Origin: Escherichia coli
Lineage (GTDB): Bacteria > Pseudomonadota > Gammaproteobacteria > Enterobacterales > Enterobacteriaceae
Length of the DNA: 64,000 bases
Reading direction: 5' to 3' (one strand)
Assembly (NCBI RefSeq): GCF_003334315.1
Contig: NZ_QOWR01000009.1
A program made the position numbers and the translations under genes. Positions 1-64,000 of this stretch are shown one piece after another; positions within the stretch are counted from its first letter, which is position 1, and the number at the start of each line of letters is the position of its first letter. The notes beneath the pieces were generated by a model, which saw nothing but the letters and a program-made list of their open reading frames with translations, made no database searches and had not been told where the DNA came from.

Positions 1-9360: not shown

Positions 9361-10608
9361 ATGAAAGGCAGTTATAAATCCCGTTGGGTAATCGTAATCG
9401 TGGTGGTTATCGCCGCCATCGCCGCATTCTGGTTCTGGCAAGGCCGCAATGACTCCCGGAGTGCAGCCCCAGGGGCGACGAAACAAGCGCAGCAATCGCC
9501 AGCGAGTGGTCGCCGTGGTATGCGTTCCGGCCCATTAGCCCCGGTTCAGGCGGCGACCGCCGTAGAACAGGCAGTTCCGCGTTACCTCACCGGGCTTGGC
9601 ACCATTACCGCCGCTAATACTGTTACGGTGCGCAGCCGCGTGGACGGTCAACTGATGGCGTTACATTTCCAGGAAGGCCAGCAGGTCAAAGCAGGCGATT
9701 TACTGGCAGAAATTGACCCCAGCCAGTTCAAAGTTGCATTAGCACAAGCCCAGGGCCAACTGGCAAAAGATAAAGCCACGCTTGCTAACGCCCGCCGTGA
9801 CCTGGCGCGTTATCAGCAACTGGCAAAAACCAATCTCGTATCCCGTCAGGAGCTGGATGCCCAACAGGCGCTGGTCAGTGAAACCGAAGGCACCATTAAG
9901 GCTGATGAAGCAAGCGTCGCCAGCGCGCAGCTGCAACTCGACTGGAGCCGCATCACCGCACCAGTCGATGGTCGCGTTGGTCTCAAGCAGGTTGATGTTG
10001 GTAACCAAATCTCCAGTGGTGATACCACCGGGATCGTGGTGATCACCCAGACGCATCCTATCGATTTGCTCTTTACCCTGCCGGAAAGCGATATCGCTAC
10101 CGTCGTGCAGGCGCAGAAAGCCGGAAAACCGCTGGTGGTAGAAGCCTGGGATCGCACCAACTCGAAGAAATTAAGTGAAGGCACGCTGTTAAGCCTCGAT
10201 AACCAAATCGATGCCACAACCGGTACGATTAAAGTGAAAGCACGCTTTAATAATCAGGATGATGCGCTGTTTCCCAATCAGTTTGTTAACGCGCGCATGT
10301 TAGTCGACACCGAACAAAACGCCGTAGTGATCCCATCAGCCGCCCTGCAAATGGGCAATGAAGGCCATTTTGTCTGGGTGCTGAATAGTGAAAACAAGGT
10401 CAGCAAACATCTGGTGACGCCGGGCATTCAGGACAGTCAGAAAGTGGTGATCCGTGCAGGTATTTCTGCGGGCGATCGCGTGGTGACAGACGGCATTGAT
10501 CGCCTGACCGAAGGGGCGAAAGTGGAAGTGGTGGAAGCCCAGAGCGCCACCACTCCAGAAGAGAAAGCCACCAGCCGCGAATACGCGAAAAAAGGAGCAC
10601 GCTCCTGA
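9361..10608 (+). CDS. mdtA: RND efflux membrane fusion (periplasmic adaptor) protein MdtA (415 aa); ORF-track start 9214 is an upstream extension
   Basis: Start MKGSYKSRW with signal/TM segment, HlyD-like adaptor; stop overlaps the mdtB start. Confidence 0.9.
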
Positions 10609-13600
10609 TGCAGGTGTTACCCCCGAGCAGCACAGGCGGCCCGTCTCGCCTGTTTATTATGCGTCCTGTCGCCACCACGCTGCTGATGGTGGCGATCTTA
10701 CTCGCCGGGATTATCGGTTATCGCGCCCTGCCCGTTTCGGCGCTGCCGGAAGTGGACTATCCGACCATTCAGGTAGTCACGCTTTACCCAGGTGCAAGCC
10801 CGGATGTCATGACCTCTGCCGTTACCGCGCCGCTCGAGCGCCAGTTCGGGCAGATGTCTGGCCTGAAACAGATGTCGTCGCAAAGTTCCGGCGGTGCGTC
10901 AGTTATCACCTTACAGTTCCAGCTAACATTACCGCTCGATGTCGCCGAGCAGGAAGTGCAGGCCGCGATTAACGCCGCCACTAACCTGCTACCGAGCGAT
11001 CTGCCTAACCCGCCGGTTTACAGCAAAGTGAACCCGGCAGATCCGCCGATCATGACGCTCGCCGTCACCTCAACCGCCATGCCGATGACGCAAGTGGAAG
11101 ATATGGTGGAAACCCGCGTCGCGCAGAAAATCTCGCAGATTTCCGGCGTCGGCCTGGTGACGCTTTCCGGCGGTCAGCGTCCGGCTGTTCGCGTCAAACT
11201 TAACGCTCAGGCGATTGCCGCCCTCGGCCTGACCAGCGAAACCGTGCGCACCGCCATTACCGGCGCTAACGTTAACTCGGCAAAAGGTAGCCTCGACGGC
11301 CCTTCCCGTGCGGTCACGCTTTCCGCGAACGACCAGATGCAATCCGCCGAAGAGTATCGCCAGCTAATCATCGCCTACCAGAACGGCGCGCCGATTCGTC
11401 TTGGCGATGTCGCAACCGTAGAGCAAGGTGCAGAAAACAGCTGGCTTGGCGCATGGGCGAACAAAGAACAGGCCATTGTGATGAATGTTCAGCGCCAGCC
11501 CGGTGCTAACATTATCTCCACCGCCGACAGCATCCGGCAGATGCTGCCACAGCTCACCGAGAGTCTGCCGAAATCGGTGAAGGTAACAGTGCTTTCCGAT
11601 CGCACCACCAATATCCGCGCATCGGTCAACGATACCCAGTTTGAATTGATGATGGCTATCGCGCTGGTAGTCATGATTATCTACCTGTTTTTGCGCAATA
11701 TTCCGGCGACCATCATTCCCGGCTTCGCAGTGCCGCTGTCGTTAATCGGCACCTTCGCGGTCATGGTGTTTCTCGATTTTTCAATCAATAACCTGACGCT
11801 GATGGCGTTAACTATCGCCACCGGGTTCGTGGTCGATGACGCCATCGTGGTGATCGAAAATATTTCCCGCTATATCGAAAAAGGCGAAAAACCGTTGGCG
11901 GCGGCGCTCAAGGGCGCAGGTGAAATCGGCTTTACCATTATCTCGCTGACCTTCTCGCTGATTGCGGTGTTGATCCCACTGCTGTTTATGGGCGATATCG
12001 TCGGGCGACTGTTCCGCGAATTTGCTATTACCCTGGCGGTAGCGATTTTGATCTCAGCGGTGGTGTCGCTGACCCTGACACCGATGATGTGCGCGCGGAT
12101 GCTCAGCCAGGAGTCGTTGCGTAAACAGAACCGCTTCTCCCGTGCCTCGGAAAAAATGTTCGACAGGATAATCGCCGCCTATGGTCGTGGATTGGCGAAA
12201 GTGCTGAATCATCCGTGGCTGACCTTAAGCGTGGCACTCAGCACGCTGCTGCTTAGCGTGCTGCTGTGGGTGTTCATTCCGAAAGGTTTCTTCCCGGTAC
12301 AGGACAACGGCATTATTCAGGGCACTTTGCAGGCACCGCAATCCAGCTCCTTTGCCAATATGGCCCAGCGGCAACGCCAGGTCGCGGACGTGATTTTGCA
12401 GGATCCGGCAGTGCAAAGTCTGACCTCATTTGTTGGCGTTGATGGCACTAACCCGTCGCTGAACAGTGCGCGTTTGCAGATCAACCTCAAACCGCTGGAT
12501 GAACGTGATGATCGGGTGCAAAAAGTCATCGCCCGTCTGCAAACGGCGGTGGATAAAGTGCCGGGCGTCGATCTCTTCCTGCAACCAACGCAGGACCTGA
12601 CCATCGATACTCAGGTCAGCCGCACCCAGTACCAGTTTACCTTGCAGGCCACCTCACTGGATGCGCTCAGTACCTGGGTGCCAGAGTTGATGGAAAAACT
12701 CCAGCAACTGCCACAGCTTTCTGATGTCTCCAGCGACTGGCAGGACAAAGGGCTGGTGGCGTATGTCAATGTTGATCGCGACAGCGCCAGCCGTCTGGGG
12801 ATCAGCATGGCGGATGTCGATAACGCCCTGTACAACGCGTTTGGTCAGCGGCTGATTTCCACTATTTATACTCAGGCTAACCAGTATCGCGTGGTGCTGG
12901 AACACAACACCGAAAATACCCCAGGCCTCGCGGCGCTGGATACCATTCGCCTGACCAGCAGCGACGGTGGCGTGGTGCCGCTAAGCTCAATTGCCAAAAT
13001 TGAGCAGCGTTTTGCGCCGCTCTCCATCAACCATCTGGATCAGTTCCCGGTAACGACCATCTCCTTTAACGTGCCGGATAACTATTCGCTGGGTGATGCG
13101 GTGCAGGCGATTATGGACACCGAGAAGACGCTGAATCTGCCGGTGGATATCACCACGCAATTCCAGGGCAGCACCCTCGCCTTCCAGTCGGCGCTGGGCA
13201 GCACTGTCTGGCTGATTGTCGCGGCGGTGGTGGCGATGTATATCGTGCTCGGCATTCTGTACGAGAGCTTTATTCACCCGATCACCATTCTCTCGACGCT
13301 ACCCACCGCAGGGGTCGGCGCACTGCTGGCATTAATGATTGCCGGAAGTGAGCTGGATGTGATTGCGATTATCGGCATTATTTTGCTGATCGGTATCGTG
13401 AAGAAGAACGCCATCATGATGATCGACTTCGCGCTGGCTGCTGAGCGCGAGCAAGGCATGTCGCCGCGCGATGCCATCTACCAGGCTTGTCTGTTGCGTT
13501 TTCGTCCGATCCTGATGACCACCCTGGCGGCTCTGCTTGGCGCGCTGCCGCTGATGTTGAGTACCGGGGTCGGCGCGGAACTGCGTCGTCCGTTAGGTAT

Positions 13601-13730
13601 CGGCATGGTCGGCGGTCTGATTGTCAGCCAGGTGCTGACGCTGTTCACCACGCCGGTGATTTATCTGCTGTTCGACCGCCTGGCATTGTGGACCAAAAGT
13701 CGCTTTGCTCGCCATGAAGAGGAGGCGTAA
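10608..13730 (+). CDS. mdtB: RND multidrug efflux transporter subunit MdtB (1040 aa)
   Basis: AcrB-like 12-TM RND permease; expected length and position. Confidence 0.92.
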
Positions 13731-16700
13731 GTGAAGTTTTTTGCCCTCTTCATTTACCGCCCGGTGGCGACGATTTTACTGTCGGTCGCCATTACCCTCT
13801 GCGGCATACTGGGCTTCCGTATGCTGCCGGTCGCCCCGCTGCCGCAGGTCGATTTTCCGGTGATTATGGTCAGCGCCTCGCTGCCCGGTGCGTCGCCGGA
13901 GACAATGGCGTCTTCCGTTGCCACGCCGCTGGAGCGCTCACTTGGGCGCATTGCCGGGGTTAGTGAAATGACCTCCAGTAGTTCGCTCGGCAGCACGCGG
14001 ATTATTTTGCAGTTTGATTTTGACCGGGATATCAACGGCGCAGCGCGTGATGTGCAGGCGGCGATCAACGCTGCACAAAGTTTGCTGCCCAGTGGGATGC
14101 CCAGCCGTCCGACCTATCGCAAAGCGAACCCGTCGGATGCGCCAATTATGATCCTCACGCTGACATCCGATACTTATTCTCAGGGTGAACTGTACGATTT
14201 CGCCTCGACGCAGCTGGCTCCGACGATTTCGCAAATCGACGGTGTTGGTGATGTCGATGTCGGCGGCAGCTCACTGCCCGCCGTACGCGTCGGGCTGAAT
14301 CCGCAGGCGCTGTTTAATCAGGGCGTCTCGCTGGACGACGTACGCACCGCCATCAGCAATGCCAACGTGCGTAAACCACAGGGGGCACTGGAAGATGGCA
14401 CTCACCGCTGGCAGATCCAGACCAATGATGAGCTAAAAACCGCCGCTGAATATCAGCCGTTGATTATTCATTACAACAACGGCGGCGCGGTTCGTCTGGG
14501 TGATGTGGCGACGGTGACTGACTCGGTGCAGGATGTGCGCAACGCCGGGATGACCAACGCCAAACCAGCTATTTTGCTGATGATCCGCAAGCTGCCGGAA
14601 GCCAATATTATCCAGACGGTTGACAGCATCCGGGCAAAATTACCGGAGTTGCAGGAGACCATTCCGGCGGCGATTGATCTGCAAATTGCCCAGGATCGCT
14701 CCCCCACCATTCGCGCCTCGCTGGAAGAAGTCGAGCAAACGCTGATTATCTCGGTGGCGCTGGTGATTCTGGTGGTGTTTTTATTCCTGCGCTCGGGTCG
14801 CGCCACTATTATTCCCGCCGTTGTGGTGCCGGTTTCGCTGATTGGTACGTTTGCGGCGATGTACCTGTGCGGATTCAGTCTCAATAACCTGTCGTTAATG
14901 GCGCTCACCATCGCTACTGGTTTCGTGGTGGATGACGCCATCGTGGTGCTGGAAAACATTGCCCGTCATCTGGAAGCGGGGATGAAACCACTACAGGCCG
15001 CGCTACAAGGTACTCGCGAAGTCGGCTTTACGGTGCTGTCGATGAGTCTGTCACTGGTGGCGGTGTTCCTGCCGCTGCTGTTGATGGGCGGATTGCCGGG
15101 CCGACTGTTACGCGAGTTTGCCGTGACGCTTTCTGTCGCCATTGGTATTTCGTTACTGGTTTCTCTGACATTAACGCCAATGATGTGTGGCTGGATGCTG
15201 AAAGCCAGCAAGCCGCGCGAGCAAAAGCGACTACGTGGTTTTGGTCGCATGTTGGTAGCCCTGCAACAAGGCTACGGCAAGTCACTGAAATGGGTGCTCA
15301 ATCATACCCGTCTGGTGGGCGTGGTGCTGCTTGGCACCATTGCGCTGAATATCTGGCTGTATATCTCGATCCCGAAAACCTTCTTCCCGGAGCAGGACAC
15401 TGGCGTGTTGATGGGCGGGATTCAGGCGGATCAGAGTATTTCGTTTCAGGCGATGCGCGGTAAGTTGCAGGATTTCATGAAAATTATCCGTGACGATCCG
15501 GCAGTGGATAATGTCACCGGCTTTACAGGCGGTTCGCGAGTGAACAGCGGGATGATGTTTATCACCCTCAAGCCACGCGACGAACGCAGCGAAACGGCGC
15601 AGCAAATTATCGACCGTCTGCGCGTAAAACTGGCGAAAGAACCGGGGGCGAATCTGTTCCTGATGGCGGTACAGGATATTCGCGTTGGTGGGCGTCAGTC
15701 GAACGCCAGCTACCAGTACACGTTGTTATCCGACGACCTGGCGGCACTGCGCGAATGGGAGCCGAAAATCCGCAAAAAACTGGCGACGTTGCCGGAACTG
15801 GCGGACGTGAACTCCGATCAGCAGGATAACGGCGCGGAGATGAATCTGGTTTACGACCGCGACACCATGGCACGGCTGGGAATCGACGTACAAGCCGCCA
15901 ACAGCCTGTTAAATAACGCCTTCGGTCAGCGGCAAATCTCGACCATTTACCAGCCGATGAACCAGTATAAAGTGGTGATGGAAGTGGATCCGCGCTATAC
16001 CCAGGACATCAGCGCGCTGGAAAAAATGTTCGTTATCAATAACGAAGGAAAAGCGATCCCGCTGTCGTATTTCGCTAAATGGCAACCGGCGAATGCCCCA
16101 CTATCGGTGAATCATCAGGGATTATCGGCGGCCTCGACCATTTCGTTTAACCTGCCGACCGGAAAATCGCTCTCGGACGCCAGTGCGGCGATCGATCGCG
16201 CAATGACCCAGCTTGGTGTGCCTTCGACGGTGCGCGGCAGTTTTGCCGGCACGGCGCAGGTGTTCCAGGAGACGATGAACTCGCAGGTGATCCTGATTAT
16301 CGCCGCCATCGCCACGGTGTATATCGTGCTGGGTATCCTTTACGAGAGTTACGTACATCCGCTGACGATTCTCTCCACCCTGCCCTCGGCGGGCGTTGGA
16401 GCGCTGCTGGCGCTGGAGCTGTTCAATGCCCCGTTCAGCCTAATCGCCCTGATAGGGATCATGCTATTAATCGGCATCGTGAAGAAAAACGCCATTATGA
16501 TGGTCGATTTTGCGCTTGAAGCCCAACGGCACGGTAACCTGACGCCGCAGGAAGCTATTTTCCAGGCCTGTCTGCTGCGTTTTCGCCCGATTATGATGAC
16601 TACCCTGGCGGCGCTGTTTGGTGCGCTGCCGCTGGTATTGTCGGGCGGCGACGGCTCGGAGCTGCGGCAACCCCTGGGGATCACCATTGTCGGCGGACTG

Positions 16701-16808
16701 GTAATGAGCCAGCTCCTTACGCTGTATACCACGCCGGTGGTGTATCTCTTTTTCGACCGTCTGCAGCTGCGTTTTTCGCGTAAACCTAAACAAACGGTAA
16801 CCGAGTAA
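13731..16808 (+). CDS. mdtC: RND multidrug efflux transporter subunit MdtC (1025 aa)
   Basis: Second AcrB-like RND permease, paralogous to MdtB. Confidence 0.92.
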
Positions 16809-18224
16809 ATGACAGATCTTCCCGACAGCACCCGTTGGCAATTGTGGATTGTGGCTTTCGGCTTCTTTATGCAGTCGCTGGACACCACCATCGTAAACAC
16901 CGCCCTTCCCTCAATGGCGCAAAGCCTCGGGGAAAGTCCGTTGCATATGCACATGGTCATTGTCTCTTATGTGCTGACCGTGGCGGTGATGCTGCCCGCC
17001 AGCGGCTGGCTGGCGGACAAAGTCGGCGTGCGCAATATTTTCTTTACCGCCATCGTGCTGTTTACTCTCGGTTCACTGTTTTGCGCGCTTTCCGGCACGC
17101 TGAACGAACTGTTGCTGGCACGCGCGTTACAGGGCGTTGGCGGCGCGATGATGGTGCCGGTCGGCAGATTGACGGTGATGAAAATCGTACCGCGCGAGCA
17201 ATATATGGCGGCGATGACCTTTGTCACGTTACCCGGTCAGGTCGGTCCGCTGCTCGGTCCGGCGCTCGGCGGTCTGCTGGTGGAGTACGCATCGTGGCAC
17301 TGGATCTTTTTGATCAACATTCCGGTGGGGATTATCGGTGCGATCGCCACATTGCTGTTAATGCCAAACTACACCATGCAGACGCGGCGCTTTGATCTCT
17401 CCGGATTTTTATTGCTGGCGGTTGGCATGGCGGTATTAACCCTGGCGCTGGACGGCAGTAAAGGTACAGGTTTATCGCCGCTGACGATTGCAGGCCTGGT
17501 CGCAGTTGGCGTGGTGGCACTGGTGCTTTATCTGCTGCACGCCAGAAATAACAACCGTGCCCTGTTCAGTCTGAAACTGTTCCGTACTCGTACCTTTTCG
17601 CTGGGCCTGGCGGGGAGCTTTGCCGGACGTATTGGCAGTGGCATGTTGCCCTTTATGACACCGGTTTTCCTGCAAATTGGCCTCGGTTTCTCGCCGTTTC
17701 ATGCCGGACTGATGATGATCCCGATGGTGCTTGGCAGCATGGGAATGAAGCGAATTGTGGTACAGGTGGTGAATCGCTTTGGTTATCGTCGGGTACTGGT
17801 AGCGACCACGCTGGGTCTGTCGCTGGTCACCCTGTTGTTTATGACTACCGCCCTGCTGGGCTGGTACTACGTTTTGCCGTTCGTCCTGTTTTTACAAGGG
17901 ATGGTCAACTCGACGCGTTTCTCCTCCATGAACACCCTGACGCTGAAAGATCTCCCGGACAATCTGGCGAGCAGCGGCAACAGCCTGCTGTCGATGATTA
18001 TGCAATTGTCGATGAGTATCGGCGTCACTATCGCCGGGCTGTTGCTGGGACTTTTTGGTTCACAGCATGTCAGCGTCGACAGCGGCACCACACAAACCGT
18101 CTTTATGTACACCTGGCTTAGCATGGCGTTGATCATCGCCCTTCCGGCGTTCATCTTTGCCAGAGTGCCGAACGATACGCATCAAAATGTAGCTATTTCG
18201 CGGCGAAAAAGGAGCGCGCAATGA
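16809..18224 (+). CDS. mdtD: MFS transporter MdtD (471 aa)
   Basis: 14-TM-type MFS profile; last gene before baeS, with 4-nt overlap. Confidence 0.9.
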
Positions 18225-19624
18225 AGTTCTGGCGACCCGGTATTACCGGCAAACTGTTTCTGGCGATTTTCGCCACCTGCATTGTCTTGCTGATCAGTAT
18301 GCACTGGGCGGTGCGTATCAGTTTTGAGCGTGGCTTTATTGATTACATCAAGCATGGTAATGAACAGCGATTACAACTGTTAAGTGATGCGCTTGGCGAG
18401 CAGTATGCGCAGCATGGCAACTGGCGCTTCCTGCGCAACAATGATCGCTTTGTCTTTCAGATCCTGCGTTCATTTGAACACGATAATTCGGAAGATAAAC
18501 CCGGCCCGGGTATGCCACCGCACGGCTGGCGTACCCAGTTCTGGGTGGTTGATCAAAACAACAAAGTGCTGGTTGGTCCGCGAGCGCCGATTCCACCTGA
18601 CGGTACACGGCGACCCATTCTGGTCAACGGTGCGGAAGTTGGCGCGGTGATCGCCTCCCCCGTTGAGCGGTTAACGCGCAATACTGATATCAATTTCGAT
18701 AAACAACAGCGGCAAACCAGCTGGTTGATTGTCGCCCTGGCAACGTTACTCGCGGCACTTGCCACTTTTCTGCTGGCGCGCGGTTTACTGGCACCGGTAA
18801 AACGACTTGTCGATGGCACGCACAAACTGGCGGCGGGCGATTTCACTACCCGCGTAACGCCCACCAGTGAAGATGAACTGGGCAAACTGGCGCAAGACTT
18901 CAACCAGCTTGCCAGCACACTGGAGAAAAACCAGCAAATGCGGCGCGATTTTATGGCCGATATTTCTCACGAACTGCGTACGCCATTAGCGGTGCTGCGC
19001 GGTGAACTGGAAGCCATTCAGGATGGCGTGCGTAAATTCACGCCGGAGACGGTGGCGTCTTTACAGGCGGAGGTCGGTACACTGACCAAACTGGTTGACG
19101 ATCTCCATCAGTTGTCGATGTCTGATGAAGGCGCTCTCGCCTATCAAAAAGCACCGGTAGATTTGATCCCACTGCTGGAAGTGGCGGGCGGCGCATTTCG
19201 CGAACGATTCGCCAGTCGTGGCCTGAAACTGCAATTTTCCCTGCCAGACAGTATTACCGTATTTGGCGATCGCGACCGTTTAATGCAGTTATTCAATAAC
19301 TTACTGGAAAACAGCCTGCGCTACACTGACAGCGGCGGCAGCCTGCAAATCTCTGCCGGGCAGCGCGACAAAACGGTGCGCCTGACCTTTGCCGACAGTG
19401 CGCCAGGTGTCAGTGACGATCAGCTACAAAAATTGTTTGAACGTTTTTATCGCACCGAAGGTTCCCGCAACCGTGCCAGCGGCGGTTCCGGGCTGGGGCT
19501 GGCGATTTGCCTGAACATTGTTGAAGCACATAATGGTCGCATTATTGCTGCCCATTCGCCTTTTGGCGGGGTAAGCATTACAGTAGAGTTACCGCTGGAA
19601 CGGGATTTACAGAGAGAAGTATGA
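18221..19624 (+). CDS. baeS: Envelope-stress sensor histidine kinase BaeS (467 aa)
   Basis: HAMP, H-box [10 protein letters not shown]-box GSGLGLAI. Confidence 0.92.
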
Positions 19625-20343
19625 CCGAGTTACCAATCGACGAAAACACACCGCGTATTTTGATCGTGGAAGATGAACCGAAGCTGGGGCAGTTGCTCAT
19701 TGATTATCTGCGTGCTGCGAGCTATGCGCCGACGCTTATCAGCCACGGCGATCAGGTACTGCCGTATGTGCGCCAGACACCACCGGATCTGATCCTGTTA
19801 GATCTGATGCTCCCTGGCACCGATGGCCTGACGCTGTGCCGGGAAATTCGTCGTTTTTCTGACATTCCGATCGTGATGGTGACGGCAAAAATCGAAGAGA
19901 TCGATCGCCTGCTGGGGCTGGAGATTGGCGCAGATGATTATATCTGTAAGCCGTACAGCCCACGGGAAGTGGTAGCGCGCGTCAAAACCATTTTGCGCCG
20001 TTGCAAACCGCAGCGCGAGTTGCAGCAACAGGATGCTGAAAGCCCGTTGATTATCGACGAAGGTCGTTTTCAGGCTTCATGGCGCGGTAAAATGCTTGAC
20101 CTGACGCCTGCGGAATTTCGTCTGCTGAAAACGCTCTCTCACGAACCAGGAAAAGTGTTCTCCCGCGAGCAATTGCTCAATCATCTTTATGACGACTACC
20201 GCGTAGTAACCGACCGCACCATCGACAGCCACATTAAAAACCTGCGCCGCAAGCTGGAATCTCTCGACGCCGAACAGTCATTTATCCGCGCCGTTTATGG
20301 CGTCGGTTACCGCTGGGAAGCCGACGCCTGCCGCATCGTTTAG
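19621..20343 (+). CDS. baeR: OmpR-family response regulator BaeR (240 aa)
   Basis: Receiver domain ([18 protein letters not shown]) and winged-helix C-terminus; 4-nt overlap with baeS. Confidence 0.92.
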
Positions 20344-20480
20344 TTTTAGCGACATTATTTTGTTAGCCGGAGATGGCGTTCAGACCAGATCCGGCAACAT
20401 TATCCCACGCATGGTCAGCAAACTGACATTATCTCTCCGCCCTGGCAGGCATCAGAAAATCGCTCATACTTTAATCGGTA

Positions 20481-20505
20481 AACAGCACCTTTAGATGCTG
20501 TTTTC
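20481..20505 (+). terminator. Rho-independent terminator downstream of baeR
   Basis: AACAGCA ... TGCTGTT hairpin followed by TTTT. Confidence 0.55.
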
Positions 20506-20533
20506 GATACACAATTTCAATCAAGGAGTCATT

Positions 20534-20866
20534 ATGGCTGGTTGGTTTGAACTCAGTAAGAGCAGTGATAATCAGTTCCGGTTTGTGCTAAAAGCGGGCA
20601 ATGGTGAGACTATCCTCACCAGCGAGCTTTATACCTCAAAAGCCTCTGCGGAAAAGGGCATCGCGTCGGTGCGTAGCAACAGCCCGCAAGAAGAACGCTA
20701 TGAGAAAAAAACGGCAAGTAACGGCAAATTCTATTTCAATCTGAAAGCCGCTAATCATCAAATTATCGGCTCCAGCCAGATGTACGCCACCGCGCAATCT
20801 CGTGAAACCGGAATTGCCTCCGTTAAAGCCAATGGCACAAGCCAGACGGTGAAAGACAATACGTAA
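20534..20866 (+). CDS. yegP: Small conserved protein YegP (110 aa), tandem-duplicated small domain
   Basis: ATG at 20534 preceded by AAGGAG; two internal repeats (KASAEKGIASVRSN / RETGIASVKAN). Confidence 0.85.
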   Translation: MAGWFELSKSSDNQFRFVLKAGNGETILTSELYTSKASAEKGIASVRSNSPQEERYEKKTASNGKFYFNLKAANHQIIGSSQMYATAQSRETGIASVKANGTSQTVKDNT

Positions 20867-21012
20867 TTACGATGCCGGGCGTGGGTTGTTGGCGTCCGGC
20901 GCTTTACCAGATCCCCCCACAGCGCTACAATGCCCGCCCTTAAAGTGGGGGCACTCCCCTAACCGCTTCATCAGGTGAAGCGGATCTGACCTGTCATCAG
21001 AACGAGAGAATT

Positions 21013-22374
21013 ATGTTTAAACCGGAACTCCTTTCCCCGGCGGGAACGCTGAAAAATATGCGTTACGCTTTCGCTTATGGCGCAGATGCTGTTTATGCGG
21101 GCCAGCCGCGTTACTCCCTGCGTGTGCGCAACAACGAATTCAACCACGAAAATCTTCAGCTCGGCATCAATGAAGCCCACGCGCTGGGGAAAAAGTTTTA
21201 TGTCGTGGTCAACATTGCACCGCACAACGCCAAGCTGAAAACCTTTATCCGTGACCTGAAACCGGTGGTGGAAATGGGGCCGGATGCGCTGATTATGTCC
21301 GATCCAGGGCTGATTATGCTGGTGCGTGAGCACTTCCCTGAAATGCCGATCCACCTCTCGGTGCAGGCTAACGCCGTAAACTGGGCGACGGTGAAATTCT
21401 GGCAGCAAATGGGCCTGACCCGCGTGATCCTCTCTCGCGAGCTGTCGCTGGAAGAGATTGAAGAGATCCGCAATCAGGTGCCGGATATGGAGATCGAGAT
21501 CTTCGTTCACGGCGCACTGTGCATGGCCTACTCCGGTCGCTGCCTGCTCTCTGGCTATATCAACAAGCGCGATCCGAACCAGGGTACCTGCACCAACGCC
21601 TGCCGCTGGGAGTACAACGTCCAGGAAGGGAAAGAAGATGACGTTGGCAACATCGTACACAAGTACGAGCCGATTCCGGTGCAAAATGTTGAGCCGACGC
21701 TGGGTATCGGCGCGCCAACCGACAAAGTGTTTATGATCGAAGAAGCCCAGCGTCCGGGCGAGTATATGACCGCGTTTGAAGATGAGCACGGCACTTACAT
21801 CATGAACTCGAAAGATCTGCGCGCCATCGCCCATGTAGAACGCCTGACCAAAATGGGCGTGCATTCGCTGAAAATCGAAGGCCGTACTAAATCTTTCTAC
21901 TATTGCGCACGCACCGCACAGGTTTACCGTAAAGCTATCGATGACGCCGCTGCGGGCAAACCGTTCGATACCAGCCTGCTGGAAACTCTGGAAGGTCTGG
22001 CGCATCGTGGCTATACCGAAGGTTTCCTGCGTCGTCATACTCACGACGATTATCAGAACTACGAATACGGTTATTCAGTTTCTGACCGCCAGCAGTTTGT
22101 TGGTGAGTTTACCGGTGAGCGCAAGGGGGACCTCGCGGCGGTAGCGGTGAAAAATAAATTCTCCGTTGGCGACAGCCTTGAGCTGATGACGCCGCAAGGC
22201 AACATTAACTTTACCCTTGAGCACATGGAAAACGCCAAAGGTGAAGCGATGCCGGTCGCACCAGGCGATGGTTATACTGTGTGGCTCCCGGTCCCGCAGG
22301 ATCTTGAGCTCAATTACGCTCTGCTGATGCGTAATTTCTCCGGGGAAACCACGCGTAACCCACACGGTAAGTGA
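21013..22374 (+). CDS. yegQ: Peptidase U32-family protein (453 aa), YegQ/TrhP-type tRNA-modification protein
   Basis: U32 family signature region (HGALCMAYSGRCLLSGY). Confidence 0.88.
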   Translation: MFKPELLSPAGTLKNMRYAFAYGADAVYAGQPRYSLRVRNNEFNHENLQLGINEAHALGKKFYVVVNIAPHNAKLKTFIRDLKPVVEMGPDALIMSDPGLIMLVREHFPEMPIHLSVQANAVNWATVKFWQQMGLTRVILSRELSLEEIEEIRNQVPDMEIEIFVHGALCMAYSGRCLLSGYINKRDPNQGTCTNACRWEYNVQEGKEDDVGNIVHKYEPIPVQNVEPTLGIGAPTDKVFMIEEAQRPGEYMTAFEDEHGTYIMNSKDLRAIAHVERLTKMGVHSLKIEGRTKSFYYCARTAQVYRKAIDDAAAGKPFDTSLLETLEGLAHRGYTEGFLRRHTHDDYQNYEYGYSVSDRQQFVGEFTGERKGDLAAVAVKNKFSVGDSLELMTPQGNINFTLEHMENAKGEAMPVAPGDGYTVWLPVPQDLELNYALLMRNFSGETTRNPHGK

Positions 22375-22458
22375 TTAATTTCGATTATTTTTCCCGGATG
22401 GAAAATTCTTAGAAACCGATCACATACAGCTGCATTTATTAAGGTTATCATCCGTTTC

Positions 22459-22545
22459 GCTGAAAAACATAACCCATAAAATGCTAGCTGTACCAGGAAC
22501 CACCTCCTTAGCCTGTGTAATCTCCCTTACACGGGCTTATTTTTT
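22459..22545 (+). ncRNA. cyaR: CyaR (RyeE) Hfq-dependent sRNA
   Basis: Begins GCTGAAAAACATAACCCATAAAATGCTAGCTGTACCAGGAACCACCTCCTTAGCC and ends in a hairpin plus TTTTTT; matches the CyaR sequence as I recall it. Confidence 0.8.
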
Positions 22546-22703
22546 ATGCATAAGCCCTATCCCTGGTCACCGTCTTCCATTGACCACATCGATAGAATCT
22601 CCCTTCATAGCACGATGCCTTTCACGTAACGGCATCGTGCTCGCACAGGTTCCGGCTAAGCACAACCAGAACGCACATATTTGACGCTTACCAAAAAATA
22701 TTC

Positions 22704-23021
22704 TCACTCTCCACATTTGAATGTCAGACGAGCGACACCATGTAATCCTACACCTTCTGTCTTCAGCTCAACTATTTGCATTTTTTTGCCCTGAGTAACA
22801 CAGAAATGGGCTGCATCATTTTTTACTATATTTTCTGCACCAGATATTCTACCCCTGGCTAAAGAAGCTTCGGCTTCGGTGTAGTATTGGTTATCGAGTT
22901 TACGCTGAATATTACTTTTATATGCAAGGCCAAATTTACCGATACTTGTCTCATCATTATGCACAGCACAACCAGACATAAGAAAAACACTAATTAATGA
23001 TATAGCAGCTATTTTATTCAC
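22704..23021 (-). CDS. yegR: Small lipoprotein-like protein YegR (105 aa from GTG; an upstream ATG at 23036 would add 5 aa)
   Basis: Signal peptide with lipobox-like LMSGC; AT-rich gene. Confidence 0.75.
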   Translation of the reverse strand: MNKIAAISLISVFLMSGCAVHNDETSIGKFGLAYKSNIQRKLDNQYYTEAEASLARGRISGAENIVKNDAAHFCVTQGKKMQIVELKTEGVGLHGVARLTFKCGE

Positions 23022-23434
23022 CTCACCTTCCCCCATTAAATACCAACGACACTCTCTAGTGTTTAAGTATAATAATGGCCGATCATTATAATTGAATAGG
23101 ATTATAATAAATGTTTTGTACAACATTTCCTACATAAGTAGGAATTACAGACTCAGAGGCCCTTCCGGGTAACCCTATGGGAGCTTTAATATATTTGGAA
23201 TAGTATATTGAAGATGCCACTGTTTAGTTGAATATTAGATATTTGCTCTTTTTTCAAATTTACCGGTGGCTACCGTTAACATTCACTGCCCCCATTGCAA
23301 GCTCCTGGTGGTAACAACTGAATTACCCATGCTTGAACTGACTTTTTATCCTCCGACTTTCATCCTGTTCTGACTCCACCTTTTGTTTTCTGCTCTACAC
23401 TATCTACAGACCAATCATAAAGGCACATACGATC

Positions 23435-24334
23435 ATGGCAGAATTTCCCGCCAGCTTACTGATTCTTAATGGCAAAAGTACTGACAATCTACCCTTGCGC
23501 GAAGCAATTATGCTGTTGCGTGAGGAAGGAATGACGATCCATGTGCGGGTCACCTGGGAGAAAGGTGATGCCGCACGATTTGTAGAGGAGGCCCGGAAGT
23601 TGGGCGTCGCAACGGTGATTGCTGGAGGTGGCGATGGCACCATTAATGAAGTTTCTACGGCGTTGATTCAGTGTGAGGGGGATGACATACCCGCGCTGGG
23701 AATTTTACCATTAGGAACCGCCAATGATTTTGCCACCAGCGTAGGGATTCCTGAGGCACTGGATAAGGCGCTGAAACTGGCAATTGCCGGTGACGCCATT
23801 GCGATAGATATGGCGCAGGTCAACAAACAAACCTGTTTTATTAATATGGCGACAGGCGGATTTGGGACGCGTATTACCACAGAAACGCCGGAAAAATTAA
23901 AAGCCGCGCTGGGTAGCGTCTCTTACATCATTCATGGCTTAATGCGTATGGATACTCTGCAACCGGACCGTTGTGAAATCCGCGGTGAAAACTTTCACTG
24001 GCAAGGTGACGCCCTGGTCATTGGTATTGGTAACGGGCGTCAGGCCGGTGGCGGTCAGCAATTGTGTCCGAACGCGTTAATTAACGATGGCTTGCTGCAA
24101 CTGCGCATTTTTACCGGCGATGAAATACTTCCGGCTCTCGTATCAACCTTAAAATCTGACGAAGATAACCCGAATATTATCGAAGGCGCTTCGTCGTGGT
24201 TTGATATTCAGGCACCACACGACATCACCTTTAATCTTGATGGCGAACCGTTGAGTGGGCAAAATTTTCATATTGAAATACTTCCGGCAGCGTTGCGTTG
24301 CCGTCTGCCACCAGATTGCCCGCTTTTACGTTAA
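23435..24334 (+). CDS. yegS: Lipid kinase YegS (299 aa), diacylglycerol-kinase catalytic-domain family
   Basis: DAGK_cat signature (GGDGTINEV). Confidence 0.9.
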
Positions 24335-24343
24335 ATAAAAGCA

Positions 24344-24406
24344 AGCGCAGAAGCAGGATTAGCAGACCGGCATCATCCCTGGGATCTTCTGCGCTCACCC
24401 TTTTTT
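24344..24406 (+). terminator. Long-loop hairpin plus T-tract after yegS, at the left edge of the pentitol island
   Basis: AGCGCAGAAG (24344-24353) pairs with CTTCTGCGCT (24386-24395), then CACCCTTTTTT. Confidence 0.45.
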
Positions 24407-24407
24407 G

Positions 24408-25106
24408 TTACGCAGCTACGGCTAACGCTGCCAGTAATTCATTCATCGATAAATATCTTGCACTCGCCGCATTAAAGCAGGTTTGTTGGGCATCTTCTGA
24501 TACCACAATGGTGTTTATTCCTGCCGCCTGTGCTGCCTGAAAACCACTCACGCTGTCCTCTATAACCAAACAATCTGCAGCAGACAGTTGCAATTCTCGC
24601 AGTGCAGAAAGATAAACTGCCGGATGGGGTTTCCCATGCTTTTCGTCATCAGCACTACAAATCACCGAAAAATAATGCTGAATATTGAGTTTTGTCAGTA
24701 CAGCATCGATCACCTGGTAAGATGAAGAGGTTGCCAGCGCCAGTTGATAGCCACTCCGGCGCAAAAAAAATAACACGTCCTGAACGCCTGGCATCGCTTC
24801 GCCCGTCCCGGCAATCAACGTAGTGATCAGGCGGCGAATCTCACTTTCCAACAGTGCGGGTTCAATGTGTAAATGACAATATTCACACCAGGTTTGGGCA
24901 ATCTCATCCAGCCTTTTACCTTTAGTCAGTCTTATACACTCTTCGTCACTGACACATGCGCCCCACCTTGCCAGTGCTCCCTTTTGTGCCTCACGCCATA
25001 ACCCTTCCGAATCAATGATGACGCCGTCCATATCAAAAATGACTGCTTTACAATTAAACATTGTTCCTCGCAATAAAGCCTGGCACCACACCAGGCTTGT
25101 CGTCAT
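24408..25106 (-). CDS. HAD-superfamily sugar-phosphate phosphatase (beta-phosphoglucomutase-like subfamily), 232 aa from the coupled ATG, or 217 aa if it starts at Met16 (25061)
   Basis: HAD motif I FDMDGVIIDSE, motif II (LATSS), motif III/IV (KPHP ... EDSVSG); its ATG overlaps the stop of the upstream permease (TGATG). Confidence 0.8.
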   Translation of the reverse strand: MTTSLVWCQALLRGTMFNCKAVIFDMDGVIIDSEGLWREAQKGALARWGACVSDEECIRLTKGKRLDEIAQTWCEYCHLHIEPALLESEIRRLITTLIAGTGEAMPGVQDVLFFLRRSGYQLALATSSSYQVIDAVLTKLNIQHYFSVICSADDEKHGKPHPAVYLSALRELQLSAADCLVIEDSVSGFQAAQAAGINTIVVSEDAQQTCFNAASARYLSMNELLAALAVAA

Positions 25107-26383
25107 CAGGAAATGGTGGCGGTCTTCCCTTCACACACTTGCTGATTTGAGAATCCCGGTTGTTCGACGCGAATAAACGGGCAAATAATAAACGCTATCA
25201 CATACAGGGTGGTGTAAGCGATAACCACACCAATAGTACTGAAATAAGGCAGAAGTACCACGGCGATTGCCGGAGCAAGGAAGTTGGACAACCCGGCTGA
25301 AAGGTTATAAACCGAAATAGCTGCTCCTTTATGTTTCGGTTCCAGTGCCGGGAAAACGGCTGCCATCGGTACGAATGCAGCAACAAAGATCCCCAGTGCC
25401 ACCGCAGGTATCAGCGCCATAGCAAAGTTATGACCGAAATGTTGCGGCATGTAGTAGAACGCCAGGCTTGAAAGCGCCATTCCCACGCAACCAAACCAGC
25501 GAACAACTTTCATCCAGCCCATTTTCTCTGCCAGCACGCCCCAGAATACGTTAGAGAAGATGGTGGTAAAGAAGAAGACTGCCCAGACCTGCAACCACTC
25601 AGAGGTGGTAAAGCCCAGCTCATCAACAAACATCATCGGCATAATTACGGCGAATCCGAATAAAGATAAGGTGTTGATAATGCGAACAATACTGGAAAGC
25701 AAAATATTGCGGTTGGTATAAAGCAAAGTCACCGCACGGCCCAGTTCGCTAAACTTCTCTTTTGTGGTTAGGTTTTGCATATGGCGTGGTGTTTCTACTT
25801 TGCGCATAGAAATTAACGCAACAGCGCCACCAACCCCACAGAAGGCCAGCGCCAGCCATAATGTTCCCATTTCGCCAATAAGCGGAATGGTAAAACTGGG
25901 GATGTAGCTGCCGAATACGCCGATACCAATAGAGTAAACTGCCCAGAACCAGCCCAGAGCAGCACTGGTGCTGTCACTGCGTACGTTATGGACAATCGCC
26001 ACAATAAAGGCGTAGAGGAACAGCGGATAGGCTAGGCCACGAATACCATAAAACAGCAGGATTAACCCATAGTTCGCCTGCCCCAGACCAAAGACCAGAA
26101 ACAGCACGTGAAATACGCACCACAGCACAAAGCCGATAAACATGGTTTTTTGTGGCGTAATAATTTCGGCAACTACGCCGGAAACCCAGGCGGAAAGCGC
26201 TGCCGCCAGGCCATAGAGCGTAAAGGCAAAGGAGGCTTCTGCAGGCGTGAAACCCAGTGCTTTAATGTAATGCGACAGGAATGCCAGTTCAAAACCGTCT
26301 CCGGTCATAAAGATGGCAATGGCAATATATCCCCACACCAGATTTAAGGGTAATCCCAGCCATTGTTTATTTGTTAACGACAT
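25106..26383 (-). CDS. dalT: MFS pentitol permease, D-arabinitol transporter type (425 aa)
   Basis: 12-TM MFS; near-identical to the second permease at 34112..35386; sits in the operon with xylulokinase and arabinitol dehydrogenase. Confidence 0.8.
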   Translation of the reverse strand: MSLTNKQWLGLPLNLVWGYIAIAIFMTGDGFELAFLSHYIKALGFTPAEASFAFTLYGLAAALSAWVSGVVAEIITPQKTMFIGFVLWCVFHVLFLVFGLGQANYGLILLFYGIRGLAYPLFLYAFIVAIVHNVRSDSTSAALGWFWAVYSIGIGVFGSYIPSFTIPLIGEMGTLWLALAFCGVGGAVALISMRKVETPRHMQNLTTKEKFSELGRAVTLLYTNRNILLSSIVRIINTLSLFGFAVIMPMMFVDELGFTTSEWLQVWAVFFFTTIFSNVFWGVLAEKMGWMKVVRWFGCVGMALSSLAFYYMPQHFGHNFAMALIPAVALGIFVAAFVPMAAVFPALEPKHKGAAISVYNLSAGLSNFLAPAIAVVLLPYFSTIGVVIAYTTLYVIAFIICPFIRVEQPGFSNQQVCEGKTATIS

Positions 26384-26451
26384 AGTGACCTCGTTTGTAG
26401 GATACAAAACGCCGCTCCGGTGCAAACACCGGAGGGCATTTGTGACAGATG

Positions 26452-27915
26452 TTATTGATTGCGATAGTTCAGGTCGTTGTGATACAGCGCAGTAAACTGC
26501 TGATATCGTTGCATCAGCGCATTATGACGTTCAGGATCGCTGCGCCAGGTTTTGAAGATTTCAGGTTTTTCACACACTGCCGCCAGTGGTTTTCCCGCAG
26601 CAAGACAGGCCAGACGCGCGGCTCCCAGCGCCCCACCCGTTTCACCGCCTTTATGCGTCACCACTGGCATATCGAGAATATCGGCCAGTAACTGCGCCCA
26701 GAATGGACTTCTCGCCCCCCCACCTACCAGCGAGCATTGCTCAATTGCCGTACCGCTTTCTTGCAGGACTCGCAGCCCATCGGCAATACCAAAGCTGACG
26801 CCTTCCAGCACTGCATATCCCATTAGCGCACGCTGACTGGAGTGTGTCAGCGCCCAGAACAATCCCCGGGCATGAGGATCGTTATGTGGCGTACGTTCAC
26901 CAGAAAGATACGGGAGGAACATCGGTGCACTGGCTTTGTCTGCATCAGAAAGTTGGGCAATCTCTTCCAGTAACTCTGTTTCCGTTACCCCCACCAGACG
27001 GCAGAACCATTGCAGACAACTGGCGGCACTGAGCATTACACTCATCTGGTGCCATAAATTCGGTAGTACGTGACAGAAAGCATGGACTGCTGATTGCGGC
27101 GCAGGACGATAGGCATCTGTCACTACAAACAACACCCCGGAAGTTCCCAAAGAAATAAACGCATCTCCGGGAGAAACGGCCCCCACACCAATTGCGCTCA
27201 CGGCGTTATCGCCACCGCCACCAGCAACTACAACCGAAGATGTCAGCCCCCAACGGCTGGCAACTTCAGGGGAAAGAGTGGCAGAAACGTCACAACCTTC
27301 CACCAGTTCCGGCATATTCGCCCGTGTCAGGCCACATTTTTCCAGCAACGAATCTGACCAGTCGCGTTTTTCCACGTCGAGCCACAACGTGCCAGCAGAA
27401 TCCGACATATCGGAAATCTTTTGGCCGGTCATTTTGAAACGCAAATAGTCTTTCGGCAGTAAAACGGTGGAAATGCGCGCAAAGTGCTGCGGCTCATGGC
27501 GCCGTACCCATAGCAATTTGGGGGCGGTAAATCCAGGCATCGCCAGGTTTCCCGCTACCTGATGCAACTCTGGTGCGATCTCTTCCAGCTCCGCACACTC
27601 CTGCGCACTGCGGGTGTCGTTCCATAAAATCGCCGGACGAATCGCCTCTCCTTTTTCATCCAACAGGACGGCACCATGCATTTGACCAGAAAGGCCAATG
27701 GCTTTGATCGCCTGCCAGTGGTGACCGCATTTTTCCCGCAGGGTCGACATTAAATATTCCGTCGCTTCCCACCAGGCTTGCGGCGATTGTTCTGACCAGT
27801 GTGGATGGGGCCGCTGAATGGTCAGCGGCGCACTATGGGTGGCAACAATTTCATTGTTTTCATCAATGACCAGCGCCTTAACTTCCGATGTGCCCAGATC
27901 GATACCCAGATACAT
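26452..27915 (-). CDS. dalK: FGGY-family D-xylulokinase (487 aa)
   Basis: XylB-like N-terminus MYLGIDLGTSEVKA and FGGY C-terminal domain. Confidence 0.85.
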   Translation of the reverse strand: MYLGIDLGTSEVKALVIDENNEIVATHSAPLTIQRPHPHWSEQSPQAWWEATEYLMSTLREKCGHHWQAIKAIGLSGQMHGAVLLDEKGEAIRPAILWNDTRSAQECAELEEIAPELHQVAGNLAMPGFTAPKLLWVRRHEPQHFARISTVLLPKDYLRFKMTGQKISDMSDSAGTLWLDVEKRDWSDSLLEKCGLTRANMPELVEGCDVSATLSPEVASRWGLTSSVVVAGGGGDNAVSAIGVGAVSPGDAFISLGTSGVLFVVTDAYRPAPQSAVHAFCHVLPNLWHQMSVMLSAASCLQWFCRLVGVTETELLEEIAQLSDADKASAPMFLPYLSGERTPHNDPHARGLFWALTHSSQRALMGYAVLEGVSFGIADGLRVLQESGTAIEQCSLVGGGARSPFWAQLLADILDMPVVTHKGGETGGALGAARLACLAAGKPLAAVCEKPEIFKTWRSDPERHNALMQRYQQFTALYHNDLNYRNQ

Positions 27916-27928
27916 AACCGCCTCCTGG

Positions 27929-29296
27929 TTAGTTAATTAACGCGTAGACGTCAGCGATTTTTTCGCGCAACAACGCGGCAAAATCTTCACGTTCGGTTAA
28001 ATCGCCAAACAGCGCTTTATCACTGGCATAAACAGCGACGGGATCGGCAGACTGGAACATTGCATGGACAGCTGGTGCATCAAGGATGCCATCCTGATAT
28101 TCATAGGGCAGTTTGCCGTGATGCCATTGCTCCATGAATACGTAAAACAGTGCAGGTAACATGGCGGTGGCATTCGGGCGAACGCCTCGCTGGTAGCACT
28201 CTCGCAGTGTGGGGGCAATCATCGCCGGAATTTTCGAGAAACCATCCGCAGCGACGCGTTGGTTGGTGTCCTGAATATGTGGATTGGTAAAACGCTTGAG
28301 TACAACATCACGGTAGGTTGGCAAATCGATACCGTTATCGCCCAAGCAAGGAATGACATCTTCCGTCACGTAGCGGTCGGCAATCTGATAGATAAAATCG
28401 GTCATTGTGCTTTCGTGGATATATTTTTGACCGATTAACGTACCTGCCCAGGCGATGCAACTGTGTGAAGAGTTAAGAATGCGAATCTTCGCCTCTTCAT
28501 AGGGGATTACCGACGCCACCAGTTCGACACCGACCTTCTCCAGTGCCGGACGGACATCACGGAAATTATCTTCCACGACCCACTGGATAAAGGTTTCGCC
28601 CATTACCGGCGCTTTATCGGCAATACCCGTTTGAGCCTTGATCCGTGCCGGAAGTTCTGCTGCCGGACGAGGCGTAATGCGGTCAACCATGGTATTCGGG
28701 CAAGTGGTATTTGTACTCAGCCAGTCGATGACATCCTGTTTGCCAGTTAGCTGGAGAAACTCAACCAGGCCATCATGGAAACGTTCACCATTATGGCGCA
28801 CGTTATCGCAATTCAGCAGGGTTAGTGGTCCGGCGTTATTTGCCATACGTGCTTCGAGGATACGGGTAATAACACCGTAAATTGTTTTGCATCCCCCTTT
28901 AAGATCTGCCGCTAAATCAGGATTGTTAACTTCCAGTTTGTGACTGGTATTCAGGTAGTACCCGCCTTCGGTGACGGTGAAAGCAATCACTTTTGTCTTC
29001 GGATCTGCCCCTTCAGCAATCAGCGGTTGTAAATCTGCCTGCCACGGTATCAACTTCTGAATTGAGGTGATCTCTTCATATTCGCTTACCCCTTCCGGGC
29101 TGACGGTTTCCAGCACATAGCGACCTTTCTGTGCACTGAGTGCCTGTACGACATGTTCAGCATCATTACGAATATTGCCCGCAGCAATGCTCCAGCGTTT
29201 ATCGCCCATCACCTGCAAACGGTGTAGATACCACGCCTGATGTGCGCGATGAAAAGAACCTAACCCGATGTGCAGCCATGTAAATTGTTCGTTCAT
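27929..29296 (-). CDS. dalD: D-arabinitol 4-dehydrogenase, mannitol dehydrogenase family (455 aa; ORF-track start 29341 is an extension)
   Basis: Long-chain mannitol-DH family Rossmann N-terminus ([13 protein letters not shown]); GGAG RBS before the ATG at 29296. Confidence 0.85.
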
Positions 29297-29508
29297 TGTT
29301 TCGTTCTCCATTGACGTTATGGCTGAACTGTAATCGAACATTTGAGTTAATTAAGAGCGTTAGATCACAAAAGAACAATTGACCAAAAAAATTACAAATG
29401 ACCAAATCAAAGCAATAAACTTGCCTCGCGGTAAAGCTATGGCCAAAATGACGCTAATCAGTTGCGGGATTTTCACGATTCCGCACGCCACTTTTGAGGT
29501 AGGGAAAC

Positions 29509-30450
29509 GTGAACAAAGAAGATGACATCAGGCTCGATCAAAAAGTACGGGCGGCATGGATGTACTACATTGCCGGACTTAATCAGAGTGAAATCGCAAG
29601 TCAGTTAGGTACTTCACGGCCAGTGGTTCAACGCCTGATAGCAGCAGCGAAAGACGAAGGGATTGTGTCGATTGGATTGCATCATCCGGTTGCCAACTGT
29701 CTCGATTATGCCCAACTGTTAAAGGAAAAGTACCAATTAACCGACTGCAATATTATGCCGGTTTACAGTATTGAAAGTACGCTCGACAGCGTGACATTTG
29801 GCTGTTATCAACTGATGGCGCGTTACTTACAGGGTGACAAACCGACCATCGTTGGTATTGGTTCTGGCTTAACGTTGAAGAAAACCATTAAACGTATCGA
29901 TTTTGATAGTCAGAATACCCGCTGTGTGGCGCTGATTAGCGCCATGAATGAACACGGGCAATGTAACTATTACGACGACGTACCGCTGCTTTTGGCGAGA
30001 AAAATTCAGGGAAAATATTACCAGTGGCCAGCTCCACGCTATGCTCAGTCCCGCGAAGAGTACCAAATGTGGTCAACCAATCGATTGTTCCGCAACGTCT
30101 CTACCGTAGCGCGTGACTCTGATGTTATTTTCGTGGGTATTGGTGCTTTAGGTCGTCAAAGCCCTATTTTCAAAGATGGCTTTATTGATGAGCAGCAACT
30201 GGAAGAGTTAACAGCACGCGGAGGCGTTGGTGAAATCCTCGGACGCTTTATTGATGCTGAAGGCAATGTTGTGGAAAGCCAGATCAACCAGATGATCACC
30301 AGCCATGATATCCGCGAAAGCAACTGCCCACGTATCGCAGCTGCCTGTGGTGAGGATAAACGTCCGGCGATCCTCGCAGCATTAAAAGGTGGGTGGATCA
30401 ACGGTCTGGTCACCGATGAACACACCGCACGCTGGTTGCTGACACGTTAA
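29509..30450 (+). CDS. dalR: SorC/DeoR-type sugar-binding transcriptional regulator (313 aa), probable D-arabinitol operon repressor
   Basis: N-terminal HTH (SEIASQLGTSRPVVQRLIAAAKDEG) plus sugar-binding C-terminal domain; divergent from the arabinitol operon. Confidence 0.75.
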   Translation: MNKEDDIRLDQKVRAAWMYYIAGLNQSEIASQLGTSRPVVQRLIAAAKDEGIVSIGLHHPVANCLDYAQLLKEKYQLTDCNIMPVYSIESTLDSVTFGCYQLMARYLQGDKPTIVGIGSGLTLKKTIKRIDFDSQNTRCVALISAMNEHGQCNYYDDVPLLLARKIQGKYYQWPAPRYAQSREEYQMWSTNRLFRNVSTVARDSDVIFVGIGALGRQSPIFKDGFIDEQQLEELTARGGVGEILGRFIDAEGNVVESQINQMITSHDIRESNCPRIAAACGEDKRPAILAALKGGWINGLVTDEHTARWLLTR

Positions 30451-30452
30451 TC

Positions 30453-31484
30453 TCAGCTGACAACATTCAGGCTCGGAATAAGTTGTGGCGGTATCTCAAT
30501 GCGACGCAGGGTGGTATCGCCAGAATCCACAATTTCAAACACTTTTTCGAGCATGGCGGGTACATCCTGACGAACCATATCGATATCGTGCCCGAGCAGA
30601 GAAACAAAAGGATCCCAGTCAAAACACCCCATTGGCGGTTGATTGGCTCCCGTCTGCCCGGTTTGCGCCAGCCAGCGAACCACCCCTTCAAGAGAGATTG
30701 TCGAGTTGACGAATAACCCGTGAAGCGATACTGCAGAGCTTTGGAAGACCTCTTTCAGTAATCCCTCTACGCGAGCAGAAGAGTAGCCGGTAACCAGTTT
30801 ATGTTCATCCGGTACGGTTATCCCCAAAGCCTGATGGGCATCGACAAAACCACATAAACGTTCAGCAGTATTGTTATCGCTTATACGTCCACCGACAAAA
30901 GTCAAAGGTGCCAGCTTGCCATAGCGTTTCTGGCTGTTGGCTAAAATTCTTTCCGTCAATAATTTCGCCCCCATATAGTTATCAGAAATGATCGACGGCG
31001 CCAGTGTTCCCGGCAGATCCAGATTCAGTGTCGGTACGCCCGCTTGCTGGCACATTTGGGCTATTTTATCCGGTTGAGTCGCTCCGGTAGCAATGACCCA
31101 ATCCACCTGCCAGGAGAGCATGGCGCGAGCAGCCTCAATTTCCAGTTCTGGCTGTCGCCGCGTACAGGTGATGATTGGCAGTAATCCTCTGGCACGCGCC
31201 ATCTCTTCAAATTTTTCGGCAATCGATCCAAAGTATCGGTTGTCATATTTCGGCACAATCATGCCAATAACGTTGGATTTTTTACTGCGCAGTAAACTTG
31301 CCTGCCGATTAATGGCATATCCCTGCTCTTCCGCAATACGGGTGACCTTCTCAGCCAGCTTTGCGCTGATGCGTCGCTTTTTCCAGTTGCCATTCAAAAT
31401 AGCGCTTACCGCACTGGCAGAAACGCCGGTTAATTCTGCCAGGTCGTAAATGGTCGTTTTCTTCGTTTTCTCAACGCGTGTCAC
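30453..31484 (-). CDS. rbtR: LacI-family transcriptional regulator (343 aa), probable ribitol operon repressor
   Basis: LacI-type HTH (TIYDLAELTGVSASAVSAILNG) and periplasmic-binding-protein-like effector domain; divergent from the ribitol operon and convergent with the other regulator. Confidence 0.75.
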   Translation of the reverse strand: MTRVEKTKKTTIYDLAELTGVSASAVSAILNGNWKKRRISAKLAEKVTRIAEEQGYAINRQASLLRSKKSNVIGMIVPKYDNRYFGSIAEKFEEMARARGLLPIITCTRRQPELEIEAARAMLSWQVDWVIATGATQPDKIAQMCQQAGVPTLNLDLPGTLAPSIISDNYMGAKLLTERILANSQKRYGKLAPLTFVGGRISDNNTAERLCGFVDAHQALGITVPDEHKLVTGYSSARVEGLLKEVFQSSAVSLHGLFVNSTISLEGVVRWLAQTGQTGANQPPMGCFDWDPFVSLLGHDIDMVRQDVPAMLEKVFEIVDSGDTTLRRIEIPPQLIPSLNVVS

Positions 31485-31541
31485 AAATTTGCCTCTTCAT
31501 TTTGAATGTCTCTTGCTGAGAATTTAAGCAAGTGCTAGATC

Positions 31542-31559
31542 TGCTTCATCGATTGAGCA
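31542..31559. promoter_or_regulatory. Candidate LacI-type operator in the ribitol regulator/operon intergenic region
   Basis: TGCTTCATCGATTGAGCA: 14 of 18 positions self-complementary around a central ATCGAT. Confidence 0.35.
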
Positions 31560-31642
31560 GTTTGCTTCACACGGCAGCTAAATTCCCGTTCAGTGCGTGC
31601 AAGCAAACAGAGACTATAAATTCGCCCTGGTAAAAGGATTAT

Positions 31643-32395
31643 ATGATGAATCACTCTGTGCCCTCTATGAATACTCCCCTTAATGGCAAAGTTGCAGCTA
31701 TCACTGGCGCTGCGTCAGGTATTGGCCTGCAATGTGCAAAAACGCTGCTCGATGCAGGAGCAAAGGTAGTATTGATTGACCGGGAAGGCGACAAACTGCA
31801 CAAGATTGTCGCTGAGTTAGGCGAAAACGCGTACGCGCTGCAACTCGATCTCTTCAATAATCAGCAAGTCGATAACATGCTGGCGGACATTATCGAACTG
31901 GCGGGTGGGCTGGATATTTTTCATGCCAATGCAGGCGCTTATATTGGCGGCCCAGTGACTGAAGGTGATCCAGATGTCTGGGATCGTGTGTTAAATCTGA
32001 ATATAAATGCGGCGTTTCGCTGTGTCCGTGCAGTCCTGCCGCATATGATTGCGCAGAGGTCGGGCGATATAATTTTTACCAGTTCCATCGCGGGCGTCGT
32101 TCCGGTTATCTGGGAACCGATCTACACCGCGTCCAAATTTGCCGTTCAGGCATTCGTACACACTACCCGCCGCCAGGTTTCTCAATATGGCGTGCGTGTG
32201 GGTGCGGTGCTGCCAGGACCAGTAGTCACTGCCCTGCTTGATGACTGGCCAAAAGCCAAAATGGAAGAAGCCCTGGCAAATGGTAGCCTGATGCAACCGA
32301 TTGAAGTGGCGGAATCAGTATTGTTTATGGTGACCCGCTCGAAAAATGTCACCGTGCGAGATTTAGTGATCCTGCCTGGCAGTGTCGATCTGTAA
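31643..32395 (+). CDS. rbtD: Ribitol 2-dehydrogenase, short-chain dehydrogenase/reductase family (250 aa)
   Basis: SDR cofactor motif [13 protein letters not shown] and catalytic YTASK; matches Klebsiella ribitol dehydrogenase as I recall it. Confidence 0.88.
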
Positions 32396-32405
32396 GGGCG
32401 CAATC

Positions 32406-34010
32406 ATGACAATAACCAAAACCGTTATTGGTGTTGATGTGGGATCAGGCAGTGTCCGCGCCGGGATTTTTGATCTCAACGGATCTCTGCTATCCCATGC
32501 CACAGAAAAAATCACGACTACGCGGCGCAGCGGAAGCCGCGTGGAACAGTCCAGCCAGGAGATCTGGCAGGCGGTCTGTTCATGTATTCGTAATGCGCTC
32601 ACTCTGGCAGACGTTTGTGCACAAAGTGTGGCAGGCATCGGTTTTGATGCCACCTGTTCTCTGGTGGTACTGGATAAAAACGGTGATCCATTGCCTGTCA
32701 GCCCGGAAGGAGATGCAAAGCAAAATATCATTGTGTGGATGGATCACCGCGCCACCGAACAAGCAGAGCGAATCAATGCCACTCACCATCCGGTGCTGAA
32801 CTACGTCGGTGGTAAAATTTCGCCTGAAATGGAAACACCGAAAATTCTCTGGCTGAAAGAAAATATGCCAGAGATCTACGAACGTGCCGGACAATTTTTC
32901 GATCTGGCCGATTTTCTGACCTGGCGGGCTACCGGTGATTTAGCGCGTTCAGTATGCACTGTTACCTGTAAATGGACGTGGCTGGCACATGAAAATCGCT
33001 GGGATCCAGATTATTTCCGCACCATTGGCCTTGCAGAGTTAGCGGATGAAGATTTTATTCGCATTGGTCATCATATTGTTTCTCCCGGAACACCTTGTGG
33101 AAATGGTTTAACAGCACAAGCCGCGGCAGAGATGGGATTACTCCCCGGCACACCTGTCGCTGTAGGGTTAATTGATGCTCACGCTGGTGGCATCGGTACG
33201 GTTGGCGTAGAAGGTGGAGCGCTGAACAATCTCGCGTATGTTTTCGGCACTTCTTCATGCACCATGGCATCTACCACTTCTCCCTCGTTTGTACCGGGTG
33301 TCTGGGGGCCGTATTACAGTGCGATGGTTCCAGGTCTGTGGTTAGTTGAAGGCGGGCAAAGTGCTGCGGGAGCAGCTATTGACCAGCTACTTGATTTCCA
33401 TCCGGCTGTTGAAGAAGCTCGCGAAATGGCACAACGTGTGAATCAGCCCCTCCCCGTCTGGCTTGCTGATCGAATCCTCGAAAAAACGGCGCAACCATCA
33501 GATGCTGTCGCCCTGGCGAAAGGGCTACACGTGGTGCCGGAATTTCTCGGAAATCGCGCCCCCTTCGCAGATCCTCATGCCAGAGCGGTAATTTGTGGCC
33601 TGGGTATGGAGCGAGATCTGGATAATTTACTCGCCTTGTATATCGCTGGATTATGCGGAATTGGTTATGGTCTGCGCCAAATTCTCGACGCTCAAACAGC
33701 GCAGGGAGTAGTGAGTAAAAATATCGTTATTAGCGGCGGTGCCGGGCAGCATCCACTGGTACGACAAATTCTGGCAGATACCTGCGGTATTCCGGTCATT
33801 ACCACGCAATGCTGCGAACCGGTTTTATTAGGCTCGGCCATTCTTGGTGCTGTCGCCGGAAATATTGCACCTTCTGTTGGCGAAGCGATGCAACAATTCA
33901 CCCATGTGGATAAATATTATTATCCGCAAGAACGCTATCAATCTCTTCATCATCGTCGATATGAGGCCTATAAGCAGTTGCAGCATACTGCAAAATTACT
34001 CAGAGACTAA
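32406..34010 (+). CDS. rbtK: FGGY-family D-ribulokinase (534 aa; ORF-track start 32382 overlaps rbtD)
   Basis: FGGY N-terminus (VIGVDVGSGSVRAGIFD) and C-terminal domain. Confidence 0.85.
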   Translation: MTITKTVIGVDVGSGSVRAGIFDLNGSLLSHATEKITTTRRSGSRVEQSSQEIWQAVCSCIRNALTLADVCAQSVAGIGFDATCSLVVLDKNGDPLPVSPEGDAKQNIIVWMDHRATEQAERINATHHPVLNYVGGKISPEMETPKILWLKENMPEIYERAGQFFDLADFLTWRATGDLARSVCTVTCKWTWLAHENRWDPDYFRTIGLAELADEDFIRIGHHIVSPGTPCGNGLTAQAAAEMGLLPGTPVAVGLIDAHAGGIGTVGVEGGALNNLAYVFGTSSCTMASTTSPSFVPGVWGPYYSAMVPGLWLVEGGQSAAGAAIDQLLDFHPAVEEAREMAQRVNQPLPVWLADRILEKTAQPSDAVALAKGLHVVPEFLGNRAPFADPHARAVICGLGMERDLDNLLALYIAGLCGIGYGLRQILDAQTAQGVVSKNIVISGGAGQHPLVRQILADTCGIPVITTQCCEPVLLGSAILGAVAGNIAPSVGEAMQQFTHVDKYYYPQERYQSLHHRRYEAYKQLQHTAKLLRD

Positions 34011-34111
34011 TTAACCAGCCGCCTGACGCTGTTTTCAGGCAATCACTAATAACGACTCACTCCGGTAATATCCCGGAGTGCATTCATCTGCACCCTAAAA
34101 ACGAGGTTTAT

Positions 34112-35386
34112 ATGTCCAGAAATAATAAACAGTGGTTGGGTTTGCCACTGCATCTGATATGGGGATATATCGCCATCGCAGTATTTATGACTGGTGATGG
34201 TTTCGAACTCGCATTCTTATCGCACTATATTAAATCGTTAGGCTTCACACCTGCGGAAGCCTCTTTTGCCTTTACGCTCTACGGCCTGGCGGCTGCCCTT
34301 TCCGCCTGGGTTTCTGGGGTAGTAGCGGAAATCATCACGCCGCAAAAAACCATGCTGATTGGTTTTGTCCTATGGTGCGTATTCCATGTTCTGTTTCTGG
34401 TCTTTGGATTAGGACAGGCAAACTATGGGTTAATCCTGCTGTTTTACGGGATTCGTGGTTTAGCGTATCCGCTATTTCTCTACTCATTTATCGTCGTTAT
34501 TATTCATAACGTGCGTAGCGAAAATTCCAGTTCTGCTCTGGGTTGGTACTGGGCGGTATATTCAGTAGGGATCGGTGTTGCTGGCAGTTATATTCCCAGT
34601 TTTACGATACCGATTATGGGTGAAATGGGAACCTTATGGCTGGCACTGGCGTTCTGCTTTGCTGGCGGTGTCATTGCCATGATCTCCTTGCGTCATGTTA
34701 AAACGCCTGGACATATGCATAATTTAACTCCCCGTGAGAAGTTTGCAGAATTAAGTCGGGCAGTAACTTTACTTTATACCAACCGCAATATTTTTCTCTC
34801 CAGTATTGTGCGCATTATAAATACCTTATCGTTATTCGGTTTTGCGGTCATTATGCCAATGATGTTTGTGGATGAACTGGGATTCACCACCTCTGAATGG
34901 TTGCAGGTCTGGGCGGCATTTTTCTTTACCACTATTTTCTCTAATATTTTTTGGGGGATTGTGGCAGAAAAAATGGGCTGGATGCGTGTTATTCGCTGGT
35001 TTGGTTGCCTCGGGATGGCAGCATCAAGTTTAGCGTTTTACTACATGCCGCAATACTTTGGTCACAACTACTGGATGGCAATGATTCCGGCGATTGCTCT
35101 GGGAACTTTTGTTGCTGCATTTGTGCCGATGGCCGCTGTCTTCCCGGCACTGGAACCAAAACACAAAGGTGCTGCAATCTCGGTTTACAACCTCTCTGCG
35201 GGTATGTCTAACTTCCTGGCTCCGGCAATTGCCGTGGTGTTATTACCGTGGTTTAGCACTATCGGTGTGGTCATTGCCTATACAGCATTGTATCTATTGG
35301 CCTTTGTCCTTTGCGCATTCATTCGCGTTGAGCAGCCAGGATTCAGTTCTGCGCCAGTGACTGAGAAGGCATTGAATATCTCCTGA
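34112..35386 (+). CDS. rbtT: MFS pentitol permease, ribitol transporter type (424 aa)
   Basis: Near-identical paralog of the permease at 25106..26383 (N-termini NKQWLGLPL.L.WGYIAIA.FMTGDGFELAFLSHYIK.LGFTPAEASFAFTLYGLAAALSAWVSGVVAEIITPQKTM). Confidence 0.8.
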   Translation: MSRNNKQWLGLPLHLIWGYIAIAVFMTGDGFELAFLSHYIKSLGFTPAEASFAFTLYGLAAALSAWVSGVVAEIITPQKTMLIGFVLWCVFHVLFLVFGLGQANYGLILLFYGIRGLAYPLFLYSFIVVIIHNVRSENSSSALGWYWAVYSVGIGVAGSYIPSFTIPIMGEMGTLWLALAFCFAGGVIAMISLRHVKTPGHMHNLTPREKFAELSRAVTLLYTNRNIFLSSIVRIINTLSLFGFAVIMPMMFVDELGFTTSEWLQVWAAFFFTTIFSNIFWGIVAEKMGWMRVIRWFGCLGMAASSLAFYYMPQYFGHNYWMAMIPAIALGTFVAAFVPMAAVFPALEPKHKGAAISVYNLSAGMSNFLAPAIAVVLLPWFSTIGVVIAYTALYLLAFVLCAFIRVEQPGFSSAPVTEKALNIS

Positions 35387-35408
35387 AAAACGAAACGCAT
35401 CAGGCACT

Positions 35409-35434
35409 CATCCTCTCCCTCATGGGAGAGGATG
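35409..35434. terminator. Hairpin (11-bp stem) between convergent rbtT and fbaB, at the right edge of the island
   Basis: CATCCTCTCCC-tcat-GGGAGAGGATG. Confidence 0.5.
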
Positions 35435-35442
35435 ATTTCACA

Positions 35443-36495
35443 TCAGGCAATAGTGACTTTGTTATCGAGATAAACGTCCTGCACGGCGTTAATCAGTTTC
35501 ACGCCGTCAGCCATCGATTTCTTAAATGCTTTCCGCCCCAGAATCAGCCCCATTCCGCCTGCGCGTTTGTTGATAACCGCAGTACGCACTGCATCGCTGA
35601 GGTCAGTTTCACCGCCCGCAGCACCGCCGGAGTTTATCAACCCAGCCCGACCCATATAGCAGTTAGCTAACTGATAACGCACCAGATCAATCGGGTTTTC
35701 GCTGGTCAATTTGCTGTAAACACGATCGTCGGTGTAACCGTAATTAATTGCTTTATAGCCGCCGTTATTTTCCGCCATTTTTTGTTTGACGATATCTGCA
35801 CCGATGGTTGCCGCCAGATGGTTTGCCTGACCGGTCAGGTCGGCGGAAACATGGTAATCAACGCCATCTTTCTTAAAGGCGGAGTTACGCAAATAGGCCC
35901 ACAGCACTGTCACCATACCCAGCTCGTGCGCACGTTCAAAAGCCGCAGAAATTTCTTCAATCTGGCGACGTGACTCTTCCGAGCCAAAATAGATAGTCGC
36001 ACCAACCGCAACCGCGCCCATGTTGAACGCCTGCTCCACGCTGGCATACAGCGTTTGATCGTAGGTATTCGGGTAACTTAGCGTCTCGTTGTGATTAAGT
36101 TTGACGAGGAATGGAATGCGATGCGCATAACGCCGCGATACCGACGCCAGCACGCCGTAAGTTGACGCCACACAGTTACAGCCCGCTTCGATCGCCAGTT
36201 CAACAATGTTTTTCGGGTCAAAGTAGAGCGGGTTAGCAGCAAATGAAGCTCCGGCAGAGTGCTCAACGCCCTGGTCAACCGGCAGAATAGAAAGATATCC
36301 TGTGCCAGCCAGACGCCCGGTGTTGTACAACGTCTGCATATTACGTAACACCGCTGGCGGGCGATTATTGTCAATCATTACGCGGTCTACGTAGTCATGT
36401 CCGGGGAGATAAAGCTGGTCAGAAGGAATTGTCATACAACGGTGCTGTAAAAGGTTGTCGGCGTCTTTGCCAAGCAACTGCGCAATATCTGTCAT
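35443..36495 (-). CDS. fbaB: Class I fructose-bisphosphate aldolase (350 aa; ORF-track start 36567 is an extension)
   Basis: DeoC/FbaB-type class I aldolase; start [16 protein letters not shown]. Confidence 0.9.
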
Positions 36496-36751
36496 TACTA
36501 TGCTCCCGTAAATTCCGATTGGATATCGGCTATGGATTGTCCTGGCCCGCCTTTTGCGGGCAATCATAATCCTGGTCGTTACGGGCGAGTTTTTCCATCT
36601 TTTGGATGTTTTTTCAGCGTTTTCTGTTGGCTCGATTCATCAGAAAAAATGTTAGCGCGGTCAAGTTTTCACCGCAAAGGTATTTAAAAGGTATTATTAA
36701 GTGGTATTGTCATCGCGTACCTTACATTACCTGTCATGAAGGAATTAAAAG

Positions 36752-38029
36752 ATGAAAACAACAGCAAAGCTGTCGTTCATGATGTTTGTTGAATGGTTTA
36801 TCTGGGGCGCGTGGTTTGTGCCATTGTGGTTGTGGTTAAGTAAAAGCGGTTTTAGTGCCGGAGAAATTGGCTGGTCGTATGCCTGTACCGCCATTGCGGC
36901 GATCCTGTCGCCAATTCTGGTTGGCTCCATCACTGACCGCTTTTTCTCGGCGCAAAAAGTGCTGGCGGTATTGATGTTCGCAGGCGCGCTGCTGATGTAT
37001 TTCGCTGCGCAACAGACCACTTTTGCCGGGTTCTTTCCGTTACTGCTGGCTTACTCTCTAACCTATATGCCGACCATTGCGCTGACTAACAGCATCGCTT
37101 TTGCCAACGTGCCGGATGTGGAGCGTGATTTCCCGCGCATTCGTGTGATGGGCACTATCGGCTGGATTGTCTCCGGTCTGGCATGTGGTTTCTTGCCGCA
37201 AATACTGGGGTATGCCGATATCTCACCGACTAACATCCCGCTGCTGATTACCGCCGGAAGTTCTGCTCTGCTCGGTGTGTTTGCGTTTTTCCTGCCCGAC
37301 ACGCCACCAAAAAGCACCGGCAAAATGGATATTAAAGTCATGCTCGGCCTGGATGCGCTGATCCTGCTGCGCGATAAAAACTTCCTCGTCTTTTTCTTCT
37401 GTTCATTCCTGTTTGCGATGCCACTGGCGTTCTATTACATCTTTGCCAACGGTTATCTGACCGAAGTCGGCATGAAAAATGCCACCGGCTGGATGACGCT
37501 CGGCCAGTTCTCTGAAATATTCTTTATGCTGGCATTACCGTTTTTCACTAAACGCTTTGGTATCAAAAAGGTATTATTGCTTGGTCTGGTCACCGCTGCG
37601 ATCCGCTATGGCTTCTTTATTTACGGTAGTGCGGATGAATATTTCACCTACGCGTTACTGTTCCTCGGTATTTTGCTTCACGGCGTAAGTTACGATTTTT
37701 ACTACGTTACCGCTTACATCTATGTCGATAAAAAAGCCCCCGTGCATATGCGTACCGCCGCGCAGGGGCTGATCACGCTCTGCTGCCAGGGCTTCGGCAG
37801 TTTGCTCGGCTATCGTCTTGGCGGTGTGATGATGGAAAAGATGTTCGCTTATCAGGAACCGGTAAACGGACTGACTTTCAACTGGTCCGGGATGTGGACT
37901 TTTGGCGCGGTGATGATTGCCATTATCGCCGTGCTGTTCATGATTTTTTTCCGCGAATCCGACAACGAAATTACGGCTATCAAGGTCGATGATCGCGATA
38001 TTGCGTTGACACAAGGGGAAGTTAAATGA
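36752..38029 (+). CDS. yegT: Nucleoside:H+ symporter-family MFS transporter (425 aa)
   Basis: 12-TM MFS with NHS-family character; 4-nt overlap with yegU. Confidence 0.85.
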   Translation: MKTTAKLSFMMFVEWFIWGAWFVPLWLWLSKSGFSAGEIGWSYACTAIAAILSPILVGSITDRFFSAQKVLAVLMFAGALLMYFAAQQTTFAGFFPLLLAYSLTYMPTIALTNSIAFANVPDVERDFPRIRVMGTIGWIVSGLACGFLPQILGYADISPTNIPLLITAGSSALLGVFAFFLPDTPPKSTGKMDIKVMLGLDALILLRDKNFLVFFFCSFLFAMPLAFYYIFANGYLTEVGMKNATGWMTLGQFSEIFFMLALPFFTKRFGIKKVLLLGLVTAAIRYGFFIYGSADEYFTYALLFLGILLHGVSYDFYYVTAYIYVDKKAPVHMRTAAQGLITLCCQGFGSLLGYRLGGVMMEKMFAYQEPVNGLTFNWSGMWTFGAVMIAIIAVLFMIFFRESDNEITAIKVDDRDIALTQGEVK

Positions 38030-39030
38030 AAACAGAACGTATTCTCGGTGCTCTTTATGGGCAGGCGTTAGGGGATGCGATGGGGATGCCCTCCGAGCTT
38101 TGGCCACGCAGCCGCGTTAAAGCACACTTTGGCTGGATTGACCGTTTTCTTCCTGGACCAAAGGAGAATAACGCGGCCTGTTATTTTAACCGCGCCGAAT
38201 TCACCGACGATACCTCGATGGCGCTGTGTCTGGCGGATGCGTTACTGGAACGTGAAGGCAAGATCGATCCGAATCTGATTGGGCGTAATATTCTCGACTG
38301 GGCGCTGCGTTTCGACGCCTTTAACAAAAACGTACTTGGTCCGACCTCGAAGATTGCGCTTAACGCCATTCGCGACGGTAAACCCATTGCTGAACTGGAA
38401 AACAACGGCGTGACCAACGGCGCAGCGATGCGCGTCTCGCCATTAGGTTGTTTGCTTCCGGCGCACGATGTTGATTCCTTTATTGATGATGTGGCGCTGG
38501 CGTCCAGCCCGACCCATAAATCCGATCTGGCGATTGCAGGCGCGGTAGTCATCGCATGGGCGATTTCTCGTGCCATTGACGGAGAAAGCTGGTCAGCGAT
38601 TGTAGATTCACTGCCTTCAATTGCGCGACATGCACAGCAAAAACGCATCACTACCTTCAGCGCCTCACTGGCAGCACGTCTGGAGATTGCGCTGAAAATT
38701 GTGCGCAATGCCGACGGCACCGAATCCGCCAGCGAACAGCTTTACCAGGTCGTTGGCGCAGGTACCAGCACTATTGAGTCCGTTCCGTGCGCCATTGCGC
38801 TGGTTGAACTGGCACAAACCGACCCGAATCGCTGCGCCGTCCTGTGCGCTAACCTTGGCGGCGACACAGACACCATCGGCGCTATGGCGACGGCGATTTG
38901 CGGCGCGTTGCATGGCGTTAACGCTATCGATCCTGCATTAAAGGCGGAACTGGATGCGGTAAATCAGCTTGATTTCAACCGCTATGCCACAGCGCTGGCG
39001 AAATATCGTCAACAACGGGAGGCGGTATGA
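38026..39030 (+). CDS. yegU: ADP-ribosylglycohydrolase-family protein (334 aa)
   Basis: ADP-ribosylglycohydrolase fold motifs (GALYGQALGDAMGMP, GGDTDTIGAMA). Confidence 0.85.
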   Translation: MKTERILGALYGQALGDAMGMPSELWPRSRVKAHFGWIDRFLPGPKENNAACYFNRAEFTDDTSMALCLADALLEREGKIDPNLIGRNILDWALRFDAFNKNVLGPTSKIALNAIRDGKPIAELENNGVTNGAAMRVSPLGCLLPAHDVDSFIDDVALASSPTHKSDLAIAGAVVIAWAISRAIDGESWSAIVDSLPSIARHAQQKRITTFSASLAARLEIALKIVRNADGTESASEQLYQVVGAGTSTIESVPCAIALVELAQTDPNRCAVLCANLGGDTDTIGAMATAICGALHGVNAIDPALKAELDAVNQLDFNRYATALAKYRQQREAV

Positions 39031-39992
39031 GCGGCGCTCGATTACACACGCTGCTGCCTGAATTAACCTCGCGTCAGCCGGTGATGGTCGTCGGCGCGGC
39101 GGTCATTGATGTGATCGCCGACGCTTATGCCCTCCCCTGGCGTGGGTGCGATATCGAACTGAAGCAGCAGAGCGTTAACGTTGGCGGCTGCGCACTGAAT
39201 ATTGCCGTGGCGTTAAAGCGCCTCGGCATCGAAGCGGGTAATGCCTTGCCGCTCGGTCAGGGCGTGTGGGCGGAGATTATTCGCAACCGGATGGCGAAAG
39301 AGGGGTTAATCAGCCTGATCGATAACGCCGAAGGCGATAACGGCTGGTGTCTGGCGCTGGTTGAGCCGGATGGCGAACGCACTTTTATGTCATTCAGCGG
39401 TGTGGAAAATCAGTGGAATCGCCAGTGGCTGGCGCGATTAACCGTTGCGCCTGGCAGCCTGCTCTATTTTTCCGGTTATCAACTGGCCTCGCCCTGCGGC
39501 GAATTGTTAGTGGAATGGCTGGAAAAGCTGCAAGACGTGACGCCGTTTATCGATTTTGGCCCACGTATCGGCGATATCCCGGACGCATTACTGGCGCGGA
39601 TCATGGCCTGTCGACCTTTAGTATCACTCAATCGTCAAGAGGCTGAGATTGCCGCCGAACGTTTTGCTTTATCCGCAGAGATAACAACACTTGGCAAGCA
39701 ATGGCAGGAGAAATCTGCCGCGCCGTTGATCGTTCGTCTCGATAAAGAGGGTGCATGGTATTTCAGCAACGACGCTTCTGGCTGCATTCCGGCATTTCCA
39801 ACGCAAGTTGTAGACACCATTGGGGCGGGCGACAGTCATGCAGGTGGCGTACTTGCCGGGCTGGCCTCTGGTCTGCCACTGGCGGATGCCGTATTACTGG
39901 GCAATGCAGTGGCGTCGTGGGTTGTCGGGCATCGGGGCGGTGATTGTGCGCCAACGCGCGAGGAACTACTCCTCGCACACAAAAACGTATAG
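39027..39992 (+). CDS. yegV: PfkB-family carbohydrate/nucleoside kinase (321 aa)
   Basis: PfkB motifs (VDTIGAGDSHAGG). Confidence 0.85.
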   Translation: MSGARLHTLLPELTSRQPVMVVGAAVIDVIADAYALPWRGCDIELKQQSVNVGGCALNIAVALKRLGIEAGNALPLGQGVWAEIIRNRMAKEGLISLIDNAEGDNGWCLALVEPDGERTFMSFSGVENQWNRQWLARLTVAPGSLLYFSGYQLASPCGELLVEWLEKLQDVTPFIDFGPRIGDIPDALLARIMACRPLVSLNRQEAEIAAERFALSAEITTLGKQWQEKSAAPLIVRLDKEGAWYFSNDASGCIPAFPTQVVDTIGAGDSHAGGVLAGLASGLPLADAVLLGNAVASWVVGHRGGDCAPTREELLLAHKNV

Positions 39993-40712
39993 ATCGCTGC
40001 GACAGTGGCTAATGCTGTACTCAATAGGCCGTTGCTGTTGGTCAAGCGCCACTTGCTTGATCACCAGCACCGGTATTTTGCTATCTAACTGAATATGTGA
40101 CTGAAACTCGGCATCCGGCATCCGGGCGCTAACGCGGGAACGTGTACGTTGTGGGTAAATGTGCTGGCTGCGGAAATAGTCATAAAGTGAAATCCCGATG
40201 GCATCAACATCATGAATTAAATGCGCCGGAACCCACGATTCCTCAATCGATACCGCTTCTTCATCGACATAGCGAATACGCTTAAGCAAAAAGACATCAC
40301 TTCCTGCTTCGACCGCCAGCTGCTGCGCGACTTCTTCGGGACATTTCACGACACGCTTGTTAACCCATAGCGTATCGGGCTTTTTCCCGCGCAATACCAC
40401 CTGCTGAGAAAAACCTCGCGCTTCTTTCAACGAGTATTCGAAGATGTTGTTGATCTGCGTGCCGTAACCGCGCGAACGCGTCACCACACCCTCTTCTTCC
40501 AGCGCCTGCATCGCCTTGCGCACCGTAATGCGCGAAACGCCGGTTAACTGACTTAAATCACGCTCACCGGGCAAAATATTGCCATGCTCCAGCACCCCGC
40601 TGCGCACGGCATTTTTTACCGTTTCGGCAAACTTAATATAAAGCGGCGTGTTATCCGCAGCTAAAATACGCTCGTTCAGTTGGGCAATCAGCTGGGTATG
40701 CGCTTGTTCCAT
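39966..40712 (-). CDS. yegW: GntR/HutC-family transcriptional regulator (248 aa)
   Basis: GntR HTH (LPGERDLSQLTGVSRITVRKAM) and UTRA-like C-terminal domain; 3' end overlaps the yegV 3' end by 27 bp. Confidence 0.85.
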   Translation of the reverse strand: MEQAHTQLIAQLNERILAADNTPLYIKFAETVKNAVRSGVLEHGNILPGERDLSQLTGVSRITVRKAMQALEEEGVVTRSRGYGTQINNIFEYSLKEARGFSQQVVLRGKKPDTLWVNKRVVKCPEEVAQQLAVEAGSDVFLLKRIRYVDEEAVSIEESWVPAHLIHDVDAIGISLYDYFRSQHIYPQRTRSRVSARMPDAEFQSHIQLDSKIPVLVIKQVALDQQQRPIEYSISHCRSDLYVFVCEE

Positions 40713-40763
40713 TTGTCTTTTTCCTGCCAGGGAGTCTGGTGGGAGTATATCACTGCTTCTTAT

Positions 40764-41582
40764 TTAAGGCGTTTCTTTAATCCCATCAACGAATCCCTGC
40801 AACTCCTCCACCGTGCCATTAAACACATTAAAATCCACCGGACCATTGATGCCATCTACCTGTCCACGGTCGGAATGCTGCCAGAAGCGCCAGGCCATTC
40901 CGTCATTGTCCGGACGACGTTGATAATAGTGAGCCACCCACCACGGATATTCATTAAAATAGCCCGCCAGATTCGTGTGATAAAAAACGGCTCCTGAGTA
41001 AATAATCGGCTTTTTTCCCGTGCGTTTTTCTACCATTTTTAGCCACTGACTTACCCGCTTGCGTAATTCTTTTGCCGATAATTTTCCCCGTTCTTCTACG
41101 TCCAGCACGGCAGGGAAATCGCCTTGTGAGAAATCCACCGTTTGCAGAAATAATCGTGCCTGAACCGGCGCTGCTACCGACGGGGAGAAATAATGATACG
41201 CCCCGCGCAGCAGGCCATTTTCGCGGCTTAGTTGCCAGTTACGCGAAAAATAGGGGTCCACCAGCTTTTCGCCTTCCGTCGCCTTAATAAAAGCAAACTG
41301 TAAGCGGATACCGTTGTCGCGCATTTTTGCCACCCGCTGCCAGTCGATCCGCTCCTGCCAGCGAGAAACATCTATTCCGTGAATGGTGTAACTGGCAGGA
41401 ATGCGAATAGCGAAAGATTTAACCGGGCGATAACCGTAGAAATGGATGTAGTCTTTAATCTGAATTGCTGTCGAATAGAAAAAATTCACCGTCTGACGCG
41501 GATAAATTGCAACGATAGAAATTAGCCCAAGAGCGCATAATAGAGAGGTGAGTTTTTTTCGACTGGTAATTCTTAGCTGCAT
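40764..41582 (-). CDS. yegX: Glycoside hydrolase family 25 (lysozyme-like) protein with signal peptide (272 aa)
   Basis: GH25 signature (GIDVSRWQ) after an N-terminal signal/TM segment. Confidence 0.8.
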   Translation of the reverse strand: MQLRITSRKKLTSLLCALGLISIVAIYPRQTVNFFYSTAIQIKDYIHFYGYRPVKSFAIRIPASYTIHGIDVSRWQERIDWQRVAKMRDNGIRLQFAFIKATEGEKLVDPYFSRNWQLSRENGLLRGAYHYFSPSVAAPVQARLFLQTVDFSQGDFPAVLDVEERGKLSAKELRKRVSQWLKMVEKRTGKKPIIYSGAVFYHTNLAGYFNEYPWWVAHYYQRRPDNDGMAWRFWQHSDRGQVDGINGPVDFNVFNGTVEELQGFVDGIKETP

Positions 41583-41646
41583 TGGTTTCATCCCTGAATG
41601 TCAGTGCAAAAGACTGACAATAACCAAAGCAGCTATAGTACGGTGC

Positions 41647-42447
41647 TCACCACCAGGCGTGGAAGTGGTGAACCGGACCAATACCGTGACCAACTTCCAG
41701 CGTGTCGGCCTGGGCTAACGCCGATGAAAGCCAGCTTTTTGCCTCCTGTACGGTGTCAGCCCAGTTTGTATGGCGCGGGCGTAGTGCAGCCAACGCCGCA
41801 GAGAGTGTACAACCAGTGCCGTGGGTGTTTTTGGTCATAATGCGCGGTGCGGTAAACCGTTGTTCACCCTCGCGGGTAAACAGCCAGTCCGGGCTTTGCT
41901 CATCATCCAGATGACCACCTTTCATTAGCACTGCGCCACAGCCCATCGCCAACAGCGATCGCCCTTGTTCCAGCATTTCCTGTTCGGTGCGCGCGTGTGG
42001 CGCGTCGAGCAAGGCGGCAGCTTCGGGCAAGTTTGGCGTTATTAATGAAACCTGTGGCAATAATCGACTGCGCAGCGTAGCAACCGCCGAAGGTGAAAGC
42101 AGCGGGTCGCCGCTTTTTGCCAGCATAACGGTGTCGAGTACCACGTTTTGGATCTGATAACGTTGCAACCGTTCTGCCACCGCTTCAACAATATCGGTTT
42201 CCGCCAACATACCGATTTTAGTGGTATCGATTCGCACATCGCTGAACACCGAATCGAGCTGGGCGGCGACAAAATCAGGCTCAATGCGATACACCGACTG
42301 TACGCCACGGGTATTTTGCGCCACCAGTGCAGTAATAACTGAGCAACCATAAGCGCCAAGTGCCGAGAAGGTTTTAAGATCGGCCTGAATCCCCGCACCA
42401 CCACTCGGATCAGTACCGGCAATCGTCAGAGCGTTAATTCGTTTCAT
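41647..42447 (-). CDS. thiD: Hydroxymethylpyrimidine/phosphomethylpyrimidine kinase (266 aa)
   Basis: PfkB/ThiD ribokinase-like fold ([15 protein letters not shown]). Confidence 0.92.
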
Positions 42448-43232
42448 GCCTGCACCTCCTGCGTCAATTGCCAGAGCGCATCAAGGAAATGTGGAACAAA
42501 ACTGCCTGGCCCCTCGCTTCTGGCGACTGCGCGTTCTCCGGCTTGTTTCATCCAGTGACAGGCAGATGCGACATTTTCCAGCATATCGCCTGGTAACGCA
42601 CAACAGGCAGCGACAACCGCCGATAATGCACAGCCAGTTCCTACCACTTTGGTCATTAACGGATCGCCACCGTGAATGCCAATGATACGATGTCCATCGG
42701 TAACATAATCCACCTCGCCAGTGACCACGACGATTGCGCCAGTTTCCCGTGCCAGTGTTTGTGCAGCGGGTATCGCGTTAGCTGCGGCGTCAGTGGTATC
42801 CACTCCCCGCCCACCATTAGCAATGCCAGCTAATGCCATGATTTCCGAAGCATTACCACGTATCGCTGCCGGTTTAAAAGATAAAAGTTCATGACAAAAA
42901 TGGCGGCGATAATCGAGCGCACCCACCGCTACTGGATCAAGCGTCCAGGGTGTTTGAGAGCTTTTTGCTTGCTCAACGGCAGCACGCATCGCCTGTGTGC
43001 GTGGCTGCGTCAGTGTGCCAACGTTAATCAACAAGGCACTGGCGATAGCCGCAAACTGACTGGCCTCTTCGGTTTCGATAACCATCGCTGGCGATGCACC
43101 GAGCGCCAGCAAGGTATTGGCAGTAAAGGTTTGCACCACATCGTTGGTCATGCAGTGCACAAGAGGGGAATGTTGGTGAAAAAGGTGTAACGTGTGCGCA
43201 GATTGCGCTGAACTCAGCAGGTCGACTTGCAT
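42444..43232 (-). CDS. thiM: Hydroxyethylthiazole kinase (262 aa)
   Basis: ThiM family; 4-nt overlap with thiD. Confidence 0.92.
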
Positions 43233-43239
43233 AGTTTGC

Positions 43240-43365
43240 TCCTGCCATAACGTGAAGAAGCAATGACCTGGTGGTCCGTGACTTCCCTACGCTGGCATTA
43301 TCCAGATCAGGTGATACGGGTATTTCTCAGCCTTCACGCAGAAGGGCACCCCGAGTCGTTTGGTT
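43240..43365 (-). promoter_or_regulatory. TPP (thi-box) riboswitch in the thiM leader
   Basis: Minus-strand sequence GGGGTGCCCTTCTGCGTGAAGGCTGAGAAATACCCGTATCACCTGATCTGGATAATGCCAGCGTAGGGAAGTCACGG is the canonical thiM thi-box aptamer. Confidence 0.9.
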
Positions 43366-43454
43366 GCGATGATAAATCGCAGAGGAGGATGGTAATGTCC
43401 AGCGCACGCGTTGTAAACGAGGAAAAACGGCAGTTTTACAATCGCGTTAATAAA

Positions 43455-43727
43455 TTATTTGATATATGAATCCAGCACCTTCAGAACGACATCCAGATCT
43501 TCTTCACGTTTTAGCTCATCCCCCTGGTGAACGATATGTTCCGTTAGATGACCTTTAATCACTTCCCGCATCAGACCGTTTACCGCGCCACGGATAGCAG
43601 CAATCTGTTGTAAAACTGCAGCGCATTCGTGCGGCTCGTCGAGCATTTTCTTGAGCGCCACGACCTGGCCCTGAATCTTACTGGCACGCGCTTTCAGTTT
43701 CTGTTTATCACGGATTGTATGAGACAT
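43455..43727 (-). CDS. rcnR: Ni/Co-responsive repressor RcnR (90 aa), CsoR/RcnR family
   Basis: CsoR/RcnR helical bundle; divergent from rcnA. Confidence 0.9.
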
Positions 43728-43775
43728 GGCAACACCTGGTTAACAAGAACATGAAAAATCATAGCACTATTAATC

Positions 43776-43810
43776 TACTGGGGGGTAGTATCAGGTACTG
43801 GGGGGGAGTA
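43776..43810. promoter_or_regulatory. Two adjacent RcnR operator sites of TACT-G6/7-(N)-AGTA type
   Basis: TACTGGGGGGTAGTA (43776-43790) and TACTGGGGGGGAGTA (43796-43810) in the rcnR-rcnA intergenic region. Confidence 0.8.
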
Positions 43811-43847
43811 GAATCAGATTGCCGAATTAATACTAAGAATTATTATC

Positions 43848-44672
43848 ATGACCGAATTTACAACTCTTCTTCAGCAAGGAAACGCCTGGTTCTTCATCCC
43901 CAGCGCCATCTTACTTGGTGCGCTTCATGGCCTGGAACCAGGGCACTCAAAAACGATGATGGCGGCGTTTATCATCGCCATCAAAGGCACCATTAAACAG
44001 GCGGTGATGCTCGGACTGGCAGCAACCATTTCGCATACCGCGGTGGTCTGGTTGATTGCCTTTGGCGGGATGGTGATCAGTAAGCGCTTTACTGCTCAAT
44101 CAGCAGAACCGTGGCTCCAGCTGATTTCCGCAGTGATCATTATTGGCACCGCGTTCTGGATGTTCTGGCGTACCTGGCGCGGCGAACGCAACTGGCTGGA
44201 GAATATGCACGGGCATGATTATGAGCATCATCACCACGATCACGAAGATCACCACGACCATGGACATCATCACCATCACGAACATGGCGAGTATCAGGAT
44301 GCCCATGCACGAGCCCATGCCAATGACATTAAACGACGCTTTGATGGTAGAGAGGTCACCAACTGGCAAATTTTGCTATTTGGCTTAACCGGTGGCCTTA
44401 TCCCCTGCCCGGCAGCAATTACCGTGCTGTTGATATGCATTCAGTTGAAAGCCCTGACACTGGGCGCAACACTGGTCGTCAGTTTCAGCATTGGCCTGGC
44501 GTTAACGCTTGTCACCGTAGGCGTTGGCGCAGCAATCAGCGTTCAGCAGGTCGCAAAACGCTGGAGCGGATTTAACACTCTCGCTAAACGCGCCCCCTAT
44601 TTTTCCAGTCTGTTGATTGGCTTAGTTGGTGTGTATATGGGCGTACATGGCTTCATGGGCATAATGCGATAA
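43848..44672 (+). CDS. rcnA: Nickel/cobalt efflux protein RcnA (274 aa) with His-rich cytoplasmic loop
   Basis: TM segments flanking a His/Asp/Glu-rich loop (HGHDYEHHHHDHEDHHDHGHHHHHEHGEY). Confidence 0.92.
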   Translation: MTEFTTLLQQGNAWFFIPSAILLGALHGLEPGHSKTMMAAFIIAIKGTIKQAVMLGLAATISHTAVVWLIAFGGMVISKRFTAQSAEPWLQLISAVIIIGTAFWMFWRTWRGERNWLENMHGHDYEHHHHDHEDHHDHGHHHHHEHGEYQDAHARAHANDIKRRFDGREVTNWQILLFGLTGGLIPCPAAITVLLICIQLKALTLGATLVVSFSIGLALTLVTVGVGAAISVQQVAKRWSGFNTLAKRAPYFSSLLIGLVGVYMGVHGFMGIMR

Positions 44673-44890
44673 CTCAATCCTTTAGGCTTGCATGTTATCT
44701 TCAGCCCAGGATGATTCTTAAATCAGCTATTTCCGCTGACTCTCTGCTCGCTAAGGATGCTTTTAGGGCATCCTTTCATTTACACTTTTTACGAAATCAT
44801 GGGATCACTAACAAAATATCGCTTGTCAGTTATATTGTATGGCAGGAAAGATATGCGACTGATATTACAGATCCCCAAAGTGGAGAGTTT

Positions 44891-45229
44891 ATGACCATTA
44901 AAAATAAGATGTTGCTGGGTGCGCTTTTGCTGGTTACCAGTGCCGCCTGGGCCGCACCAGCCACCGCGGGTTCGACCAATACCTCGGGAATTTCTAAGTA
45001 TGAGTTAAGCAGTTTCATTGCTGACTTTAAGCATTTCAAACCAGGGGACACCGTACCAGAAATGTACCGTACCGATGAGTACAACATTAAGCAGTGGCAG
45101 TTGCGTAACCTGCCCGCACCTGACGCCGGAACCCACTGGACCTATATGGGTGGCGCGTACGTGTTGATCAGCGACACCGACGGAAAAATCATTAAAGCCT
45201 ACGACGGTGAGATTTTTTATCATCGCTAA
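44891..45229 (+). CDS. rcnB: Periplasmic Ni/Co homeostasis protein RcnB (112 aa; ORF-track start 44711 is an extension)
   Basis: Signal peptide MTIKNKMLLGALLLVTSAAWA. Confidence 0.85.
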   Translation: MTIKNKMLLGALLLVTSAAWAAPATAGSTNTSGISKYELSSFIADFKHFKPGDTVPEMYRTDEYNIKQWQLRNLPAPDAGTHWTYMGGAYVLISDTDGKIIKAYDGEIFYHR

Positions 45230-45254
45230 AAAAAGCCCCCTCGGAGAGAGGGGG
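45230..45254 (-). terminator. Rho-independent terminator after yehA (minus strand), possibly bidirectional
   Basis: CCCCCTC-ggaga-GAGGGGG with a T-run on the minus strand. Confidence 0.6.
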
Positions 45255-45310
45255 AAATGCAGACACCTTATTATTTCTTATTATTAGCCACTTGCTCGTC
45301 TTGCTTGTTA

Positions 45311-46345
45311 TTAGTCGTATTTCACGTTGATTAATGCGGTTGCTTCCAGTGCGCCAGATTTAACTTTGTTTGTATCGTAGACGTAGTAACTGGCTGTTAT
45401 CGGAATTGAAACCGTTGTATCTGTAAGTTTTGACTTTGCCGCAATTTCTTTTAAATTTGTGTATCCTTTACTGCTGTTAGTGATATTTAAAAGTGTGACT
45501 GGCGAACTATTACTTTCAAGAATAAATCCTACGCCATTATCTTCCGCACCTTTCAGTATTGTGTTGCTGTTGGTTAACAAGTCAGAACTTGATAAATACA
45601 CCTGCATTTTCCGTGATGTTTGATTTTGTTGACCTAATAAATTTTTACAACGCAGAATAATATCCCCTTGTTTACTATTTATTGTTGCTTTGTTACCTGT
45701 GGCTGGTAATTGTGAAACGGGAATACTGTCTAAAGTAATTAATAAATCGTCCGGTTTGCAGGTTGTGGTTATCGGGTTGTATGACAATGTCAGATTAAAG
45801 GAATAGACACCTGCATTTTGTGCCAATGCATTTCTGTAGCTATTTACACATGCATCCCATGACTTGCCACCTAATAAACACAGTAGAAATTGTACTGCGG
45901 CACTCCCGCGTGTCGATGATGAAGCACTGGATAATGTTGCAACACCATTAATCATCACTGAACCGCCGCCCCCCGCAGAAACATTCACTTTTGCATTACT
46001 GGCCGCAGGTGTCACCGTTACCGAATAACCATTGGTGAAACTGGTCTGATTATTTGACAACGTGATGTTATTTTTATTGGTCCATTCAAAATGTAAATTT
46101 AATTTAATGGTATCGTTATAAAGTCCAACAATAATATCCGACGGGCTCATAGGGGTGATAGTATTTGTACTTACGCATGACGAATCATTAAAATTATGCT
46201 CATATGTCGCCATTTGTGTTTGAGTAAGTGCAAAACCCCCCTGAACAACCAAGTTGTGCTGAACAGATAACTCACTATAACATGCCGCATAGCTCACAGG
46301 CATAACCATCATCATTAATATAAATAGCATTATGCGAATTTCCAT
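45311..46345 (-). CDS. yehA: Fimbrial adhesin/tip subunit-like protein (344 aa)
   Basis: Signal peptide, Ser/Thr/Asn-rich two-domain fimbrial protein at the distal end of a chaperone-usher operon. Confidence 0.85.
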   Translation of the reverse strand: MEIRIMLFILMMMVMPVSYAACYSELSVQHNLVVQGGFALTQTQMATYEHNFNDSSCVSTNTITPMSPSDIIVGLYNDTIKLNLHFEWTNKNNITLSNNQTSFTNGYSVTVTPAASNAKVNVSAGGGGSVMINGVATLSSASSSTRGSAAVQFLLCLLGGKSWDACVNSYRNALAQNAGVYSFNLTLSYNPITTTCKPDDLLITLDSIPVSQLPATGNKATINSKQGDIILRCKNLLGQQNQTSRKMQVYLSSSDLLTNSNTILKGAEDNGVGFILESNSSPVTLLNITNSSKGYTNLKEIAAKSKLTDTTVSIPITASYYVYDTNKVKSGALEATALINVKYD

Positions 46346-46360
46346 AGAACCACCTGACTA

Positions 46361-48841
46361 TTACTGGCAAATATAATTTCTACTTTCATCAATCTCTTTA
46401 CCGAAGGTGATTGTGCATGAAAGTCCTTGTTGCTTATCAATTGCCACATTAACCGATGGCGGTACTTCATTGGTGCGAATAAATAACTGACTTCCCTGGC
46501 CGACAACGCCAATATTATGACCATGGATATCATTGACTTCATAACCAAACGTTAATGATTGCCCATCTGCTCTTAACGCTTTTATAAACCATGGCTTGCG
46601 CTGATCGGTATCAAAATTAACAAGTACAACCGCGCCGCGATAAGGGGCGGCAATTTTCCGGTTGCCACGTAATTCTGCTTCGCTATCGCTTTGCGACACA
46701 TCCAGCATCAGGTGATTTTCCCGATAAGGTGTCATTCCGTCGTATATCACCACTCCATTACGGTTTGTTGTGCGATATTTTTGCCCATTGACATAAGCAT
46801 CTTTAATTCCTGGCGCATTCATCACAGCAAACGTTTCGGAAAGACGGTTCGCCAGATTAACGCCACCCGACCAGGCGACAATGCCCCCTAAAACACTGGC
46901 TCCAGCCTGTCGATAAGTACTCGACTGACTATAACTGCCATTCACTGTCGCAACCGGCGCGTTCCAGGTCAAATTCGCCCCAGCTGTCGTTTCATTTCCC
47001 TGATGTTGATGACTCAGGTTGACACCATAATTGAACTGATCCCGACTCCCTACTGTTCCTGATAATCCCGTATTATTTGAGGCAAACCCCTGATCATCAA
47101 ACGTCGTTGAGTTAGACATATATATTTGCCGACGAGGCGTCGAAACGTCATCACCCCAATCAAAGGGAATCGATATAAAAATATTAAAACGTTTCTCTTC
47201 ATGATGATTCTCGTCATAAGCCTGGCTTGCCGCGAGGGTATAGCTTATCCGTCGCAGGTTGTTGGAATAACTCAACTGATAATCCTTACTACTGCCGCTA
47301 CGCCCCCAGTAATCTCGCCATAACGTACTTAATGACACAGACCCCCAACCTTCTGGCAATGACTGGCTCATATTGGCGGAAAAGCTATTTTTGCGGCCAA
47401 AATCGTTCTGGTAATAATCGGCAATGTCATAGACATCGTTTTCATCACGGCGATAATTATCTTTATTGTTTGCCCAAACGTGATCGTTAAATGTCCGGTA
47501 ATCACGCGACGAATAACGCCAGGCCGCCAGACCAAAACGCGTCGACGTTTGGCTCACAAATTTGTTGTAGGCAATTTGATAACTTTGCCCGTCAAACACA
47601 TCGCCGTTGTCTTGTTTACTATGCGACTTAGTGGCATCGACGGAAATGGCACCAATGCGTGTATTCCAGCCAGCCCCCAAAGTAAACGCGTAATAATTAT
47701 TCGCGACCATCGAGCCACCATACAGCGTCAATAAATTATTAAAACCATACTGATAACCCGCCTGGACAAAATCACTTTGTTTGCTCGCCCCTTCAATATG
47801 GCTACGACCCGCCGCTAAATCATATTTCGACACGCCGGGTTGCAGCATATTTGGCACCGCTGCATAAGGCACCAGATAGGTGGTTACCGAGCCGTCCGCC
47901 TCTTTCACGCTGACATCAAGATCTGCTCCACCACCGGCCAACTGCAAATCTGTAATCGCGAACGGGCCAGGAGGAACCTCTTTCTGATAAACCACAAAAC
48001 CATTCTGTTCAATAGTTACCAGCGCGTTACTCTGAGCAATCCCCTGCACCCGTGGCGTAAAATTTTGTTTCGAGTTAGGCAACATCTGCATATCACGAAA
48101 CAACCGCACACCTCTGAAGCGAACAGAATCAAAAATATCGCTTGATGTGTACATATCACCCACGCGAAGCGTGCCGAGAAGTTGGGCAAATCCACGTTCC
48201 AGATACAGGGTATTGCTTTTCCACACCCCTGGATTGTTATTTGTTTTACTGAAACTGGCATCAGAATGCAGTTGCCACCCCAGTAAATTTAACCCGCTGT
48301 TAAAACGTACATATGTACTCTTGTTATTACCCGACGCTTTATAGTCGCTGTAATACTGACTCAGATAATAAGAGGTATAAAACGCATTAATACCCCGCTC
48401 CCAGTTTTCCGGTGGAACATAGCCACTTTCCAGTTCTTCCACCCAGGCCTGCGGGACACTGAAATCGAGACGAAAAACCCCGATATCCCAGGTATAGCTC
48501 CCACCCTGAACAAGTTGCTCAAATGTTAAACATTGCTTACCGCTGGCGAAGTTATCGCTATTAATGCCTAACCGCTTGATAACTTCTCTTGATAAACATG
48601 TTTCTTGCGGGTTGTCTTTAACAATAATCTCATATTTCCCGCGCCATTGCTTATTGACATAAATATCGATGTCATACTGCCCCGGTAAGGGTTGATTATC
48701 ATCAAGACGAATATTTGCAACCTGCTGGTCTTTCATTCCACCTATCATAAAATGGGTATCAAAGGTTTCTTCAGCTGCATAAGCTTCAATGCCGAGCAAT
48801 AACGCTACGATTGCTGATGCAAGTGGGGTCATTCTCAACAT
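46361..48841 (-). CDS. yehB: Fimbrial outer-membrane usher (826 aa)
   Basis: PapC/FimD-type usher. Confidence 0.9.
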   Translation of the reverse strand: MLRMTPLASAIVALLLGIEAYAAEETFDTHFMIGGMKDQQVANIRLDDNQPLPGQYDIDIYVNKQWRGKYEIIVKDNPQETCLSREVIKRLGINSDNFASGKQCLTFEQLVQGGSYTWDIGVFRLDFSVPQAWVEELESGYVPPENWERGINAFYTSYYLSQYYSDYKASGNNKSTYVRFNSGLNLLGWQLHSDASFSKTNNNPGVWKSNTLYLERGFAQLLGTLRVGDMYTSSDIFDSVRFRGVRLFRDMQMLPNSKQNFTPRVQGIAQSNALVTIEQNGFVVYQKEVPPGPFAITDLQLAGGGADLDVSVKEADGSVTTYLVPYAAVPNMLQPGVSKYDLAAGRSHIEGASKQSDFVQAGYQYGFNNLLTLYGGSMVANNYYAFTLGAGWNTRIGAISVDATKSHSKQDNGDVFDGQSYQIAYNKFVSQTSTRFGLAAWRYSSRDYRTFNDHVWANNKDNYRRDENDVYDIADYYQNDFGRKNSFSANMSQSLPEGWGSVSLSTLWRDYWGRSGSSKDYQLSYSNNLRRISYTLAASQAYDENHHEEKRFNIFISIPFDWGDDVSTPRRQIYMSNSTTFDDQGFASNNTGLSGTVGSRDQFNYGVNLSHQHQGNETTAGANLTWNAPVATVNGSYSQSSTYRQAGASVLGGIVAWSGGVNLANRLSETFAVMNAPGIKDAYVNGQKYRTTNRNGVVIYDGMTPYRENHLMLDVSQSDSEAELRGNRKIAAPYRGAVVLVNFDTDQRKPWFIKALRADGQSLTFGYEVNDIHGHNIGVVGQGSQLFIRTNEVPPSVNVAIDKQQGLSCTITFGKEIDESRNYICQ

Positions 48842-48856
48842 AGGCAGCTCCTGCAA

Positions 48857-49531
48857 TTAAATTTTGTCACTAATATAGTTGCCATGGTCATCGATAATGG
48901 TCAGATGCCAGTTATTTGCATTATTACTTTTGACATTAACACTCTGACTTTCTAAGGGGGCAATCATAATAGTTTCATAATTGACTTTGACATTATTAGC
49001 TTTGACATCCGAAATCGTCACCCAATTAGCTGAGTCATTTTTTATCACCAAACCATTGCCACTGCGATTTACCAGCAATTTTTTAAATGTCGCTTTATTT
49101 ACCGGAGCAATACCCGCTGGCCGGTAAAACAACTTAATTCTGTTTTGCATCGCAAACTTCAGTGCATTCTTACCTTCTTGCTCTGGACTATTTGGTGGAA
49201 TATCCAGAACATTCAGATAAAAAATGCTTTCTTTATTAGTGGGCAGTTTATTCGGCATAGTTTTGATTTTTACTTGCTGCCCGGAATTTGCCCCTATTTT
49301 TGCCACTGGTGGCGTTAACATGAAAGGAACCTGAATTTTTTCTGGTGGTAATGACGTATCGCCATCATCAATCCACGCCTGCAGCAGCGAAGAACGGTTT
49401 CCCTGGTTCATCAACTGCACCATCACTTCTTTATTTTCTGCCGGGTAAATAATGCGCGTCCCGTAGATAACAATTCCGGCATGTGCAGGAAGGACCATAG
49501 AAAAAATGAGTAAAGATAATAATCCTTTCAT
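48857..49531 (-). CDS. yehC: Periplasmic fimbrial chaperone (224 aa from MKGLLSL; ORF extension to 49576 possible)
   Basis: PapD-like chaperone; strong RBS AAGAGGA before the ATG at 49531. Confidence 0.85.
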   Translation of the reverse strand: MKGLLSLLIFSMVLPAHAGIVIYGTRIIYPAENKEVMVQLMNQGNRSSLLQAWIDDGDTSLPPEKIQVPFMLTPPVAKIGANSGQQVKIKTMPNKLPTNKESIFYLNVLDIPPNSPEQEGKNALKFAMQNRIKLFYRPAGIAPVNKATFKKLLVNRSGNGLVIKNDSANWVTISDVKANNVKVNYETIMIAPLESQSVNVKSNNANNWHLTIIDDHGNYISDKI

Positions 49532-49553
49532 TTTAATTCCTCTTAAATTAAAA

Positions 49554-49574
49554 GGCCGCCATGGGATAGCGGCC
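49554..49574 (-). terminator. Intra-operon hairpin between yehD and yehC (candidate partial terminator/attenuator)
   Basis: GGCCGCC-atgggatagc-GGCC type hairpin followed on the minus strand by T-rich sequence. Confidence 0.4.
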
Positions 49575-49610
49575 ATGTTTATTACCTGGAGAAACTTACA
49601 ATTTTATTTA

Positions 49611-50153
49611 TTAATCCTGCGCCACACGCATAACCAGAGAAGATAACACATCACCTGATTGCACTGAGTTATCTGTCAGTTTCAGGTATTTTGCTTTAAA
49701 CGGAATAGCATATTGACCTTCCGCTGTTTTATAACTCTCAATGTTAAAAGGTGCAGAAACATCCAGGACATCGCTGTTATCACCTAAATAGAGATAGTAA
49801 CCCACGGTATCGTTGCTACTGGCTATCGCCTTATCGTTACCGGTTATTTTATCGTTGGTAATCAACGAGAGTTTTACACCAGCAACTTCTTTCGGGCAGC
49901 TAATTTTTAACATGCTGCTGGTTACACCGACTGCATCATCATAGGTAGAATATTTAGCTTTACCTTCAAAGACACTGGTTGGTACAGTCGGCATATTAAT
50001 ACTTACTGAATCACCACCCGCTTCGAATTTACACGGAGATTCTGCAATATTCCCCTTAATAGTTAATGTTCCGGTATCAACGTCTGCAGCAAATACTCCA
50101 GCGCTCATAAAAAAAGAAGAAAAGACAGCGGCAGCAATAATTGAACGTTTCAT
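49611..50153 (-). CDS. yehD: Major fimbrial subunit (180 aa)
   Basis: Signal peptide plus fimbrillin fold, first gene of the yehDCBA operon. Confidence 0.88.
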   Translation of the reverse strand: MKRSIIAAAVFSSFFMSAGVFAADVDTGTLTIKGNIAESPCKFEAGGDSVSINMPTVPTSVFEGKAKYSTYDDAVGVTSSMLKISCPKEVAGVKLSLITNDKITGNDKAIASSNDTVGYYLYLGDNSDVLDVSAPFNIESYKTAEGQYAIPFKAKYLKLTDNSVQSGDVLSSLVMRVAQD

Positions 50154-50380
50154 AATATGTTCCTTAATAAAATTTATTTTTGGTTGTTAAGAGTCTGTAT
50201 CTCTTGGAAACAAATTTCTCACATCAAAAAAGTTGCCGCAATGTAAACACATTGTTTTATTGATTTAAAAAAAATTAACAATTGCAATATAAATACAACA
50301 AATATTTAAGAGTATTAACTATTTATCGCATCTATCAATTAATGTAGATTTATGTAAATGGTATTGTTGATATCAATAAA

Positions 50381-50416
50381 AAAGCCGAAATCATTTATAT
50401 AAATGATTTCGGCTTT
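50381..50416 (-). terminator. Rho-independent terminator after yehE (perfect 18-bp inverted repeat)
   Basis: AAAGCCGAAATCATTTAT / ATAAATGATTTCGGCTTT, with a T-run on the minus strand. Confidence 0.7.
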
Positions 50417-50445
50417 CTAAATGCAATTAAAATCAGGTTGCCAAA

Positions 50446-50727
50446 TTAATCGTAGCGATTTAACACGATTCGACGTTTGCTATCGCTACCTGCAACAACC
50501 ACTTCTGTCGTTACACCTTTGACGGGCGAAGAAAACAGATGACGGGTGTCAACATTATACGTTAACTGACCACAATGCTGTTGAGGTTGACCATTAACCA
50601 TAGCCATACTGCATGTTGGGGGACTGATCCTGCCATTAATCGCTAATGTGGCAGTCTCTGAAGAGAATGCGGGAGAAGCCAATCCATAGGCAAGAAAAAT
50701 AATTCCTGACAGCCAATACTTATTCAT
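50446..50727 (-). CDS. yehE: Small secreted protein YehE (93 aa)
   Basis: Signal peptide MNKYWLSGIIFLAYGLASPAFS. Confidence 0.8.
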   Translation of the reverse strand: MNKYWLSGIIFLAYGLASPAFSSETATLAINGRISPPTCSMAMVNGQPQQHCGQLTYNVDTRHLFSSPVKGVTTEVVVAGSDSKRRIVLNRYD

Positions 50728-50989
50728 TGAACGTTATCCCTGTAGTAAAGGTTATGCCTGGATAGAATGAGTGCATAACAAACTATAGCTGTACATCCAC
50801 TACACAGCCACGAAGGATGATAATGAAGCATTGCCTGTATGATCAATCGACTTTGTAGAGTTTCGGACGAAGGTCCGCAGAATATTCGCAGTATTAAATA
50901 AGTGTTCATTAATGCGGCAAAAACTAATACACCGCATCAATGTAACATCTCTGCGGTGTATGAAGAATAACCAGAATGGTTAATAGGCG

Positions 50990-52099
50990 TTAGACCGCGC
51001 GGAAGGAAATCTCGCCTGGAATGACTTCACCCTGCCAGTAGAGCTGAGCTGCAACGCGGTCAGCCAGCTGGCGGTAGATAGCGGTAAATTCGCTCTCCGG
51101 ACGGCTGATAACCGTTGGCGTACCTTTATCGAGATCCTCACGTAAGGAGATGTGTAACGGCATCTGCCCCAGCAGCTGTGTATGGTATTTTTCAGCCAGT
51201 TTCTCTGCACCACCGGTACCGAAAATCGGTTCATGGTGACCACAGTTACTGCAAATATGCACACTCATGTTCTCGACAATACCGAGCACCGGAACCTCGA
51301 CTTTCTCGAACATCACAATGCCTTTTTTCGCATCGATCAGCGCGATGTCCTGCGGGGTGGTGACCACGACTGCACCGGTTACTGGAATGTTTTGCGCCAG
51401 CGTCAATTGAATGTCACCGGTGCCTGGCGGCATATCAAGCACCAGATAGTCGAGATCCGGCCACAAGGTTTCCTGCAACATCTGCATTAACGCCTTGCTC
51501 GCCATCGGTCCACGCCACACCATCGCATTGTCGTCAGTGACCAGATAACCAATTGAATTGGTTGCCAGGCCATGAGACATAATCGGTGCCATATGGGTAC
51601 CGTCCGGCGAAGTTGGACGCTGATTTTCTGCGCCCAACATTGTTGGGATTGATGGGCCGTAGATATCGGCGTCCAGAATGCCGACTTTCGCCCCTTCTGC
51701 CGCCAGCGCCAGTGCCAGGTTTACCGCCGTGGACGATTTACCCACGCCGCCTTTACCGGAACTCACCGCGATAATGTTCTTCACACCGTTAATTCCCGGC
51801 TGATTCTTCACGCGTTTCAGAGTGGCTATGTTATACGACAGTTTCCAGTCGATAGCTTTCGCCCCGGTGATGCGCAGCAGTTCGGCGCTACATTGCTCTT
51901 TTAACTCTTCGAACGCGCTATGCCAGACAAACGGCATAACCAGTTCCACATGCAACGTGTCGTCCATCCAGGCGACATGGTGCAACGCTTTCAGCGTGGT
52001 GAGGTTATGCTTCAGGGTTGGGTGCTGAAAATTGGCCAGTGTCCCGGCGACCATTGCGCGCAAGGCTTCTGGTGATTTGGCCTGGGATTGTTCGTTCAT
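50990..52099 (-). CDS. mrp: Fe-S cluster carrier ATPase Mrp/ApbC (369 aa; ORF-track start 52129 is an extension)
   Basis: P-loop GKGGVGKSS and CxxC (CSNCGHHE) of the Mrp/NBP35 family. Confidence 0.92.
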   Translation of the reverse strand: MNEQSQAKSPEALRAMVAGTLANFQHPTLKHNLTTLKALHHVAWMDDTLHVELVMPFVWHSAFEELKEQCSAELLRITGAKAIDWKLSYNIATLKRVKNQPGINGVKNIIAVSSGKGGVGKSSTAVNLALALAAEGAKVGILDADIYGPSIPTMLGAENQRPTSPDGTHMAPIMSHGLATNSIGYLVTDDNAMVWRGPMASKALMQMLQETLWPDLDYLVLDMPPGTGDIQLTLAQNIPVTGAVVVTTPQDIALIDAKKGIVMFEKVEVPVLGIVENMSVHICSNCGHHEPIFGTGGAEKLAEKYHTQLLGQMPLHISLREDLDKGTPTVISRPESEFTAIYRQLADRVAAQLYWQGEVIPGEISFRAV

Positions 52100-52230
52100 C
52101 CCGACTCCTTTTTTGTATAGATAAACCATCAGCTGATAGTTTACCTGAAGAATATAGAGAAGTACTTACTTAACATTTTCCCATTTGGTACTATCTAACC
52201 CCTTTTCACTATTAAGAAGTAATGCCTACT

Positions 52231-54264
52231 ATGACTCAAGTCGCGAAGAAAATTCTGGTGACGTGCGCACTGCCGTACGCTAACGGCTCAATCCACCTCG
52301 GCCATATGCTGGAGCACATCCAGGCTGATGTCTGGGTCCGTTACCAGCGAATGCGCGGCCACGAGGTCAACTTCATCTGCGCCGACGATGCCCACGGTAC
52401 ACCGATCATGCTGAAAGCTCAGCAGCTTGGTATCACCCCGGAGCAGATGATTGGCGAAATGAGTCAGGAGCATCAGACTGATTTCGCAGGCTTTAACATC
52501 AGCTATGACAACTATCACTCGACGCACAGCGAAGAGAACCGCCAGTTGTCAGAACTTATCTACTCTCGCCTGAAAGAGAACGGTTTTATTAAAAACCGCA
52601 CCATCTCTCAGCTGTACGATCCGGAAAAAGGCATGTTCCTGCCGGACCGTTTTGTGAAAGGCACCTGCCCGAAATGTAAATCCCCGGATCAATACGGCGA
52701 TAACTGCGAAGTCTGCGGCGCGACCTACAGCCCGACTGAATTGATCGAGCCGAAATCGGTGGTTTCTGGCGCTACGCCGGTAATGCGTGATTCTGAACAC
52801 TTCTTCTTTGATCTGCCCTCTTTCAGCGAAATGTTGCAGGCATGGACCCGCAGCGGTGCGTTGCAGGAGCAGGTGGCAAATAAAATGCAGGAGTGGTTTG
52901 AATCCGGCCTGCAACAGTGGGATATCTCCCGCGACGCGCCATACTTTGGTTTTGAAATTCCGAACGCGCCGGGCAAATATTTCTACGTCTGGCTGGACGC
53001 ACCGATTGGCTACATGGGTTCTTTCAAGAATCTGTGCGACAAGCGCGGCGACAGCGTAAGCTTCGATGAATACTGGAAGAAAGACTCCACCGCCGAACTG
53101 TACCACTTCATCGGTAAAGATATCGTTTACTTCCACAGCCTGTTCTGGCCTGCCATGCTGGAAGGCAGCAACTTCCGCAAGCCGACCAACCTGTTTGTTC
53201 ATGGCTATGTGACGGTGAACGGCGCGAAGATGTCCAAGTCTCGCGGCACCTTTATTAAAGCCAGCACCTGGCTGAATCATTTTGACGCTGACAGCCTGCG
53301 TTACTACTACACTGCGAAACTCTCTTCGCGCATTGATGATATCGATCTCAACCTGGAGGATTTCGTTCAGCGCGTGAATGCCGATATCGTTAACAAAGTG
53401 GTTAACCTGGCCTCCCGTAACGCGGGCTTTATCAACAAACGTTTTGACGGCGTGCTGGCAAACGAACTGGCTGACCCGCAGTTGTACAAAACCTTCACTG
53501 ATGCCGCTGAAGTGATTGGTGAAGCGTGGGAAAGCCGTGAATTTGGTAAAGCTGTGCGCGAAATCATGGCGCTGGCTGATCTGGCTAACCGCTATGTCGA
53601 TGAACAGGCTCCGTGGGTAGTCGCAAAACAGGAAGGTCGCGATGCTGACCTGCAGGCGATTTGCTCAATGGGCATCAACCTGTTCCGCGTGCTGATGACT
53701 TACCTGAAGCCGGTACTGCCGAAACTGACCGAGCGTGCAGAAGCCTTCCTCAATACGGAACTGACCTGGGATGGTATCCAGCAACCGCTGCTGGGCCACA
53801 AAGTGAATCCGTTCAAGGCGCTGTATAACCGCATCGATATGAAACAGGTTGAAGCTCTGGTGGAAGCCTCTAAAGAAGAAGTGAAAGCAGCTGCCGCGCC
53901 AGTTACTGGCCCACTGGCAGATGATCCGATTCAGGAAACCATCACCTTTGACGACTTCGCCAAAGTTGACCTGCGCGTAGCGCTGATCGAAAACGCAGAG
54001 TTTGTTGAAGGTTCTGACAAACTGCTGCGCCTGACACTGGATCTCGGCGGTGAAAAACGCAATGTCTTCTCCGGTATTCGTTCTGCCTACCCGGATCCGC
54101 AGGCACTGATTGGTCGTCACACCATTATGGTGGCTAACCTGGCACCACGTAAAATGCGCTTTGGAATCTCCGAAGGCATGGTGATGGCTGCCGGTCCAGG
54201 CGGGAAAGATATCTTCCTGCTAAGCCCGGATGCTGGTGCTAAACCGGGTCATCAGGTGAAATAA
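52231..54264 (+). CDS. metG: Methionyl-tRNA synthetase (677 aa)
   Basis: HIGH motif ([16 protein letters not shown]), KMSKS motif, Zn knuckle and C-terminal tRNA-binding domain. Confidence 0.95.
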
Positions 54265-54275
54265 TCCCCCTTCAA

Positions 54276-54303
54276 GGCGCTGCATCGACAGCGCCTTTTC
54301 TTT
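54276..54303 (+). terminator. Rho-independent terminator of metG
   Basis: GGCGCTG-catcga-CAGCGCC followed by TTTTCTTT. Confidence 0.75.
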
Positions 54304-54404
54304 ATAAATTCCTAAAGTTGTTTTCTTGCGATTTTGTCTCTCTCTAACCCGCATAAATACTGGTAGCATCTGCATTCAACTGGATAAAATTACAGGGATG
54401 CAGA

Positions 54405-57400
54405 ATGAGACACTTTATCTATCAGGACGAAAAATCACATAAATTCTGGGCGGTGGAGCAACAGGGAAACGAGTTGCATATCAGTTGGGGAAAAGTTGGC
54501 ACCAAAGGGCAAAGTCAGATAAAAAGTTTTTCAGATGCTGCGGCAGCGGAAAAAGCGGAACTTAAGCTGATTGCGGAGAAGGTGAAGAAGGGGTATGTGG
54601 AGCAAGCGAAGGATAATTCTTTGCAACCTTCCCAAACGGTAACGGGCTCTCTCAAGGTAGCGGACTTATCCACCATTATTCAGGAACAACCCTCTTTCGT
54701 AGCAGAAACCCGTGCGCCTGACAAAAATACAGATGCTGTTTTACCGTGGCTGGCGAAAGATATTGCTGTCGTTTTTCCGCCCGAAGTTGTACACACCACG
54801 TTAAGTCATCGCCGCTTTCCCGGAGTTCCTGTTCAGCAAGCAGACAAATTGACCCAATTACGTCGCTTAGCCTGTAGTGTGTCGCAACGGGATAATAAAA
54901 CAGCCACATTTGACTTCAGCGCCTGTTCTTTAGAATGGCAAAACACCGTCGCCCAGGCGATCAGTCAGATCGACGGCCTGAAAACAACACAGTTACCATC
55001 ACCAGTAATGGCTGTACTCACGGCACTTGAAATGAAATGCACAAGATATAAAGTGCGTGAGGATGTTATGGATCAGATCGTCCAGGAAGGCGGTCTGGAA
55101 TATGCTACTGATGTAATAATACACCTTCAACAGATTGATATTGAATGGGATTATGCGAATAATGTCATTATTATTCTGCCGTCTGGCATTGCACCTAGCT
55201 ACTTGGAGCAATATTCCAGATTTGAATTACGCCTACGTAAACATTTATCACTGACGGAAGAGTCTCTCTGGCAAAAATGTGCACAAAAACTTATTGCCGC
55301 AATTCCACATATTCCAGAATGGCGGCAACCATTAATTGCTTTGTTATTACCCGAAAAACCAGAAATTGCACATGAAATTGCCCAGCGTCTACTGGGGCAA
55401 AAAAAATTACCCTCGCTTGAGTGGTTAAAAATAGTGGCGACTGATGAGCACATTCTTGCCTCATTAGAAAAATATCACGAACCATATGCCATTTTTGATG
55501 ATTACTATTGTGGTGCGATATGGTCAGCCACCGTATTACAGGAGCAAGGTGTTGCAGCCCTGCCCCGATTTGCTCCCTATGCCGCAAGTGACTACTGCGC
55601 CGATGTGTTGCGTCATATCAATCATCCGTTCGCATTGACACTGCTTATACGTGTAGCCGGGCAAACTAAACGCTGTCACGATCGGATGACGAAAGCCATT
55701 GCTGCGTTCCCACATGCAGCAATGGCGGCACTGACGGAACTTCTTGGGCAAAAAGAAGAGAACAGTTGGCGCATTATGCTAATGACAATGCTTATCTCAC
55801 AACCAGCACTGGCAGAACAGGTCATTCCCTGGCTCTCGACACCCGCAGTTGCCGTACTGAAATCATGCCAGCAACAACTGACACAGCCCTCAAACCATGC
55901 CAGCGCCGATCTACTGCCAGCCGTAGTAGTCTCCCCTCCCTGGCTTTCGAAAAAGAAAAAATCGCCGATTCCGGTGCTGGATTTAGCGCCATTAGGCATT
56001 GAGCCAATCTGTTATCTGACAGAAGAAATCAGTAATCAACTTTTGGCGAAATATATCTGGTATTCAAAACACATCACGGTTAGCCATGAAGAAAGTACTA
56101 CCAACCTGTTGGCAAGGATGGGTTTTCAACGACGGATCGCTGGTACATATATTAAAGCTCCCGAAGCGGTAGTTGAGGCATGGCTAAATGAAGATTATTC
56201 AACCTTACTAAGTGAATTTAAGGTGTTTCATTCACCTACCGGGCATTATTGGCAGTTGGGGATTTTGACAACATTGCCGCTGGAGAAAGCAGTAAAAGCA
56301 TGGAATGCCCTTACCCTATCTCCACATACCGATACCGAATACTCCATGTTACATTTTGGACTCAAAGGGTTACCTGGGTTAGTAAACTCACTTGCACGCT
56401 ATCCACAAGAAGCCTTGCCCATCACGAATTACTTCGCAGCGAGTGAGCTGGCTCCTGCCGTCGCCCGTGCCTTCAACAAACTGAAAACGCTACGCGAAAA
56501 CGCCCGTAGCTGGCTGTTGAAATACCCGGAACATGCCCTTACCGGCCTGCTGCCTGCGGCGCTCGGCAAAGCCGGTGAAGCACAGGATAACGCCCGCGCT
56601 GCCTTGCGTATGCTTACCGAAAACGGTCATCAGCCATTACTGCAAGAAATCGCCCGACGTTATAACCAGCCGGAAGTAACCGATGCGGTGAACGCTCTGC
56701 TTGCGCTCGATCCCTTAGATAATCACCCGACAAAAATCCCCACTCTTCCGGCCTTTTATCAGCCATCGCTCTGGACGCGCCCGGTATTAAAAGCAAATGC
56801 CCAATCACTGCCAGATAGCGCCCTCCTCCACCTCGGTGAAATGCTCCGCTTCCCTCAGGAAGAGGCTCTGTATCCGGGATTATTGCAGGTGAAAGACGTC
56901 TGTTCCGCCGACTCACTGGCGGGATTTGCCTGGGATCTGTTTACCGCCTGGCAGACCGCTGGCGCGCCGTCGAAAGAGAGTTGGGCGTTCACTGCGTTAG
57001 GCGTTCTCGGTAACGATGACACCGCCCGCAAACTGACGCCATTAATACGCGCCTGGCCTGGTGAATCCCAGCATAAACGCGCCACCGTTGGGTTGGATAT
57101 TCTCGCTGCTATCGGTAGTGATATCGCCCTTATGCAGCTTAACGGCATCGCCCAGAAACTGAAATTCAAAGCATTACAGGAGCGGGCAAAAGAAAAAATT
57201 GCCGACATTGCCGAGAGCCGCGAACTCACGGTGGCGGAGCTTGAAGATCGGTTAGCACCGGATCTCGGTCTGGATGATAACGGTTCGCTGCTGCTGGATT
57301 TTGGCCCACGGCAGTTCACCGTCAGCTTTGATGAAACCTTAAAACCGTTTGTGCGTGATGTTTCCGGCAGCCGCCTGAAGGACCTGCCCAAACCGAACAA

Positions 57401-58199
57401 AAGCGATGATGAAACGCGGGCGAACGATGCGGTTAACCGCTACAAATTGCTGAAAAAAGATGCGCGTACCATCGCCGCCCAGCAGGTAGCAAGGCTGGAA
57501 TCCGCCATGTGCCTGCGCCGCCGCTGGTCGCTGGAAAACTTCCAGCTCTTCCTGGTTGAGCATCCGCTGGTTCGTCACTTAACCCGCCGTCTGATTTGGG
57601 GCGTTTATAGCGCCGAAAACCAGCTACTGGCTTGCTTTCGCGTAGCAGAAGATAACAGCTCCAGCACCGCTGACGATGATCTTTTCACCCTGCCGGAAGG
57701 CGATATCTCTATCGGCACTCCTCACGTTCTGGAAATATCACCAACGGATGCTGCCGCCTTTGGTCAGCTTTTTGCCGACTACGAACTGCTACCACCGTTC
57801 CGCCAGCTCGACCGTAACAGCTACGCCCTGACAGAAGCCGAGCGCAATGCCAGTGAACTGACCCGCTGGGCAGGCAGAAAATGCCCGAGTGGTCGGGTCA
57901 TGGGGCTGGCGAATAAAGGCTGGATAAAGGGCGAACCACAGGATGGAGGCTGGATCGGATGGATGATCAAACCTTTGGGTCGCTGGTCGTTAATCATGGA
58001 AATCGATGAAGGCTTTGCGGTAGGCATGTCGCCAGCCGAACTCAGCGCTGAGCAGCTCTTAAGCAAGCTGTGGCTATGGGAAGGCAAAGCAGAAAGATAT
58101 GGCTGGGGGAGTAATTCAACACAGGAAGCGCAGTTCTCCGTAATCGATGCCATCACCGCCAGCGAGCTAATTAACGATATTGAAGCCCTGTTTGAATAA
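54405..58199 (+). CDS. yehH: Large WGR-domain protein with YehI-like C-terminal region (1264 aa), intact here
   Basis: N-terminal WGR domain (FIYQDEKSHKFWAVEQQGNELHISWGKVGTKGQ); long colinear similarity to YehI (FDLRLRKHLSL, AWDLFTAWQ.AGAP, FGPRQFTV.FDE, FADYE..PPFRQL). Confidence 0.85.
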   Translation: MRHFIYQDEKSHKFWAVEQQGNELHISWGKVGTKGQSQIKSFSDAAAAEKAELKLIAEKVKKGYVEQAKDNSLQPSQTVTGSLKVADLSTIIQEQPSFVAETRAPDKNTDAVLPWLAKDIAVVFPPEVVHTTLSHRRFPGVPVQQADKLTQLRRLACSVSQRDNKTATFDFSACSLEWQNTVAQAISQIDGLKTTQLPSPVMAVLTALEMKCTRYKVREDVMDQIVQEGGLEYATDVIIHLQQIDIEWDYANNVIIILPSGIAPSYLEQYSRFELRLRKHLSLTEESLWQKCAQKLIAAIPHIPEWRQPLIALLLPEKPEIAHEIAQRLLGQKKLPSLEWLKIVATDEHILASLEKYHEPYAIFDDYYCGAIWSATVLQEQGVAALPRFAPYAASDYCADVLRHINHPFALTLLIRVAGQTKRCHDRMTKAIAAFPHAAMAALTELLGQKEENSWRIMLMTMLISQPALAEQVIPWLSTPAVAVLKSCQQQLTQPSNHASADLLPAVVVSPPWLSKKKKSPIPVLDLAPLGIEPICYLTEEISNQLLAKYIWYSKHITVSHEESTTNLLARMGFQRRIAGTYIKAPEAVVEAWLNEDYSTLLSEFKVFHSPTGHYWQLGILTTLPLEKAVKAWNALTLSPHTDTEYSMLHFGLKGLPGLVNSLARYPQEALPITNYFAASELAPAVARAFNKLKTLRENARSWLLKYPEHALTGLLPAALGKAGEAQDNARAALRMLTENGHQPLLQEIARRYNQPEVTDAVNALLALDPLDNHPTKIPTLPAFYQPSLWTRPVLKANAQSLPDSALLHLGEMLRFPQEEALYPGLLQVKDVCSADSLAGFAWDLFTAWQTAGAPSKESWAFTALGVLGNDDTARKLTPLIRAWPGESQHKRATVGLDILAAIGSDIALMQLNGIAQKLKFKALQERAKEKIADIAESRELTVAELEDRLAPDLGLDDNGSLLLDFGPRQFTVSFDETLKPFVRDVSGSRLKDLPKPNKSDDETRANDAVNRYKLLKKDARTIAAQQVARLESAMCLRRRWSLENFQLFLVEHPLVRHLTRRLIWGVYSAENQLLACFRVAEDNSSSTADDDLFTLPEGDISIGTPHVLEISPTDAAAFGQLFADYELLPPFRQLDRNSYALTEAERNASELTRWAGRKCPSGRVMGLANKGWIKGEPQDGGWIGWMIKPLGRWSLIMEIDEGFAVGMSPAELSAEQLLSKLWLWEGKAERYGWGSNSTQEAQFSVIDAITASELINDIEALFE

Positions 58200-58208
58200 G
58201 GAAAGAGC

Positions 58209-61200
58209 ATGGACAAGGAATTACCGTGGCTGGCGGATAACGCCCAACTGGAACTGAAATATAAAAAAGGCAAAACGCCGCTCAGTCATCGTCGCTGGCC
58301 GGGCGAACCAGTGTCCGTTATCACTGGAAGTCTCATCCAGACATTGGGTGATGAATTGCTACAAAAAGCTGAGAAGAAAAAAAACATTGTCTGGCGTTAT
58401 GAGAATTTTTCACTGGAGTGGCAGTCCGCCATCACGCAGGCCATCAACTTGATCGGCGAACACAAACCCTCAATCCCGGACCGGACAATGGCGGCGCTAG
58501 CCTGTATCGCGCAAAATGACAGCCAACAGTTGCTCGACGAAATCGTCCAACAAGAGGGGCTGGAATATGCGACTGAGGTGGTGATTGCACGCCAGTTTAT
58601 TGCGCGGTGTTATGAGAGTGATCCTCTGGTAGTGACATTGCAGTATCAGGACGAGGATTATGGCTATGGTTATCGCTCAGAAACCTATAACGAATTCGAT
58701 CTCCGACTGCGTAAGCATCTCTCTCTGGCAGAGGAAAGCTGCTGGCAGCGTTGCGCCGACAAACTCATTGCCGCACTACCAGGAATAACCAAAGTTCGCC
58801 GCCCTTTTATTGCGCTGATCCTCCCGGAAAAACCAGAAATAGCCAATGAGTTGGTAGGCCTTGAATGCCCGCGAACTCATTTTCATTCTAAGGAGTGGTT
58901 AAAAGTTGTTGCTAATGACCCCACAGCGGTGAGAAAACTCGAACACTACTGGAGCCAGGATATATTTAGCGATCGAGAAGCCAGCTACATGTCGCATGAA
59001 AACCACTTCGGCTACGCGGCCTGCGCCGCCCTTTTGCGCGAACAAGGACTGGCAGCCATTCCGCGCCTCGCGATGTATGCCCATAAAGAAGATTGCGGCA
59101 GTCTGCTGGTACAAATTAACCATCCGCAAGTCATCCGCACCTTGCTACTGGTGGCTGATAAAAACAAACCCAGCCTGCAACGTGTAGCTAAATACCATAA
59201 AAACTTCCCCCATGCGACGCTCGCCGCACTGGCAGAACTGCTGGCGTTAACAGAACCACCAGCCCGCCCTGGTTATCCAATCATCGAAGACAAAAAGCTG
59301 CCTGCACAGCAAAAAGCACGCGATGAATACTGGCGTACGCTGTTACAAACGCTGATGGCATCGCAGCCACAACTGGCAGCAGAAGTGATGCCGTGGTTAA
59401 GTACTCAACCCCAGTCAGTGCTGAAGAGTTATTTATCGGCACCGCCCAAACCGGTTATTGATGGCACCGATAACAGCAATCTGCCAGAAATCCTCGTTTC
59501 ACCACCGTGGCGTAGTAAGAAAAAAATGACAGCTCCACGTCTTGATTTGGCACCGCTCGAATTAACTCCGCAAGTTTACTGGCAACCAGGCGAACAAGAG
59601 AGGCTTGCCGCCACTGAGCCTGCCCGTTATTTCAGCACGGAATCTCTTGCGCAACGCATGGAACAAAAAAGTGGACGAGTTGTATTACAGGAACTGGGTT
59701 TTGGGGATGATGTATGGCTGTTTCTGAATTATATACTCCCCGGAAAACTGGATGCTGCACGCAATTCACTCTTTGTTCAGTGGCATTACTACCAGGGGCG
59801 GGTTGAAGAGATCCTGAATGGCTGGAACTCCCCGGAAGCACAATTAGCAGAACAGGCGCTCCGCAGCGGTCACATAGAAGCGTTAATTAACATATGGGAA
59901 AATGACAACTACTCACATTATCGTCCGGAAAAGAGTGTCTGGAACCTGTATTTATTGGCACAGTTGCCGCGTGAGATGGCTTTGACCTTCTGGCTGCGTA
60001 TCAATGAGAAAAAGCATCTGTTCGCGGGTGAGGACTATTTTCTCAGTATCCTCGGATTGGATGCGCTACCAGGTCTGCTGTTGGCTTTTTCACATCGTCC
60101 AAAAGAAACATTTCCGTTAATTTTAAATTTTGGCGCAACAGAACTGGCGCTGCCTGTTGCCCACGTCTGGCGACGTTTCGCGGCGCAGCGTGATCTGGCT
60201 CGCCAGTGGATTTTACAATGGCCGGAACATACGGCTAGTGCACTTATCCCTCTTGTCTTTACCAAACCCAGCGATAATAGCGAAGCCGCATTACTTGCCC
60301 TGCGTTTACTGTACGAACAGGGACATGGCGAATTGCTACAAACCGTGGCAAACCGCTGGCAGCGTACAGATGTATGGTCTGCCCTGGAGCAGTTGCTTAA
60401 ACAGGGTCCAATGGACATTTACCCGGCACGCATTCCAAAAGCCCCTGATTTCTGGCATCCGCAAATGTGGTCCAGGCCGCGCCTTATCACTAATAATCAA
60501 ACTGTTACCAATGACGCTCTGGAAATTATCGGCGAAATGCTGCGCTTTACCCAGGGGGGACGTTTTTATAGCGGGCTGGAACAACTGAAAACGTTCTGCC
60601 AGCCACAAACGCTGACAGCTTTTGCCTGGGATCTCTTCACTGCGTGGCAACAAGCTGGTGCCCCCGCAAAAGACAACTGGGCATTTCTGGCGTTAAGTCT
60701 CTTTGGTGACGAAAGCACGGCACGGGATCTGACGACACAGATCCTCGCCTGGCCACAAGAAGGCAAATCTGCCCGTGCTGTCAGCGGCCTGAACATCCTT
60801 ACCCTGATGAATAATGATATGGCGCTGATACAGCTGCATCATATATCGCAACGGGCTAAATCCCGCCCCTTACGTGATAACGCGGCGGAATTTCTTCAGG
60901 TGGTCGCAGAAAATCGCGGGCTAAGCCAGGAAGAGCTAGCGGACAGATTAGTCCCAACCCTGGGCCTTGATGATCCGCAGGCGTTGAGTTTTGATTTTGG
61001 TCCCCGGCAGTTTACCGTTCGCTTCGATGAAAATCTCAACCCGGTTATCTTTGATCAGCAAAACGTTCGCCAGAAAAGCGTTCCCCGTTTGCGCGCCGAT
61101 GACGATCAACTGAAAGCGCCCGAGGCACTGGCCCGACTAAAAGGGCTAAAAAAAGATGCTACTCAGGTGAGCAAAAACCTGCTCCCGCGTCTTGAAACGG

Positions 61201-61841
61201 CCCTACGTACCACCCGACGCTGGTCGCTGGCAGATTTTCATTCTCTGTTTGTTAATCATCCCTTTACCCGTCTGGTTACCCAGCGATTAATATGGGGGGT
61301 TTATCCGGCAAATGAACCGCGTTGTTTACTCAAAGCCTTTCGTGTGGCCGCAGAGGGGGAGTTCTGCAATGCGCAAGATGAGCCAATTGACCTGCCTGCG
61401 GACGCTCTGATTGGCATTGCCCACCCGTTAGAAATGACAGCAGAAATGCGCAGTGAATTTGCACAGCTTTTTGCCGATTACGAAATTATGCCGCCTTTTC
61501 GCCAGTTGTCGCGCCGCACGGTGCTGCTCACACCTGACGAGTCAACCAGTAACAGCCTGACTCGCTGGGAAGGTAAATCCGCTACCGTTGGGCAACTTAT
61601 GGGAATGCGATACAAAGGCTGGGAGTCAGGCTATGAGGACGCATTTGTCTATAACCTGGGTGAGTACCGGCTGGTCCTTAAGTTTTCACCCGGTTTTAAC
61701 CACTACAATGTTGATAGCAAAGCGCTAATGAGCTTCCGTTCTCTTCGAGTGTACCGTGACAATAAATCCGTCACTTTTGCCGAACTTGATGTGTTTGATT
61801 TGAGTGAGGCGTTAAGCGCACCTGACGTCATTTTCCATTAA
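58209..61841 (+). CDS. yehI: Large YehH-paralogous protein lacking the WGR domain (1210 aa)
   Basis: Paralog of yehH (shared blocks listed there). Confidence 0.88.
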   Translation: MDKELPWLADNAQLELKYKKGKTPLSHRRWPGEPVSVITGSLIQTLGDELLQKAEKKKNIVWRYENFSLEWQSAITQAINLIGEHKPSIPDRTMAALACIAQNDSQQLLDEIVQQEGLEYATEVVIARQFIARCYESDPLVVTLQYQDEDYGYGYRSETYNEFDLRLRKHLSLAEESCWQRCADKLIAALPGITKVRRPFIALILPEKPEIANELVGLECPRTHFHSKEWLKVVANDPTAVRKLEHYWSQDIFSDREASYMSHENHFGYAACAALLREQGLAAIPRLAMYAHKEDCGSLLVQINHPQVIRTLLLVADKNKPSLQRVAKYHKNFPHATLAALAELLALTEPPARPGYPIIEDKKLPAQQKARDEYWRTLLQTLMASQPQLAAEVMPWLSTQPQSVLKSYLSAPPKPVIDGTDNSNLPEILVSPPWRSKKKMTAPRLDLAPLELTPQVYWQPGEQERLAATEPARYFSTESLAQRMEQKSGRVVLQELGFGDDVWLFLNYILPGKLDAARNSLFVQWHYYQGRVEEILNGWNSPEAQLAEQALRSGHIEALINIWENDNYSHYRPEKSVWNLYLLAQLPREMALTFWLRINEKKHLFAGEDYFLSILGLDALPGLLLAFSHRPKETFPLILNFGATELALPVAHVWRRFAAQRDLARQWILQWPEHTASALIPLVFTKPSDNSEAALLALRLLYEQGHGELLQTVANRWQRTDVWSALEQLLKQGPMDIYPARIPKAPDFWHPQMWSRPRLITNNQTVTNDALEIIGEMLRFTQGGRFYSGLEQLKTFCQPQTLTAFAWDLFTAWQQAGAPAKDNWAFLALSLFGDESTARDLTTQILAWPQEGKSARAVSGLNILTLMNNDMALIQLHHISQRAKSRPLRDNAAEFLQVVAENRGLSQEELADRLVPTLGLDDPQALSFDFGPRQFTVRFDENLNPVIFDQQNVRQKSVPRLRADDDQLKAPEALARLKGLKKDATQVSKNLLPRLETALRTTRRWSLADFHSLFVNHPFTRLVTQRLIWGVYPANEPRCLLKAFRVAAEGEFCNAQDEPIDLPADALIGIAHPLEMTAEMRSEFAQLFADYEIMPPFRQLSRRTVLLTPDESTSNSLTRWEGKSATVGQLMGMRYKGWESGYEDAFVYNLGEYRLVLKFSPGFNHYNVDSKALMSFRSLRVYRDNKSVTFAELDVFDLSEALSAPDVIFH

Positions 61842-61901
61842 AACACAGCGGGCAGTGATGCAACTGCCCGTTATCAACACGACTTACCAGCGGGGAAAGC
61901 G

Positions 61902-62219
61902 ATGATCGTGCAAAAAGAGCTGGTTGCTATTTACGATTATGAGGTCCCTGTACCTGAAGATCCGTTTTCCTTCAGACTTGAGATCCATAAATGCTCTGAA
62001 TTATTTACAGGTTCCGTCTATCGACTGGAGCGATTCCGGCTACGTCCAACATTTCATCAACGTGATCGAGAAGATGCTGACCCGCTAATAAATGATGCGT
62101 TGATTTATATAAGAGATGAGTGTATTGATGAGCGGAAATTACGAGGTGAATCACCTGAAACTGTAATAGCAATTTTTAATCGTGAACTACAGAATATATT
62201 CAACCAAGAAATAGAATAA
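61902..62219 (+). CDS. yehK: Small protein of unknown function (105 aa)
   Basis: Conserved position between yehI and yehL. Confidence 0.75.
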   Translation: MIVQKELVAIYDYEVPVPEDPFSFRLEIHKCSELFTGSVYRLERFRLRPTFHQRDREDADPLINDALIYIRDECIDERKLRGESPETVIAIFNRELQNIFNQEIE

Positions 62220-62525
62220 TATACTCTAAATAATTCAAATTGGTCCGATCCGGCGCACCGTCCCAATGGCCTGGATTATAAATCTCATTATCTTAATTGC
62301 AACGGGGTCCAGCCGTGGTTATAATTCGTTCGTTGGAACACGATGTTGCACAGGCTGTGGTGTTAGGCCTGAAAATAGTAAATAAAAGAACCTGCCTCAC
62401 CAGCAGGTTTTTTTATTTACTGTGATCTGCTTTCCAGATATTTTTCGCTCAAACAACTAATGCGCCAAACATTTATTGCGCGTAAAATATCGTTTATTTC
62501 ATTAATACATTTCAGGGATGAATAT

Positions 62526-63613
62526 ATGTCACCGCAGAATAATCATCTGCAGCGTCCGCCTGCTGCTGTGTTATACGCCGATGAACTGGCAAAATTAAAA
62601 CAAAATGATAACGCACCTTGCCCGCCCGGTTGGCAGTTAAGTTTGCCTGCGGCCCGTGCTTTTATCCTTGGCGACGAAGCGCAAAATATCAGCCGTAAAG
62701 TGGTGATTAGCCCCTCCGCTGTCGAACGTATGTTAGTCACTCTTGCTACCGGCCGCGGTTTGATGTTGGTGGGGGAACCGGGTACCGCAAAATCTCTTCT
62801 TTCTGAATTACTGGCAACCGCTATTAGCGGCGATGCCGGGTTAACCATCCAGGGCGGGGCATCTACCACCGAAGATCAAATCAAGTATGGCTGGAACTAC
62901 GCCCTGCTTATCAATCATGGTCCGTCAACGGAAGCGCTGGTCCCTGCCCCGCTTTATCAGGGAATGCGCGACGGCAAAATCGTCCGTTTCGAAGAGATAA
63001 CGCGTACACCGCTGGAAGTGCAGGACTGTCTGTTAGGTATGCTTTCTGACAGGGTGATGACGGTGCCGGAACTCACTGGTGAAGCCAGTCAGCTCTATGC
63101 GCGAGAAGGCTTTAATATTATTGCCACTGCCAATACCCGCGATCGCGGCGTCAATGAAATGAGTGCTGCGCTAAAGCGTCGCTTCGATTTTGAAACGGTT
63201 TTTCCGATTATGGATTTCGCCCAGGAGTTGGAACTGGTCGCCAGTGCTTCGGCGCGTTTGCTGGCCCATAGCGGTATTCCGCATAAAGTGCCTGACGCGG
63301 TACTGGAATTACTGGTCCGCACCTTCCGCGATCTGCGTGCCAACGGCGAAAAGAAAACGTCAATGGATACACTGACAGCGATTATGTCCACCGCTGAAGC
63401 CGTGAACGTGCCCATGCTGTGGGCGTCCGCGCCTGGTTTTTAGCGAATCGCGCGGGGGAGCCTGCCGACCTGGTGGAATGTATTGCCGGAACCATCGTCA
63501 AAGATAACGAAGAAGATCGCGCGCGTCTGCGCCGTTACTTCGAACAGCGTGTCGCCACACATAAAGAAGCTCACTGGCAGGCTTATTATCAAGCCCGCCA
63601 CCGCCTGCCGTGA
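62526..63613 (+). pseudogene. yehL: MoxR-like AAA+ ATPase YehL, apparently frameshifted near 63407-63443 (or an indel error in this sequence)
   Basis: Walker A GEPGTAKS and AAA core in frame 1 ending at 63443; the C-terminal continuation is in another frame to 63613. The intact product would be about 362 aa. Confidence 0.7.
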
Positions 63614-63623
63614 GGAAAGATGC

Positions 63624-64000: not shown

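What the first reader, a model, noticed from the sequence alone, without database searches (positions are those of the whole stretch)
20870..21012. Structured leader upstream of yegQ(trhP)
The yegP-yegQ spacer contains an 8-bp-stem hairpin CCGCTTCA-tcagg-TGAAGCGG (20963-20983) and a GGGG-gcact-CCCC element (20947-20959) immediately before the yegQ start, with no T-tract. This could be a regulatory RNA structure or a protein-binding palindrome controlling this tRNA-modification gene.
Basis: seen in the sequence. Interest (0 to 1): 0.25.

Follow-up and report, generated by a model that had tools for sequence, protein, structure and literature searches.

The report
Anticodon-arm look-alike in trhP leader
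The two hairpins in front of the E. coli tRNA-hydroxylase gene trhP (yegQ) are real, evolutionarily maintained RNA structures in its 75-nt leader, and a third, overlooked hairpin right next to the ribosome-binding site is a near copy of the anticodon arm of a tRNA that the enzyme modifies, which suggests (but does not prove) that the enzyme controls its own synthesis.

Summary
Observation confirmed. Both hairpins lie at the stated coordinates, with no T-tract.

The spacer splits into three parts:
- The yegP terminator hairpin (20874-20900). Its published 3' end maps to 20904.
- A sigma-70 promoter, TTTACC-17-TACAAT, with a G+C-rich discriminator. Its published TSS maps to 20938.
- A 75-nt 5' UTR with three consecutive hairpins.

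HP1 (20946-20961) and HP2 (20963-20983) keep their pairing through compensatory changes in about 80 Enterobacteriaceae species (HP2: 8 of 8 pairs; 0 of 500 shuffles reach the observed score). They act as RNA, not as a DNA palindrome.

It ends 11 nt before the AUG.
- The CUGA/UCAG stem and loop positions C32, U34 and G35 are invariant in all 99 leaders carrying the motif; only Erwinia and two Oceanospirillales lacked it.
- The motif also precedes trhP in Vibrio, Pasteurellaceae and Psychromonas.
- HP3 matches the tRNA-Thr(UGU) anticodon arm, a TrhP substrate, at 13 of 15 positions, and at 15 of 15 in some taxa.

Best reading, inferred and not shown: a thrS-like tRNA-mimic translational operator. 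There is no Rfam match, and no paper was found that describes it. Interest is moderate.

The parts
20874..20905 (+). yegP terminator hairpin: GCCGGGCG, an 11-nt loop, CGUCCGGC, then GCUUU. Not part of the trhP leader.
   Evidence: Folds. The Term-seq 'primary' 3' end of yegP is at MG1655 2165559 (Adams et al. 2021 supplement). That equals window 20904, using the offset.
20903..20908 (+). -35 hexamer TTTACC of the trhP promoter. It overlaps the terminator's U-tract.
   Evidence: Promoter scan, 9 of 12 matches with a 17-bp spacer. TTTAC is conserved in most of the 80 species whatever gene lies upstream.
20926..20931 (+). -10 hexamer TACAAT.
   Evidence: Nearly invariant in alignment A1. TAGAAT, TAAAAT or TACAAT occupy the same place in other Enterobacterales families.
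20932..20937 (+). G+C-rich discriminator GCCCGC. [G/T]CCCGCCC is conserved at 90% or more.
   Evidence: Alignments. A link to stringent or growth-rate control is an inference from general promoter knowledge and was not tested.
20938..21012 (+). 75-nt 5' UTR of trhP. The TSS is C20938.
   Evidence: Kim et al. 2012 (PMC3415461), supplementary TSS table: TSS 2163617 (NC_000913.2), 5' UTR 75 nt, 29 reads, upstream sequence ending ...TACAATGCCCGCC.
20946..20961 (+). It spans +9 to +24 of the mRNA.
   Evidence: MFE fold. Present in every ortholog's own fold, with GAGGA/UCCUC, GUGUGGC/GCCGCAU and GGGGGUA/UACCUCC variants and loop expansions. 4 of 5 pairs show double changes.
20963..20983 (+). It abuts HP3.
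   Evidence: 8 of 8 pairs are compensatory. In 94 of 99 distinct leaders, from E. coli to Vibrio, Pasteurellaceae and Psychromonas, a hairpin (7-11 bp in most of them) ends 0-3 nt before the CUGA of HP3.
20985..21001 (+). HP3: UCUGA-CCUGUCA-UCAGA. A 4-5 bp stem and 7-nt loop that looks like an anticodon arm. In tRNA numbering U34 = 20992, G35 = 20993, U36 = 20994.
   Evidence: Predicted by RNAalifold and by the single-sequence fold. The stem never varies. Loop positions 32, 34 and 35 are invariant in all 87 distinct leaders that carry the motif; Erwinia lacks it. It matches 13 of 15 positions of the verified E. coli thrU anticodon arm, while the next best of 25 tRNAs matches 10 of 15. Monte Carlo P(at least 13 of 15) = 3.3e-4. 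The pattern CTGACYTGNNNTCAG occurs once in the window (expected 0.02), and outside the trhP leaders it hits only the thrU gene among the 101 loci held at that point.
21004..21008 (+). Weak Shine-Dalgarno GAGAG, 2 nt after HP3 and 4 nt before the AUG.
   Evidence: Sequence. A GAGA-like element 1-4 nt after HP3 is conserved across families.
21013..22374 (+). trhP (yegQ) coding sequence, 453 aa, peptidase U32 family.
   Evidence: ORF list. RefSeq annotation reads 'prephenate-dependent tRNA uridine(34) hydroxylase TrhP'.

Best explanation
The yegP-trhP spacer holds three separate things.

(1) The yegP terminator hairpin.

(2) A conserved sigma-70 promoter with a G+C-rich discriminator. It fires at 20938.

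(3) A 75-nt trhP leader that folds into three consecutive hairpins.
- HP2 sits directly against HP3. I infer that HP2 holds HP3 in shape, or stacks on it to lengthen the helix.
- HP3 is a 4-5 bp stem with a 7-nt loop, C-(U/C)-U-G-N-N-N. It copies the anticodon arm of tRNA-Thr(UGU), one of the six tRNAs whose U34 TrhP hydroxylates.
- HP3 ends 2 nt before the weak Shine-Dalgarno and 11 nt before the AUG.

Proposed mechanism (inferred, not shown): free TrhP binds HP3 as a substrate mimic and hinders 30S binding, so it represses its own translation. Unmodified substrate tRNAs compete for TrhP and relieve the repression. The untranslated mRNA would then be open to Rho-dependent termination. This is the logic of the E. 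coli thrS operator.

Separate confidences:
- Conserved structured 5' UTR RNA element: about 0.9.
- HP3 is a functional site read as RNA by a trans-acting factor: about 0.65.
- That factor is TrhP and the outcome is translational autoregulation: about 0.35-0.4. The overall confidence field refers to this full mechanism.
For: Shown here or in published data:
- The TSS lies 75 nt upstream of the AUG, and the yegP 3' end is at 20904. All three hairpins are therefore in the trhP mRNA.
- HP1 and HP2 covary.
- HP3's stem and loop positions 32, 34 and 35 are invariant in 87 distinct leaders, and it ends 11-17 nt before the start codon.
- The same CUGA-CUUGNNN-UCAG motif, followed by a GAGA element, precedes trhP in other Enterobacterales families: Mixta, Pantoea, Pectobacterium, Sodalis, Morganella, Providencia, Photorhabdus, Yersinia and Limnobaculum.
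- It also precedes trhP in Vibrio, Actinobacillus/Haemophilus, Aggregatibacter, Psychromonas and Hafnia/Ewingella.
- The thrU anticodon arm was verified as ACUGA-CUUGUAA-UCAGU. HP3 matches it at 13 of 15 positions, and the next best of 25 E. coli tRNAs reaches 10 of 15.
- The Pectobacterium and Limnobaculum versions (CUUGUGA) match at 14 of 15. L150 and L177 (CUUGUAA) match at 15 of 15.
- P(at least 13 of 15 to any of the six substrate arms) = 3.3e-4. HP3 is the best of 2,837 comparable hairpins in the window.
- Every position-36 variant seen (U, A, C) gives UGU, UGA or UGC. These are the anticodons of three E. coli (m)cmo5U tRNAs, Thr4, Ser1 and Ala1 (anticodons; modification in Sakai et al. 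2019).
- tRNA-Thr4 loses modification in a yegQ deletion (Sakai et al. 2019, PMC6599085).
- Conservation in the loop is asymmetric: the 5' side is fixed and the 3' side is free. HP3's spacing is fixed relative to the AUG but not relative to the promoter. Both features point to an RNA-level, translation-linked site.
- yegQ is listed among genes raised more than 30-fold by RT-qPCR in a rho N340S mutant (Chhakchhuak and Sen 2022). This would fit poor translation of the leader, but it is weak evidence.
Against: - No binding, reporter or toeprint data exist. The trans factor is a guess.
- TrhP accepts six tRNAs with six different anticodon stems. Recognition by TrhP therefore does not by itself explain why the CUGA/UCAG stem never varies from E. 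coli to Vibrio.
- In Enterobacteriaceae, loop position 33 is C and position 37 is C. These depart from the universal U33 and purine-37 of real tRNAs.
- The outermost U-A pair is lost in 5 of 87 leaders.
- Erwinia sp. lacks the 5' half of HP3. Two Oceanospirillales trhP leaders lack the motif entirely. The element is therefore dispensable in some lineages.
- The resemblance to the tRNA was noticed after the fact. About one match of 13 of 15 is expected per 64 kb if location is ignored.
- The microarray and BCM values for yegQ in Rho/NusG-defective conditions are inconsistent: +2.25, +1.18, -1.31, +1.44, -0.38.
- The metagenome survey required the motif, so it shows presence, not universality.
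Confidence: 0.38

Rival explanations
1. Passive structured leader. HP1-HP3 only tune mRNA stability and translation efficiency: they protect the 5' end, insulate the weak ribosome-binding site from upstream sequence, and act as a standby site. No dedicated trans-acting factor exists, and the likeness to tRNA-Thr is coincidence.
For: HP1 and HP2 behave as pure structural modules whose sequence is free. Erwinia sp. and two Oceanospirillales do without HP3. A match of 13 of 15 is expected about once per 64 kb if position is ignored.
Against: A passive 4-bp stem should covary as HP1 and HP2 do. Instead the stem and loop positions 32, 34 and 35 are invariant from E. coli to Vibrio, Pasteurellaceae and Psychromonas. 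Unpaired loop bases have no reason to be fixed without a partner. HP1 starts at +9, which leaves a single-stranded 5' end, so it is poorly placed as a 5' protective hairpin.
Confidence: 0.2
2. HP3 is an anticodon-arm mimic, but the factor that binds it is not TrhP. Candidates are another enzyme of the same pathway or of tRNA-Thr/Ser metabolism (CmoB, CmoM, TrhO, ThrRS) or an unknown RNA-binding protein.
For: The evidence is the same as for the mimic itself. Stem invariance suggests a reader that also contacts the tRNA-Thr(UGU)-type stem, which a six-substrate enzyme such as TrhP need not do.
Against: To my knowledge, not tested here, ThrRS identity rests on G35 and U36. Position 36 is U, A or C in the leaders. 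Position 37 is C, U, G or A, which argues against readers of position 37. Autoregulation by the gene's own product is the more economical reading. No data favour any particular alternative protein.
Confidence: 0.17
3. HP3 and its flanks are the pairing site of a conserved small RNA, or of another RNA, that controls trhP translation.
For: The site is a conserved sequence next to the Shine-Dalgarno. CyaR is encoded just downstream of trhP.
Against: The invariant runs are only 5, 2 and 5 nt long, and they are interrupted by variable loop positions 33, 36 and 37. That is a poor seed. CyaR (sequence shown) contains no complement of the HP3 stem halves (UCUGA, GUCAG), by eye. The held Hfq-CLASH tables list only one chimera for yegQ, and it lies inside the coding region (with eptB), not on the leader. 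A possible GcvB match rests on my memory of the sequence only and was not verified.
Confidence: 0.06
4. The leader is a small-molecule riboswitch, for instance for prephenate or a related metabolite, with HP1-HP3 forming the aptamer.
For: TrhP depends on prephenate (annotation; Sakai et al. 2019). The leader is conserved and structured. yegQ groups with thiC among strongly Rho-affected genes.
Against: There is no Rfam match at E = 10 or better apart from a 12.8-bit chance hit. The leader is three independent simple hairpins with no multi-helix junction. Conserved bases are confined to HP3. No conserved alternative pairing was found, and the HP2-loop/HP3-loop complementarity seen in E. coli is not conserved.
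Confidence: 0.05
5. CTGA-N7-TCAG is a palindromic DNA operator for a transcription factor that blocks elongation or initiation.
For: The site has inverted-repeat half-sites that are invariant around a partly variable centre.
Against: Conservation in the centre is asymmetric (C-Y-T-G fixed, the next three free), unlike a homodimer operator. The site is centred near +56. Its distance to the promoter varies by tens of nucleotides, and by about 170 nt in Cedecea, while its distance to the start codon stays at 11-17 nt. By eye, no LexA-, CRP-, FNR- or Cra-like spacing fits.
Confidence: 0.04

Closest known systems
E. coli thrS translational operator (ThrRS autoregulation through a tRNA-Thr anticodon-arm mimic). 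Cited from established knowledge, not from a tool.
   Same: An anticodon-arm-like hairpin (5-bp stem, 7-nt loop) sits just upstream of the Shine-Dalgarno of a gene whose product binds that arm. In both cases the mimicked tRNA is a tRNA-Thr. The expected logic is the same: competition with 30S binding, relieved by tRNA.
   Different: - The enzyme is a U34 hydroxylase, not a synthetase.
- There is one mimic hairpin plus two sequence-free hairpins, rather than the four-domain thrS operator with two tRNA-like arms.
- Position 36 is not conserved here, whereas U36 matters for ThrRS.
- Binding and repression have not been demonstrated.
- The resemblance is in logic only; no sequence comparison with the thrS operator was run.
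Yeast HTS1 mRNA anticodon mimic bound by HisRS (Levi and Arava 2019, PMC6542539; found, title and abstract only).
   Same: A tRNA-binding enzyme associates with its own mRNA at a putative anticodon mimic and autoregulates translation according to tRNA levels.
   Different: That system is eukaryotic, involves a synthetase, and places the mimic elsewhere in the mRNA. It was supported experimentally, which is not the case here.
Ribosomal-protein leader mimics of rRNA sites, such as the S15, S8 and L1 operators. Cited from established knowledge.
   Same: Molecular mimicry of the protein's primary RNA target, placed at the ribosome-binding site for feedback control.
   Different: The mimicked RNA there is rRNA, and those operators are often pseudoknots or internal loops.
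5'-terminal stabilising stem-loops, such as the ompA 5' UTR. Cited from established knowledge.
   Same: HP1 and HP2 are stable G+C-rich hairpins near the 5' end of an mRNA, with conserved structure and free sequence.
   Different: HP1 begins at +9. As far as I know, protective hairpins need to sit within a few nucleotides of the 5' end.

Membership tests
Conserved structured 5' UTR (cis-acting leader RNA) | The element lies between the mapped TSS and the start codon. | tested here: met
   TSS at window 20938, giving a 75-nt UTR (Kim et al. 2012 supplement). The hairpins span 20946-21001.
Conserved structured 5' UTR (cis-acting leader RNA) | Base pairs are kept by compensatory substitutions in orthologs. 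| tested here: met
   HP2 has 8 of 8 pairs compensatory and HP1 has 4 of 5. 0 of 500 shuffles reach the observed values, and slid controls are far lower.
Conserved structured 5' UTR (cis-acting leader RNA) | The element matches a curated Rfam family. | tested here: not met
   A cmscan at E up to 10 over 20300-22900 found only a 12.8-bit PhotoRC-I chance hit in the leader. CyaR downstream scored 100.7 bits.
tRNA anticodon-arm mimic operator (thrS type) | A hairpin with anticodon-arm geometry (5-bp stem, 7-nt loop) and sequence likeness to a cognate tRNA. | tested here: met
   13 of 15 positions match thrU in E. coli, 14 of 15 in Pectobacterium, and 15 of 15 in L150 and L177. The next best tRNA reaches 10 of 15, and P = 3.3e-4. 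Caveat: position 33 is C and position 37 is C in Enterobacteriaceae.
tRNA anticodon-arm mimic operator (thrS type) | The nucleotides targeted or read by the enzyme are conserved in the mimic. | tested here: met
   U34 and G35 are invariant in 87 of 87 distinct leaders and in the 24 metagenomic trhP leaders. For the latter the search pattern itself demanded these bases.
tRNA anticodon-arm mimic operator (thrS type) | The mimic is next to the ribosome-binding site, so a bound protein would exclude the 30S subunit. | tested here: met
   HP3 ends 11-17 nt before the start codon, and a GAGA element follows within 1-4 nt. This is a positional criterion only.
tRNA anticodon-arm mimic operator (thrS type) | The gene product binds the operator. 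| not testable with these tools
   Needs EMSA, filter binding or CLIP with TrhP.
tRNA anticodon-arm mimic operator (thrS type) | Translation is repressed by the protein and de-repressed by substrate tRNA. | not testable with these tools
   Needs reporter fusions and toeprinting.
Intrinsic terminator / transcription attenuator | A G+C-rich hairpin followed directly by a U-tract. | tested here: not met
   HP1, HP2 and HP3 have no U-run, and the terminator scan finds none in 20867-21012. Only the yegP hairpin (20874-20900, followed by GCUUU) has a mapped 3' end.
Riboswitch | A conserved ligand-binding core with a junction or pseudoknot, plus an alternative expression-platform pairing. | tested here: not met
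   The leader is three independent hairpins. Conservation is confined to HP3, no conserved alternative pairing exists, and there is no Rfam hit.
Palindromic DNA operator | Symmetric conservation and fixed spacing to the promoter. | tested here: not met
   The conserved centre is asymmetric. The distance to the promoter varies while the distance to the AUG is fixed.
Dispersed intergenic repeat (REP/BIME-like palindrome) | Multiple copies in the genome. | tested here: not met
   The covariance model R1 finds one copy in the 64-kb window and one per orthologous locus, plus a local duplication in Cedecea. The whole genome was not scanned.
Stringently controlled (rRNA/tRNA-like) sigma-70 promoter | A G+C-rich discriminator between the -10 and +1, and a negative response to ppGpp/DksA. 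| tested here: inconclusive
   The discriminator GCCCGC is present and conserved. The response to ppGpp was not examined.

The most novel reading that the evidence does not exclude
HP3 is not only a decoy but a true substrate. TrhP, and then CmoB, would hydroxylate or carboxymethylate the U34-equivalent (U20992) of its own mRNA leader. Translation of trhP would then report prephenate/chorismate supply through an mRNA modification, making the leader an epitranscriptomic metabolic sensor in a bacterial 5' UTR.
Probability: 0.05. Interest if true: 0.85.

Novelty: new variant of a known kind. Interest (0 to 1): 0.5.

Why it matters
If the mimic reading is right, this would be, as far as I could find, the first tRNA-modification enzyme gene governed by an anticodon-arm look-alike in its own leader. 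That would extend the thrS paradigm beyond the synthetases.

It would also give TrhP, whose RNA recognition is uncharacterised in the papers I read, a natural 17-nt minimal ligand for binding and structural work.

Whatever the mechanism, three results stand:
- E. coli carries an uncatalogued leader RNA motif, absent from Rfam 15, that is conserved from Enterobacterales to Vibrio, Pasteurellaceae and Psychromonas.
- The motif has clean covariation in two helices and an invariant third.
- The naturally occurring parDE insertion in about 41% of E. coli genomes removes the promoter's -35 but leaves the leader intact, which amounts to a ready-made natural experiment.

Tried and rejected
- **Rfam scan.** Nothing was found in the leader.
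- **Terminator or attenuator.** There is no U-tract, and no terminator-like site lies in the spacer.
- **Folding energy as evidence.** The z-scores of -1.37 and -0.56 are not significant. I relied on covariation instead.
- **Upstream small ORFs.**
  - ATG at 20930 (MPALKVGALP*) overlaps the -10 and lies upstream of the TSS.
  - GUG at 20945 opens 5 codons without a Shine-Dalgarno, and indels break the frame in orthologs.
  - Both were rejected.
- **Kissing interaction between the HP2 loop (CAGG) and the HP3 loop (CCUG).** It is present in E. coli, but HP2 loops are not conserved: cccug, ccugg, cugcgg, uuaag and others. Rejected.
- **Tgt (queuosine) recognition of UGU.** The UGU sits at 34-36 rather than 33-35, and it becomes UGA or UGC in many taxa. 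Rejected.
Position 36 varies. Unlikely.
- **sRNA pairing.** The held CLASH tables show no leader chimera. The RIL-seq supplement is not held. A GcvB complementarity recalled from memory was not verified and was dropped.
- **MAFFT alignment for HP1.** It mis-registers the short stem, and RNAalifold missed it. Per-sequence folds and a covariance-model alignment resolved this.
- **Data not obtained.**
  - The Klebsiella TSS is not in the held, truncated supplement.
  - The Thomason dRNA-seq paper is not held, and the Conway supplement is not held.
  - ppGpp data sets were not found.
Full report
**1. Where the window is**

The window is the E. coli baeS-baeR-yegP-yegQ(trhP)-cyaR region.
- yegP ends at 20866 and trhP starts at 21013.
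- The same stretch is found in 5,424 of 5,426 complete E. coli genomes. It is annotated as 'YegP family protein' and 'prephenate-dependent tRNA uridine(34) hydroxylase TrhP'.
- Window coordinate = MG1655 (NC_000913.3) coordinate minus 2,144,655.

**2. The observation**

No T-run follows either.

Thermodynamics alone does not separate them from chance. The z-score is -1.37 for the 5' UTR and -0.56 for the whole spacer.

**3. Dissecting the spacer**

- *Terminator.* The 5' third is not leader. A hairpin GCCGGGCG-N11-CGUCCGGC (20874-20900) followed by GCUUU is the yegP terminator. Adams et al. 2021 list a 'primary' Term-seq 3' end for yegP at 2165559, which is window 20904.
- *Promoter.* Overlapping its U-tract lies TTTACC (20903) - 17 bp - TACAAT (20926-20931). 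The discriminator GCCCGC follows.
- *Start site.* Kim et al. 2012 mapped the yegQ TSS 75 nt upstream of the AUG. Their printed upstream sequence ends ...TACAATGCCCGCC, which puts the TSS at window 20938.

**4.

A genome-collection scan with YegQ returned 80 species of Enterobacteriaceae.

- The -35, the -10, the discriminator and the whole leader architecture are conserved whatever gene lies upstream.
- On a structure-blind MAFFT alignment of 70 distinct leaders, RNAalifold recovers HP2 and a third hairpin.
- All 8 HP2 pairs show double (compensatory) changes. The covariation score is 0.183, against 0.102 +/- 0.007 in shuffles (0 of 500 reach it) and at most 0.101 for slid partners.
- HP1 is too short for MAFFT to register. 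Every ortholog nevertheless folds it in its own MFE structure, with variants such as GAGGA/UCCUC or GUGUGGC/GCCGCAU, and with extended versions in Raoultella.
- On a covariance-model alignment (R1/A3), 4 of 5 HP1 pairs have double changes. That alignment leans towards the model.

The pairing is conserved and the sequence is not. HP1 and HP2 are RNA structures, not protein-binding DNA palindromes.

**5.

HP3 runs from 20985 to 21001: UCUGA-CCUGUCA-UCAGA. It starts 1 nt after HP2 and ends 2 nt before the weak Shine-Dalgarno GAGAG and 11 nt before the AUG.

It behaves in the opposite way to HP1 and HP2.
- The stem never varies.
- Among 87 distinct leaders, loop positions 32 (C), 34 (U) and 35 (G) in tRNA numbering are invariant. 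Position 33 is C or U, position 36 is U or A, position 37 is any base, and position 38 is mostly A.
- The distance to the start codon is 11-17 nt.
- The distance to the promoter varies by tens of nucleotides. In Cedecea it is about 170 nt longer, because an insertion flanked by a duplicated HP2 sits in the leader.

**6. Phylogenetic depth**

- *Other Enterobacterales.* Mixta, Pantoea, Pectobacterium, Sodalis, Morganella, Providencia, Photorhabdus, Yersinia and Limnobaculum all carry CUGA-CUUG(N3)-UCAG-A followed by a GAGA-like element before trhP. One Erwinia sp. has lost the 5' half.
- *Ancestral state.* U at position 33 appears ancestral, and C33 marks Enterobacteriaceae.
- *Metagenome scan.* A DNA-pattern scan returned 120 loci. 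Twenty-four of them have a TrhP ORF starting 5-11 nt after the match, and the rest look like chance hits.
- *Taxa by exact-sequence cluster look-up.* Vibrio, Actinobacillus/Haemophilus, Aggregatibacter, Psychromonas and Hafnia/Ewingella.
- *Absence.* Two Oceanospirillales trhP leaders lack the motif.
- *Tandem arrangement.* In 94 of 99 distinct leaders, a sequence-unrelated hairpin (7-11 bp in most of them) ends 0-3 nt before the CUGA. The HP2-HP3 tandem is thus itself conserved.
- *Caveat.* The metagenome pattern demanded the motif, so this shows presence in those clades, not universality.

**7. Likeness to a substrate tRNA**

HP3 has anticodon-arm geometry. I fetched nine tRNA loci from MG1655 (25 tRNA species) and extracted their anticodon arms.

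- thrU, tRNA-Thr(UGU), is ACUGA-CUUGUAA-UCAGU. HP3 matches it at 13 of 15 inner positions. The next best tRNA (lysT) matches 10 of 15.
- The Pectobacterium and Limnobaculum versions match at 14 of 15. Two metagenomic leaders (L150; L177, Actinobacillus-like) match at 15 of 15.
- The pattern CTGACYTGNNNTCAG occurs once in the window (expected 0.02). Outside the trhP leaders it hits only the thrU gene among the 101 loci held at that point.
- Random 4-bp/7-nt-loop hairpins reach 13 of 15 against any of the six TrhP-substrate arms with P = 3.3e-4. HP3 is the best of 2,837 such hairpins in the window.
- tRNA-Thr4 is one of the six (m)cmo5U tRNAs, and it loses modification in a yegQ deletion (Sakai et al. 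2019).
- The observed position-36 variants give UGU, UGA and UGC, the anticodons of three E. coli (m)cmo5U tRNAs (Thr4, Ser1, Ala1).

**8. Mechanism (inference)**

Several features together are what one expects of a translational operator read as RNA by a protein that recognises anticodon loops:
- an invariant anticodon-arm look-alike;
- the target nucleotide U34 and its neighbour G35 fixed;
- loop conservation that is asymmetric;
- spacing locked to the Shine-Dalgarno and AUG rather than to the promoter.

The economical candidate is TrhP itself. Excess free enzyme would bind HP3 and hinder 30S binding, and unmodified substrate tRNAs would titrate it away. HP2 abuts HP3, so it may stack on it or simply keep HP3's 5' strand from mispairing. 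HP1 may do the same for HP2.

A report that yegQ rises more than 30-fold by RT-qPCR in a rho N340S strain would fit Rho acting on a poorly translated leader. However, the array and BCM values in the same paper are inconsistent.

The conserved G+C-rich discriminator suggests growth-rate or stringent control of the promoter. This is an untested inference.

**9. Weak points**

- Nothing shows binding or regulation.
- TrhP's six substrates have six different stems. Invariance of CUGA/UCAG needs an extra explanation: a reader that also contacts the stem, the fragility of a 4-bp helix, or another overlapping constraint.
- C33 and C37 in Enterobacteriaceae are not tRNA-like.
- Some lineages lack the element.
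- The likeness to the tRNA was seen after the fact.

**10. Rivals**

The rivals are a passive structure, another protein reader, an sRNA site, a riboswitch and a DNA operator. They are weighed in the rival list. None explains the combination of loop-base invariance and AUG-locked spacing as well as the mimic reading does, but the first two remain serious.

**11. Comparison with known systems**

The leader works most like the E. coli thrS operator. It is not a member of that family by sequence, and the defining functional features (binding, repression) could not be tested.

It matches no Rfam family. Searches of the held literature for yegQ/trhP together with UTR, leader, sRNA, TSS or mimic terms found no description of it.

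**12. Verdict**

- The most interesting element is the overlooked third hairpin.
- It is a new variant of a known kind, and interest is moderate (0.5).

Noticed in passing
window 22457-22542 (+): The sRNA gene cyaR (RyeE) lies just downstream of trhP, with a full-length Rfam RF00112 match of 100.7 bits. It is annotated in MG1655 at the corresponding place.
   Followed up: partly
window 20901-20921; loci L081 (686-1500) and L001: In 2,242 of 5,426 E. coli records (about 41%) the yegP-trhP match is split. In the one locus examined closely (L081; L001 carries the same junction sequence), window 20901-20921 is replaced by about 0.8 kb carrying a parD-parE toxin-antitoxin pair. The replaced stretch includes the -35 TTTACC and most of the spacer. 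The -10 and the whole leader are untouched. trhP would then depend on read-through from parDE or on a promoter without a -35.
   Followed up: partly
L074 (Cedecea sulfonylureivorans) 1219-1500: The trhP leader is interrupted after HP2 by an insertion of about 150 bp. The insertion is flanked by a direct duplication of about 25 bp that contains the whole of HP2 (ttaaCCGCTTCAcccggTGAAGCGGt). The promoter and HP1 therefore lie about 170 nt further from HP3, and model R1 scores a second, weak hit at 1248-1358.
   Followed up: partly
L029, L032, L043 (two Raoultella species and Enterobacter sp. JUb54), about 1404-1470: HP1 is enlarged by 16-18 nt inserted in its loop. The insert itself forms an extended helix (for example GGGCACUGUUCAUAACGGUGCUU), while HP2 and HP3 are unchanged.
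   Followed up: no
L092 (Erwinia sp.) 1150-1200; L100 and L101 (Oceanospirillales): Natural losses of HP3. Erwinia sp. keeps only the 3' half (UCAGA) after a long HP2-like hairpin. Two Oceanospirillales trhP genes have unrelated leaders, each with a single hairpin just before the AUG.
   Followed up: partly
window 20874-20908: The yegP terminator and the trhP -35 hexamer share bases: the terminator's UUU forms the first three bases of the -35 hexamer TTTACC. A transcript 3' end is published at 20904 and a transcript start at 20938.
   Followed up: yes
window 21013-21023: The first 11 nt of the coding sequence (ATGTTTAAACC) are invariant in all 80 Enterobacteriaceae species, including the synonymous third positions of TTT and AAA. 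The sequence differs in Erwinia, Sodalis and Morganella. This may reflect a translation-initiation constraint and remains unexplained.
   Followed up: no
window 20938-20946: The single-stranded 5' end of the mRNA (CCUUAAAGU) and the discriminator before it are conserved in sequence ([G/T]CCCGCCCTTAA). This suggests constraints on promoter escape or on the 5' end that are unrelated to the hairpins.
   Followed up: no
trhP coding region, MG1655 2166180-2166205 (window about 21525-21550): The Hfq-CLASH tables (Iosub et al. 2020) list one low-count chimera between the trhP coding region and eptB mRNA. Its relevance is unknown.
   Followed up: no

What the first reader, a model, noticed from the sequence alone, without database searches (positions are those of the whole stretch)
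22546..22703. Short cyaR-yegR spacer with an 11-bp-stem palindrome and no prophage remnant
Only ~160 bp separate cyaR from yegR. As I recall, K-12 carries a P2-like remnant (ogrK/yegZ) at this point, so this strain may show the unoccupied site or a clean deletion. The spacer contains AGCACGATGCC-(11 nt)-GGCATCGTGCT at about 22610-22642 with no following T-tract, a possible attachment-site relic or protein-binding site.
Basis: partly seen in the sequence, partly recalled or inferred. Interest (0 to 1): 0.3.

Follow-up and report, generated by a model that had tools for sequence, protein, structure and literature searches.

The report
Empty P2 site with prophage fossil
The short gap between cyaR and yegR is the normal, unoccupied state of the phage P2 integration site in E. 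coli; its hairpin is a single-copy leftover inside an about 800-bp fossil of a much older P2-like prophage, not the attachment site and not a REP repeat.

Summary
cyaR ends at 22542 and yegR stops at 22704. A perfect 11-bp inverted repeat lies at 22609-22619 / 22631-22641, with no T-tract after it.

K-12-type strains carry about 630 extra bp here (ogrK plus a truncated D gene). That junction occurs in only 359 of 5,426 complete E. coli genomes, so the short interval is the common state.

The real P2 attB is the cyaR terminator. Window 22519-22545 is identical to the 27-bp P2 attP core, and prophage junctions break exactly at its edges.

The palindrome lies 64 bp beyond the core. It is single-copy per genome and matches no Rfam family. 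It shows no compensatory change.

The spacer is not virgin host DNA:
- 22546-22592 is homologous to the P2 attP P arm.
- 22650-22699 is homologous to the cos-proximal right end of phage 186.
- A decayed second att copy lies at 23292-23347, just before sequence that in Klebsiella-type genomes directly follows cyaR.

So 22546-23347, including yegR, looks like a fossil P2-family prophage. The palindrome sits at a seam inside it. Its own origin is unresolved, and I judge it most likely a neutral scar. This is a modest finding.

The parts
22457..22542 (+). cyaR sRNA gene
   Evidence: Rfam RF00112, 100.7 bits, E 5.8e-20, full length.
22519..22545 (.). P2 attB core (AATCTCCCTTACACGGGCTTATTTTTT): the loop, 3' stem and T-tract of the cyaR terminator. 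This is the live attachment site.
   Evidence: 100% identical to P2 24355-24382, annotated attP / Int core. Prophage-occupied genomes break at query 140 and 166, which are window 22519 and 22545. Lysogen junctions show int-side phage DNA, then the core, then this spacer.
22546..22592 (.). Relic of a P2-family attP P arm (the ogr-side arm that carries the Int arm sites). Strongest in 22562-22592. The IHF-site region is mostly deleted in this allele.
   Evidence: Local alignment to the P2 P arm scores 38, against 14.6 +/- 2.2 in 2000 dinucleotide shuffles, none reaching it. Other E. coli alleles keep about 13 more nt and are 83% identical to the P2 P arm over 59 nt. Absent downstream of cyaR in Klebsiella-type genomes.
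22593..22608 (.). Linker of unknown origin. It contains a 10-nt repeat of the first 10 nt of the core (AATCTCCCTT, 22596-22605).
   Evidence: Repeat reported. 21 of 5000 shuffles score as well, but the K-12-type allele reads AATCCTCCTT, so this is probably chance.
22609..22641 (.). The palindrome: 11-bp perfect arms with an 11-nt loop. It sits at the seam between the two phage-derived fragments.
   Evidence: Single-copy per E. coli genome. In IMG/VR it is found only in this same chromosomal context, 78 of 78 loci. Homology between this window and the divergent Escherichia locus L088 stops exactly at 22641/22642. No significant similarity to the P2 or 186 arm, terminator or cos flanks.
22650..22699 (-). 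Relic homologous to the cos-proximal right end of phage 186 (about 60-108 nt before the right genome end). It includes a second hairpin at 22648-22671 that pairs well only on the minus strand.
   Evidence: Score 33, against 15.2 +/- 2.3 in 2000 shuffles, none reaching it. The orthologous L088 segment continues to the 186 cos cut site (score 70 against 18.7 +/- 2.3; BLAST E 1e-3 to many Peduoviridae genome ends). Minus-strand fold.
22704..23021 (-). yegR (105-aa small lipoprotein, Pfam PF27694), transcribed towards the cos-like relic and cyaR. It is the only intact ORF inside the bracketed island.
   Evidence: ORF and annotation. The family is narrow. In Cedecea and a Klebsiella sp. its homologue is not next to cyaR. 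Klebsiella-type yegQ-cyaR-yegS loci lack it.
23292..23347 (.). Decayed attR: about 25 nt of P2 P'-proximal (int-side) sequence plus a degenerate copy of the 27-bp core (23321-23347).
   Evidence: Aligns end to end with the P2 attP int-side 57-mer, 38 of 56 identical with 1 gap. It beats all 3000 shuffles under two scoring schemes and all but 6 of 3000 under a third. K-12-type and L088 copies have decayed at different positions.
23348..23434 (+). Ancestral cyaR-yegS spacer and yegS upstream region.
   Evidence: Homologous to the about 70 bp that directly follow cyaR in Klebsiella-type genomes; 11 of 1000 shuffles score as well.

Best explanation
**What is shown.** The interval is the common, unoccupied state of the P2 integration site at the 3' end of cyaR. 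The attachment site is the 27-bp core inside the cyaR terminator (22519-22545). P2-type Int recombines there, and the phage copy of the core rebuilds the terminator.

The 161-bp spacer is not original host DNA. It is the left end of an about 800-bp fossil of an older P2/186-family prophage (22546-23347). The fossil is bracketed by the intact core on the left and a decayed core on the right.

**What is inferred.** Deletions removed nearly everything. What remains is:
- a fragment of the ogr-side attP arm;
- a fragment next to the phage's right cos end;
- yegR, possibly a former cargo gene;
- the int-side att junction.

The palindrome lies at the seam between the arm fragment and the cos fragment. 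I judge it most likely a neutral scar, either left-over unidentified phage DNA or made at a deletion joint.

It plays no part in integration, because attB needs only the core and arm sites act on attP. If transcribed, it would fold into a stable hairpin in the yegR 3' UTR. I see no evidence that this is selected.
For: **The site**
- The core is identical to the annotated P2 attP core.
- Junction break points in other genomes fall at 22519 and 22545.
- The short interval is the majority state: 4,563 of 5,426 genomes hold it in one place. Only 359 have the K-12 remnant junction.

**The fossil**
- P-arm homology beats all 2000 shuffles, and longer alleles are 83% identical to P2.
- 186 right-end homology also beats all 2000 shuffles.
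- The divergent Escherichia locus L088 carries a different cassette at the same place. It matches P2 core+IHF+Int arm (84%, E 1e-10) and the 186 cos end.
- A decayed attR at 23292-23347 beats all 3000 shuffles in two of three scoring schemes (6 of 3000 reach it in the third). It is followed by the Klebsiella-type cyaR-yegS spacer.
- Klebsiella-type genomes have yegQ-cyaR-about 70 bp-yegS, with no arm-like sequence.
- Decay by deletion is still happening at this locus, as in K-12 and strain E308.

**The palindrome as a passive scar**
- It is single-copy and specific to this locus.
- It has no T-tract and no Rfam match.
- 5 of the 22 arm positions are polymorphic, a rate similar to the flanks. 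No change is compensatory. Pair 10 is disrupted in 16 of 94 loci (C-A in 15, C-T in 1), with pair 11 a G-T wobble in 9 of them.
- It has been lost outright in strain E308.
- The two K-12 Term-seq list excerpts I retrieved show the cyaR 3' end and then no 3' end until gatD (PMC7815308 supplement).
Against: - The 49-bp segment holding the palindrome (22593-22641) matches nothing phage-like, so its phage origin rests on position only.
- A perfect 11-bp stem is rare: 5 in 64 kb against 0.4 expected.
- The lower 9 bp carry no common polymorphism (minor variants in 1-2 of the 94 sampled loci). That is compatible with weak selection.
- That sample was enriched for perfect arms, because 78 loci were fetched with an exact-arm pattern.
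- yegR is probably poorly expressed under the Term-seq conditions, so the missing 3' end is weak evidence.
- No YegR homologue was found in a genuine phage genome. The PHROG hit probably comes from prophage calls that overshoot into the flank. So 'yegR was phage cargo' rests on the att bracket alone.
- The decayed attR is only 68% identical to P2.
Confidence: 0.6

Rival explanations
1. The palindrome works as the 3'-end hairpin of the yegR transcript. It would act as a U-tract-less pause site, a Rho-assisted terminator or an exonuclease barrier. It would stabilise yegR mRNA and keep convergent transcription from running antisense into cyaR, 64 bp further on.
For: - It lies 62 nt downstream of the yegR stop on the yegR strand, and folds at -24.6 kcal/mol with z = -5.
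- A second adjacent hairpin (22671 to 22648) pairs well only on the minus strand, through G-U pairs.
- The genes are convergent, and nothing else terminator-like lies between them.
- The lower 9 bp of the stem are nearly invariant in the sample.
- The spacer is kept in 5,418 of 5,426 genomes.
Against: - No U-run follows the stem.
- No minus-strand 3' end appears between cyaR and gatD in the retrieved K-12 Term-seq list excerpts.
- There is no compensatory substitution, and a C-A mismatch is fixed in a large lineage.
- Strain E308 has lost it.
- The neighbouring hairpin is inherited from the 186-like cos region rather than evolved for yegR.
Confidence: 0.22
2. The dyad (11 bp - N11 - 11 bp) is an operator for a dimeric DNA-binding protein of host or phage origin.
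For: The two-fold symmetry is perfect. The half-site centres are 22 bp apart, about two helical turns. It lies between two genes.
Against: - It occurs once per genome, and no second copy or half-site family was found.
- It lies downstream of both flanking genes, not in a promoter.
- Arm polymorphisms are tolerated.
- It resembles none of the annotated P2 Int, IHF or Cox sites.
Confidence: 0.06
3. The palindrome is itself an attachment-site relic or the target of another integrase.
For: It lies in a hot spot for P2-family integration, inside att-derived sequence.
Against: - Every occupied site examined breaks at the 27-bp core, not at the palindrome.
- The palindrome never flanks a prophage on both sides.
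- The only breakpoint abutting it (22641/22642) is a lineage difference between E. coli and locus L088, not an insertion junction.
Confidence: 0.04
4. The palindrome is a REP/BIME-type repeated extragenic palindrome.
For: It is an intergenic, GC-rich imperfect-to-perfect hairpin between convergent genes.
Against: There is at most one place per genome in 5,426 genomes. All 78 IMG/VR occurrences are this same locus.
Confidence: 0.01

Closest known systems
P2 attachment site at the cyaR (ryeE) terminator: the preferred P2 site, locI of E. coli C as I recall from Barreiro and Haggard-Ljungquist 1992 (from memory, not held in the library)
   Same: The 27-bp core is identical to P2 attP. Prophages in other E. 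coli genomes sit exactly here. This window shows the unoccupied form.
   Different: None for the core. The point added here is that the DNA flanking the 'empty' site is itself old phage arm sequence.
The K-12 P2 remnant (ogrK plus yegZ, a truncated gene D)
   Same: Same locus and same mode of decay. A deletion runs from inside the prophage to the distal core and leaves the ogr-side end next to cyaR.
   Different: The K-12 remnant is younger: it is about 630 bp, still has an ORF, and is confined to 359 of 5,426 genomes. The fossil described here is older. It is present in 5,418 of 5,426 genomes and keeps only non-coding scraps plus yegR. The K-12 remnant is nested to its left.
P2 attP P arm (Int arm-type sites and IHF site between ogr and the core)
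   Same: 22546-22592 aligns with it in the right position and orientation next to the core. Identity is 79% in this allele and 83% in longer alleles.
   Different: The IHF-site region is largely deleted here, and one of the two arm repeats has degenerated. It sits on the bacterial side of attB, where arm sites have no known role.
cos-proximal right end of phage 186 and other Peduoviridae
   Same: 22650-22699 aligns with about 186 nt 30517-30565. In locus L088 the alignment runs to the cut site.
   Different: The cohesive-end sequence itself is absent from the window (and partly deleted in L088), so it cannot serve as a packaging site.
Hairpin-only 3' ends of Rho-dependent transcripts (stable stem, no U-tract)
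   Same: A stable GC-rich stem lies downstream of a stop codon with no U-run.
   Different: No mapped 3' end and no covariation. The resemblance is in shape only.

Membership tests
Unoccupied P2 attB | Core sequence identical or near-identical to the 27-bp attP core | tested here: met
   Window 22519-22545 (with base 22546) is 100% identical to P2 24355-24382, annotated attP / Int core.
Unoccupied P2 attB | P2-type prophages in other genomes are inserted exactly at this core | tested here: met
   Matches break at query 140 and 166, which are window 22519 and 22545. Lysogen junctions read int, then P', then core, then spacer. ogrK-D-tail genes follow cyaR.
Unoccupied P2 attB | No phage genes between the flanking host genes | tested here: met
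   Only short spurious ORFs lie in 22543-22703. None matches a PHROG family. The identical strain is annotated yegQ-yegR-yegS.
Prophage remnant (P2/186 family) | Direct repeats of the att core bracketing the element | tested here: met
   An intact core lies at 22519-22545. A decayed core plus P'-proximal sequence lies at 23292-23347 and beats all 3000 shuffles under two scoring schemes (6 of 3000 under a third). It is conserved but differently decayed in K-12 and L088.
Prophage remnant (P2/186 family) | Internal sequence homologous to phage DNA in collinear order and orientation | tested here: met
   The P arm lies next to the left core and the cos right-end fragment lies further in. Orientation is consistent with the P2/186 prophage map.
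Prophage remnant (P2/186 family) | Recognisable phage genes | tested here: not met
   No Int remnant by tblastn. YegR has no homologue in real phage genomes. The PHROG hit probably reflects flank contamination.
Prophage remnant (P2/186 family) | Absent from the orthologous site in related genera (an empty site exists) | tested here: met
   Klebsiella-type loci have yegQ-cyaR-about 70 bp-yegS. That 70 bp is homologous to window 23348-23434.
Intrinsic (Rho-independent) terminator | GC-rich stem-loop | tested here: met
   11-bp stem, -21 to -25 kcal/mol.
Intrinsic (Rho-independent) terminator | U-rich tract immediately 3' of the stem | tested here: not met
   The + strand continues CGCACAGG and the - strand continues ATGAAGGG. 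The terminator scan does not report it.
REP/BIME repeated extragenic palindrome | Many copies per genome | tested here: not met
   At most 1 place per genome for the 63-nt palindrome query, and at most 2 for the 158-nt spacer.
Structured RNA under selection | Compensatory base-pair changes across relatives | tested here: not met
   Among the 9 palindrome variants there are no double compensatory changes, only wobble or mismatch changes. Diversity is limited to E. coli, so power is low.
Known RNA family (Rfam 15) | Score at or above the family's gathering threshold | tested here: not met
   The best hits in 22540-22720 score 11-16 bits against thresholds of 43-82.

The most novel reading that the evidence does not exclude
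The whole cyaR-yegS island is a domesticated fossil of a P2/186-like prophage. On this reading its cargo gene yegR was kept and its scraps are not inert.

Either of two things would follow:
- The palindrome was exapted as a U-tract-less terminator or insulator that shields CyaR from antisense yegR read-through.
- The P-arm relic matters to P2 itself. In every lysogen it lies directly beyond the int-side junction, recreating a near-complete pseudo-attP (P' - core - P-like arm). It could then alter Int/Cox intasome assembly and so affect P2 integration preference or excision at this preferred site.
Probability: 0.1. Interest if true: 0.5.

Novelty: new member of a known kind. Interest (0 to 1): 0.27.

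Why it matters
As posed, the finding is ordinary. An empty P2 attachment site is the usual state in E. coli, and K-12 is the exception.

The modest added value is stratigraphic. The 'empty' site is really the left junction of a much older, almost erased P2-family prophage that is fixed in E. coli. It shows several layers of integration and decay at one 27-bp target:
- the fossil itself;
- the K-12 ogrK remnant;
- the truncated P2 prophage of strain E308;
- the intact prophages present in other strains.

It also suggests an origin for the orphan lipoprotein gene yegR, and it cautions against treating att-flanking DNA as native host sequence. No open question turns on it.

Tried and rejected
**Origin of the palindrome**
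- INPHARED blastn of the spacer found only records that include E. coli flank.
- An IMG/VR exact-arm scan found 78 loci, all in the same chromosomal context.
- Local alignments of 22593-22649 to the P2 arm and terminator, and to the P2 and 186 cos flanks, were all non-significant.

**A second core copy at 22596-22605** (10-nt AATCTCCCTT). 21 of 5000 shuffles score as well in this allele. The K-12-type allele reads AATCCTCCTT, so I treat it as probably chance.

**yegR as phage cargo**
- tblastn against phages found only flank-bearing records.
- An IMG/VR profile scan listed its best 80 hits (15 weaker ones were not shown); all are E. coli YegR, nearly all at or near contig edges.
- The phrog_21109 hit is probably contamination from overshooting prophage calls.

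**The extra 170-240 bp below yegR in E10-type strains and L088.** I tried to show it is a pseudogene of the second lipoprotein gene seen in Cedecea. tblastn was negative and only patchy DNA similarity remains.

**Int remnant inside the island.** None was found.

**Literature**
- No held paper discusses this spacer.
- K-12 Term-seq tables list no yegR 3' end.
- A second Term-seq paper had no supplement held.

**Other checks**
- Looking for the L088 cassette in complete E. coli genomes found only P arms of ordinary P2 prophages.
- Rfam at permissive thresholds returned only noise.

Full report
**1. The observation**

The window carries yegQ/trhP (21013-22374, +) and cyaR (22457-22542, +; Rfam RF00112, 100.7 bits). 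It also carries yegR (22704-23021, -) and yegS (23435-24334, +). So 161 bp separate cyaR from yegR.

The inverted repeat AGCACGATGCC-N11-GGCATCGTGCT lies at 22609-22619 / 22631-22641. It occurs once in the window, with none expected by chance. The whole 64 kb holds only five distinct perfect hairpins of at least 11 bp, against 0.4 in shuffles.

As RNA it folds at -21.3 kcal/mol (+ strand) and -24.6 kcal/mol (- strand), with z about -5. No T-run follows it on either strand. The only terminator-like site nearby is cyaR's own.

**2. K-12 and the population**

A 401-bp query across the interval matches 5,424 of 5,426 complete E. coli genomes. In 4,563 it is found in one place.

K-12-type genomes carry about 630 extra bp: ogrK and a truncated 'late control D' pseudogene. 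That specific remnant junction occurs in 359 genomes.

About 860 genomes have larger insertions. Their matches break at query positions 140 and 166, which are window 22519 and 22545.

**3. Where the attachment site really is**

Window 22519-22545 (AATCTCCCTTACACGGGCTTATTTTTT) is 100% identical to P2 24355-24382, which the P2 record annotates as attP and the Int core site. It forms the loop, 3' stem and T-tract of the cyaR terminator.

Lysogen junctions read int-side phage DNA, then the core, then this spacer. On the other side cyaR and the core are followed by the P arm, ogr, D and tail genes.

The palindrome lies 64 bp beyond the core, on the host side of attB.

**4. What the palindrome is not**

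- It is not a REP-type repeat. A 63-nt query finds at most one place per genome. The 158-nt spacer finds at most two and is present in 5,418 of 5,426 genomes.
- It is not a phage element that I can find. All 78 IMG/VR contigs with the exact arms carry it in this same E. coli context, at the overshooting edge of P2 prophage calls.
- It matches no Rfam family, even at E up to 10.

**5. The spacer is not virgin host DNA**

*Left part.* Window 22546-22592 aligns with the P2 attP P arm, the ogr-side arm that carries the Int arm-type sites. The alignment is in the right position and orientation next to the core. The local score is 38, against 14.6 +/- 2.2 in 2000 dinucleotide shuffles, none reaching it. 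This allele lacks most of the IHF-site region. Other E. coli alleles keep about 13 more bases and are 83% identical to the P2 arm over 59 nt.

*Right part.* On its minus strand, window 22650-22699 aligns with phage 186 about 60-108 nt before the right genome end. The score is 33 against 15.2 +/- 2.3, and no shuffle reaches it.

*A divergent lineage.* A divergent Escherichia genome (locus L088, YegR 90% identical) has a different 137-bp cassette between the core and the same right-hand sequence.
- Its core-proximal 72 nt hit P2 core + IHF + Int P arm at 84% (E 1e-10).
- Its distal part aligns with the last about 80 nt of phage 186 up to the cos cut site (score 70 against 18.7 +/- 2.3).
- BLAST also hits the genome ends of many Peduoviridae.
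- Homology between the window and L088 ends exactly at the outer edge of the palindrome, 22641/22642.

**6. The right-hand boundary**

In Klebsiella-type relatives, found through YegQ orthologues, the order is yegQ - cyaR - about 70 bp - yegS. They have no yegR and no arm-like sequence.

In the window, 23348-23434 upstream of yegS is homologous to that 70 bp; 11 of 1000 shuffles score as well.

Immediately to its left, 23292-23347 aligns end to end with the P2 attP int-side 57-mer, which is 30 nt of P'-proximal sequence plus the 27-bp core. 38 of 56 positions are identical with one gap. The score exceeds all 3000 shuffles under two scoring schemes and all but 6 of 3000 under a third. The K-12-type and L088 copies of this degenerate core have decayed at different positions, as expected for independent erosion of one ancestral copy.

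So 22546-23347 (about 800 bp, including yegR) is bracketed by an intact att core and a decayed one. It holds P-arm and cos-right fragments in the order and orientation of a P2/186 prophage map. I read it as a fossil P2-family prophage that predates the split of E. coli from the L088 lineage.

The live attB is therefore the fossil's left junction, and the K-12 ogrK remnant is a younger layer nested to its left.

Decay by deletion continues at this locus. In strain E308 a P2 prophage is truncated from the baseplate J gene into the spacer as far as window 22655, which removes the palindrome.

**7. yegR**

yegR sits where 186 and P2 carry accessory genes next to the right cos end, and like 186 orf97 it is transcribed towards cos. 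Its homologues in Cedecea and a Klebsiella sp. are not linked to cyaR. There they are followed by a second small lipoprotein gene.

No genuine phage encodes a homologue. The full-length hit to phrog_21109 most likely comes from prophage calls that include the flank. 'Former phage cargo' is therefore an inference from the att bracket, not a shown fact.

**8. The palindrome itself**

The 49-bp segment 22593-22641 has no significant similarity to:
- the P2 arm, the ogr terminator or the ogr 3' end;
- the cos flanks of P2 or 186;
- any INPHARED phage.

It lies roughly where P2 has the ogr/F-operon terminator, but the sequences do not align and the U-tract is missing.

I surveyed 94 loci, which gave 25 spacer alleles and 9 palindrome variants.
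- 5 of the 22 arm positions and 4 of the 11 loop positions vary. These rates resemble the flanks (0.16-0.38 per site).
- There are no compensatory double changes.
- The loop-proximal pairs are disrupted in 16 of 94 loci, including the B2-type lineage (pair 10 mismatched in all 16, pair 11 wobbled in 9).
- The lower 9 bp carry only rare variants.
- The sample is biased towards perfect arms, because 78 of the loci were fetched with an exact-arm pattern.

The two K-12 Term-seq list excerpts I retrieved show the cyaR 3' end at 2167199 (+). The next 3' end listed is at 2171800 (-), so none is listed at yegR or the palindrome (PMC7815308 supplement). yegR may simply be silent in those conditions.

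**9. Mechanism, with confidence**

Shown:
- The site is an unoccupied P2 attB whose core is the cyaR terminator.
- The spacer flanks of the palindrome are phage-derived.
- The palindrome is single-copy and specific to this locus.

Inferred:
- The island is one fossil prophage (about 0.8).
- The palindrome is a neutral scar at an internal deletion seam, with no role in integration (about 0.55-0.6).

The main rival is that it serves as a U-tract-less 3' hairpin for yegR that also protects cyaR from convergent transcription (about 0.2). Operator, att-relic-proper and REP readings are weak or refuted.

**10. Comparison and novelty**

The closest known things are:
- the P2 attachment site at cyaR, of which this is a member, since all tested features are met;
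- the K-12 ogrK/yegZ remnant, which shows the same process but is younger and rarer;
- the P2 P arm;
- the 186 cos-proximal region.

The finding as posed is ordinary. The fossil bracket around yegR is, as far as the held literature shows, undescribed. It is still a new example of a well-known kind of thing, a decayed prophage at an sRNA or tRNA-type attachment site. Interest is low to moderate.

Noticed in passing
window 22696-22704; L002 (strain E10) 1820-1995; L088 3316-3545; L124: B2-type E. coli (E10, NC101-like) and the divergent Escherichia locus L088 carry an extra 170-240 bp directly below the yegR stop. This window and K-12 lack it. It shows patchy DNA similarity, including a lipoprotein signal-peptide-like start, to a second small lipoprotein gene that follows yegR in Cedecea and other enterobacteria. 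tblastn was negative.
   Followed up: partly
L120 (E. coli E308, NZ_CP030281) 1966-2548: A P2-like prophage is truncated by a deletion that runs from the baseplate J gene into the spacer, to the equivalent of window 22655. It removes int, the distal core, the P-arm relic and the palindrome. This is a third, independent decay state at the locus.
   Followed up: partly
window 22596-22605 and 22519-22528: The first 10 nt of the att core (AATCTCCCTT) are repeated 77 bp downstream, just before the palindrome. About half of the sampled alleles read AATCCTCCTT instead, so this is probably chance (21 of 5000 shuffles score as well).
   Followed up: yes
window 22648-22671 (minus strand): A second hairpin (GUUCUGGUUG-UGCU-UAGCCGGAAC) pairs well only on the yegR strand, because of G-U pairs. 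It is inherited from the 186-like cos-proximal region, where the same hairpin exists.
   Followed up: partly
This looks like an alternative sugar-alcohol island at a known variable spot.
   Followed up: no
L088 3716-3742; L124; L113: In the divergent Escherichia locus, and in some other loci, the cyaR terminator 3' stem reads ACACAGGC (perfect pairing). The window reads the P2-identical ACACGGGC, which gives a G-U pair. So the core differs by one base from P2 attP in those lineages.
   Followed up: no
IMG/VR loci L131-L209 and phrog_21109: Dozens of IMG/VR 'viral' contigs end exactly at yegR, and a PHROG family consists of YegR. Prophage-boundary overshoot at this site has put a host-flank gene into phage protein resources.
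   Followed up: partly
window 7018-7047, 35408-35435, 50381-50416, 55695-55726: These are the four other perfect hairpins of at least 11 bp in the window. They were not examined and are probably terminators.
   Followed up: no
L127/L128 4625-5219; L125 4526-5129: Some E. coli lineages carry a ParE/ParD toxin-antitoxin pair upstream of yegQ, where this window has yegP.
   Followed up: no

Follow-up and report, generated by a model that had tools for sequence, protein, structure and literature searches.

A ribitol and D-arabinitol catabolism cassette takes the place of gat between yegS and fbaB in Escherichia coli

Results

Gene content of the yegS-fbaB interval

The window analysed here is a stretch of 64,000 nucleotides of Escherichia coli (NZ_QOWR01000009.1), and all positions are counted from its first letter. 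The segment at 24335-35442 lies between yegS, which encodes a lipid kinase (23435-24334, plus strand; annotation and NCBIfam NF009602, 488.7 bits vs a cut-off of 284), and fbaB, which encodes a class I fructose-bisphosphate aldolase (35443-36495, minus strand; RefSeq annotation). It contains nine genes and one hairpin at either edge, and is the already known rtl-atl (rbt/dal) cassette for pentitol catabolism. In other E. coli strains, the interval is occupied by gatR-gatD-gatCBA-gatZY. In comparison with a gat-bearing strain, homology ends at the yegS stop codon and restarts at the fbaB stop codon, so the position at the gat site proposed in an earlier sequence-only reading is exact.

Within the cassette, the only ORFs of at least 80 aa are the nine genes and frames overlapping them, and none encodes an integrase or transposase. 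A tRNA search of the segment finds none, and no direct repeats are found at the cassette edges. These searches bear out the earlier claim that integrase, IS, tRNA, and junction direct repeats are absent. Composition, which had been suggested as a check, gives no sign of a foreign origin: the GC content is 49.5% vs 50.8%, and the RSCU correlation is 0.62 vs a baseline of 0.79 ± 0.10. RefSeq names are generic for six of the nine cassette genes.

The dal operon and its regulator

The dal operon is on the minus strand. Its first gene, dalD (27929-29296), encodes a D-arabinitol 4-dehydrogenase of the mannitol dehydrogenase family (equivalog model NF043014, 755.7 bits vs 600). Directly downstream and abutting it, dalK (26452-27915, annotated as xylB) encodes a D-xylulokinase (annotation and TIGR01312, 636.3 bits vs 380), followed by dalT (25106-26383), which encodes a D-arabinitol MFS permease (RbtT/DalT/CsbX model TIGR00897, 513.9 bits vs 375). 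The last gene (24408-25061) encodes a predicted sugar-phosphate phosphatase of the HAD superfamily (HxpB-like), matching Pfam HAD_2 at 1.5e-34 and NCBIfam HxpB with 171.6 bits, which is under the cut-off of 191. A HAD gene follows dalT in Enterobacteriaceae and Vibrio.

Divergent from dalD, dalR (29509-30450, plus strand) encodes a SorC-family regulator with an N-terminal HTH and a sugar-binding domain (PF04198, 2.8e-51), 82% identical in amino acid sequence to the product of the K. pneumoniae gene at the equivalent position. DalR is a putative repressor of the dal operon. In a multi-species alignment of the dalD/dalR control region (29297-29508), the block at 29354-29404 is conserved in 10 enterobacterial taxa, both E. 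coli island types described below included. A weak CRP-like half-site is located at 29354-29369.

The rbt operon and its regulator

The second regulator gene, rbtR (30453-31484, minus strand), is convergent with dalR, and the two stop codons are 2 nt apart. It encodes a LacI-family regulator according to annotation and NCBIfam LacI-family matches, all of which are below equivalog cut-offs. The control region at 31485-31645 separates rbtR from the divergent rbtD and contains a near-palindrome, GCTTCATCGATTGAGC (31543-31558), which is a candidate RbtR operator. In the multi-species alignment, 14 of its 16 positions are identical in all 10 enterobacterial taxa, and the Cedecea sequence alone deviates, at two positions. 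A CRP scan of both control regions gives weak matches only, each with three mismatches, and a consensus scan of the same regions finds no sigma-70-like promoter, with counts at or below the shuffle expectation, which makes that scan uninformative.

The rbt operon is on the plus strand. The product of rbtD (31646-32395) is a ribitol 2-dehydrogenase of the SDR family, which matches PDB 9x6o/9x6l over its full length (484 bits) and is 87% identical in amino acid sequence to that of the K. pneumoniae gene; among NCBIfam equivalogs, none matches RbtD at its cut-off. The product of rbtK (32406-34010) is an FGGY pentulose kinase, presumably D-ribulokinase (TIGR01315, 919.7 bits vs 408.7); as TIGR01315 is a subfamily model, specificity for D-ribulose is only predicted. 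The last gene, rbtT (34112-35386), encodes a ribitol MFS permease (TIGR00897, 514.7 bits vs 375). The ORFs and family models thus agree with both operons and both regulator classes of the sequence-only reading: a minus-strand operon for a dehydrogenase, a xylulokinase, a permease, and a HAD phosphatase with a plus-strand SorC-type gene, and a minus-strand LacI-type gene with a plus-strand operon for an SDR, a ribulokinase, and a permease.

Edge hairpins and the permease inverted repeat

Hairpins had been noticed at both edges (24344-24406 and 35409-35434), and folding confirms them. The left hairpin, with T-runs on either side, has a minus-strand folding energy of -29.6 kcal/mol (z -3.6), which none of 200 shuffled sequences reaches, and probably terminates transcription in both directions, that of yegS and that of the dal operon. 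The type-2 island retains this hairpin and gat-only strains lack it, so it is part of the cassette. The right hairpin (35408-35435), located between the converging rbtT and fbaB, folds at -24.3 kcal/mol (z -5.6) into a perfect stem of 12 bp and lacks a canonical T-tract. Neither edge hairpin is picked up by a simple terminator scan.

A feature absent from the earlier description is an inverted repeat of 1,256 nt with 78% identity, whose arms at 25151-26406 (dalT) and 34089-35344 (rbtT) sit just inside the cassette edges. Imperfect inverted repeats, about 1.3-1.4 kb long, likewise surround the rtl-atl genes of E. coli C. Link and Reiner (Nature, 1982) reportedly described these repeats, and the idea of a composite transposon-like mobile element is said to have been raised. 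The position of the repeat close to both edges, the patchy occurrence of the cassette among E. coli strains, and the homogenisation of the arms within the genome in Raoultella (about 95%), which shows that the arms interact, would all fit a cassette that is, or once was, such an element inserted at the gat site. However, the arms are two permease genes, both predicted to be functional and both over the TIGR00897 cut-off, and are only 77-78% identical in the window. Beyond the left arm, toward the cassette edge, come the HAD gene and the hairpin, so that this arm is not at the end. Searches for an ORF encoding a transposase or integrase, for a target-site duplication, and for a tRNA find none. 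In addition, the cluster of many genera, though in the same slot, includes a single permease gene and hence forms no repeat, and all type-1 copies inspected are at one site, with ends that blend into the coding sequences of yegS and fbaB. A transposon origin is therefore very improbable, and we reject the inverted repeats as transposon ends on account of the permease-gene arms, the lack of a transposase, and the single site.

The cassette is the rtl-atl locus of E. coli C

The rtl-atl gene set has long been known to give E. coli C, and about 6% of E. coli strains, growth on ribitol and D-arabitol, reportedly with induction of each pathway by its own substrate; the locus was reportedly worked out by Reiner (1975) and by Link and Reiner (1982, 1983). 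Comparison of the segment with the complete E. coli C chromosome (NZ_CP020543.1) reveals 7 mismatches in 11,108 nt and no gaps, indicating that the window contains the classical rtl-atl locus and that the mapping of rtl/atl to the gat position given in the sequence-only reading is right. The flanks and the orientation are the same, and the inverted repeats and the exclusion of gat are reproduced. The RefSeq accessions are identical for seven of the nine proteins and differ for XylB and RbtR. The host strain also differs; the window is 100% identical to strain WP7-S17-ESBL-04. Passages of PMC6805351 and PMC2806823 cite Link and Reiner (1983) for a 'genotypic exclusion' of rtl-atl with gat.

Two cassette versions among E. 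coli genomes

The presence of dalD and gatD was counted in 5,426 complete E. coli genomes. In what follows, type 1 denotes copies with at least 99% identity to the window cassette, and type 2 denotes a version about 82% identical to it. The dalD gene is present in 330 genomes, in 303 at 99% identity or more and in 27 at about 82.7%. The gatD gene is present in 5,104, and the union of the two is 5,406; therefore about 28 genomes carry both, corresponding to the 27 type-2 genomes and at most one other. About 5,076 genomes (about 93.5%) carry gat alone, 5.6% carry the type-1 cassette alone, 0.5% carry type 2 fused to gat, and 20 of the 5,426 carry neither gat nor a dal/rbt cassette. The earlier expectation that close relatives would not carry both gat and the pentitol genes thus holds for the window cassette, because type 1 meets any gatD sequence in at most 1 of 303 genomes, but fails for type 2, where 27 genomes, including O55:H7, have both. 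All type-1 copies inspected occupy one and the same site.

Part of the report on E. coli O55:H7 CB9615 (Zhou et al. 2010, PMC2806823) describes a ribitol/arabinitol cluster adjoining gat. This type-2 arrangement shares with the window the slot, the left junction at the yegS stop codon, the left hairpin, and the gene order from the HAD gene to rbtK. It differs in being fused to gatR...gatY, in lacking rbtT, and in nucleotide sequence (82.3% identity, with flanks that are 96-99% identical). As rbtT is missing, type 2 has no inverted repeat. All five type-2 carriers examined lack rbtT, and three of them have a broken ribitol branch, the result of two independent lesions. The proposal that the type-2 pentitol module is always dead is rejected, since in the other two the absence of rbtT is the only defect.

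The slot in other genera

The same cluster order is found between yegS and fbaB in Raoultella (two loci), Superficieibacter (three loci), Enterobacter sp. 10-1, and C. koseri, and in K. indica the dal half alone occupies the slot. None of these loci contains gat. The tree of the island genes has the shape of the species tree, and islands diverge in step with their flanks. The cluster fills the interval in several genera, indicating that the slot is old and is not the target of a mobile element. The word 'island' used in the sequence-only reading suggests an insertion; it is more fitting to regard the segment as one among several cassettes that can occupy a long-established slot.

To look for a donor, we searched 100,044 species-representative genomes, one genome per species. 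Nothing closer than C. koseri is found, whose DalD is the closest outside E. coli (94% amino acid and 80.6% nucleotide identity), and no other Escherichia species is among the loci returned. Because the search covered one genome per species, a donor that carries the cluster as an accessory could exist.

The dal/rbt operons of Klebsiella pneumoniae were described by Heuel et al. (1997, 1998), as cited in passages of PMC6685057 and PMC11226699. In K. pneumoniae ATCC 13883, the order is rbtT-rbtK-rbtD-rbtR/dalR-dalD-dalK-dalT-HAD, as in the window and as the sequence-only reading had stated: nine genes in mirror image, with convergent dalR and rbtR in the center. Control-region footprints are conserved between the two, and fbaB is on the rbt side in Klebsiella, with no yegS within the sequence covered on the dal side. 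The identical layout, including the HAD gene, and the amino acid identity of 73-88% might suggest that E. coli recently acquired the cassette directly from Klebsiella. However, over six genes, K. pneumoniae and K. oxytoca share only about 73% nucleotide identity with the window cassette, less than do Leclercia (75-76%) and C. koseri (80.6%). Moreover, the GC content of 49.5% is typical of E. coli, in contrast to about 57% in Klebsiella (K. variicola, from part of PMC4511632). Klebsiella is rejected as a donor on nucleotide identity, and a direct transfer from it is the least credible of the origins considered.

Probable recombination scars at the cassette edges

A mismatch map and a cross-genus alignment reveal non-E. 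coli-like substitutions in the last ~30 nt of yegS (24301-24328), which travel with the cassette, and in the last ~120 nt of fbaB (35455-35560), which are common to the type-1 carriers compared. Both patches depart from the alleles resident in E. coli and have character states in common with other genera. The replaced segment extends a little beyond the edges given earlier (24335 and 35442), since donor-like substitutions reach into yegS and fbaB.

We compared four type-1 and five type-2 carriers base by base. Between the four independent type-1 carriers, there are 4-8 SNPs in the 11.1 kb of the island (about 0.04-0.07%), whereas the flanks next to it have 10-46 SNPs per kb and belong to different haplotypes. 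Type 2 has a diversity of 0.9-3.6%, which is the ordinary within-species level. A nearly clonal cassette in diverse flanks, together with the patches in yegS and fbaB, suggests that the cassette entered and spread through homologous recombination.

An ancestral E. coli allele, inherited vertically and lost in most lineages when gat took the slot, would account for several observations. The slot and the gene order are common to other genera, the two E. coli types are sisters in an island-gene tree that follows the species tree, and GC content and codon usage are E. coli-like. Such an allele should have diversity at the E. coli level, as type 2 does, but type 1 does not; a recent selective sweep, acting on an old E. 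coli allele, could also explain the low type-1 diversity. In addition, types 1 and 2 differ by 17.7%, close to the divergence between E. coli and C. koseri in the flanks (13-23%). Types 1 and 2 cannot both represent the vertical E. coli lineage. The patches shared by type-1 carriers also argue against vertical descent, which we consider improbable, though less so than a transposon or a Klebsiella source.

Discussion

The segment is very probably the E. coli C rtl-atl cassette, two outward-pointing pentitol operons imported by recombination into an old slot. The functional steps proposed below rest on family membership and on what is known biochemically from Klebsiella and E. coli C. The substrate assignments are said to go back to Reiner (1975), Scangos and Reiner (1978), Link and Reiner (1982/83), and Heuel (1997/98). 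DalT would import D-arabinitol, DalD would oxidise it to D-xylulose, and DalK would convert the latter to xylulose 5-phosphate. Likewise, RbtT would import ribitol, RbtD would oxidise it to D-ribulose, and RbtK would form ribulose 5-phosphate. Both phosphates would enter the pentose-phosphate pathway. With the repressor genes converging in the center, DalR and RbtR would each repress their own operon from the divergent promoter region, RbtR possibly through the candidate operator at 31543-31558. We infer that the HAD phosphatase may serve as a safety valve that removes dead-end phosphates of sugars or pentitols.

As for the origin, the yegS-fbaB interval appears to be a slot of long standing, occupied by dal/rbt in several enterobacterial genera, and in E. 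coli it would hold gat alone, the window cassette alone, or an older resident dal/rbt cluster fused to gat. The window version would derive from a relative that is diverged and unsampled; it would have entered through homologous recombination within yegS and fbaB, displacing the prior occupant, and would later have moved among E. coli lineages in the same way. Because the cassette would enter through homologous recombination in the flanks, gat would be excluded without any mobile-element machinery.

More tentatively, and rather doubtfully, the interval could be a long-lived 'cassette polymorphism' whose alternatives are kept apart by selection beyond geometry. In that case, type 2 would be E. 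coli's own old dal/rbt copy, eroding wherever gat is present, and the complete type 1 would come from an unsampled sister lineage and persist only where gat has been displaced, a pattern that would reflect metabolic antagonism between the catabolism of galactitol and that of ribitol. The fast-evolving HAD phosphatase at the end of dal operons, from those of Vibrio to those of E. coli, would then be a detoxifier of mis-phosphorylated polyols.

The alternation of rtl-atl with gat became a textbook example, in the 1970s-80s, of how accessory catabolic genes and another operon can alternate at one map position. Its confirmation adds nothing fundamental, and the findings will not surprise a specialist. 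What is added are genome-scale exclusion counts for type 1, type 2, gat-only, and empty genomes, two cluster versions 18% apart within E. coli in a slot common to several genera, a common version that is nearly clonal with recombination scars in yegS and fbaB, and a HAD phosphatase conserved as part of the dal operon. The use of the locus lies in better annotation and in a clean example of cassette replacement through flanking homology.

Gene layout and identity of the cassette

The ORF map of 21000-39000, with minus-strand gene starts as in RefSeq, places nine genes between yegS (23435-24334, +; NCBIfam YegS, 489 bits versus a cut-off of 284) and fbaB (35443-36495, -; from the ORF map). The minus-strand dal operon consists of dalD (27929-29296; NCBIfam DalD, 755.7 bits versus 600), the xylulokinase gene dalK (26452-27915; 636 versus 380), the RbtT/DalT/CsbX permease gene dalT (25106-26383; 514 versus 375), and, as its last gene, a HAD_2 hydrolase gene (24408-25061), whose best NCBIfam match, HxpB, is under the cut-off. 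Two regulator genes follow, dalR (29509-30450, +), whose product has a SorC-type sugar-binding domain (PF04198), and rbtR (30453-31484, -; from the ORF map). The plus-strand rbt genes are rbtD (31646-32395; an SDR with a full-length match of 484 bits to solved ribitol 2-dehydrogenases), the FGGY pentulose kinase gene rbtK (32406-34010; NCBIfam 920 versus 409), and the RbtT/DalT/CsbX permease gene rbtT (34112-35386; 515 versus 375). The mirror-image nine-gene layout described from the sequence is therefore borne out.

In the complete E. coli C genome (NZ_CP020543.1), all nine genes likewise lie between fbaB and yegS, and the cassette differs from that of the window at 7 of 11,108 positions, with no gaps. 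Therefore, the window carries the classical rtl-atl locus, and the alignment upholds the statement in the sequence-only reading that rtl/atl of E. coli C lies at the gat position. Over 13.2 kb, comprising the cassette and both flanks, identity to E. coli WP7-S17-ESBL-04 is 100%. The yegS-fbaB interval of a gat-bearing strain is occupied by gatR, gatD, gatC, gatB, gatA, gatZ, and gatY, in accordance with the proposal that the island sits in the place of gat; homology between the gat and pentitol haplotypes ends at the yegS stop codon and restarts at the fbaB stop codon. Both the observation and its interpretation are correct, and the feature is a well-documented, already known locus.

The hairpins noted at the two edges are real by folding: the energies are -29.6 kcal/mol for the left one (z -3.6) and -24.3 kcal/mol for the right one (z -5.6), whose 12-bp stem is perfect. 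As had also been stated, the junctions lack signs of mobility, with no tRNA, no direct repeats at the cassette edges, and no transposase. The sole Rfam match in 20000-40000 is the small RNA CyaR/RyeE, 5' of yegR in the yegQ-yegR gap (22457-22542, +; RF00112, 100.7 bits versus a gathering score of 47). Small hairpins also lie in the dalT/HAD spacer (25072-25099, AAGCCTGG...CCAGGCTT) and in the rbtK/rbtT spacer (34058-34080, 8-bp stem); these may be internal attenuators or processing sites setting permease or phosphatase levels. In gat-only strains, REP-like palindromes (GCCGGATGCGGTGTAAACACCTTATCCGGC and similar) are present at both gat-cassette intergenic junctions (comparison locus L002, 2436-2516 and 8766-9074), and the pentitol cassette junctions are without them.

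Two E. coli versions of the cluster

Among 5,426 complete E. coli genomes, dalD is present in 330 (303 at at least 99% identity and 27 at ~82.7%) and gatD in 5,104, while a chimeric dalD+gatD query matches 5,406 genomes (5,437 places in 5,407 records). These counts leave ~28 genomes with both genes, namely the 27 carriers of divergent dalD and at most one other. Both genes are absent from 20 of the 5,426. Two gatD matches are on plasmid records, and in strain a7 (NZ_CP122496.1) gatD is reduced to a 47-nt remnant.

The 27 genomes carry a second version, type 2. The sequence-only reading had counted relatives with both gat and these genes against itself; such genomes exist in these 27, but the window's version, type 1, still excludes gat. 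In all five of the 27 carriers opened (L003, 12414-22134; L004; L068; L069; L070), the order is yegS-HAD-dalT-dalK-dalD-dalR-rbtR-rbtD-rbtK, directly joined to gatR...gatY-fbaB, without rbtT. In three of these carriers, two different lesions disrupt the ribitol branch: one carrier has an internal stop in rbtD, and two have a common rbtR-rbtD deletion and a frameshifted rbtK, one of them with a frameshifted dalD as well. The remaining two are intact save for the missing rbtT. In line with this arrangement, the ribitol/arabinitol cluster of O55:H7 CB9615 adjoins gat (PMC2806823). Both that paper and PMC6805351 credit 'genotypic exclusion' to Link and Reiner 1983.

The left junction is common to both types: identity is 96-98% within yegS and drops to 70-85% right after its stop codon. 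Over six genes the mean is 82.3%, compared with 96-99% in the flanks. The two E. coli versions are thus deeply diverged, and of them only type 1 excludes gat.

The same slot in other genera

A DalD scan of 100,044 species, one genome per species, returned 58 loci, onto which the window proteins were mapped. The yegS-fbaB slot holds a mirror-image cluster with rbtT in Raoultella ornithinolytica and another Raoultella, one without rbtT in three Superficieibacter genomes and Enterobacter sp. 10-1, a mirror-image cluster in Citrobacter koseri, and the dal half only in Klebsiella indica. None of these non-E. coli loci has gat in the slot, and the gat cluster is what sets the E. coli slot apart. The claim that Klebsiella has the same layout also holds, as the gene order of K. 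pneumoniae ATCC 13883 matches, HAD gene included, with amino acid identities of 85% (DalD), 84% (DalK), 86% (DalT), 82% (DalR), 76% (RbtR), 87% (RbtD), and 73% (RbtK).

A neighbour-joining tree built from the concatenated island genes follows the species tree, with the two E. coli types as sisters and then, in order, C. koseri (80.5% to each), Leclercia, and Klebsiella/Raoultella. In addition, the island diverges from each outgroup about as much as the flanks do. Together with the clusters in the same slot, this indicates that the slot is old and that the cluster largely stayed put.

In loci ranging from E. coli to Vibrio, dalT is followed by the HAD gene (L005-L032, L041, L056). Its product is 81% identical between types 1 and 2, compared with ~93% for the other dal genes, indicating that it evolves much faster; identity to C. 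koseri is only 45%.

Farther afield, dalD-dalK-permease trios occur in Neisseria, Alysiella, Uruburuella, and Bergeriella (DalD 66-71%; L033-L040, L042, L045, L057), and complete dalR-dalD-dalK-dalT-HAD sets in Vibrio and Aliivibrio (L027, L029, L030, L041, L056). The assemblies labelled 'Chryseobacterium sp. 18061' (L022; enterobacterial-type dal/rbt cluster, DalD 84%) and 'uncultured Lacinutrix sp.' (L031; Vibrio-type cluster, DalD 72%) are probably mislabelled or contaminated.

An inverted repeat formed by the permease genes

The two permease genes form the arms of a 1,256-nt inverted repeat of 78% identity (25151-26406 and 34089-35344), absent from the sequence-only reading. We equate it with the imperfect inverted repeats around the E. 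coli C genes that Link and Reiner (1982) reportedly described. Such arms could suggest a composite transposon bounded by inverted repeats, but they are functional permease genes, the left arm is non-terminal, and both a transposase and a target duplication are absent, which argues against that reading.

In the window's cassette dalT and rbtT are 77% identical, whereas inside each of two Raoultella species (L014, L044) they are ~95% identical, and the paralogs group by genome rather than by position. In some lineages, therefore, the arms either evolve in concert, with gene conversion homogenising them, or are re-duplicated, with dalT as the source of a new rbtT. Across the 58 loci, rbtT is missing from many genera.

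Conserved elements in the control regions

Both divergent control regions were aligned over ten taxa. In the rbtR-rbtD gap, the near-palindrome GCTTCATCGATTGAGC (31543-31558) is the same at 14 of 16 positions in all ten rows, and the remaining two vary in the Cedecea row alone. Its form makes it a candidate LacI-family operator. In the dalD-dalR gap, a conserved block (29354-29404) contains a weak CRP-like half-site. Both are putative regulatory elements.

Probable entry and spread of the type-1 cassette

Between the window and each of four independent type-1 carriers (CFSAN064035, TUM1880, ECCNB12-2, and E. coli C), the 11.1-kb island has 4-8 differing positions, and the kilobases just outside it have 10-46 each. 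Two type-2 carriers compared have an island divergence of 0.9-3.6%, which is ordinary E. coli diversity. The type-1 carriers have in common two patches, at the ends of yegS (24301-24328) and fbaB (35455-35560), which are unlike the resident allele of gat-only and type-2 E. coli strains and carry the character states of C. koseri and other genera.

The near-clonal island and the foreign patches point to entry and spread via homologous recombination. A segment from a diverged relative would have entered E. coli by recombination inside yegS and fbaB, and later transfer among E. coli backgrounds would have used breakpoints near the island. Those of CFSAN064035 and TUM1880 map to 23740-24301 on the left and 35560-35617 on the right.

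The comparison of GC and codon usage suggested earlier does not flag the cassette as foreign: GC is 49.5% versus 50.8%, and codon usage has r 0.62 versus a flank-versus-flank baseline of 0.79 +/- 0.10. The unremarkable composition fits a donor of similar composition. The 100,044-species scan, with one genome each, yielded no donor: no locus in it is closer than that of C. koseri, and no other Escherichia species is among the 58 loci returned. Composition argues against Klebsiella as donor, and nucleotide identity to it is only ~73%.

Upstream of the island, the yegR region (22500-23500) has ~40% GC, and no other stretch varies as much between strains (up to 46 SNPs/kb). Phage tail genes adjoin yegR in strain XJ6-3 (L069, 1-1613), and in O55:H7 DEC5D the yegP-yegQ gap holds a toxin-antitoxin pair, ParD (frameshifted)/ParE (L003, 8402-8997).

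For this known locus, the points to keep are the inverted repeat missed earlier, the two diverged E. coli versions, the conservation of the slot across genera, the recombination scars in yegS and fbaB, and the conserved, little-studied HAD phosphatase.

What the first reader, a model, noticed from the sequence alone, without database searches (positions are those of the whole stretch)
24408..25106. HAD sugar-phosphatase translationally coupled to the arabinitol operon
The permease stop and the phosphatase ATG overlap (TGATG), so the phosphatase is a fourth cistron of the arabinitol operon. The canonical pathway (arabinitol to xylulose to xylulose-5-P) needs no phosphatase. It could be a pentitol-phosphate or pentulose-phosphate phosphatase that relieves sugar-phosphate stress, or part of an alternative phosphorylated route. 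The start codon is ambiguous (Met1 coupled, or Met16 at 25061 giving a typical HAD N-terminus).
Basis: partly seen in the sequence, partly recalled or inferred. Interest (0 to 1): 0.6.

Follow-up and report, generated by a model that had tools for sequence, protein, structure and literature searches.

The report
Accessory phosphatase gene ending arabitol operon
This is a real, conserved but unstudied sugar-phosphate phosphatase gene, the last gene of the E. coli D-arabitol utilisation operon and probably a safety valve against toxic phosphorylated by-products; it most likely starts at the second methionine behind a conserved RNA hairpin, not at the ATG that overlaps the permease stop codon.

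Summary
The window is the E. coli yegS-fbaB locus, which here carries the D-arabitol (dal/atl) and ribitol (rbt/rtl) genes. The ORF at 24408-25106 (-) exists, and its first ATG does overlap the dalT stop codon (TGATG). That ATG is probably not the start. All orthologues, and NCBI's annotation, begin at Met16 (25061). Met16 has a Shine-Dalgarno site and Met1 has none. In a second E. coli allele (E2348/69) the overlapping ATG runs into a stop codon after six codons.

The 44 nt between dalT and Met16 encode a GC-rich hairpin. It is conserved in structure, with compensatory changes, in all 13 spacers read. The gene order dalD-dalK-dalT-HAD holds in every relative whose dal context could be read (about ten genera, down to about 50% HAD identity). 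A strong bidirectional terminator follows the HAD gene, so "fourth cistron" is supported and "translationally coupled" is not.

The protein is an intact HAD-IA phosphatase. It forms its own clade, distinct from HxpB/YniC (about 30% identity), is under purifying selection, and evolves 3-4 times faster than its operon partners.

The best reading is a low-expressed safety-valve phosphatase for pentitol or pentulose phosphates, as proposed for B. subtilis AraL. No paper on this gene was found. It is a modestly interesting new member of a known kind.

The parts
24408..25061 (-). HAD-IA phosphatase gene, 217 codons plus stop, starting at Met16 (WP_000481293.1 'HAD family hydrolase'); the conserved fourth gene of the dal operon
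   Evidence: PGAP call; orthologue N-termini; Pfam and NCBIfam; AlphaFold pLDDT 96.1 with best fold match 1TE2, TM 0.87; dN/dS 0.06-0.09
25062..25106 (-). 15-codon in-frame extension from the ATG that overlaps the dalT stop (TGATG); probably not translated as part of the phosphatase
   Evidence: No SD pairing, -0.6 kcal/mol; closed by a stop codon or out of frame in other Escherichia alleles; all five codon differences from allele L091 change the amino acid while the hairpin is kept
25076..25098 (-). Intercistronic RNA hairpin AAGCCUGGU-GUGGU-GCCAGGCUU, followed by U-rich UUUAUUG
   Evidence: Fold -14.4 kcal/mol; a hairpin is present in 13/13 spacers; RNAalifold gives 8 pairs, 5 with compensatory changes; 94.8% of cells paired, 0/500 shuffles reach this
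25065..25069 (-). Shine-Dalgarno GAGGA for Met16, left unpaired 3' of the hairpin
   Evidence: Anti-SD duplex -5.9 kcal/mol; a purine-rich GAGG/GGAG-type site lies at the same place in most orthologous spacers
24337..24402 (.). Long GC-rich hairpin flanked by a U-run on each strand: bidirectional terminator between the HAD gene and convergent yegS; the 3' end of the dal operon
   Evidence: Fold -33.9 kcal/mol, z -4.3, 0/200 shuffles as stable; sequence read
25106..26383 (-). dalT, D-arabinitol MFS transporter (PGAP start; the longest ORF runs to 26425)
   Evidence: TIGR00897 513.9 bits against cut-off 375; annotation
26407..26441 (-). Second conserved intercistronic hairpin, in the dalK-dalT spacer
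   Evidence: z -4.0 in the window; present in 10/10 taxa with different stem sequences
26452..27915 (-). dalK, XylB-type D-xylulokinase
   Evidence: TIGR01312 636 bits; annotation
27929..29296 (-). dalD, D-arabinitol 4-dehydrogenase (PGAP start)
   Evidence: NF043014 755.7 bits against cut-off 600; annotation
29509..30450 (+). dalR, divergently transcribed sugar-binding (SorC/DeoR-like) regulator
   Evidence: Annotation; conserved next to dalD in all loci

Best explanation
The gene encodes a 217-residue cytoplasmic HAD-IA phosphatase with a C1 cap. It starts at Met16 (25061) and is the promoter-distal fourth gene of the D-arabitol operon dalD-dalK-dalT-HAD.

Shown: it belongs to its own orthologous group, found wherever we could read a dal operon, and that group is a paralogue of the hexitol/2-deoxyglucose-6-P phosphatase HxpB (YniC). 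Its catalytic motifs are intact and it is under purifying selection. A conserved hairpin separates it from dalT. The operon terminator follows it.

Inferred: it is transcribed from the D-arabitol-inducible dal promoter by read-through past the hairpin and translated from its own Shine-Dalgarno site. The hairpin (a leaky terminator in Escherichia, a 3'-end stabiliser of the upstream mRNA elsewhere) keeps its level below that of the catabolic enzymes. My estimates: operon membership about 0.9, Met16 start about 0.85.

Inferred function (about 0.55): a safety valve that hydrolyses phosphorylated dead-end or overflow products which arise when cells are flooded with D-arabitol. Candidates are D-arabitol phosphate or xylitol phosphate, made by promiscuous kinases (DalK, RbtK) or by hexitol PTS transporters, and/or excess D-xylulose-5-P. 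It would return them to the free pentitol or pentulose pool. The canonical pathway does not need it, which fits its faster sequence evolution.
For: Gene order and junction:
- Synteny across about ten genera down to about 50% HAD identity.
- In Pectobacterium and Aeromonas the HAD gene lies between the dal genes and tal-tkt genes on the same strand, 45-79 nt apart, so there it is internal to the gene string.
- No sigma-70-like site at the junction; strong terminator only after the HAD gene.
- A comparable hairpin also precedes dalT, so such hairpins are compatible with co-expression.

Start codon.

Hairpin.

Protein:
- Motif residues are invariant across 47 sequences: D10, T111/S112, K144, E168/D169.
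- The AlphaFold model is confident. The best fold matches are YniC (TM 0.87), the MtlD phosphatase domain with bound mannitol-1-P (TM 0.85) and CbbY, also solved with bound xylulose-1,5-bisphosphate (TM 0.86).
- The dal-linked clade is monophyletic in 195/200 bootstraps and excludes the non-linked Vibrio and Photobacterium homologues.
- dN/dS is 0.06-0.09, and dN is 3-4 times that of DalR/D/K/T.

Physiological rationale and precedent:
- D-arabitol is toxic to gat-positive E. coli; PMC5094792, citing Reiner 1977 on hexitol phosphotransferases, uses 10 mM D-arabitol to select gat-negative mutants.
- B. subtilis AraL is a HAD phosphatase inside the arabinose operon. It is dispensable for growth, active on xylulose-5-P, held down by a hairpin, and proposed to detoxify accumulated sugar phosphates (PMC3207120).
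Against: - There is no expression, transcript-end or enzyme data for this gene. Co-transcription and substrate are inferred only.
- In Escherichia, C. koseri and V. fluvialis the hairpin has a U-rich tail and could terminate most transcripts, which would leave the HAD gene poorly expressed or dependent on an unseen promoter.
- A phosphatase acting on xylulose-5-P would create an ATP-wasting futile cycle with DalK.
- HAD-IA enzymes are promiscuous, so gene context may over-suggest specificity.
- The gene's fast evolution and occasional truncated copies show it is dispensable in some lineages.
- Use of Met1 in addition to Met16 in the window-type allele is not excluded.
- We did not survey dal operons independently of the HAD gene, so dal operons that lack it may exist.
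Confidence: 0.55

Rival explanations
1. One reading: the phosphatase starts at Met1 (25106) and is translationally coupled to dalT through the TGATG overlap, giving a 232-aa protein.
For: The overlap and an open in-frame stretch exist in the window allele and in allele L091. Some gene callers deposit the 232-aa form. Termination-reinitiation can work without a Shine-Dalgarno site (general knowledge).
Against: No SD pairing, -0.6 kcal/mol. The extension is absent from all orthologues. It is closed by TAA in E2348/69 and out of frame in L090 and C. koseri. The differences from L091 are all non-synonymous yet preserve the RNA hairpin. PGAP chooses Met16.
Confidence: 0.1
2. Separate transcription unit: the hairpin after dalT is the real operon terminator, and the HAD gene is expressed from its own promoter, not regulated by D-arabitol. 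Its adjacency would then be a frozen accident.
For: A GC hairpin followed by UUUAUU, UCUUUUU or UUUUUUAU occurs in Escherichia, C. koseri and V. fluvialis. The HAD gene evolves at a different rate from the other dal genes.
Against: Seven of the 13 spacers lack a U-tract. Only 13-21 nt lie between the hairpin and the ATG in the spacers where a simple hairpin was delimited, and no promoter-like site is found in or upstream of the spacer. The same kind of hairpin precedes dalT. In Pectobacterium and Aeromonas further pentose-phosphate genes follow the HAD gene on the same strand. Adjacency is kept over deep divergence.
Confidence: 0.1
3. Generic housekeeping phosphatase: an HxpB-like enzyme for 2-deoxyglucose-6-P, hexitol phosphates or nucleotides, with no specific role in pentitol metabolism.
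For: The best family match is HxpB (171.6 bits). The nearest structure is YniC. HAD-IA enzymes are broadly promiscuous (general knowledge). The gene shows weaker constraint than its operon partners.
Against: E. coli already has hxpB: the E. coli C genome paper lists this gene as 'yniC_1', unique to strain C, which implies a second copy. The score is below the HxpB equivalog cut-off, identity is about 30%, and the clade is separate. The clade is found only next to dalT in every context read, while the nearest non-linked homologues fall outside it.
Confidence: 0.15
4. Biosynthetic or overflow route run in reverse: HAD dephosphorylates xylulose-5-P, DalD reduces xylulose to D-arabitol and DalT exports it, for redox balance or as an osmolyte, as in fungal arabitol production.
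For: The gene set contains the three activities needed. DalD reactions are reversible (general knowledge). The link to tal-tkt in two genera ties the operon to pentose-phosphate pool control.
Against: The operon also contains the kinase, which opposes this route. The dal operon is classically induced by D-arabitol and used for its catabolism (own knowledge: Reiner 1975; Heuel et al. 1998). There is no evidence that these bacteria excrete arabitol.
Confidence: 0.05

Closest known systems
HxpB / YniC of E. coli K-12 (hexitol-phosphate and 2-deoxyglucose-6-P phosphatase; PDB 1TE2)
   Same: Same HAD-IA fold with a four-helix C1 cap: TM 0.87, rmsd 2.2 A. Best sequence-family hit (NF008087). Shared cap motif T-x-G-x-R-x-D and W58.
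   Different: Only about 30% identical. Scores 171.6 bits, below the 191-bit equivalog cut-off. Forms a separate clade in 195/200 bootstraps. Has clade-specific invariant cap cysteines C42 and C59. Always sits after dalT, whereas hxpB is a stand-alone housekeeping gene.
AraL of Bacillus subtilis (HAD phosphatase inside the araABDLMNPQ-abfA operon; PMC3207120)
   Same: A phosphatase embedded in a pentose-type catabolic operon whose pathway does not need it. Dispensable for growth, active on xylulose-5-P and other sugar phosphates. An mRNA hairpin at its 5' end limits its production. Proposed role is detoxification of accumulated sugar phosphates.
   Different: AraL belongs to HAD subfamily IIA (NagD-like) and is not homologous in the cap. 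Its hairpin sequesters the ribosome-binding site, whereas here the SD lies 3' of the hairpin and is unpaired in most species. AraL sits mid-operon in a Gram-positive organism.
YigL of E. coli and Salmonella (HAD phosphatase of the SgrS sugar-phosphate stress response)
   Same: Concept: a HAD phosphatase that relieves toxicity of non-metabolisable sugar phosphates, with expression set post-transcriptionally within a polycistronic mRNA (own knowledge: Papenfort et al. 2013, Cell).
   Different: YigL is a Cof-type HAD-IIB enzyme controlled by a small RNA and is not part of a catabolic operon. No sRNA or Rfam element was found here.
Phosphatase domain of Acinetobacter baumannii MtlD (mannitol-1-phosphate phosphatase; PDB 7OCS) and CbbY (xylulose-1,5-bisphosphate phosphatase; PDB 4UAU)
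   Same: Close HAD-IA structural neighbours solved with an open-chain polyol phosphate and a pentulose bisphosphate bound: TM 0.85-0.86; profile hits at 1e-29 and 1e-21. This shows the scaffold accepts such substrates. CbbY is a metabolite-damage-control enzyme.
   Different: 26% identity; different domain architecture (MtlD is fused to a dehydrogenase); different pathways (osmolyte synthesis; Rubisco inhibitor removal).

Membership tests
HAD superfamily, subfamily IA (variant 3) | Four catalytic motifs: DxDx(T/V) nucleophile and acid, S/T, K, and (D/E)D | tested here: met
   D10-M-D12-G-V, T111/S112, K144 and E168-D169 are invariant or nearly so in 47 sequences
HAD superfamily, subfamily IA (variant 3) | Score above the curated cut-off of TIGR01509 / Pfam HAD_2 | tested here: met
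   TIGR01509 63.9 bits against 29.4; PF13419 E=1.9e-34
HAD superfamily, subfamily IA (variant 3) | Rossmannoid core with a helical C1 cap inserted after motif I | tested here: met
   AlphaFold model pLDDT 96.1 with helices 19-86 between strand 1 and the core; TM 0.87 to 1TE2
HxpB (hexitol phosphatase B) equivalog, NF008087 | Whole-protein score at or above the curated 191-bit cut-off; orthology to E. coli YniC | tested here: not met
   171.6 bits; 30-31% identity; separate clade in 195/200 bootstraps; it co-exists with the resident yniC
HxpB (hexitol phosphatase B) equivalog, NF008087 | Phosphatase activity on sorbitol-6-P, mannitol-1-P and 2-deoxyglucose-6-P | not testable with these tools
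   Needs an enzyme assay
beta-phosphoglucomutase / YqaB subfamily (TIGR02009, TIGR01990) | Score above the curated cut-offs | tested here: not met
   116.2 against 153.35 and 91.3 against 189.4 bits
Enterobacterial D-arabinitol (dal/atl) operon | Same-strand position directly after dalD-dalK-dalT, conserved across taxa | tested here: met
   15 loci carry both HAD and DalD hits; these cover about ten genera with complete or part dal context
Enterobacterial D-arabinitol (dal/atl) operon | Co-transcription with dalDKT and induction by D-arabitol | not testable with these tools
   Indirect evidence only: no promoter-like site at the junction and a terminator after the HAD gene
Translationally coupled gene pair (overlapping stop/start) | The overlapping ATG is the conserved, functional start | tested here: not met
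   Not conserved, no SD, and closed or out of frame in sister alleles. Actual use in vivo was not testable.
Intrinsic (Rho-independent) terminator | GC-rich hairpin immediately followed by a U-tract | tested here: inconclusive
   Hairpin in 13/13 spacers. At least 5 U in the next 8 nt in six of them: four Escherichia alleles and V. fluvialis by the script, and C. koseri by eye from the sequence. The consensus scan did not flag the site.
AraL-type operon-embedded detoxifying phosphatase | HAD subfamily IIA (NagD family) membership | tested here: not met
   The protein is subfamily IA. The resemblance to AraL is functional and architectural only.

The most novel reading that the evidence does not exclude
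The gene encodes a dedicated D-arabitol-phosphate (pentitol-phosphate) phosphatase, a metabolite-repair enzyme. It would be induced by D-arabitol to undo the mis-phosphorylation of D-arabitol by hexitol PTS transporters (Gat, Srl, Fru) and by promiscuous pentulokinases. If so, it would be the missing molecular counterpart of the classical D-arabitol/xylitol toxicity and of the 'genotypic exclusion' between the gat and atl-rtl loci. It would also help explain how lineages such as E2348/69 and O55:H7 carry gat and dal side by side.
Probability: 0.22. Interest if true: 0.55.

Novelty: new member of a known kind. Interest (0 to 1): 0.33.

Why it matters
The dal/rbt pentitol genes are a textbook system for operon evolution and for toxic side reactions of catabolic enzymes, yet the operon is described in the literature I know of as three structural genes plus a repressor. 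This work shows a fourth, conserved gene that has only generic database names. If it is a pentitol- or pentulose-phosphate phosphatase, it adds a built-in damage-control step to a classical pathway and gives a simple experimental handle on D-arabitol and xylitol toxicity: does the gene rescue gat-constitutive K-12 on 10 mM D-arabitol? It would also be useful for engineering xylitol, arabitol or xylulose production. The covarying intercistronic hairpins are a clean example of operon punctuation that sets unequal expression. Practically, the 232-aa database entries are probably mis-started.

Tried and rejected
- Genome-collection scan with the HAD alignment. Only L002 and L003 were useful. Contexts were then obtained by exact-protein look-ups.
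- Literature. No paper on this gene. The E. coli C genome paper only lists it as 'yniC_1'. The Scangos & Reiner 1978, Reiner 1977 and Di Luccio 2007 papers are not held, so statements about kinase promiscuity rest on my memory. The D-arabitol toxicity of gat-positive cells is confirmed second-hand.
- Rfam scan of 22000-32000. There is no described RNA family at either hairpin, only CyaR elsewhere.
- Consensus promoter/terminator scan. Nothing at the dalT-HAD junction; the hairpin was found only by cross-species alignment.
- REP element, sRNA or mini-ORF as explanations of the spacer. Rejected because the stem sequences differ between taxa while pairing is kept, and the ORFs opened by the overlapping ATG differ in frame and length.
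- Plasmid search. Only chromosome-like records, with no sign of plasmid carriage. The Photobacterium homologue is not dal-linked.
- Substrate inference from the structure. The fold search gives polyol-phosphate and pentulose-bisphosphate binders as neighbours, but this cannot decide between xylulose-5-P and pentitol phosphates.
Full report
WHAT THE WINDOW IS. The 9.1-kb stretch 22400-31500 is 100% identical to many E. coli chromosomes. At least 80% of it is present in 329 of 5,426 complete genomes. In the annotated record the order is mdtBCD-baeSR-yegP-yegQ-yegR-yegS, then on the opposite strand 'HAD family hydrolase', 'RbtT/DalT/CsbX MFS transporter', xylB-type xylulokinase and dalD. These are followed by two regulators, the ribitol genes (SDR oxidoreductase, pentulose kinase, second transporter) and fbaB. 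This is the classical atl/rtl (dal/rbt) pentitol locus of E. coli C-type strains. The E. coli C genome paper lists the same genes as strain-specific, including 'yniC_1, 2-deoxyglucose-6-phosphate phosphatase', without comment.

THE OBSERVATION. The ORF at 24408-25106 (-) exists, and its first ATG shares the A of the dalT TGA stop (TGATG). A second in-frame ATG lies at 25061. So the literal observation is correct. TG after a stop codon is expected about once in 16 cases by chance (my estimate), and several results argue against this ATG as the start.
- PGAP annotates the 217-aa form.
- All 17 orthologues aligned, 49-80% identical, begin at the Met16 position.
- Met16 is preceded by GAGGA, with anti-SD pairing of -5.9 kcal/mol. 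That is similar to dalD (-6.4) and dalT (-6.6). Met1 has -0.6.
- In the second E. coli allele, found in E2348/69, O55:H7 and others (27 genomes, about 77% nucleotide identity), the overlapping ATG reads ATG GAG GCA AGC CTG GTG TAA.
- In allele L090 a 1-nt indel puts it out of frame. In C. koseri the equivalent ATG is also out of frame.
- Between the window and allele L091, the only other allele where the frame stays open, all five differing codons change the amino acid (for example W to N and C to R), while the RNA stem is kept or strengthened.
Both the 232-aa and 217-aa forms circulate in databases under generic names only.

THE SPACER IS AN RNA ELEMENT. Aligning the dalT-HAD junction from ten taxa showed an inverted repeat at the same place with different sequences. 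Each of 12 spacers (43-60 nt) folds into one GC-rich hairpin of 8-13 bp, -14 to -26 kcal/mol, with z-scores of -1.7 to -4.4 against dinucleotide shuffles. In the spacers where a simple hairpin was delimited, it begins 6-11 nt after the stop codon and ends 13-21 nt before the ATG. RNAalifold finds 8 consensus pairs, 5 of them with double compensatory changes. In the pair count 94.8% of cells are paired, against 81% in shuffles (0/500 shuffles reach the observed value) and 24-52% when the partner columns are slid. In the window the hairpin is AAGCCUGGU-GUGGU-GCCAGGCUU (25098-25076), followed by UAUUGCGAGGAACA-AUG.

A U-rich tail of at least 5 of 8 nt follows the stem in the four Escherichia alleles and V. 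fluvialis by the script, and in C. koseri by eye from the sequence. It does not follow the stem in the seven other taxa. So the conserved feature is the hairpin, not a canonical terminator. Rfam has nothing at this site.

As a control I folded the other long spacer of the operon, dalK-dalT (68 nt). It also carries a conserved hairpin in 10/10 taxa (z -4.0 in the window), and a homologous hairpin lies in the mirror-image rbtK-rbtT spacer. Because dalT is needed for the pathway and sits behind such a hairpin, these elements are compatible with co-expression. They most plausibly grade expression along the operon, through partial termination and/or protection of upstream mRNA segments from 3' exonucleases. 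That role is an inference.

IS IT PART OF THE OPERON? Exact-protein look-ups of orthologues returned their neighbourhoods.
- The order dalR (divergent), dalD, dalK, dalT, HAD is found in Klebsiella variicola, Citrobacter koseri, Pectobacterium, Vibrio fluvialis, Raoultella, Cedecea, two further Escherichia alleles, Enterobacter sp. R1 and Superficieibacter.
- In Mangrovibacter only dalT and HAD were called as genes, but tblastn finds DalR, DalD and DalK upstream.
- In Enterobacter hormaechei the contig begins inside dalT. In Aeromonas caviae dalT is disrupted and dalR was not found.
- tblastn confirms all four or five partners in each locus that is long enough.
- In Pectobacterium and Aeromonas, transaldolase and transketolase genes follow the HAD gene on the same strand at 45-79 nt, so there the HAD gene is internal.
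- The two homologues at 48-49% identity that are not next to dal genes (Vibrio spartinae, Photobacterium) fall outside the dal-linked clade, which is monophyletic in 195/200 NJ bootstraps.
- In the window no sigma-70-like site lies near the junction.
- The 73-nt gap to convergent yegS folds into a -33.9 kcal/mol hairpin (z -4.3) flanked by T-runs on both strands, that is, a bidirectional terminator.
Together these results support 'fourth cistron'. Co-transcription itself is not shown.

THE PROTEIN.
- Family scores: Pfam HAD_2 and Hydrolase; TIGR01509 (HAD-IA v3) above its cut-off. The best specific model is HxpB at 171.6 bits, below its 191-bit cut-off. The beta-PGM/YqaB, YieH and HxpA models score far lower.
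- Nearest solved protein: E. coli YniC/HxpB (1TE2), phmmer 2e-28 and about 30% identity.
- Model: AlphaFold2 on 47 sequences gives pLDDT 96.1 and pTM 0.91. Foldseek ranks 1TE2 first (TM 0.87). It is followed by the Acinetobacter MtlD phosphatase domain with bound mannitol-1-phosphate (TM 0.85) and CbbY, also solved with bound xylulose-1,5-bisphosphate (TM 0.86).
- Catalytic residues are invariant. The clade-specific invariant residues include two cap cysteines, C42 and C59.
- Selection: dN/dS against the other Escherichia alleles and C. koseri is 0.06-0.09, so the gene is maintained. Its dN is 3-4 times that of DalR, DalD, DalK and DalT in the same genome pairs (52-82% against 65-94% amino-acid identity). 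This fits an accessory role.

HOW IT MOST LIKELY WORKS. The canonical route (D-arabitol to D-xylulose to xylulose-5-P) needs no phosphatase, so the gene must serve something around the pathway. Three lines point to damage control.
- Its closest characterised relatives act on hexitol and deoxy-sugar phosphates. Its structural neighbours bind open-chain polyol or pentulose phosphates.
- D-arabitol is toxic to E. coli that express the galactitol system. [quoted passage not shown] From memory, not verified here: E. coli xylulokinase also phosphorylates D-arabitol and xylitol weakly (Di Luccio et al. 2007), and D-ribulokinase makes toxic products from the non-cognate pentitol (Scangos & Reiner 1979). 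A cell flooded with D-arabitol therefore makes dead-end pentitol phosphates, and a phosphatase induced by D-arabitol would remove them.
- There is a direct precedent. B. subtilis AraL is a HAD phosphatase inside the arabinose operon. It is dispensable, promiscuous (including xylulose-5-P), held at low level by a 5' hairpin, and proposed to clear accidentally accumulated sugar phosphates (PMC3207120).
The link to tal-tkt in two genera suggests that xylulose-5-P overload is also a real problem for this operon, so an overflow-valve role on xylulose-5-P is an equally reasonable sub-hypothesis. The hairpin-limited, promoter-distal position would keep such an enzyme scarce enough to avoid a costly futile cycle. 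All of this paragraph is inference.

COMPARISON AND NOVELTY. The protein is a member of HAD-IA: motifs, curated cut-off and fold were all tested and met. It is not an HxpB equivalog: it falls below the cut-off, forms a separate clade, and co-exists with the resident yniC. It works like AraL or YigL-type detoxifying phosphatases but is not related to them at subfamily level. I found no publication on it, and databases give only generic names. It is therefore a new, uncharacterised member of a known kind. A specialist would find it a sensible addition to a classical operon rather than a surprise.

LIMITS. No expression or biochemical data were available. The structure-conservation test uses related sequences and an alignment that partly follows the hairpin. 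The synteny sample was chosen from HAD homologues, so dal operons lacking the HAD gene may exist and were not surveyed. dS is saturated for most pairs, so dN/dS values are approximate.

Noticed in passing
window 26407-26441 (-), dalK-dalT spacer; window 34011-34111 (+), rbtK-rbtT spacer: Both kinase-transporter spacers carry a conserved GC hairpin (CUCCGGUG...CACCGGAG type), followed by the shared motif CCCUxAAAACGAGGU before the transporter start. The dal hairpin is present in 10/10 taxa with changed stems. The two mirror-image operons appear to share this punctuation.
   Followed up: partly
L095 (E. coli E2348/69) 1-9800; 27 of 5,426 genomes: A second, very divergent allele of the whole dal operon (dS about 1.1-1.35 against the window allele) sits next to gatD-gatR in E2348/69, O55:H7 and related strains. 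The rbt genes there are decayed (E2348/69) or apparently intact (O55:H7). So gat and dal do coexist, and the classical 'genotypic exclusion' of gat against atl-rtl is not absolute.
   Followed up: partly
Loci L082, L083, L086, L088, L091, L095 against the window: The HAD gene evolves 3-4 times faster in dN than DalR/D/K/T in the same genome pairs, while dN/dS stays at or below about 0.09. It is the least constrained gene of the operon.
   Followed up: yes
P0003 / L090 7001-7648 (Escherichia sp. MR-type allele): Motif I reads DMNGV instead of DMDGV: the Asp+2 general acid/base is replaced by Asn in a cluster of 38 sequences. This allele may be catalytically crippled. E2348/69 itself has DMDGV.
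   Followed up: partly
L086 7730-10698 (Pectobacterium); L087 7755-10713 (Aeromonas caviae): In these genera the dal-HAD gene string continues with transaldolase and transketolase paralogues. In Aeromonas the string lies beside an integrase and an HNH-domain gene, and dalT is reduced to a 62-aa remnant.
   Followed up: no
L096 (E. coli PSJ-32-1) 4670-6228: An IS1-associated deletion has removed the whole pentitol island. It leaves only the 3' 228 nt of the HAD gene next to yegS and a remnant of rbtT next to fbaB.
   Followed up: no
window 22457-22542 (+): CyaR (RyeE) small RNA, a full-length Rfam match at 100.7 bits, between yegQ and yegR.
   Followed up: no
L082, L085, L092 (Klebsiella, Enterobacter, Raoultella) 7960-14440: In these genera a mandelate-racemase-like gene plus a peptide-type ABC transporter is inserted between the HAD gene and yegS. 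In Escherichia and C. koseri the HAD gene abuts yegS directly. So the dal locus occupies the same chromosomal neighbourhood across Enterobacteriaceae.
   Followed up: no
window 25106-26425 and 27929-29341 (-): The longest ORFs of dalT (439 aa, TTG) and dalD (470 aa) exceed the annotated and orthologue-supported lengths (425 and 455 aa). As with the HAD gene, the longest-ORF starts in this operon are upstream of the likely true starts.
   Followed up: no

Follow-up and report, generated by a model that had tools for sequence, protein, structure and literature searches.

Ribitol catabolic genes in Escherichia coli are read away from the gene of a LacI-family regulator, and the question raised by this locus is where in the short region between the two divergent genes the regulator acts, and whether it acts there in one direction or in both. 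A first-pass annotation had pointed to a near-palindrome between rbtR and rbtD, here designated O1, as a candidate operator that sets both divergent promoters. This proposal was followed up by computational analysis of the 64,000-nt stretch of DNA that carries the locus (the window) and of homologous loci from other bacteria.

The ribitol/D-arabitol island and its LacI-type regulator

The window is E. coli chromosomal DNA and contains a ribitol/D-arabitol island between yegS and fbaB, at 25106-35386 (flanks as seen in locus L083). Link and Reiner reportedly spoke of a 'genotypic exclusion' between the ribitol/D-arabitol genes and the gat genes at the same place. In E. coli K-12, the galactitol genes gatYZABCDR are found there, and the ribitol genes have been described in E. 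coli C (PMC6805351, PMC2806823), in the genome of which rbtD encodes ribitol 2-dehydrogenase (PMC6805351). The gene order in the island is dalT-xylB-dalD, the gene of a SorC-type regulator, rbtR, and rbtD-rbtK-rbtT (Table 1), where rbtK encodes an FGGY pentulose kinase and rbtT an MFS transporter. The SorC-type gene and rbtR converge (30450-30453) with 2 nt between their stops, which leaves no room for a terminator.

The rbtR product carries the Pfam LacI domain (PF00356) and Peripla_BP domains (PF00532, PF13407), and it is named 'LacI family DNA-binding transcriptional regulator' in RefSeq; a probable ribosome-binding site of the gene, AAGAGG, is the complement of 31492-31497. The protein is 76-77% identical to the regulators of Klebsiella and Raoultella (76% to that of K. 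pneumoniae ATCC 13883, where the gene order is the same), and rbtD is 87-90% identical to the divergent gene in loci of Klebsiella, Enterobacter and Raoultella. RbtR is an orthologue of Klebsiella RbtR, is encoded divergently from rbtD-rbtK-rbtT and lies beside the D-arabitol genes, which is the arrangement by which an RbtR-type regulon is recognised. In the 5' end of rbtR, the 9-mer TCGTTTTCT occurs twice as an exact tandem repeat (31454-31471); it encodes KTKKTT, a lysine/threonine-rich N-terminal tail directly before the helix-turn-helix of RbtR.

For rbtD, two in-frame ATG codons are present, at 31643 and 31646, with a Shine-Dalgarno sequence AAGGA at 31634-31638. The second ATG is favoured, because it gives the 249-aa form of RefSeq and because the single ATG of the homologues aligns there; the exact 250-aa product was absent from the protein collection. 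If the first ATG is used, the gap between rbtR and rbtD runs from 31485 to 31642 and measures 158 nt.

Table 1. Coordinates, in the window, of the genes and sequence elements of the rbt control region
Feature	Position	Strand	Basis
SorC-type (arabitol) regulator	29509-30450	+	ORF
rbtR, LacI-family repressor, 343 aa, GTG start	30453-31484	-	ORF, Pfam, RefSeq
Degenerate palindrome CTTGCTGAGAATTTAAGCAAG, symmetric at 16/21 positions	31512-31532	.	site of the Klebsiella second operator
Predicted rbtD-ward promoter, -35 TTGCTG (31513-31518), -10 TAGATC (31536-31541) abutting O1	31513-31541	+	homology
O1, candidate RbtR operator, TGCTTCATCGATTGAGCA	31542-31559	.	sequence and conservation
Isolated half-site-like TGCTTCA, 21 nt after the left half of O1	31563-31569	+	repeat search
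rbtD, ribitol dehydrogenase (SDR), first gene of rbtD-rbtK-rbtT	31646-32395	+	ORF, homologues

O1 has the format of a LacI-family operator

When O1 was compared with its own reverse complement, TGCTCAATCGATGAAGCA, 14 of the 18 positions (7 of the 9 pairs) proved symmetric around a central CG at 31550/31551, and the near-palindrome described in the first-pass annotation was thus recovered at exactly the coordinates given there. Of the two halves, the right one, GATTGAGCA, has the consensus half-site sequence, and the left one, TGCTTCATC, is an imperfect half-site that is conserved as such. A repeat search lists the same element as a palindrome with overlapping arms of 13 nt (31541-31560). The centre of O1 lies in the gap at 66 nt from the start codon of rbtR and at 92-95 nt from that of rbtD. 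Operators of the LacI family are even palindromes of 16-22 nt with a central CG, located 30-140 nt upstream of start codons, and the CG is present in 1173 of 1303 motifs of the family (PMC4052901). The earlier suggestion that the site has the size expected for a dimer of this family holds, since O1 is an even 18-bp site with a central CG and falls within this range; furthermore, it lies at a fitting distance from the start codons, next to the gene of a cis-encoded LacI/GalR-family regulator, and it is conserved phylogenetically.

Symmetry of this degree is common, however, in random sequence. Within the 64-kb window, 86 18-mers reach 7 or more of 9 pairs, or about 0.21 per 158 nt, and dinucleotide-preserving shuffles of the gap yield an equal palindrome in 26.7% of cases and one with a central CG in 3.1%. 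The symmetry of O1 by itself is not significant, and because the shuffles make it unremarkable, O1 is meaningful only through comparative evidence.

O1 is conserved together with RbtR from Enterobacteriaceae to rhizobia

Loci were collected by a scan for RbtR relatives with one genome per species, which gave 80 loci whose regulators are 61-88% identical to RbtR; with a divergent E. coli allele, the set comes to 81. The genera Enterobacter, Leclercia, Klebsiella, Raoultella, Cedecea, Buttiauxella, Yersinia, Providencia, Xenorhabdus, Moellerella and Pantoea are represented, and the alphaproteobacterial side of the set comprises many Rhizobium, Shinella, Ensifer and Mesorhizobium. An 18-mer that agrees with the ideal palindrome at 14 or more of 18 positions stands upstream of the regulator gene in 80 of the 81 loci, which are related by descent and horizontal transfer and do not count as independent events; the single locus without it has just 15 nt of upstream DNA. 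The centre of the site is found 58-70 nt (mostly 64-68) before the regulator start, and its orientation is the same throughout the 80 loci. Positions 2-12 and 15-17, i.e., 14 of 18, are invariant in the 81 sites, and the information content of these sites is 32.8 bits, uncorrected for phylogeny.

The control region shows no second block of this kind: across 58 dereplicated loci, O1 is the sole highly conserved one, at an average of 1.81 bits per column, compared with 0.22 and 0.49 for the 50-nt flanks. Furthermore, the E. coli site is 98% identical to those of 27 alphaproteobacterial loci, whereas the flanks are identical at 25-31%, which is the random level. Two checks that had been proposed earlier, conservation of the palindrome in homologous loci and comparison with Klebsiella rbt control regions, were thereby carried out, and both speak for the site; in Klebsiella, the same operator stands at the same distance from rbtR (L009). 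In the RbtR orthologues of the same loci, the helix-turn-helix TIYDLAELxGxSASAVSAxLNGxWKKRRIS is likewise invariant.

The operon that faces the regulator is not constant. In a rhizobial locus (L078) and a Yersinia locus (L025), a sugar ABC transporter takes the place of rbtD on the divergent side, and no SorC-type regulator was found near the RbtR-like gene in these two sampled neighbourhoods. Since the site stays when the operon changes and when the SorC-type gene is absent, it belongs to the regulator and not to rbtD or to the arabitol regulator. As judged from these comparisons, a regulator-operator-promoter module is kept while the operon that it drives differs, and the 18-mer is very probably the operator of RbtR, the LacI-family repressor whose gene adjoins it on the left. 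The same operator faces a sugar ABC transporter operon in L025, in L078 and in most of the loci L026-L081 (rhizobia and some Yersinia- or Pantoea-like bacteria).

Predicted promoters and mode of control at O1

Promoters were scored in 36 loci with our own position-weight scoring. Nearly all lineages retain two sequence blocks in the interval from O1 to the start codon of the regulator. In most lineages, the top-scoring promoter reading outward from the regulator has the form TTGACA-17/18-(C)AATNNT, with a -10 that ends at or against the outer base of O1; it was found in Yersinia, Providencia, Xenorhabdus, Moellerella, Pantoea-like bacteria and essentially all rhizobial loci. The corresponding hexamers of E. 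coli, TTGCTG and TAGATC, are weak (4.8 bits); they are separated by a 17-nt spacer with a TG at 31533-31534, and the start of transcription is predicted at about A31548, some 7 nt past the -10. A standard sigma-70 scan of the E. coli gap called no promoter, and the supplements on K. pneumoniae transcription start sites hold no rbt entry. A -10-like TATAAA at 31615-31620, nearer to rbtD, marks a possible alternative promoter; if it were in use, O1 would lie at about -77 and simple occlusion would not apply.

On the predicted geometry, a dimer of RbtR would bind O1 through its helix-turn-helix domains, one at the consensus half-site TGCTCAATC and one at the imperfect half-site TGCTTCATC, with the central CG between them. 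O1 would begin right after the -10 of the promoter into rbtD-rbtK-rbtT, so that the bound repressor would cover about -6 to +12 and, lying over the rbtD-ward start, would exclude RNA polymerase. An inducer bound to the sugar-binding domain of RbtR would then release the repressor; in the classical Klebsiella literature, the inducer is D-ribulose made from ribitol. Occlusion of the rbtD promoter by repressor at O1 is likely, with the position of the promoter taken from homology. It is also plausible that rbtR itself is autoregulated from O1, a proposal for which we consider the chances to be evenly balanced.

Relation of RbtR and O1 to known systems

The nearest solved structure to RbtR is that of PsiR from Agrobacterium tumefaciens (PDB 9KPR; E 4e-75), which is 41% identical to RbtR, with 33 of 60 residues identical in the DNA-binding domain, is a dimer in the crystal, and is a LacI-family paralogue of RbtR rather than its orthologue. 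The operator of PsiR, PsiO (ATTGCACAATCGATGGTGCAA, core TGCACAATCGATGGTGCA), matches O1 at 15 of 18 positions, and the imperfect half is the same one in both. Placed after the -10 and before the ribosome-binding site, PsiO functions as an operator (PMC12748958); for pTac, a 20-bp consensus site is enough to confer induction by psicose, and the divergent promoters pPsiA and pPsiR are both under the control of PsiR and psicose (PMC7445875). Natural pPsiA consists of a -35 TTGACG, 16 nt, a -10 TATGGT, 3 nt and the operator, with a second operator 22 bp further on; the PsiR operator thus follows closely on the -10 of the outward promoter, as predicted for O1. The PsiR system differs, however, in its effector (psicose), its target (an ABC transporter), its second operator at 22 bp, and the distance to the regulator start (86 nt, against 66 nt for O1).

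The rbt region of Klebsiella aerogenes and K. pneumoniae is orthologous to that of E. coli, with rbtR and rbtD divergent and the operator AGCTTCATCGATTGAGCA at the same distance, but Klebsiella and Raoultella have a second, inverted copy of the operator and a gap of 233-277 nt instead of 158 nt. The RbtR repressor and the Klebsiella rbt control region are reportedly the subject of Wu et al. (1985, EMBO J 4:1339). In PMC2978694, Klebsiella RbtR is counted as a LacI-family member whose natural binding site is known, and a natural RbtR site is reported as used in experiments that swap the specificity of LacI. A LacI-family regulon survey has RbtR for Rhodobacterales among the entries listed, and a literature search on rbtD and rbtK returned no match.

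The arrangement predicted for O1 also resembles that of LacI and lacO1, in which an imperfect palindrome lies over the start of the regulated transcript, represses by occlusion, and is relieved by a sugar-derived inducer. The format of lacO1 is odd (21 bp), whereas O1 is even with a central CG; in addition, E. coli rbt shows no sign of auxiliary operators or looping, and rbtR is divergent and shares the control region. O1 is most probably an ordinary LacI-type operator, and it may well count as known already by homology.

Alternative explanations

O1 could be an RbtR operator for the rbtD-ward promoter only, with rbtR expressed constitutively from a weak promoter that the repressor does not affect. 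Neither the standard scan nor the position-weight scoring gave a convincing rbtR promoter in E. coli; the hexamers beside O1 are best read away from rbtR, and many lineages have a perfect TTGACA there; and many LacI-type repressors, lacI included, are constitutive. Against this stands the geometry of the region: with just 66 nt between the rbtR start codon and the centre of O1, and with the ribosome-binding site at 31492-31497, any rbtR promoter must overlap O1 or lie beyond it, such that a short leader would place its -35 inside O1 and transcription with a long leader would pass through O1. Moreover, outside the E. coli and Klebsiella clades (rhizobia and Yersinia-like loci), a regulator-ward TTGCCA-17-CAAGNT has its -35 adjoining O1, and the homologous pPsiR is regulated by PsiR and psicose. 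Control of rbtD alone is a possibility that we regard as rather unlikely. The first-pass proposal that the site sets both divergent promoters can be kept for the rbtD-ward side, where geometry, conserved hexamers and the likeness to PsiR point to such control; for the rbtR side, it is just plausible.

A different protein might bind O1, either Cra (FruR) or the SorC-type arabitol regulator, whose gene is separated from the end of rbtR by 2 nt. Cra is the nearest named E. coli family to RbtR by profile, and both share an extended NGxxKxxRIS loop after the recognition helix; among NCBIfam profiles, RbtR is matched best by those of the fructose/sucrose repressor subfamily and of Cra, in each case below the cut-off, and Cra structures are the next PDB matches after PsiR. 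Cra sites, like O1, are built around an ATCGAT-type centre with GCT...AGC at the ends, and asymmetry is characteristic of them; the ideal Cra site, GCTGAATCGATTCAGC, differs from O1 at 3 of 16 positions. The Cra half-site is TGAA, however, whereas O1 has TCAA/TTCA, and both half-sites thus differ at the G, the most conserved Cra position; the recognition-helix residues aligned to LacI 17, 18 and 22 are R, T and Y in Cra and A, S and A in RbtR; and Cra is a global regulator, while RbtR is a local one with a one-site regulon within the window. The site also co-occurs with RbtR orthologues in alphaproteobacteria and Yersinia, where the SorC-type gene is absent (L078, L025), and its invariance parallels that of the RbtR recognition helix, so that another binder is very unlikely. 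An effect at the level of RNA, with O1 forming a short hairpin or resembling a terminator within the rbtD leader, is suggested by a terminator scan, which lists 31541-31560 with a 6-pair stem, an 8-nt loop and a following TTTGCTT, but the T-run is poor, there is no Rfam match, and the predicted transcript start falls inside O1. The non-pairing positions are, in addition, never restored in the 81 sites, no compensatory change is seen, and the invariant ATCGAT would be the loop, where selection on RNA would not conserve sequence; such an element is extremely improbable. That O1 is a chance near-palindrome without function would agree with the frequency of equal palindromes in the shuffles, but hardly with the identity between gamma- and alphaproteobacteria amid flanks at the random level, the fixed position and orientation in 80 loci, or the near-identity to a tested operator, PsiO; a very recent transfer of a single DNA segment, as a source of that identity, is excluded by the protein identities of 61-77%, and chance has a negligible probability. 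Binding of RbtR to O1, with occlusion of the rbtD-ward promoter, is the reading that we prefer.

Asymmetry of the half-sites, second operators and other repeats

The half-site nearest the regulator is never symmetric: at positions 13-14, read in the regulator orientation, the 81 loci have GA, GG, GT or AG, never TG, while positions 5-6 are an invariant CA in the 81 sites. On the outward strand, a pyrimidine followed by A is always present at the predicted start point in these loci, and the PsiO half-site nearest the regulator gene follows the same pattern. This pattern hints that the 18-mer serves both the repressor and the polymerase. Taken further, and only tentatively, the imperfection could be a conserved design rather than drift, in which a dual-coded 18-mer would combine a half-strength half-site with the initiation region of the catabolic promoter and would lie against two promoters that overlap face to face, with one hexamer serving as -35 in one direction and as -10 in the opposite one. 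Transcription in both directions would then be set by a single dimer, and the module would have stayed intact between alpha- and gammaproteobacteria while the operon was swapped. If this is true, the E. coli clade would have lost both kinds of auxiliary operator, and leakier repression than in Klebsiella is predicted for it.

The auxiliary operators are of two kinds. A second site lies exactly 22 bp beyond O1 in 42 of the 81 loci, which is the rhizobial type and the arrangement of PsiO, and 10 loci (Klebsiella and Raoultella) have a full inverted copy, matching at 15 of 18 positions, 28-29 bp toward rbtR and over the -35. No second operator was found in the E. coli clade, where the best flanking match is 7-9 of 18, and the rest of the gap and of the rbt/atl island contains no other site within 5 mismatches. 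The degenerate palindrome CTTGCTGAGAATTTAAGCAAG (Table 1) was considered as an RbtR site and rejected, with a best match of 9 of 18; the outer TGCT/AGCA are kept, but the CAATCGATG core is absent, and the element may be a decayed second operator that is now only a -35 region. The isolated TGCTTCA downstream of O1 was also rejected as a second operator (best match 7 of 18).

Further repeats are present in the gap. A perfect 8-nt inverted repeat, GTTTGCTT at 31560-31567 and AAGCAAAC at 31601-31608, with arms 33 nt apart, lies in the presumed rbtD leader; its left arm repeats the half-site-like TGCTTCA, which is conserved in the clade of E. coli, Enterobacter and Leclercia, and similar arms occur in Enterobacter and Leclercia loci; RNAalifold on 31555-31615 from five members of the clade gave no shared long hairpin. 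Inspection of the gap by eye for a CRP site showed just a half-site, TCACA at 31567-31571, with a poor partner.

Implications and possible uses

With O1, the rbt genes of E. coli, which were classically studied in strain C, gain a defined candidate operator and a testable promoter model. The 18-bp motif TGCTCAATCGATG[AGT]AGCA marks RbtR-type regulons from Enterobacteriaceae to rhizobia, and O1 together with RbtR could be made into a ribitol- or ribulose-responsive switch similar to the PsiR/PsiO biosensor. The added value is modest and lies in the exact motif, the depth of its conservation, the lineage-specific auxiliary sites and the concrete promoter model; concepts of gene regulation are unchanged by O1.

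Distribution and annotation of the locus

The stretch is present in 315 of 5426 complete E. coli genomes (about 6%), with an identity of 99% or more in 302 of them and of about 84% in the other 13; the allele of these 13 adjoins an intact gat operon (L001). In E. coli CEA106S (NZ_CP166722.1; L082), an IS1A is inserted within rbtD and rbtK carries a frameshift, but the control region and rbtR are intact; the ribitol pathway is decaying in this strain. An IS1 in the control region of CEA106S had been considered and was rejected, as the element interrupts rbtD instead. A further copy of the rbtR-rbtD gap, 100% identical and with no feature listed, is located at 129481-129638 of CP137936.1, a 365-kb record that is filed as a non-mobilisable E. 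coli plasmid but may represent a piece of chromosome or a replicon assigned wrongly.

Identical or nearly identical RbtR proteins are recorded under the names 'LacI family', 'substrate-binding domain-containing protein', 'Maltose regulon regulatory protein MalI' and 'fructose operon transcriptional repressor'; no record in the RbtR protein cluster is named as a ribitol repressor, and the names 'MalI' and 'fructose repressor' are wrong. Because the regulator is now named just 'LacI family' or, in some records, is misnamed in this way, the motif could improve the annotation of its regulon.
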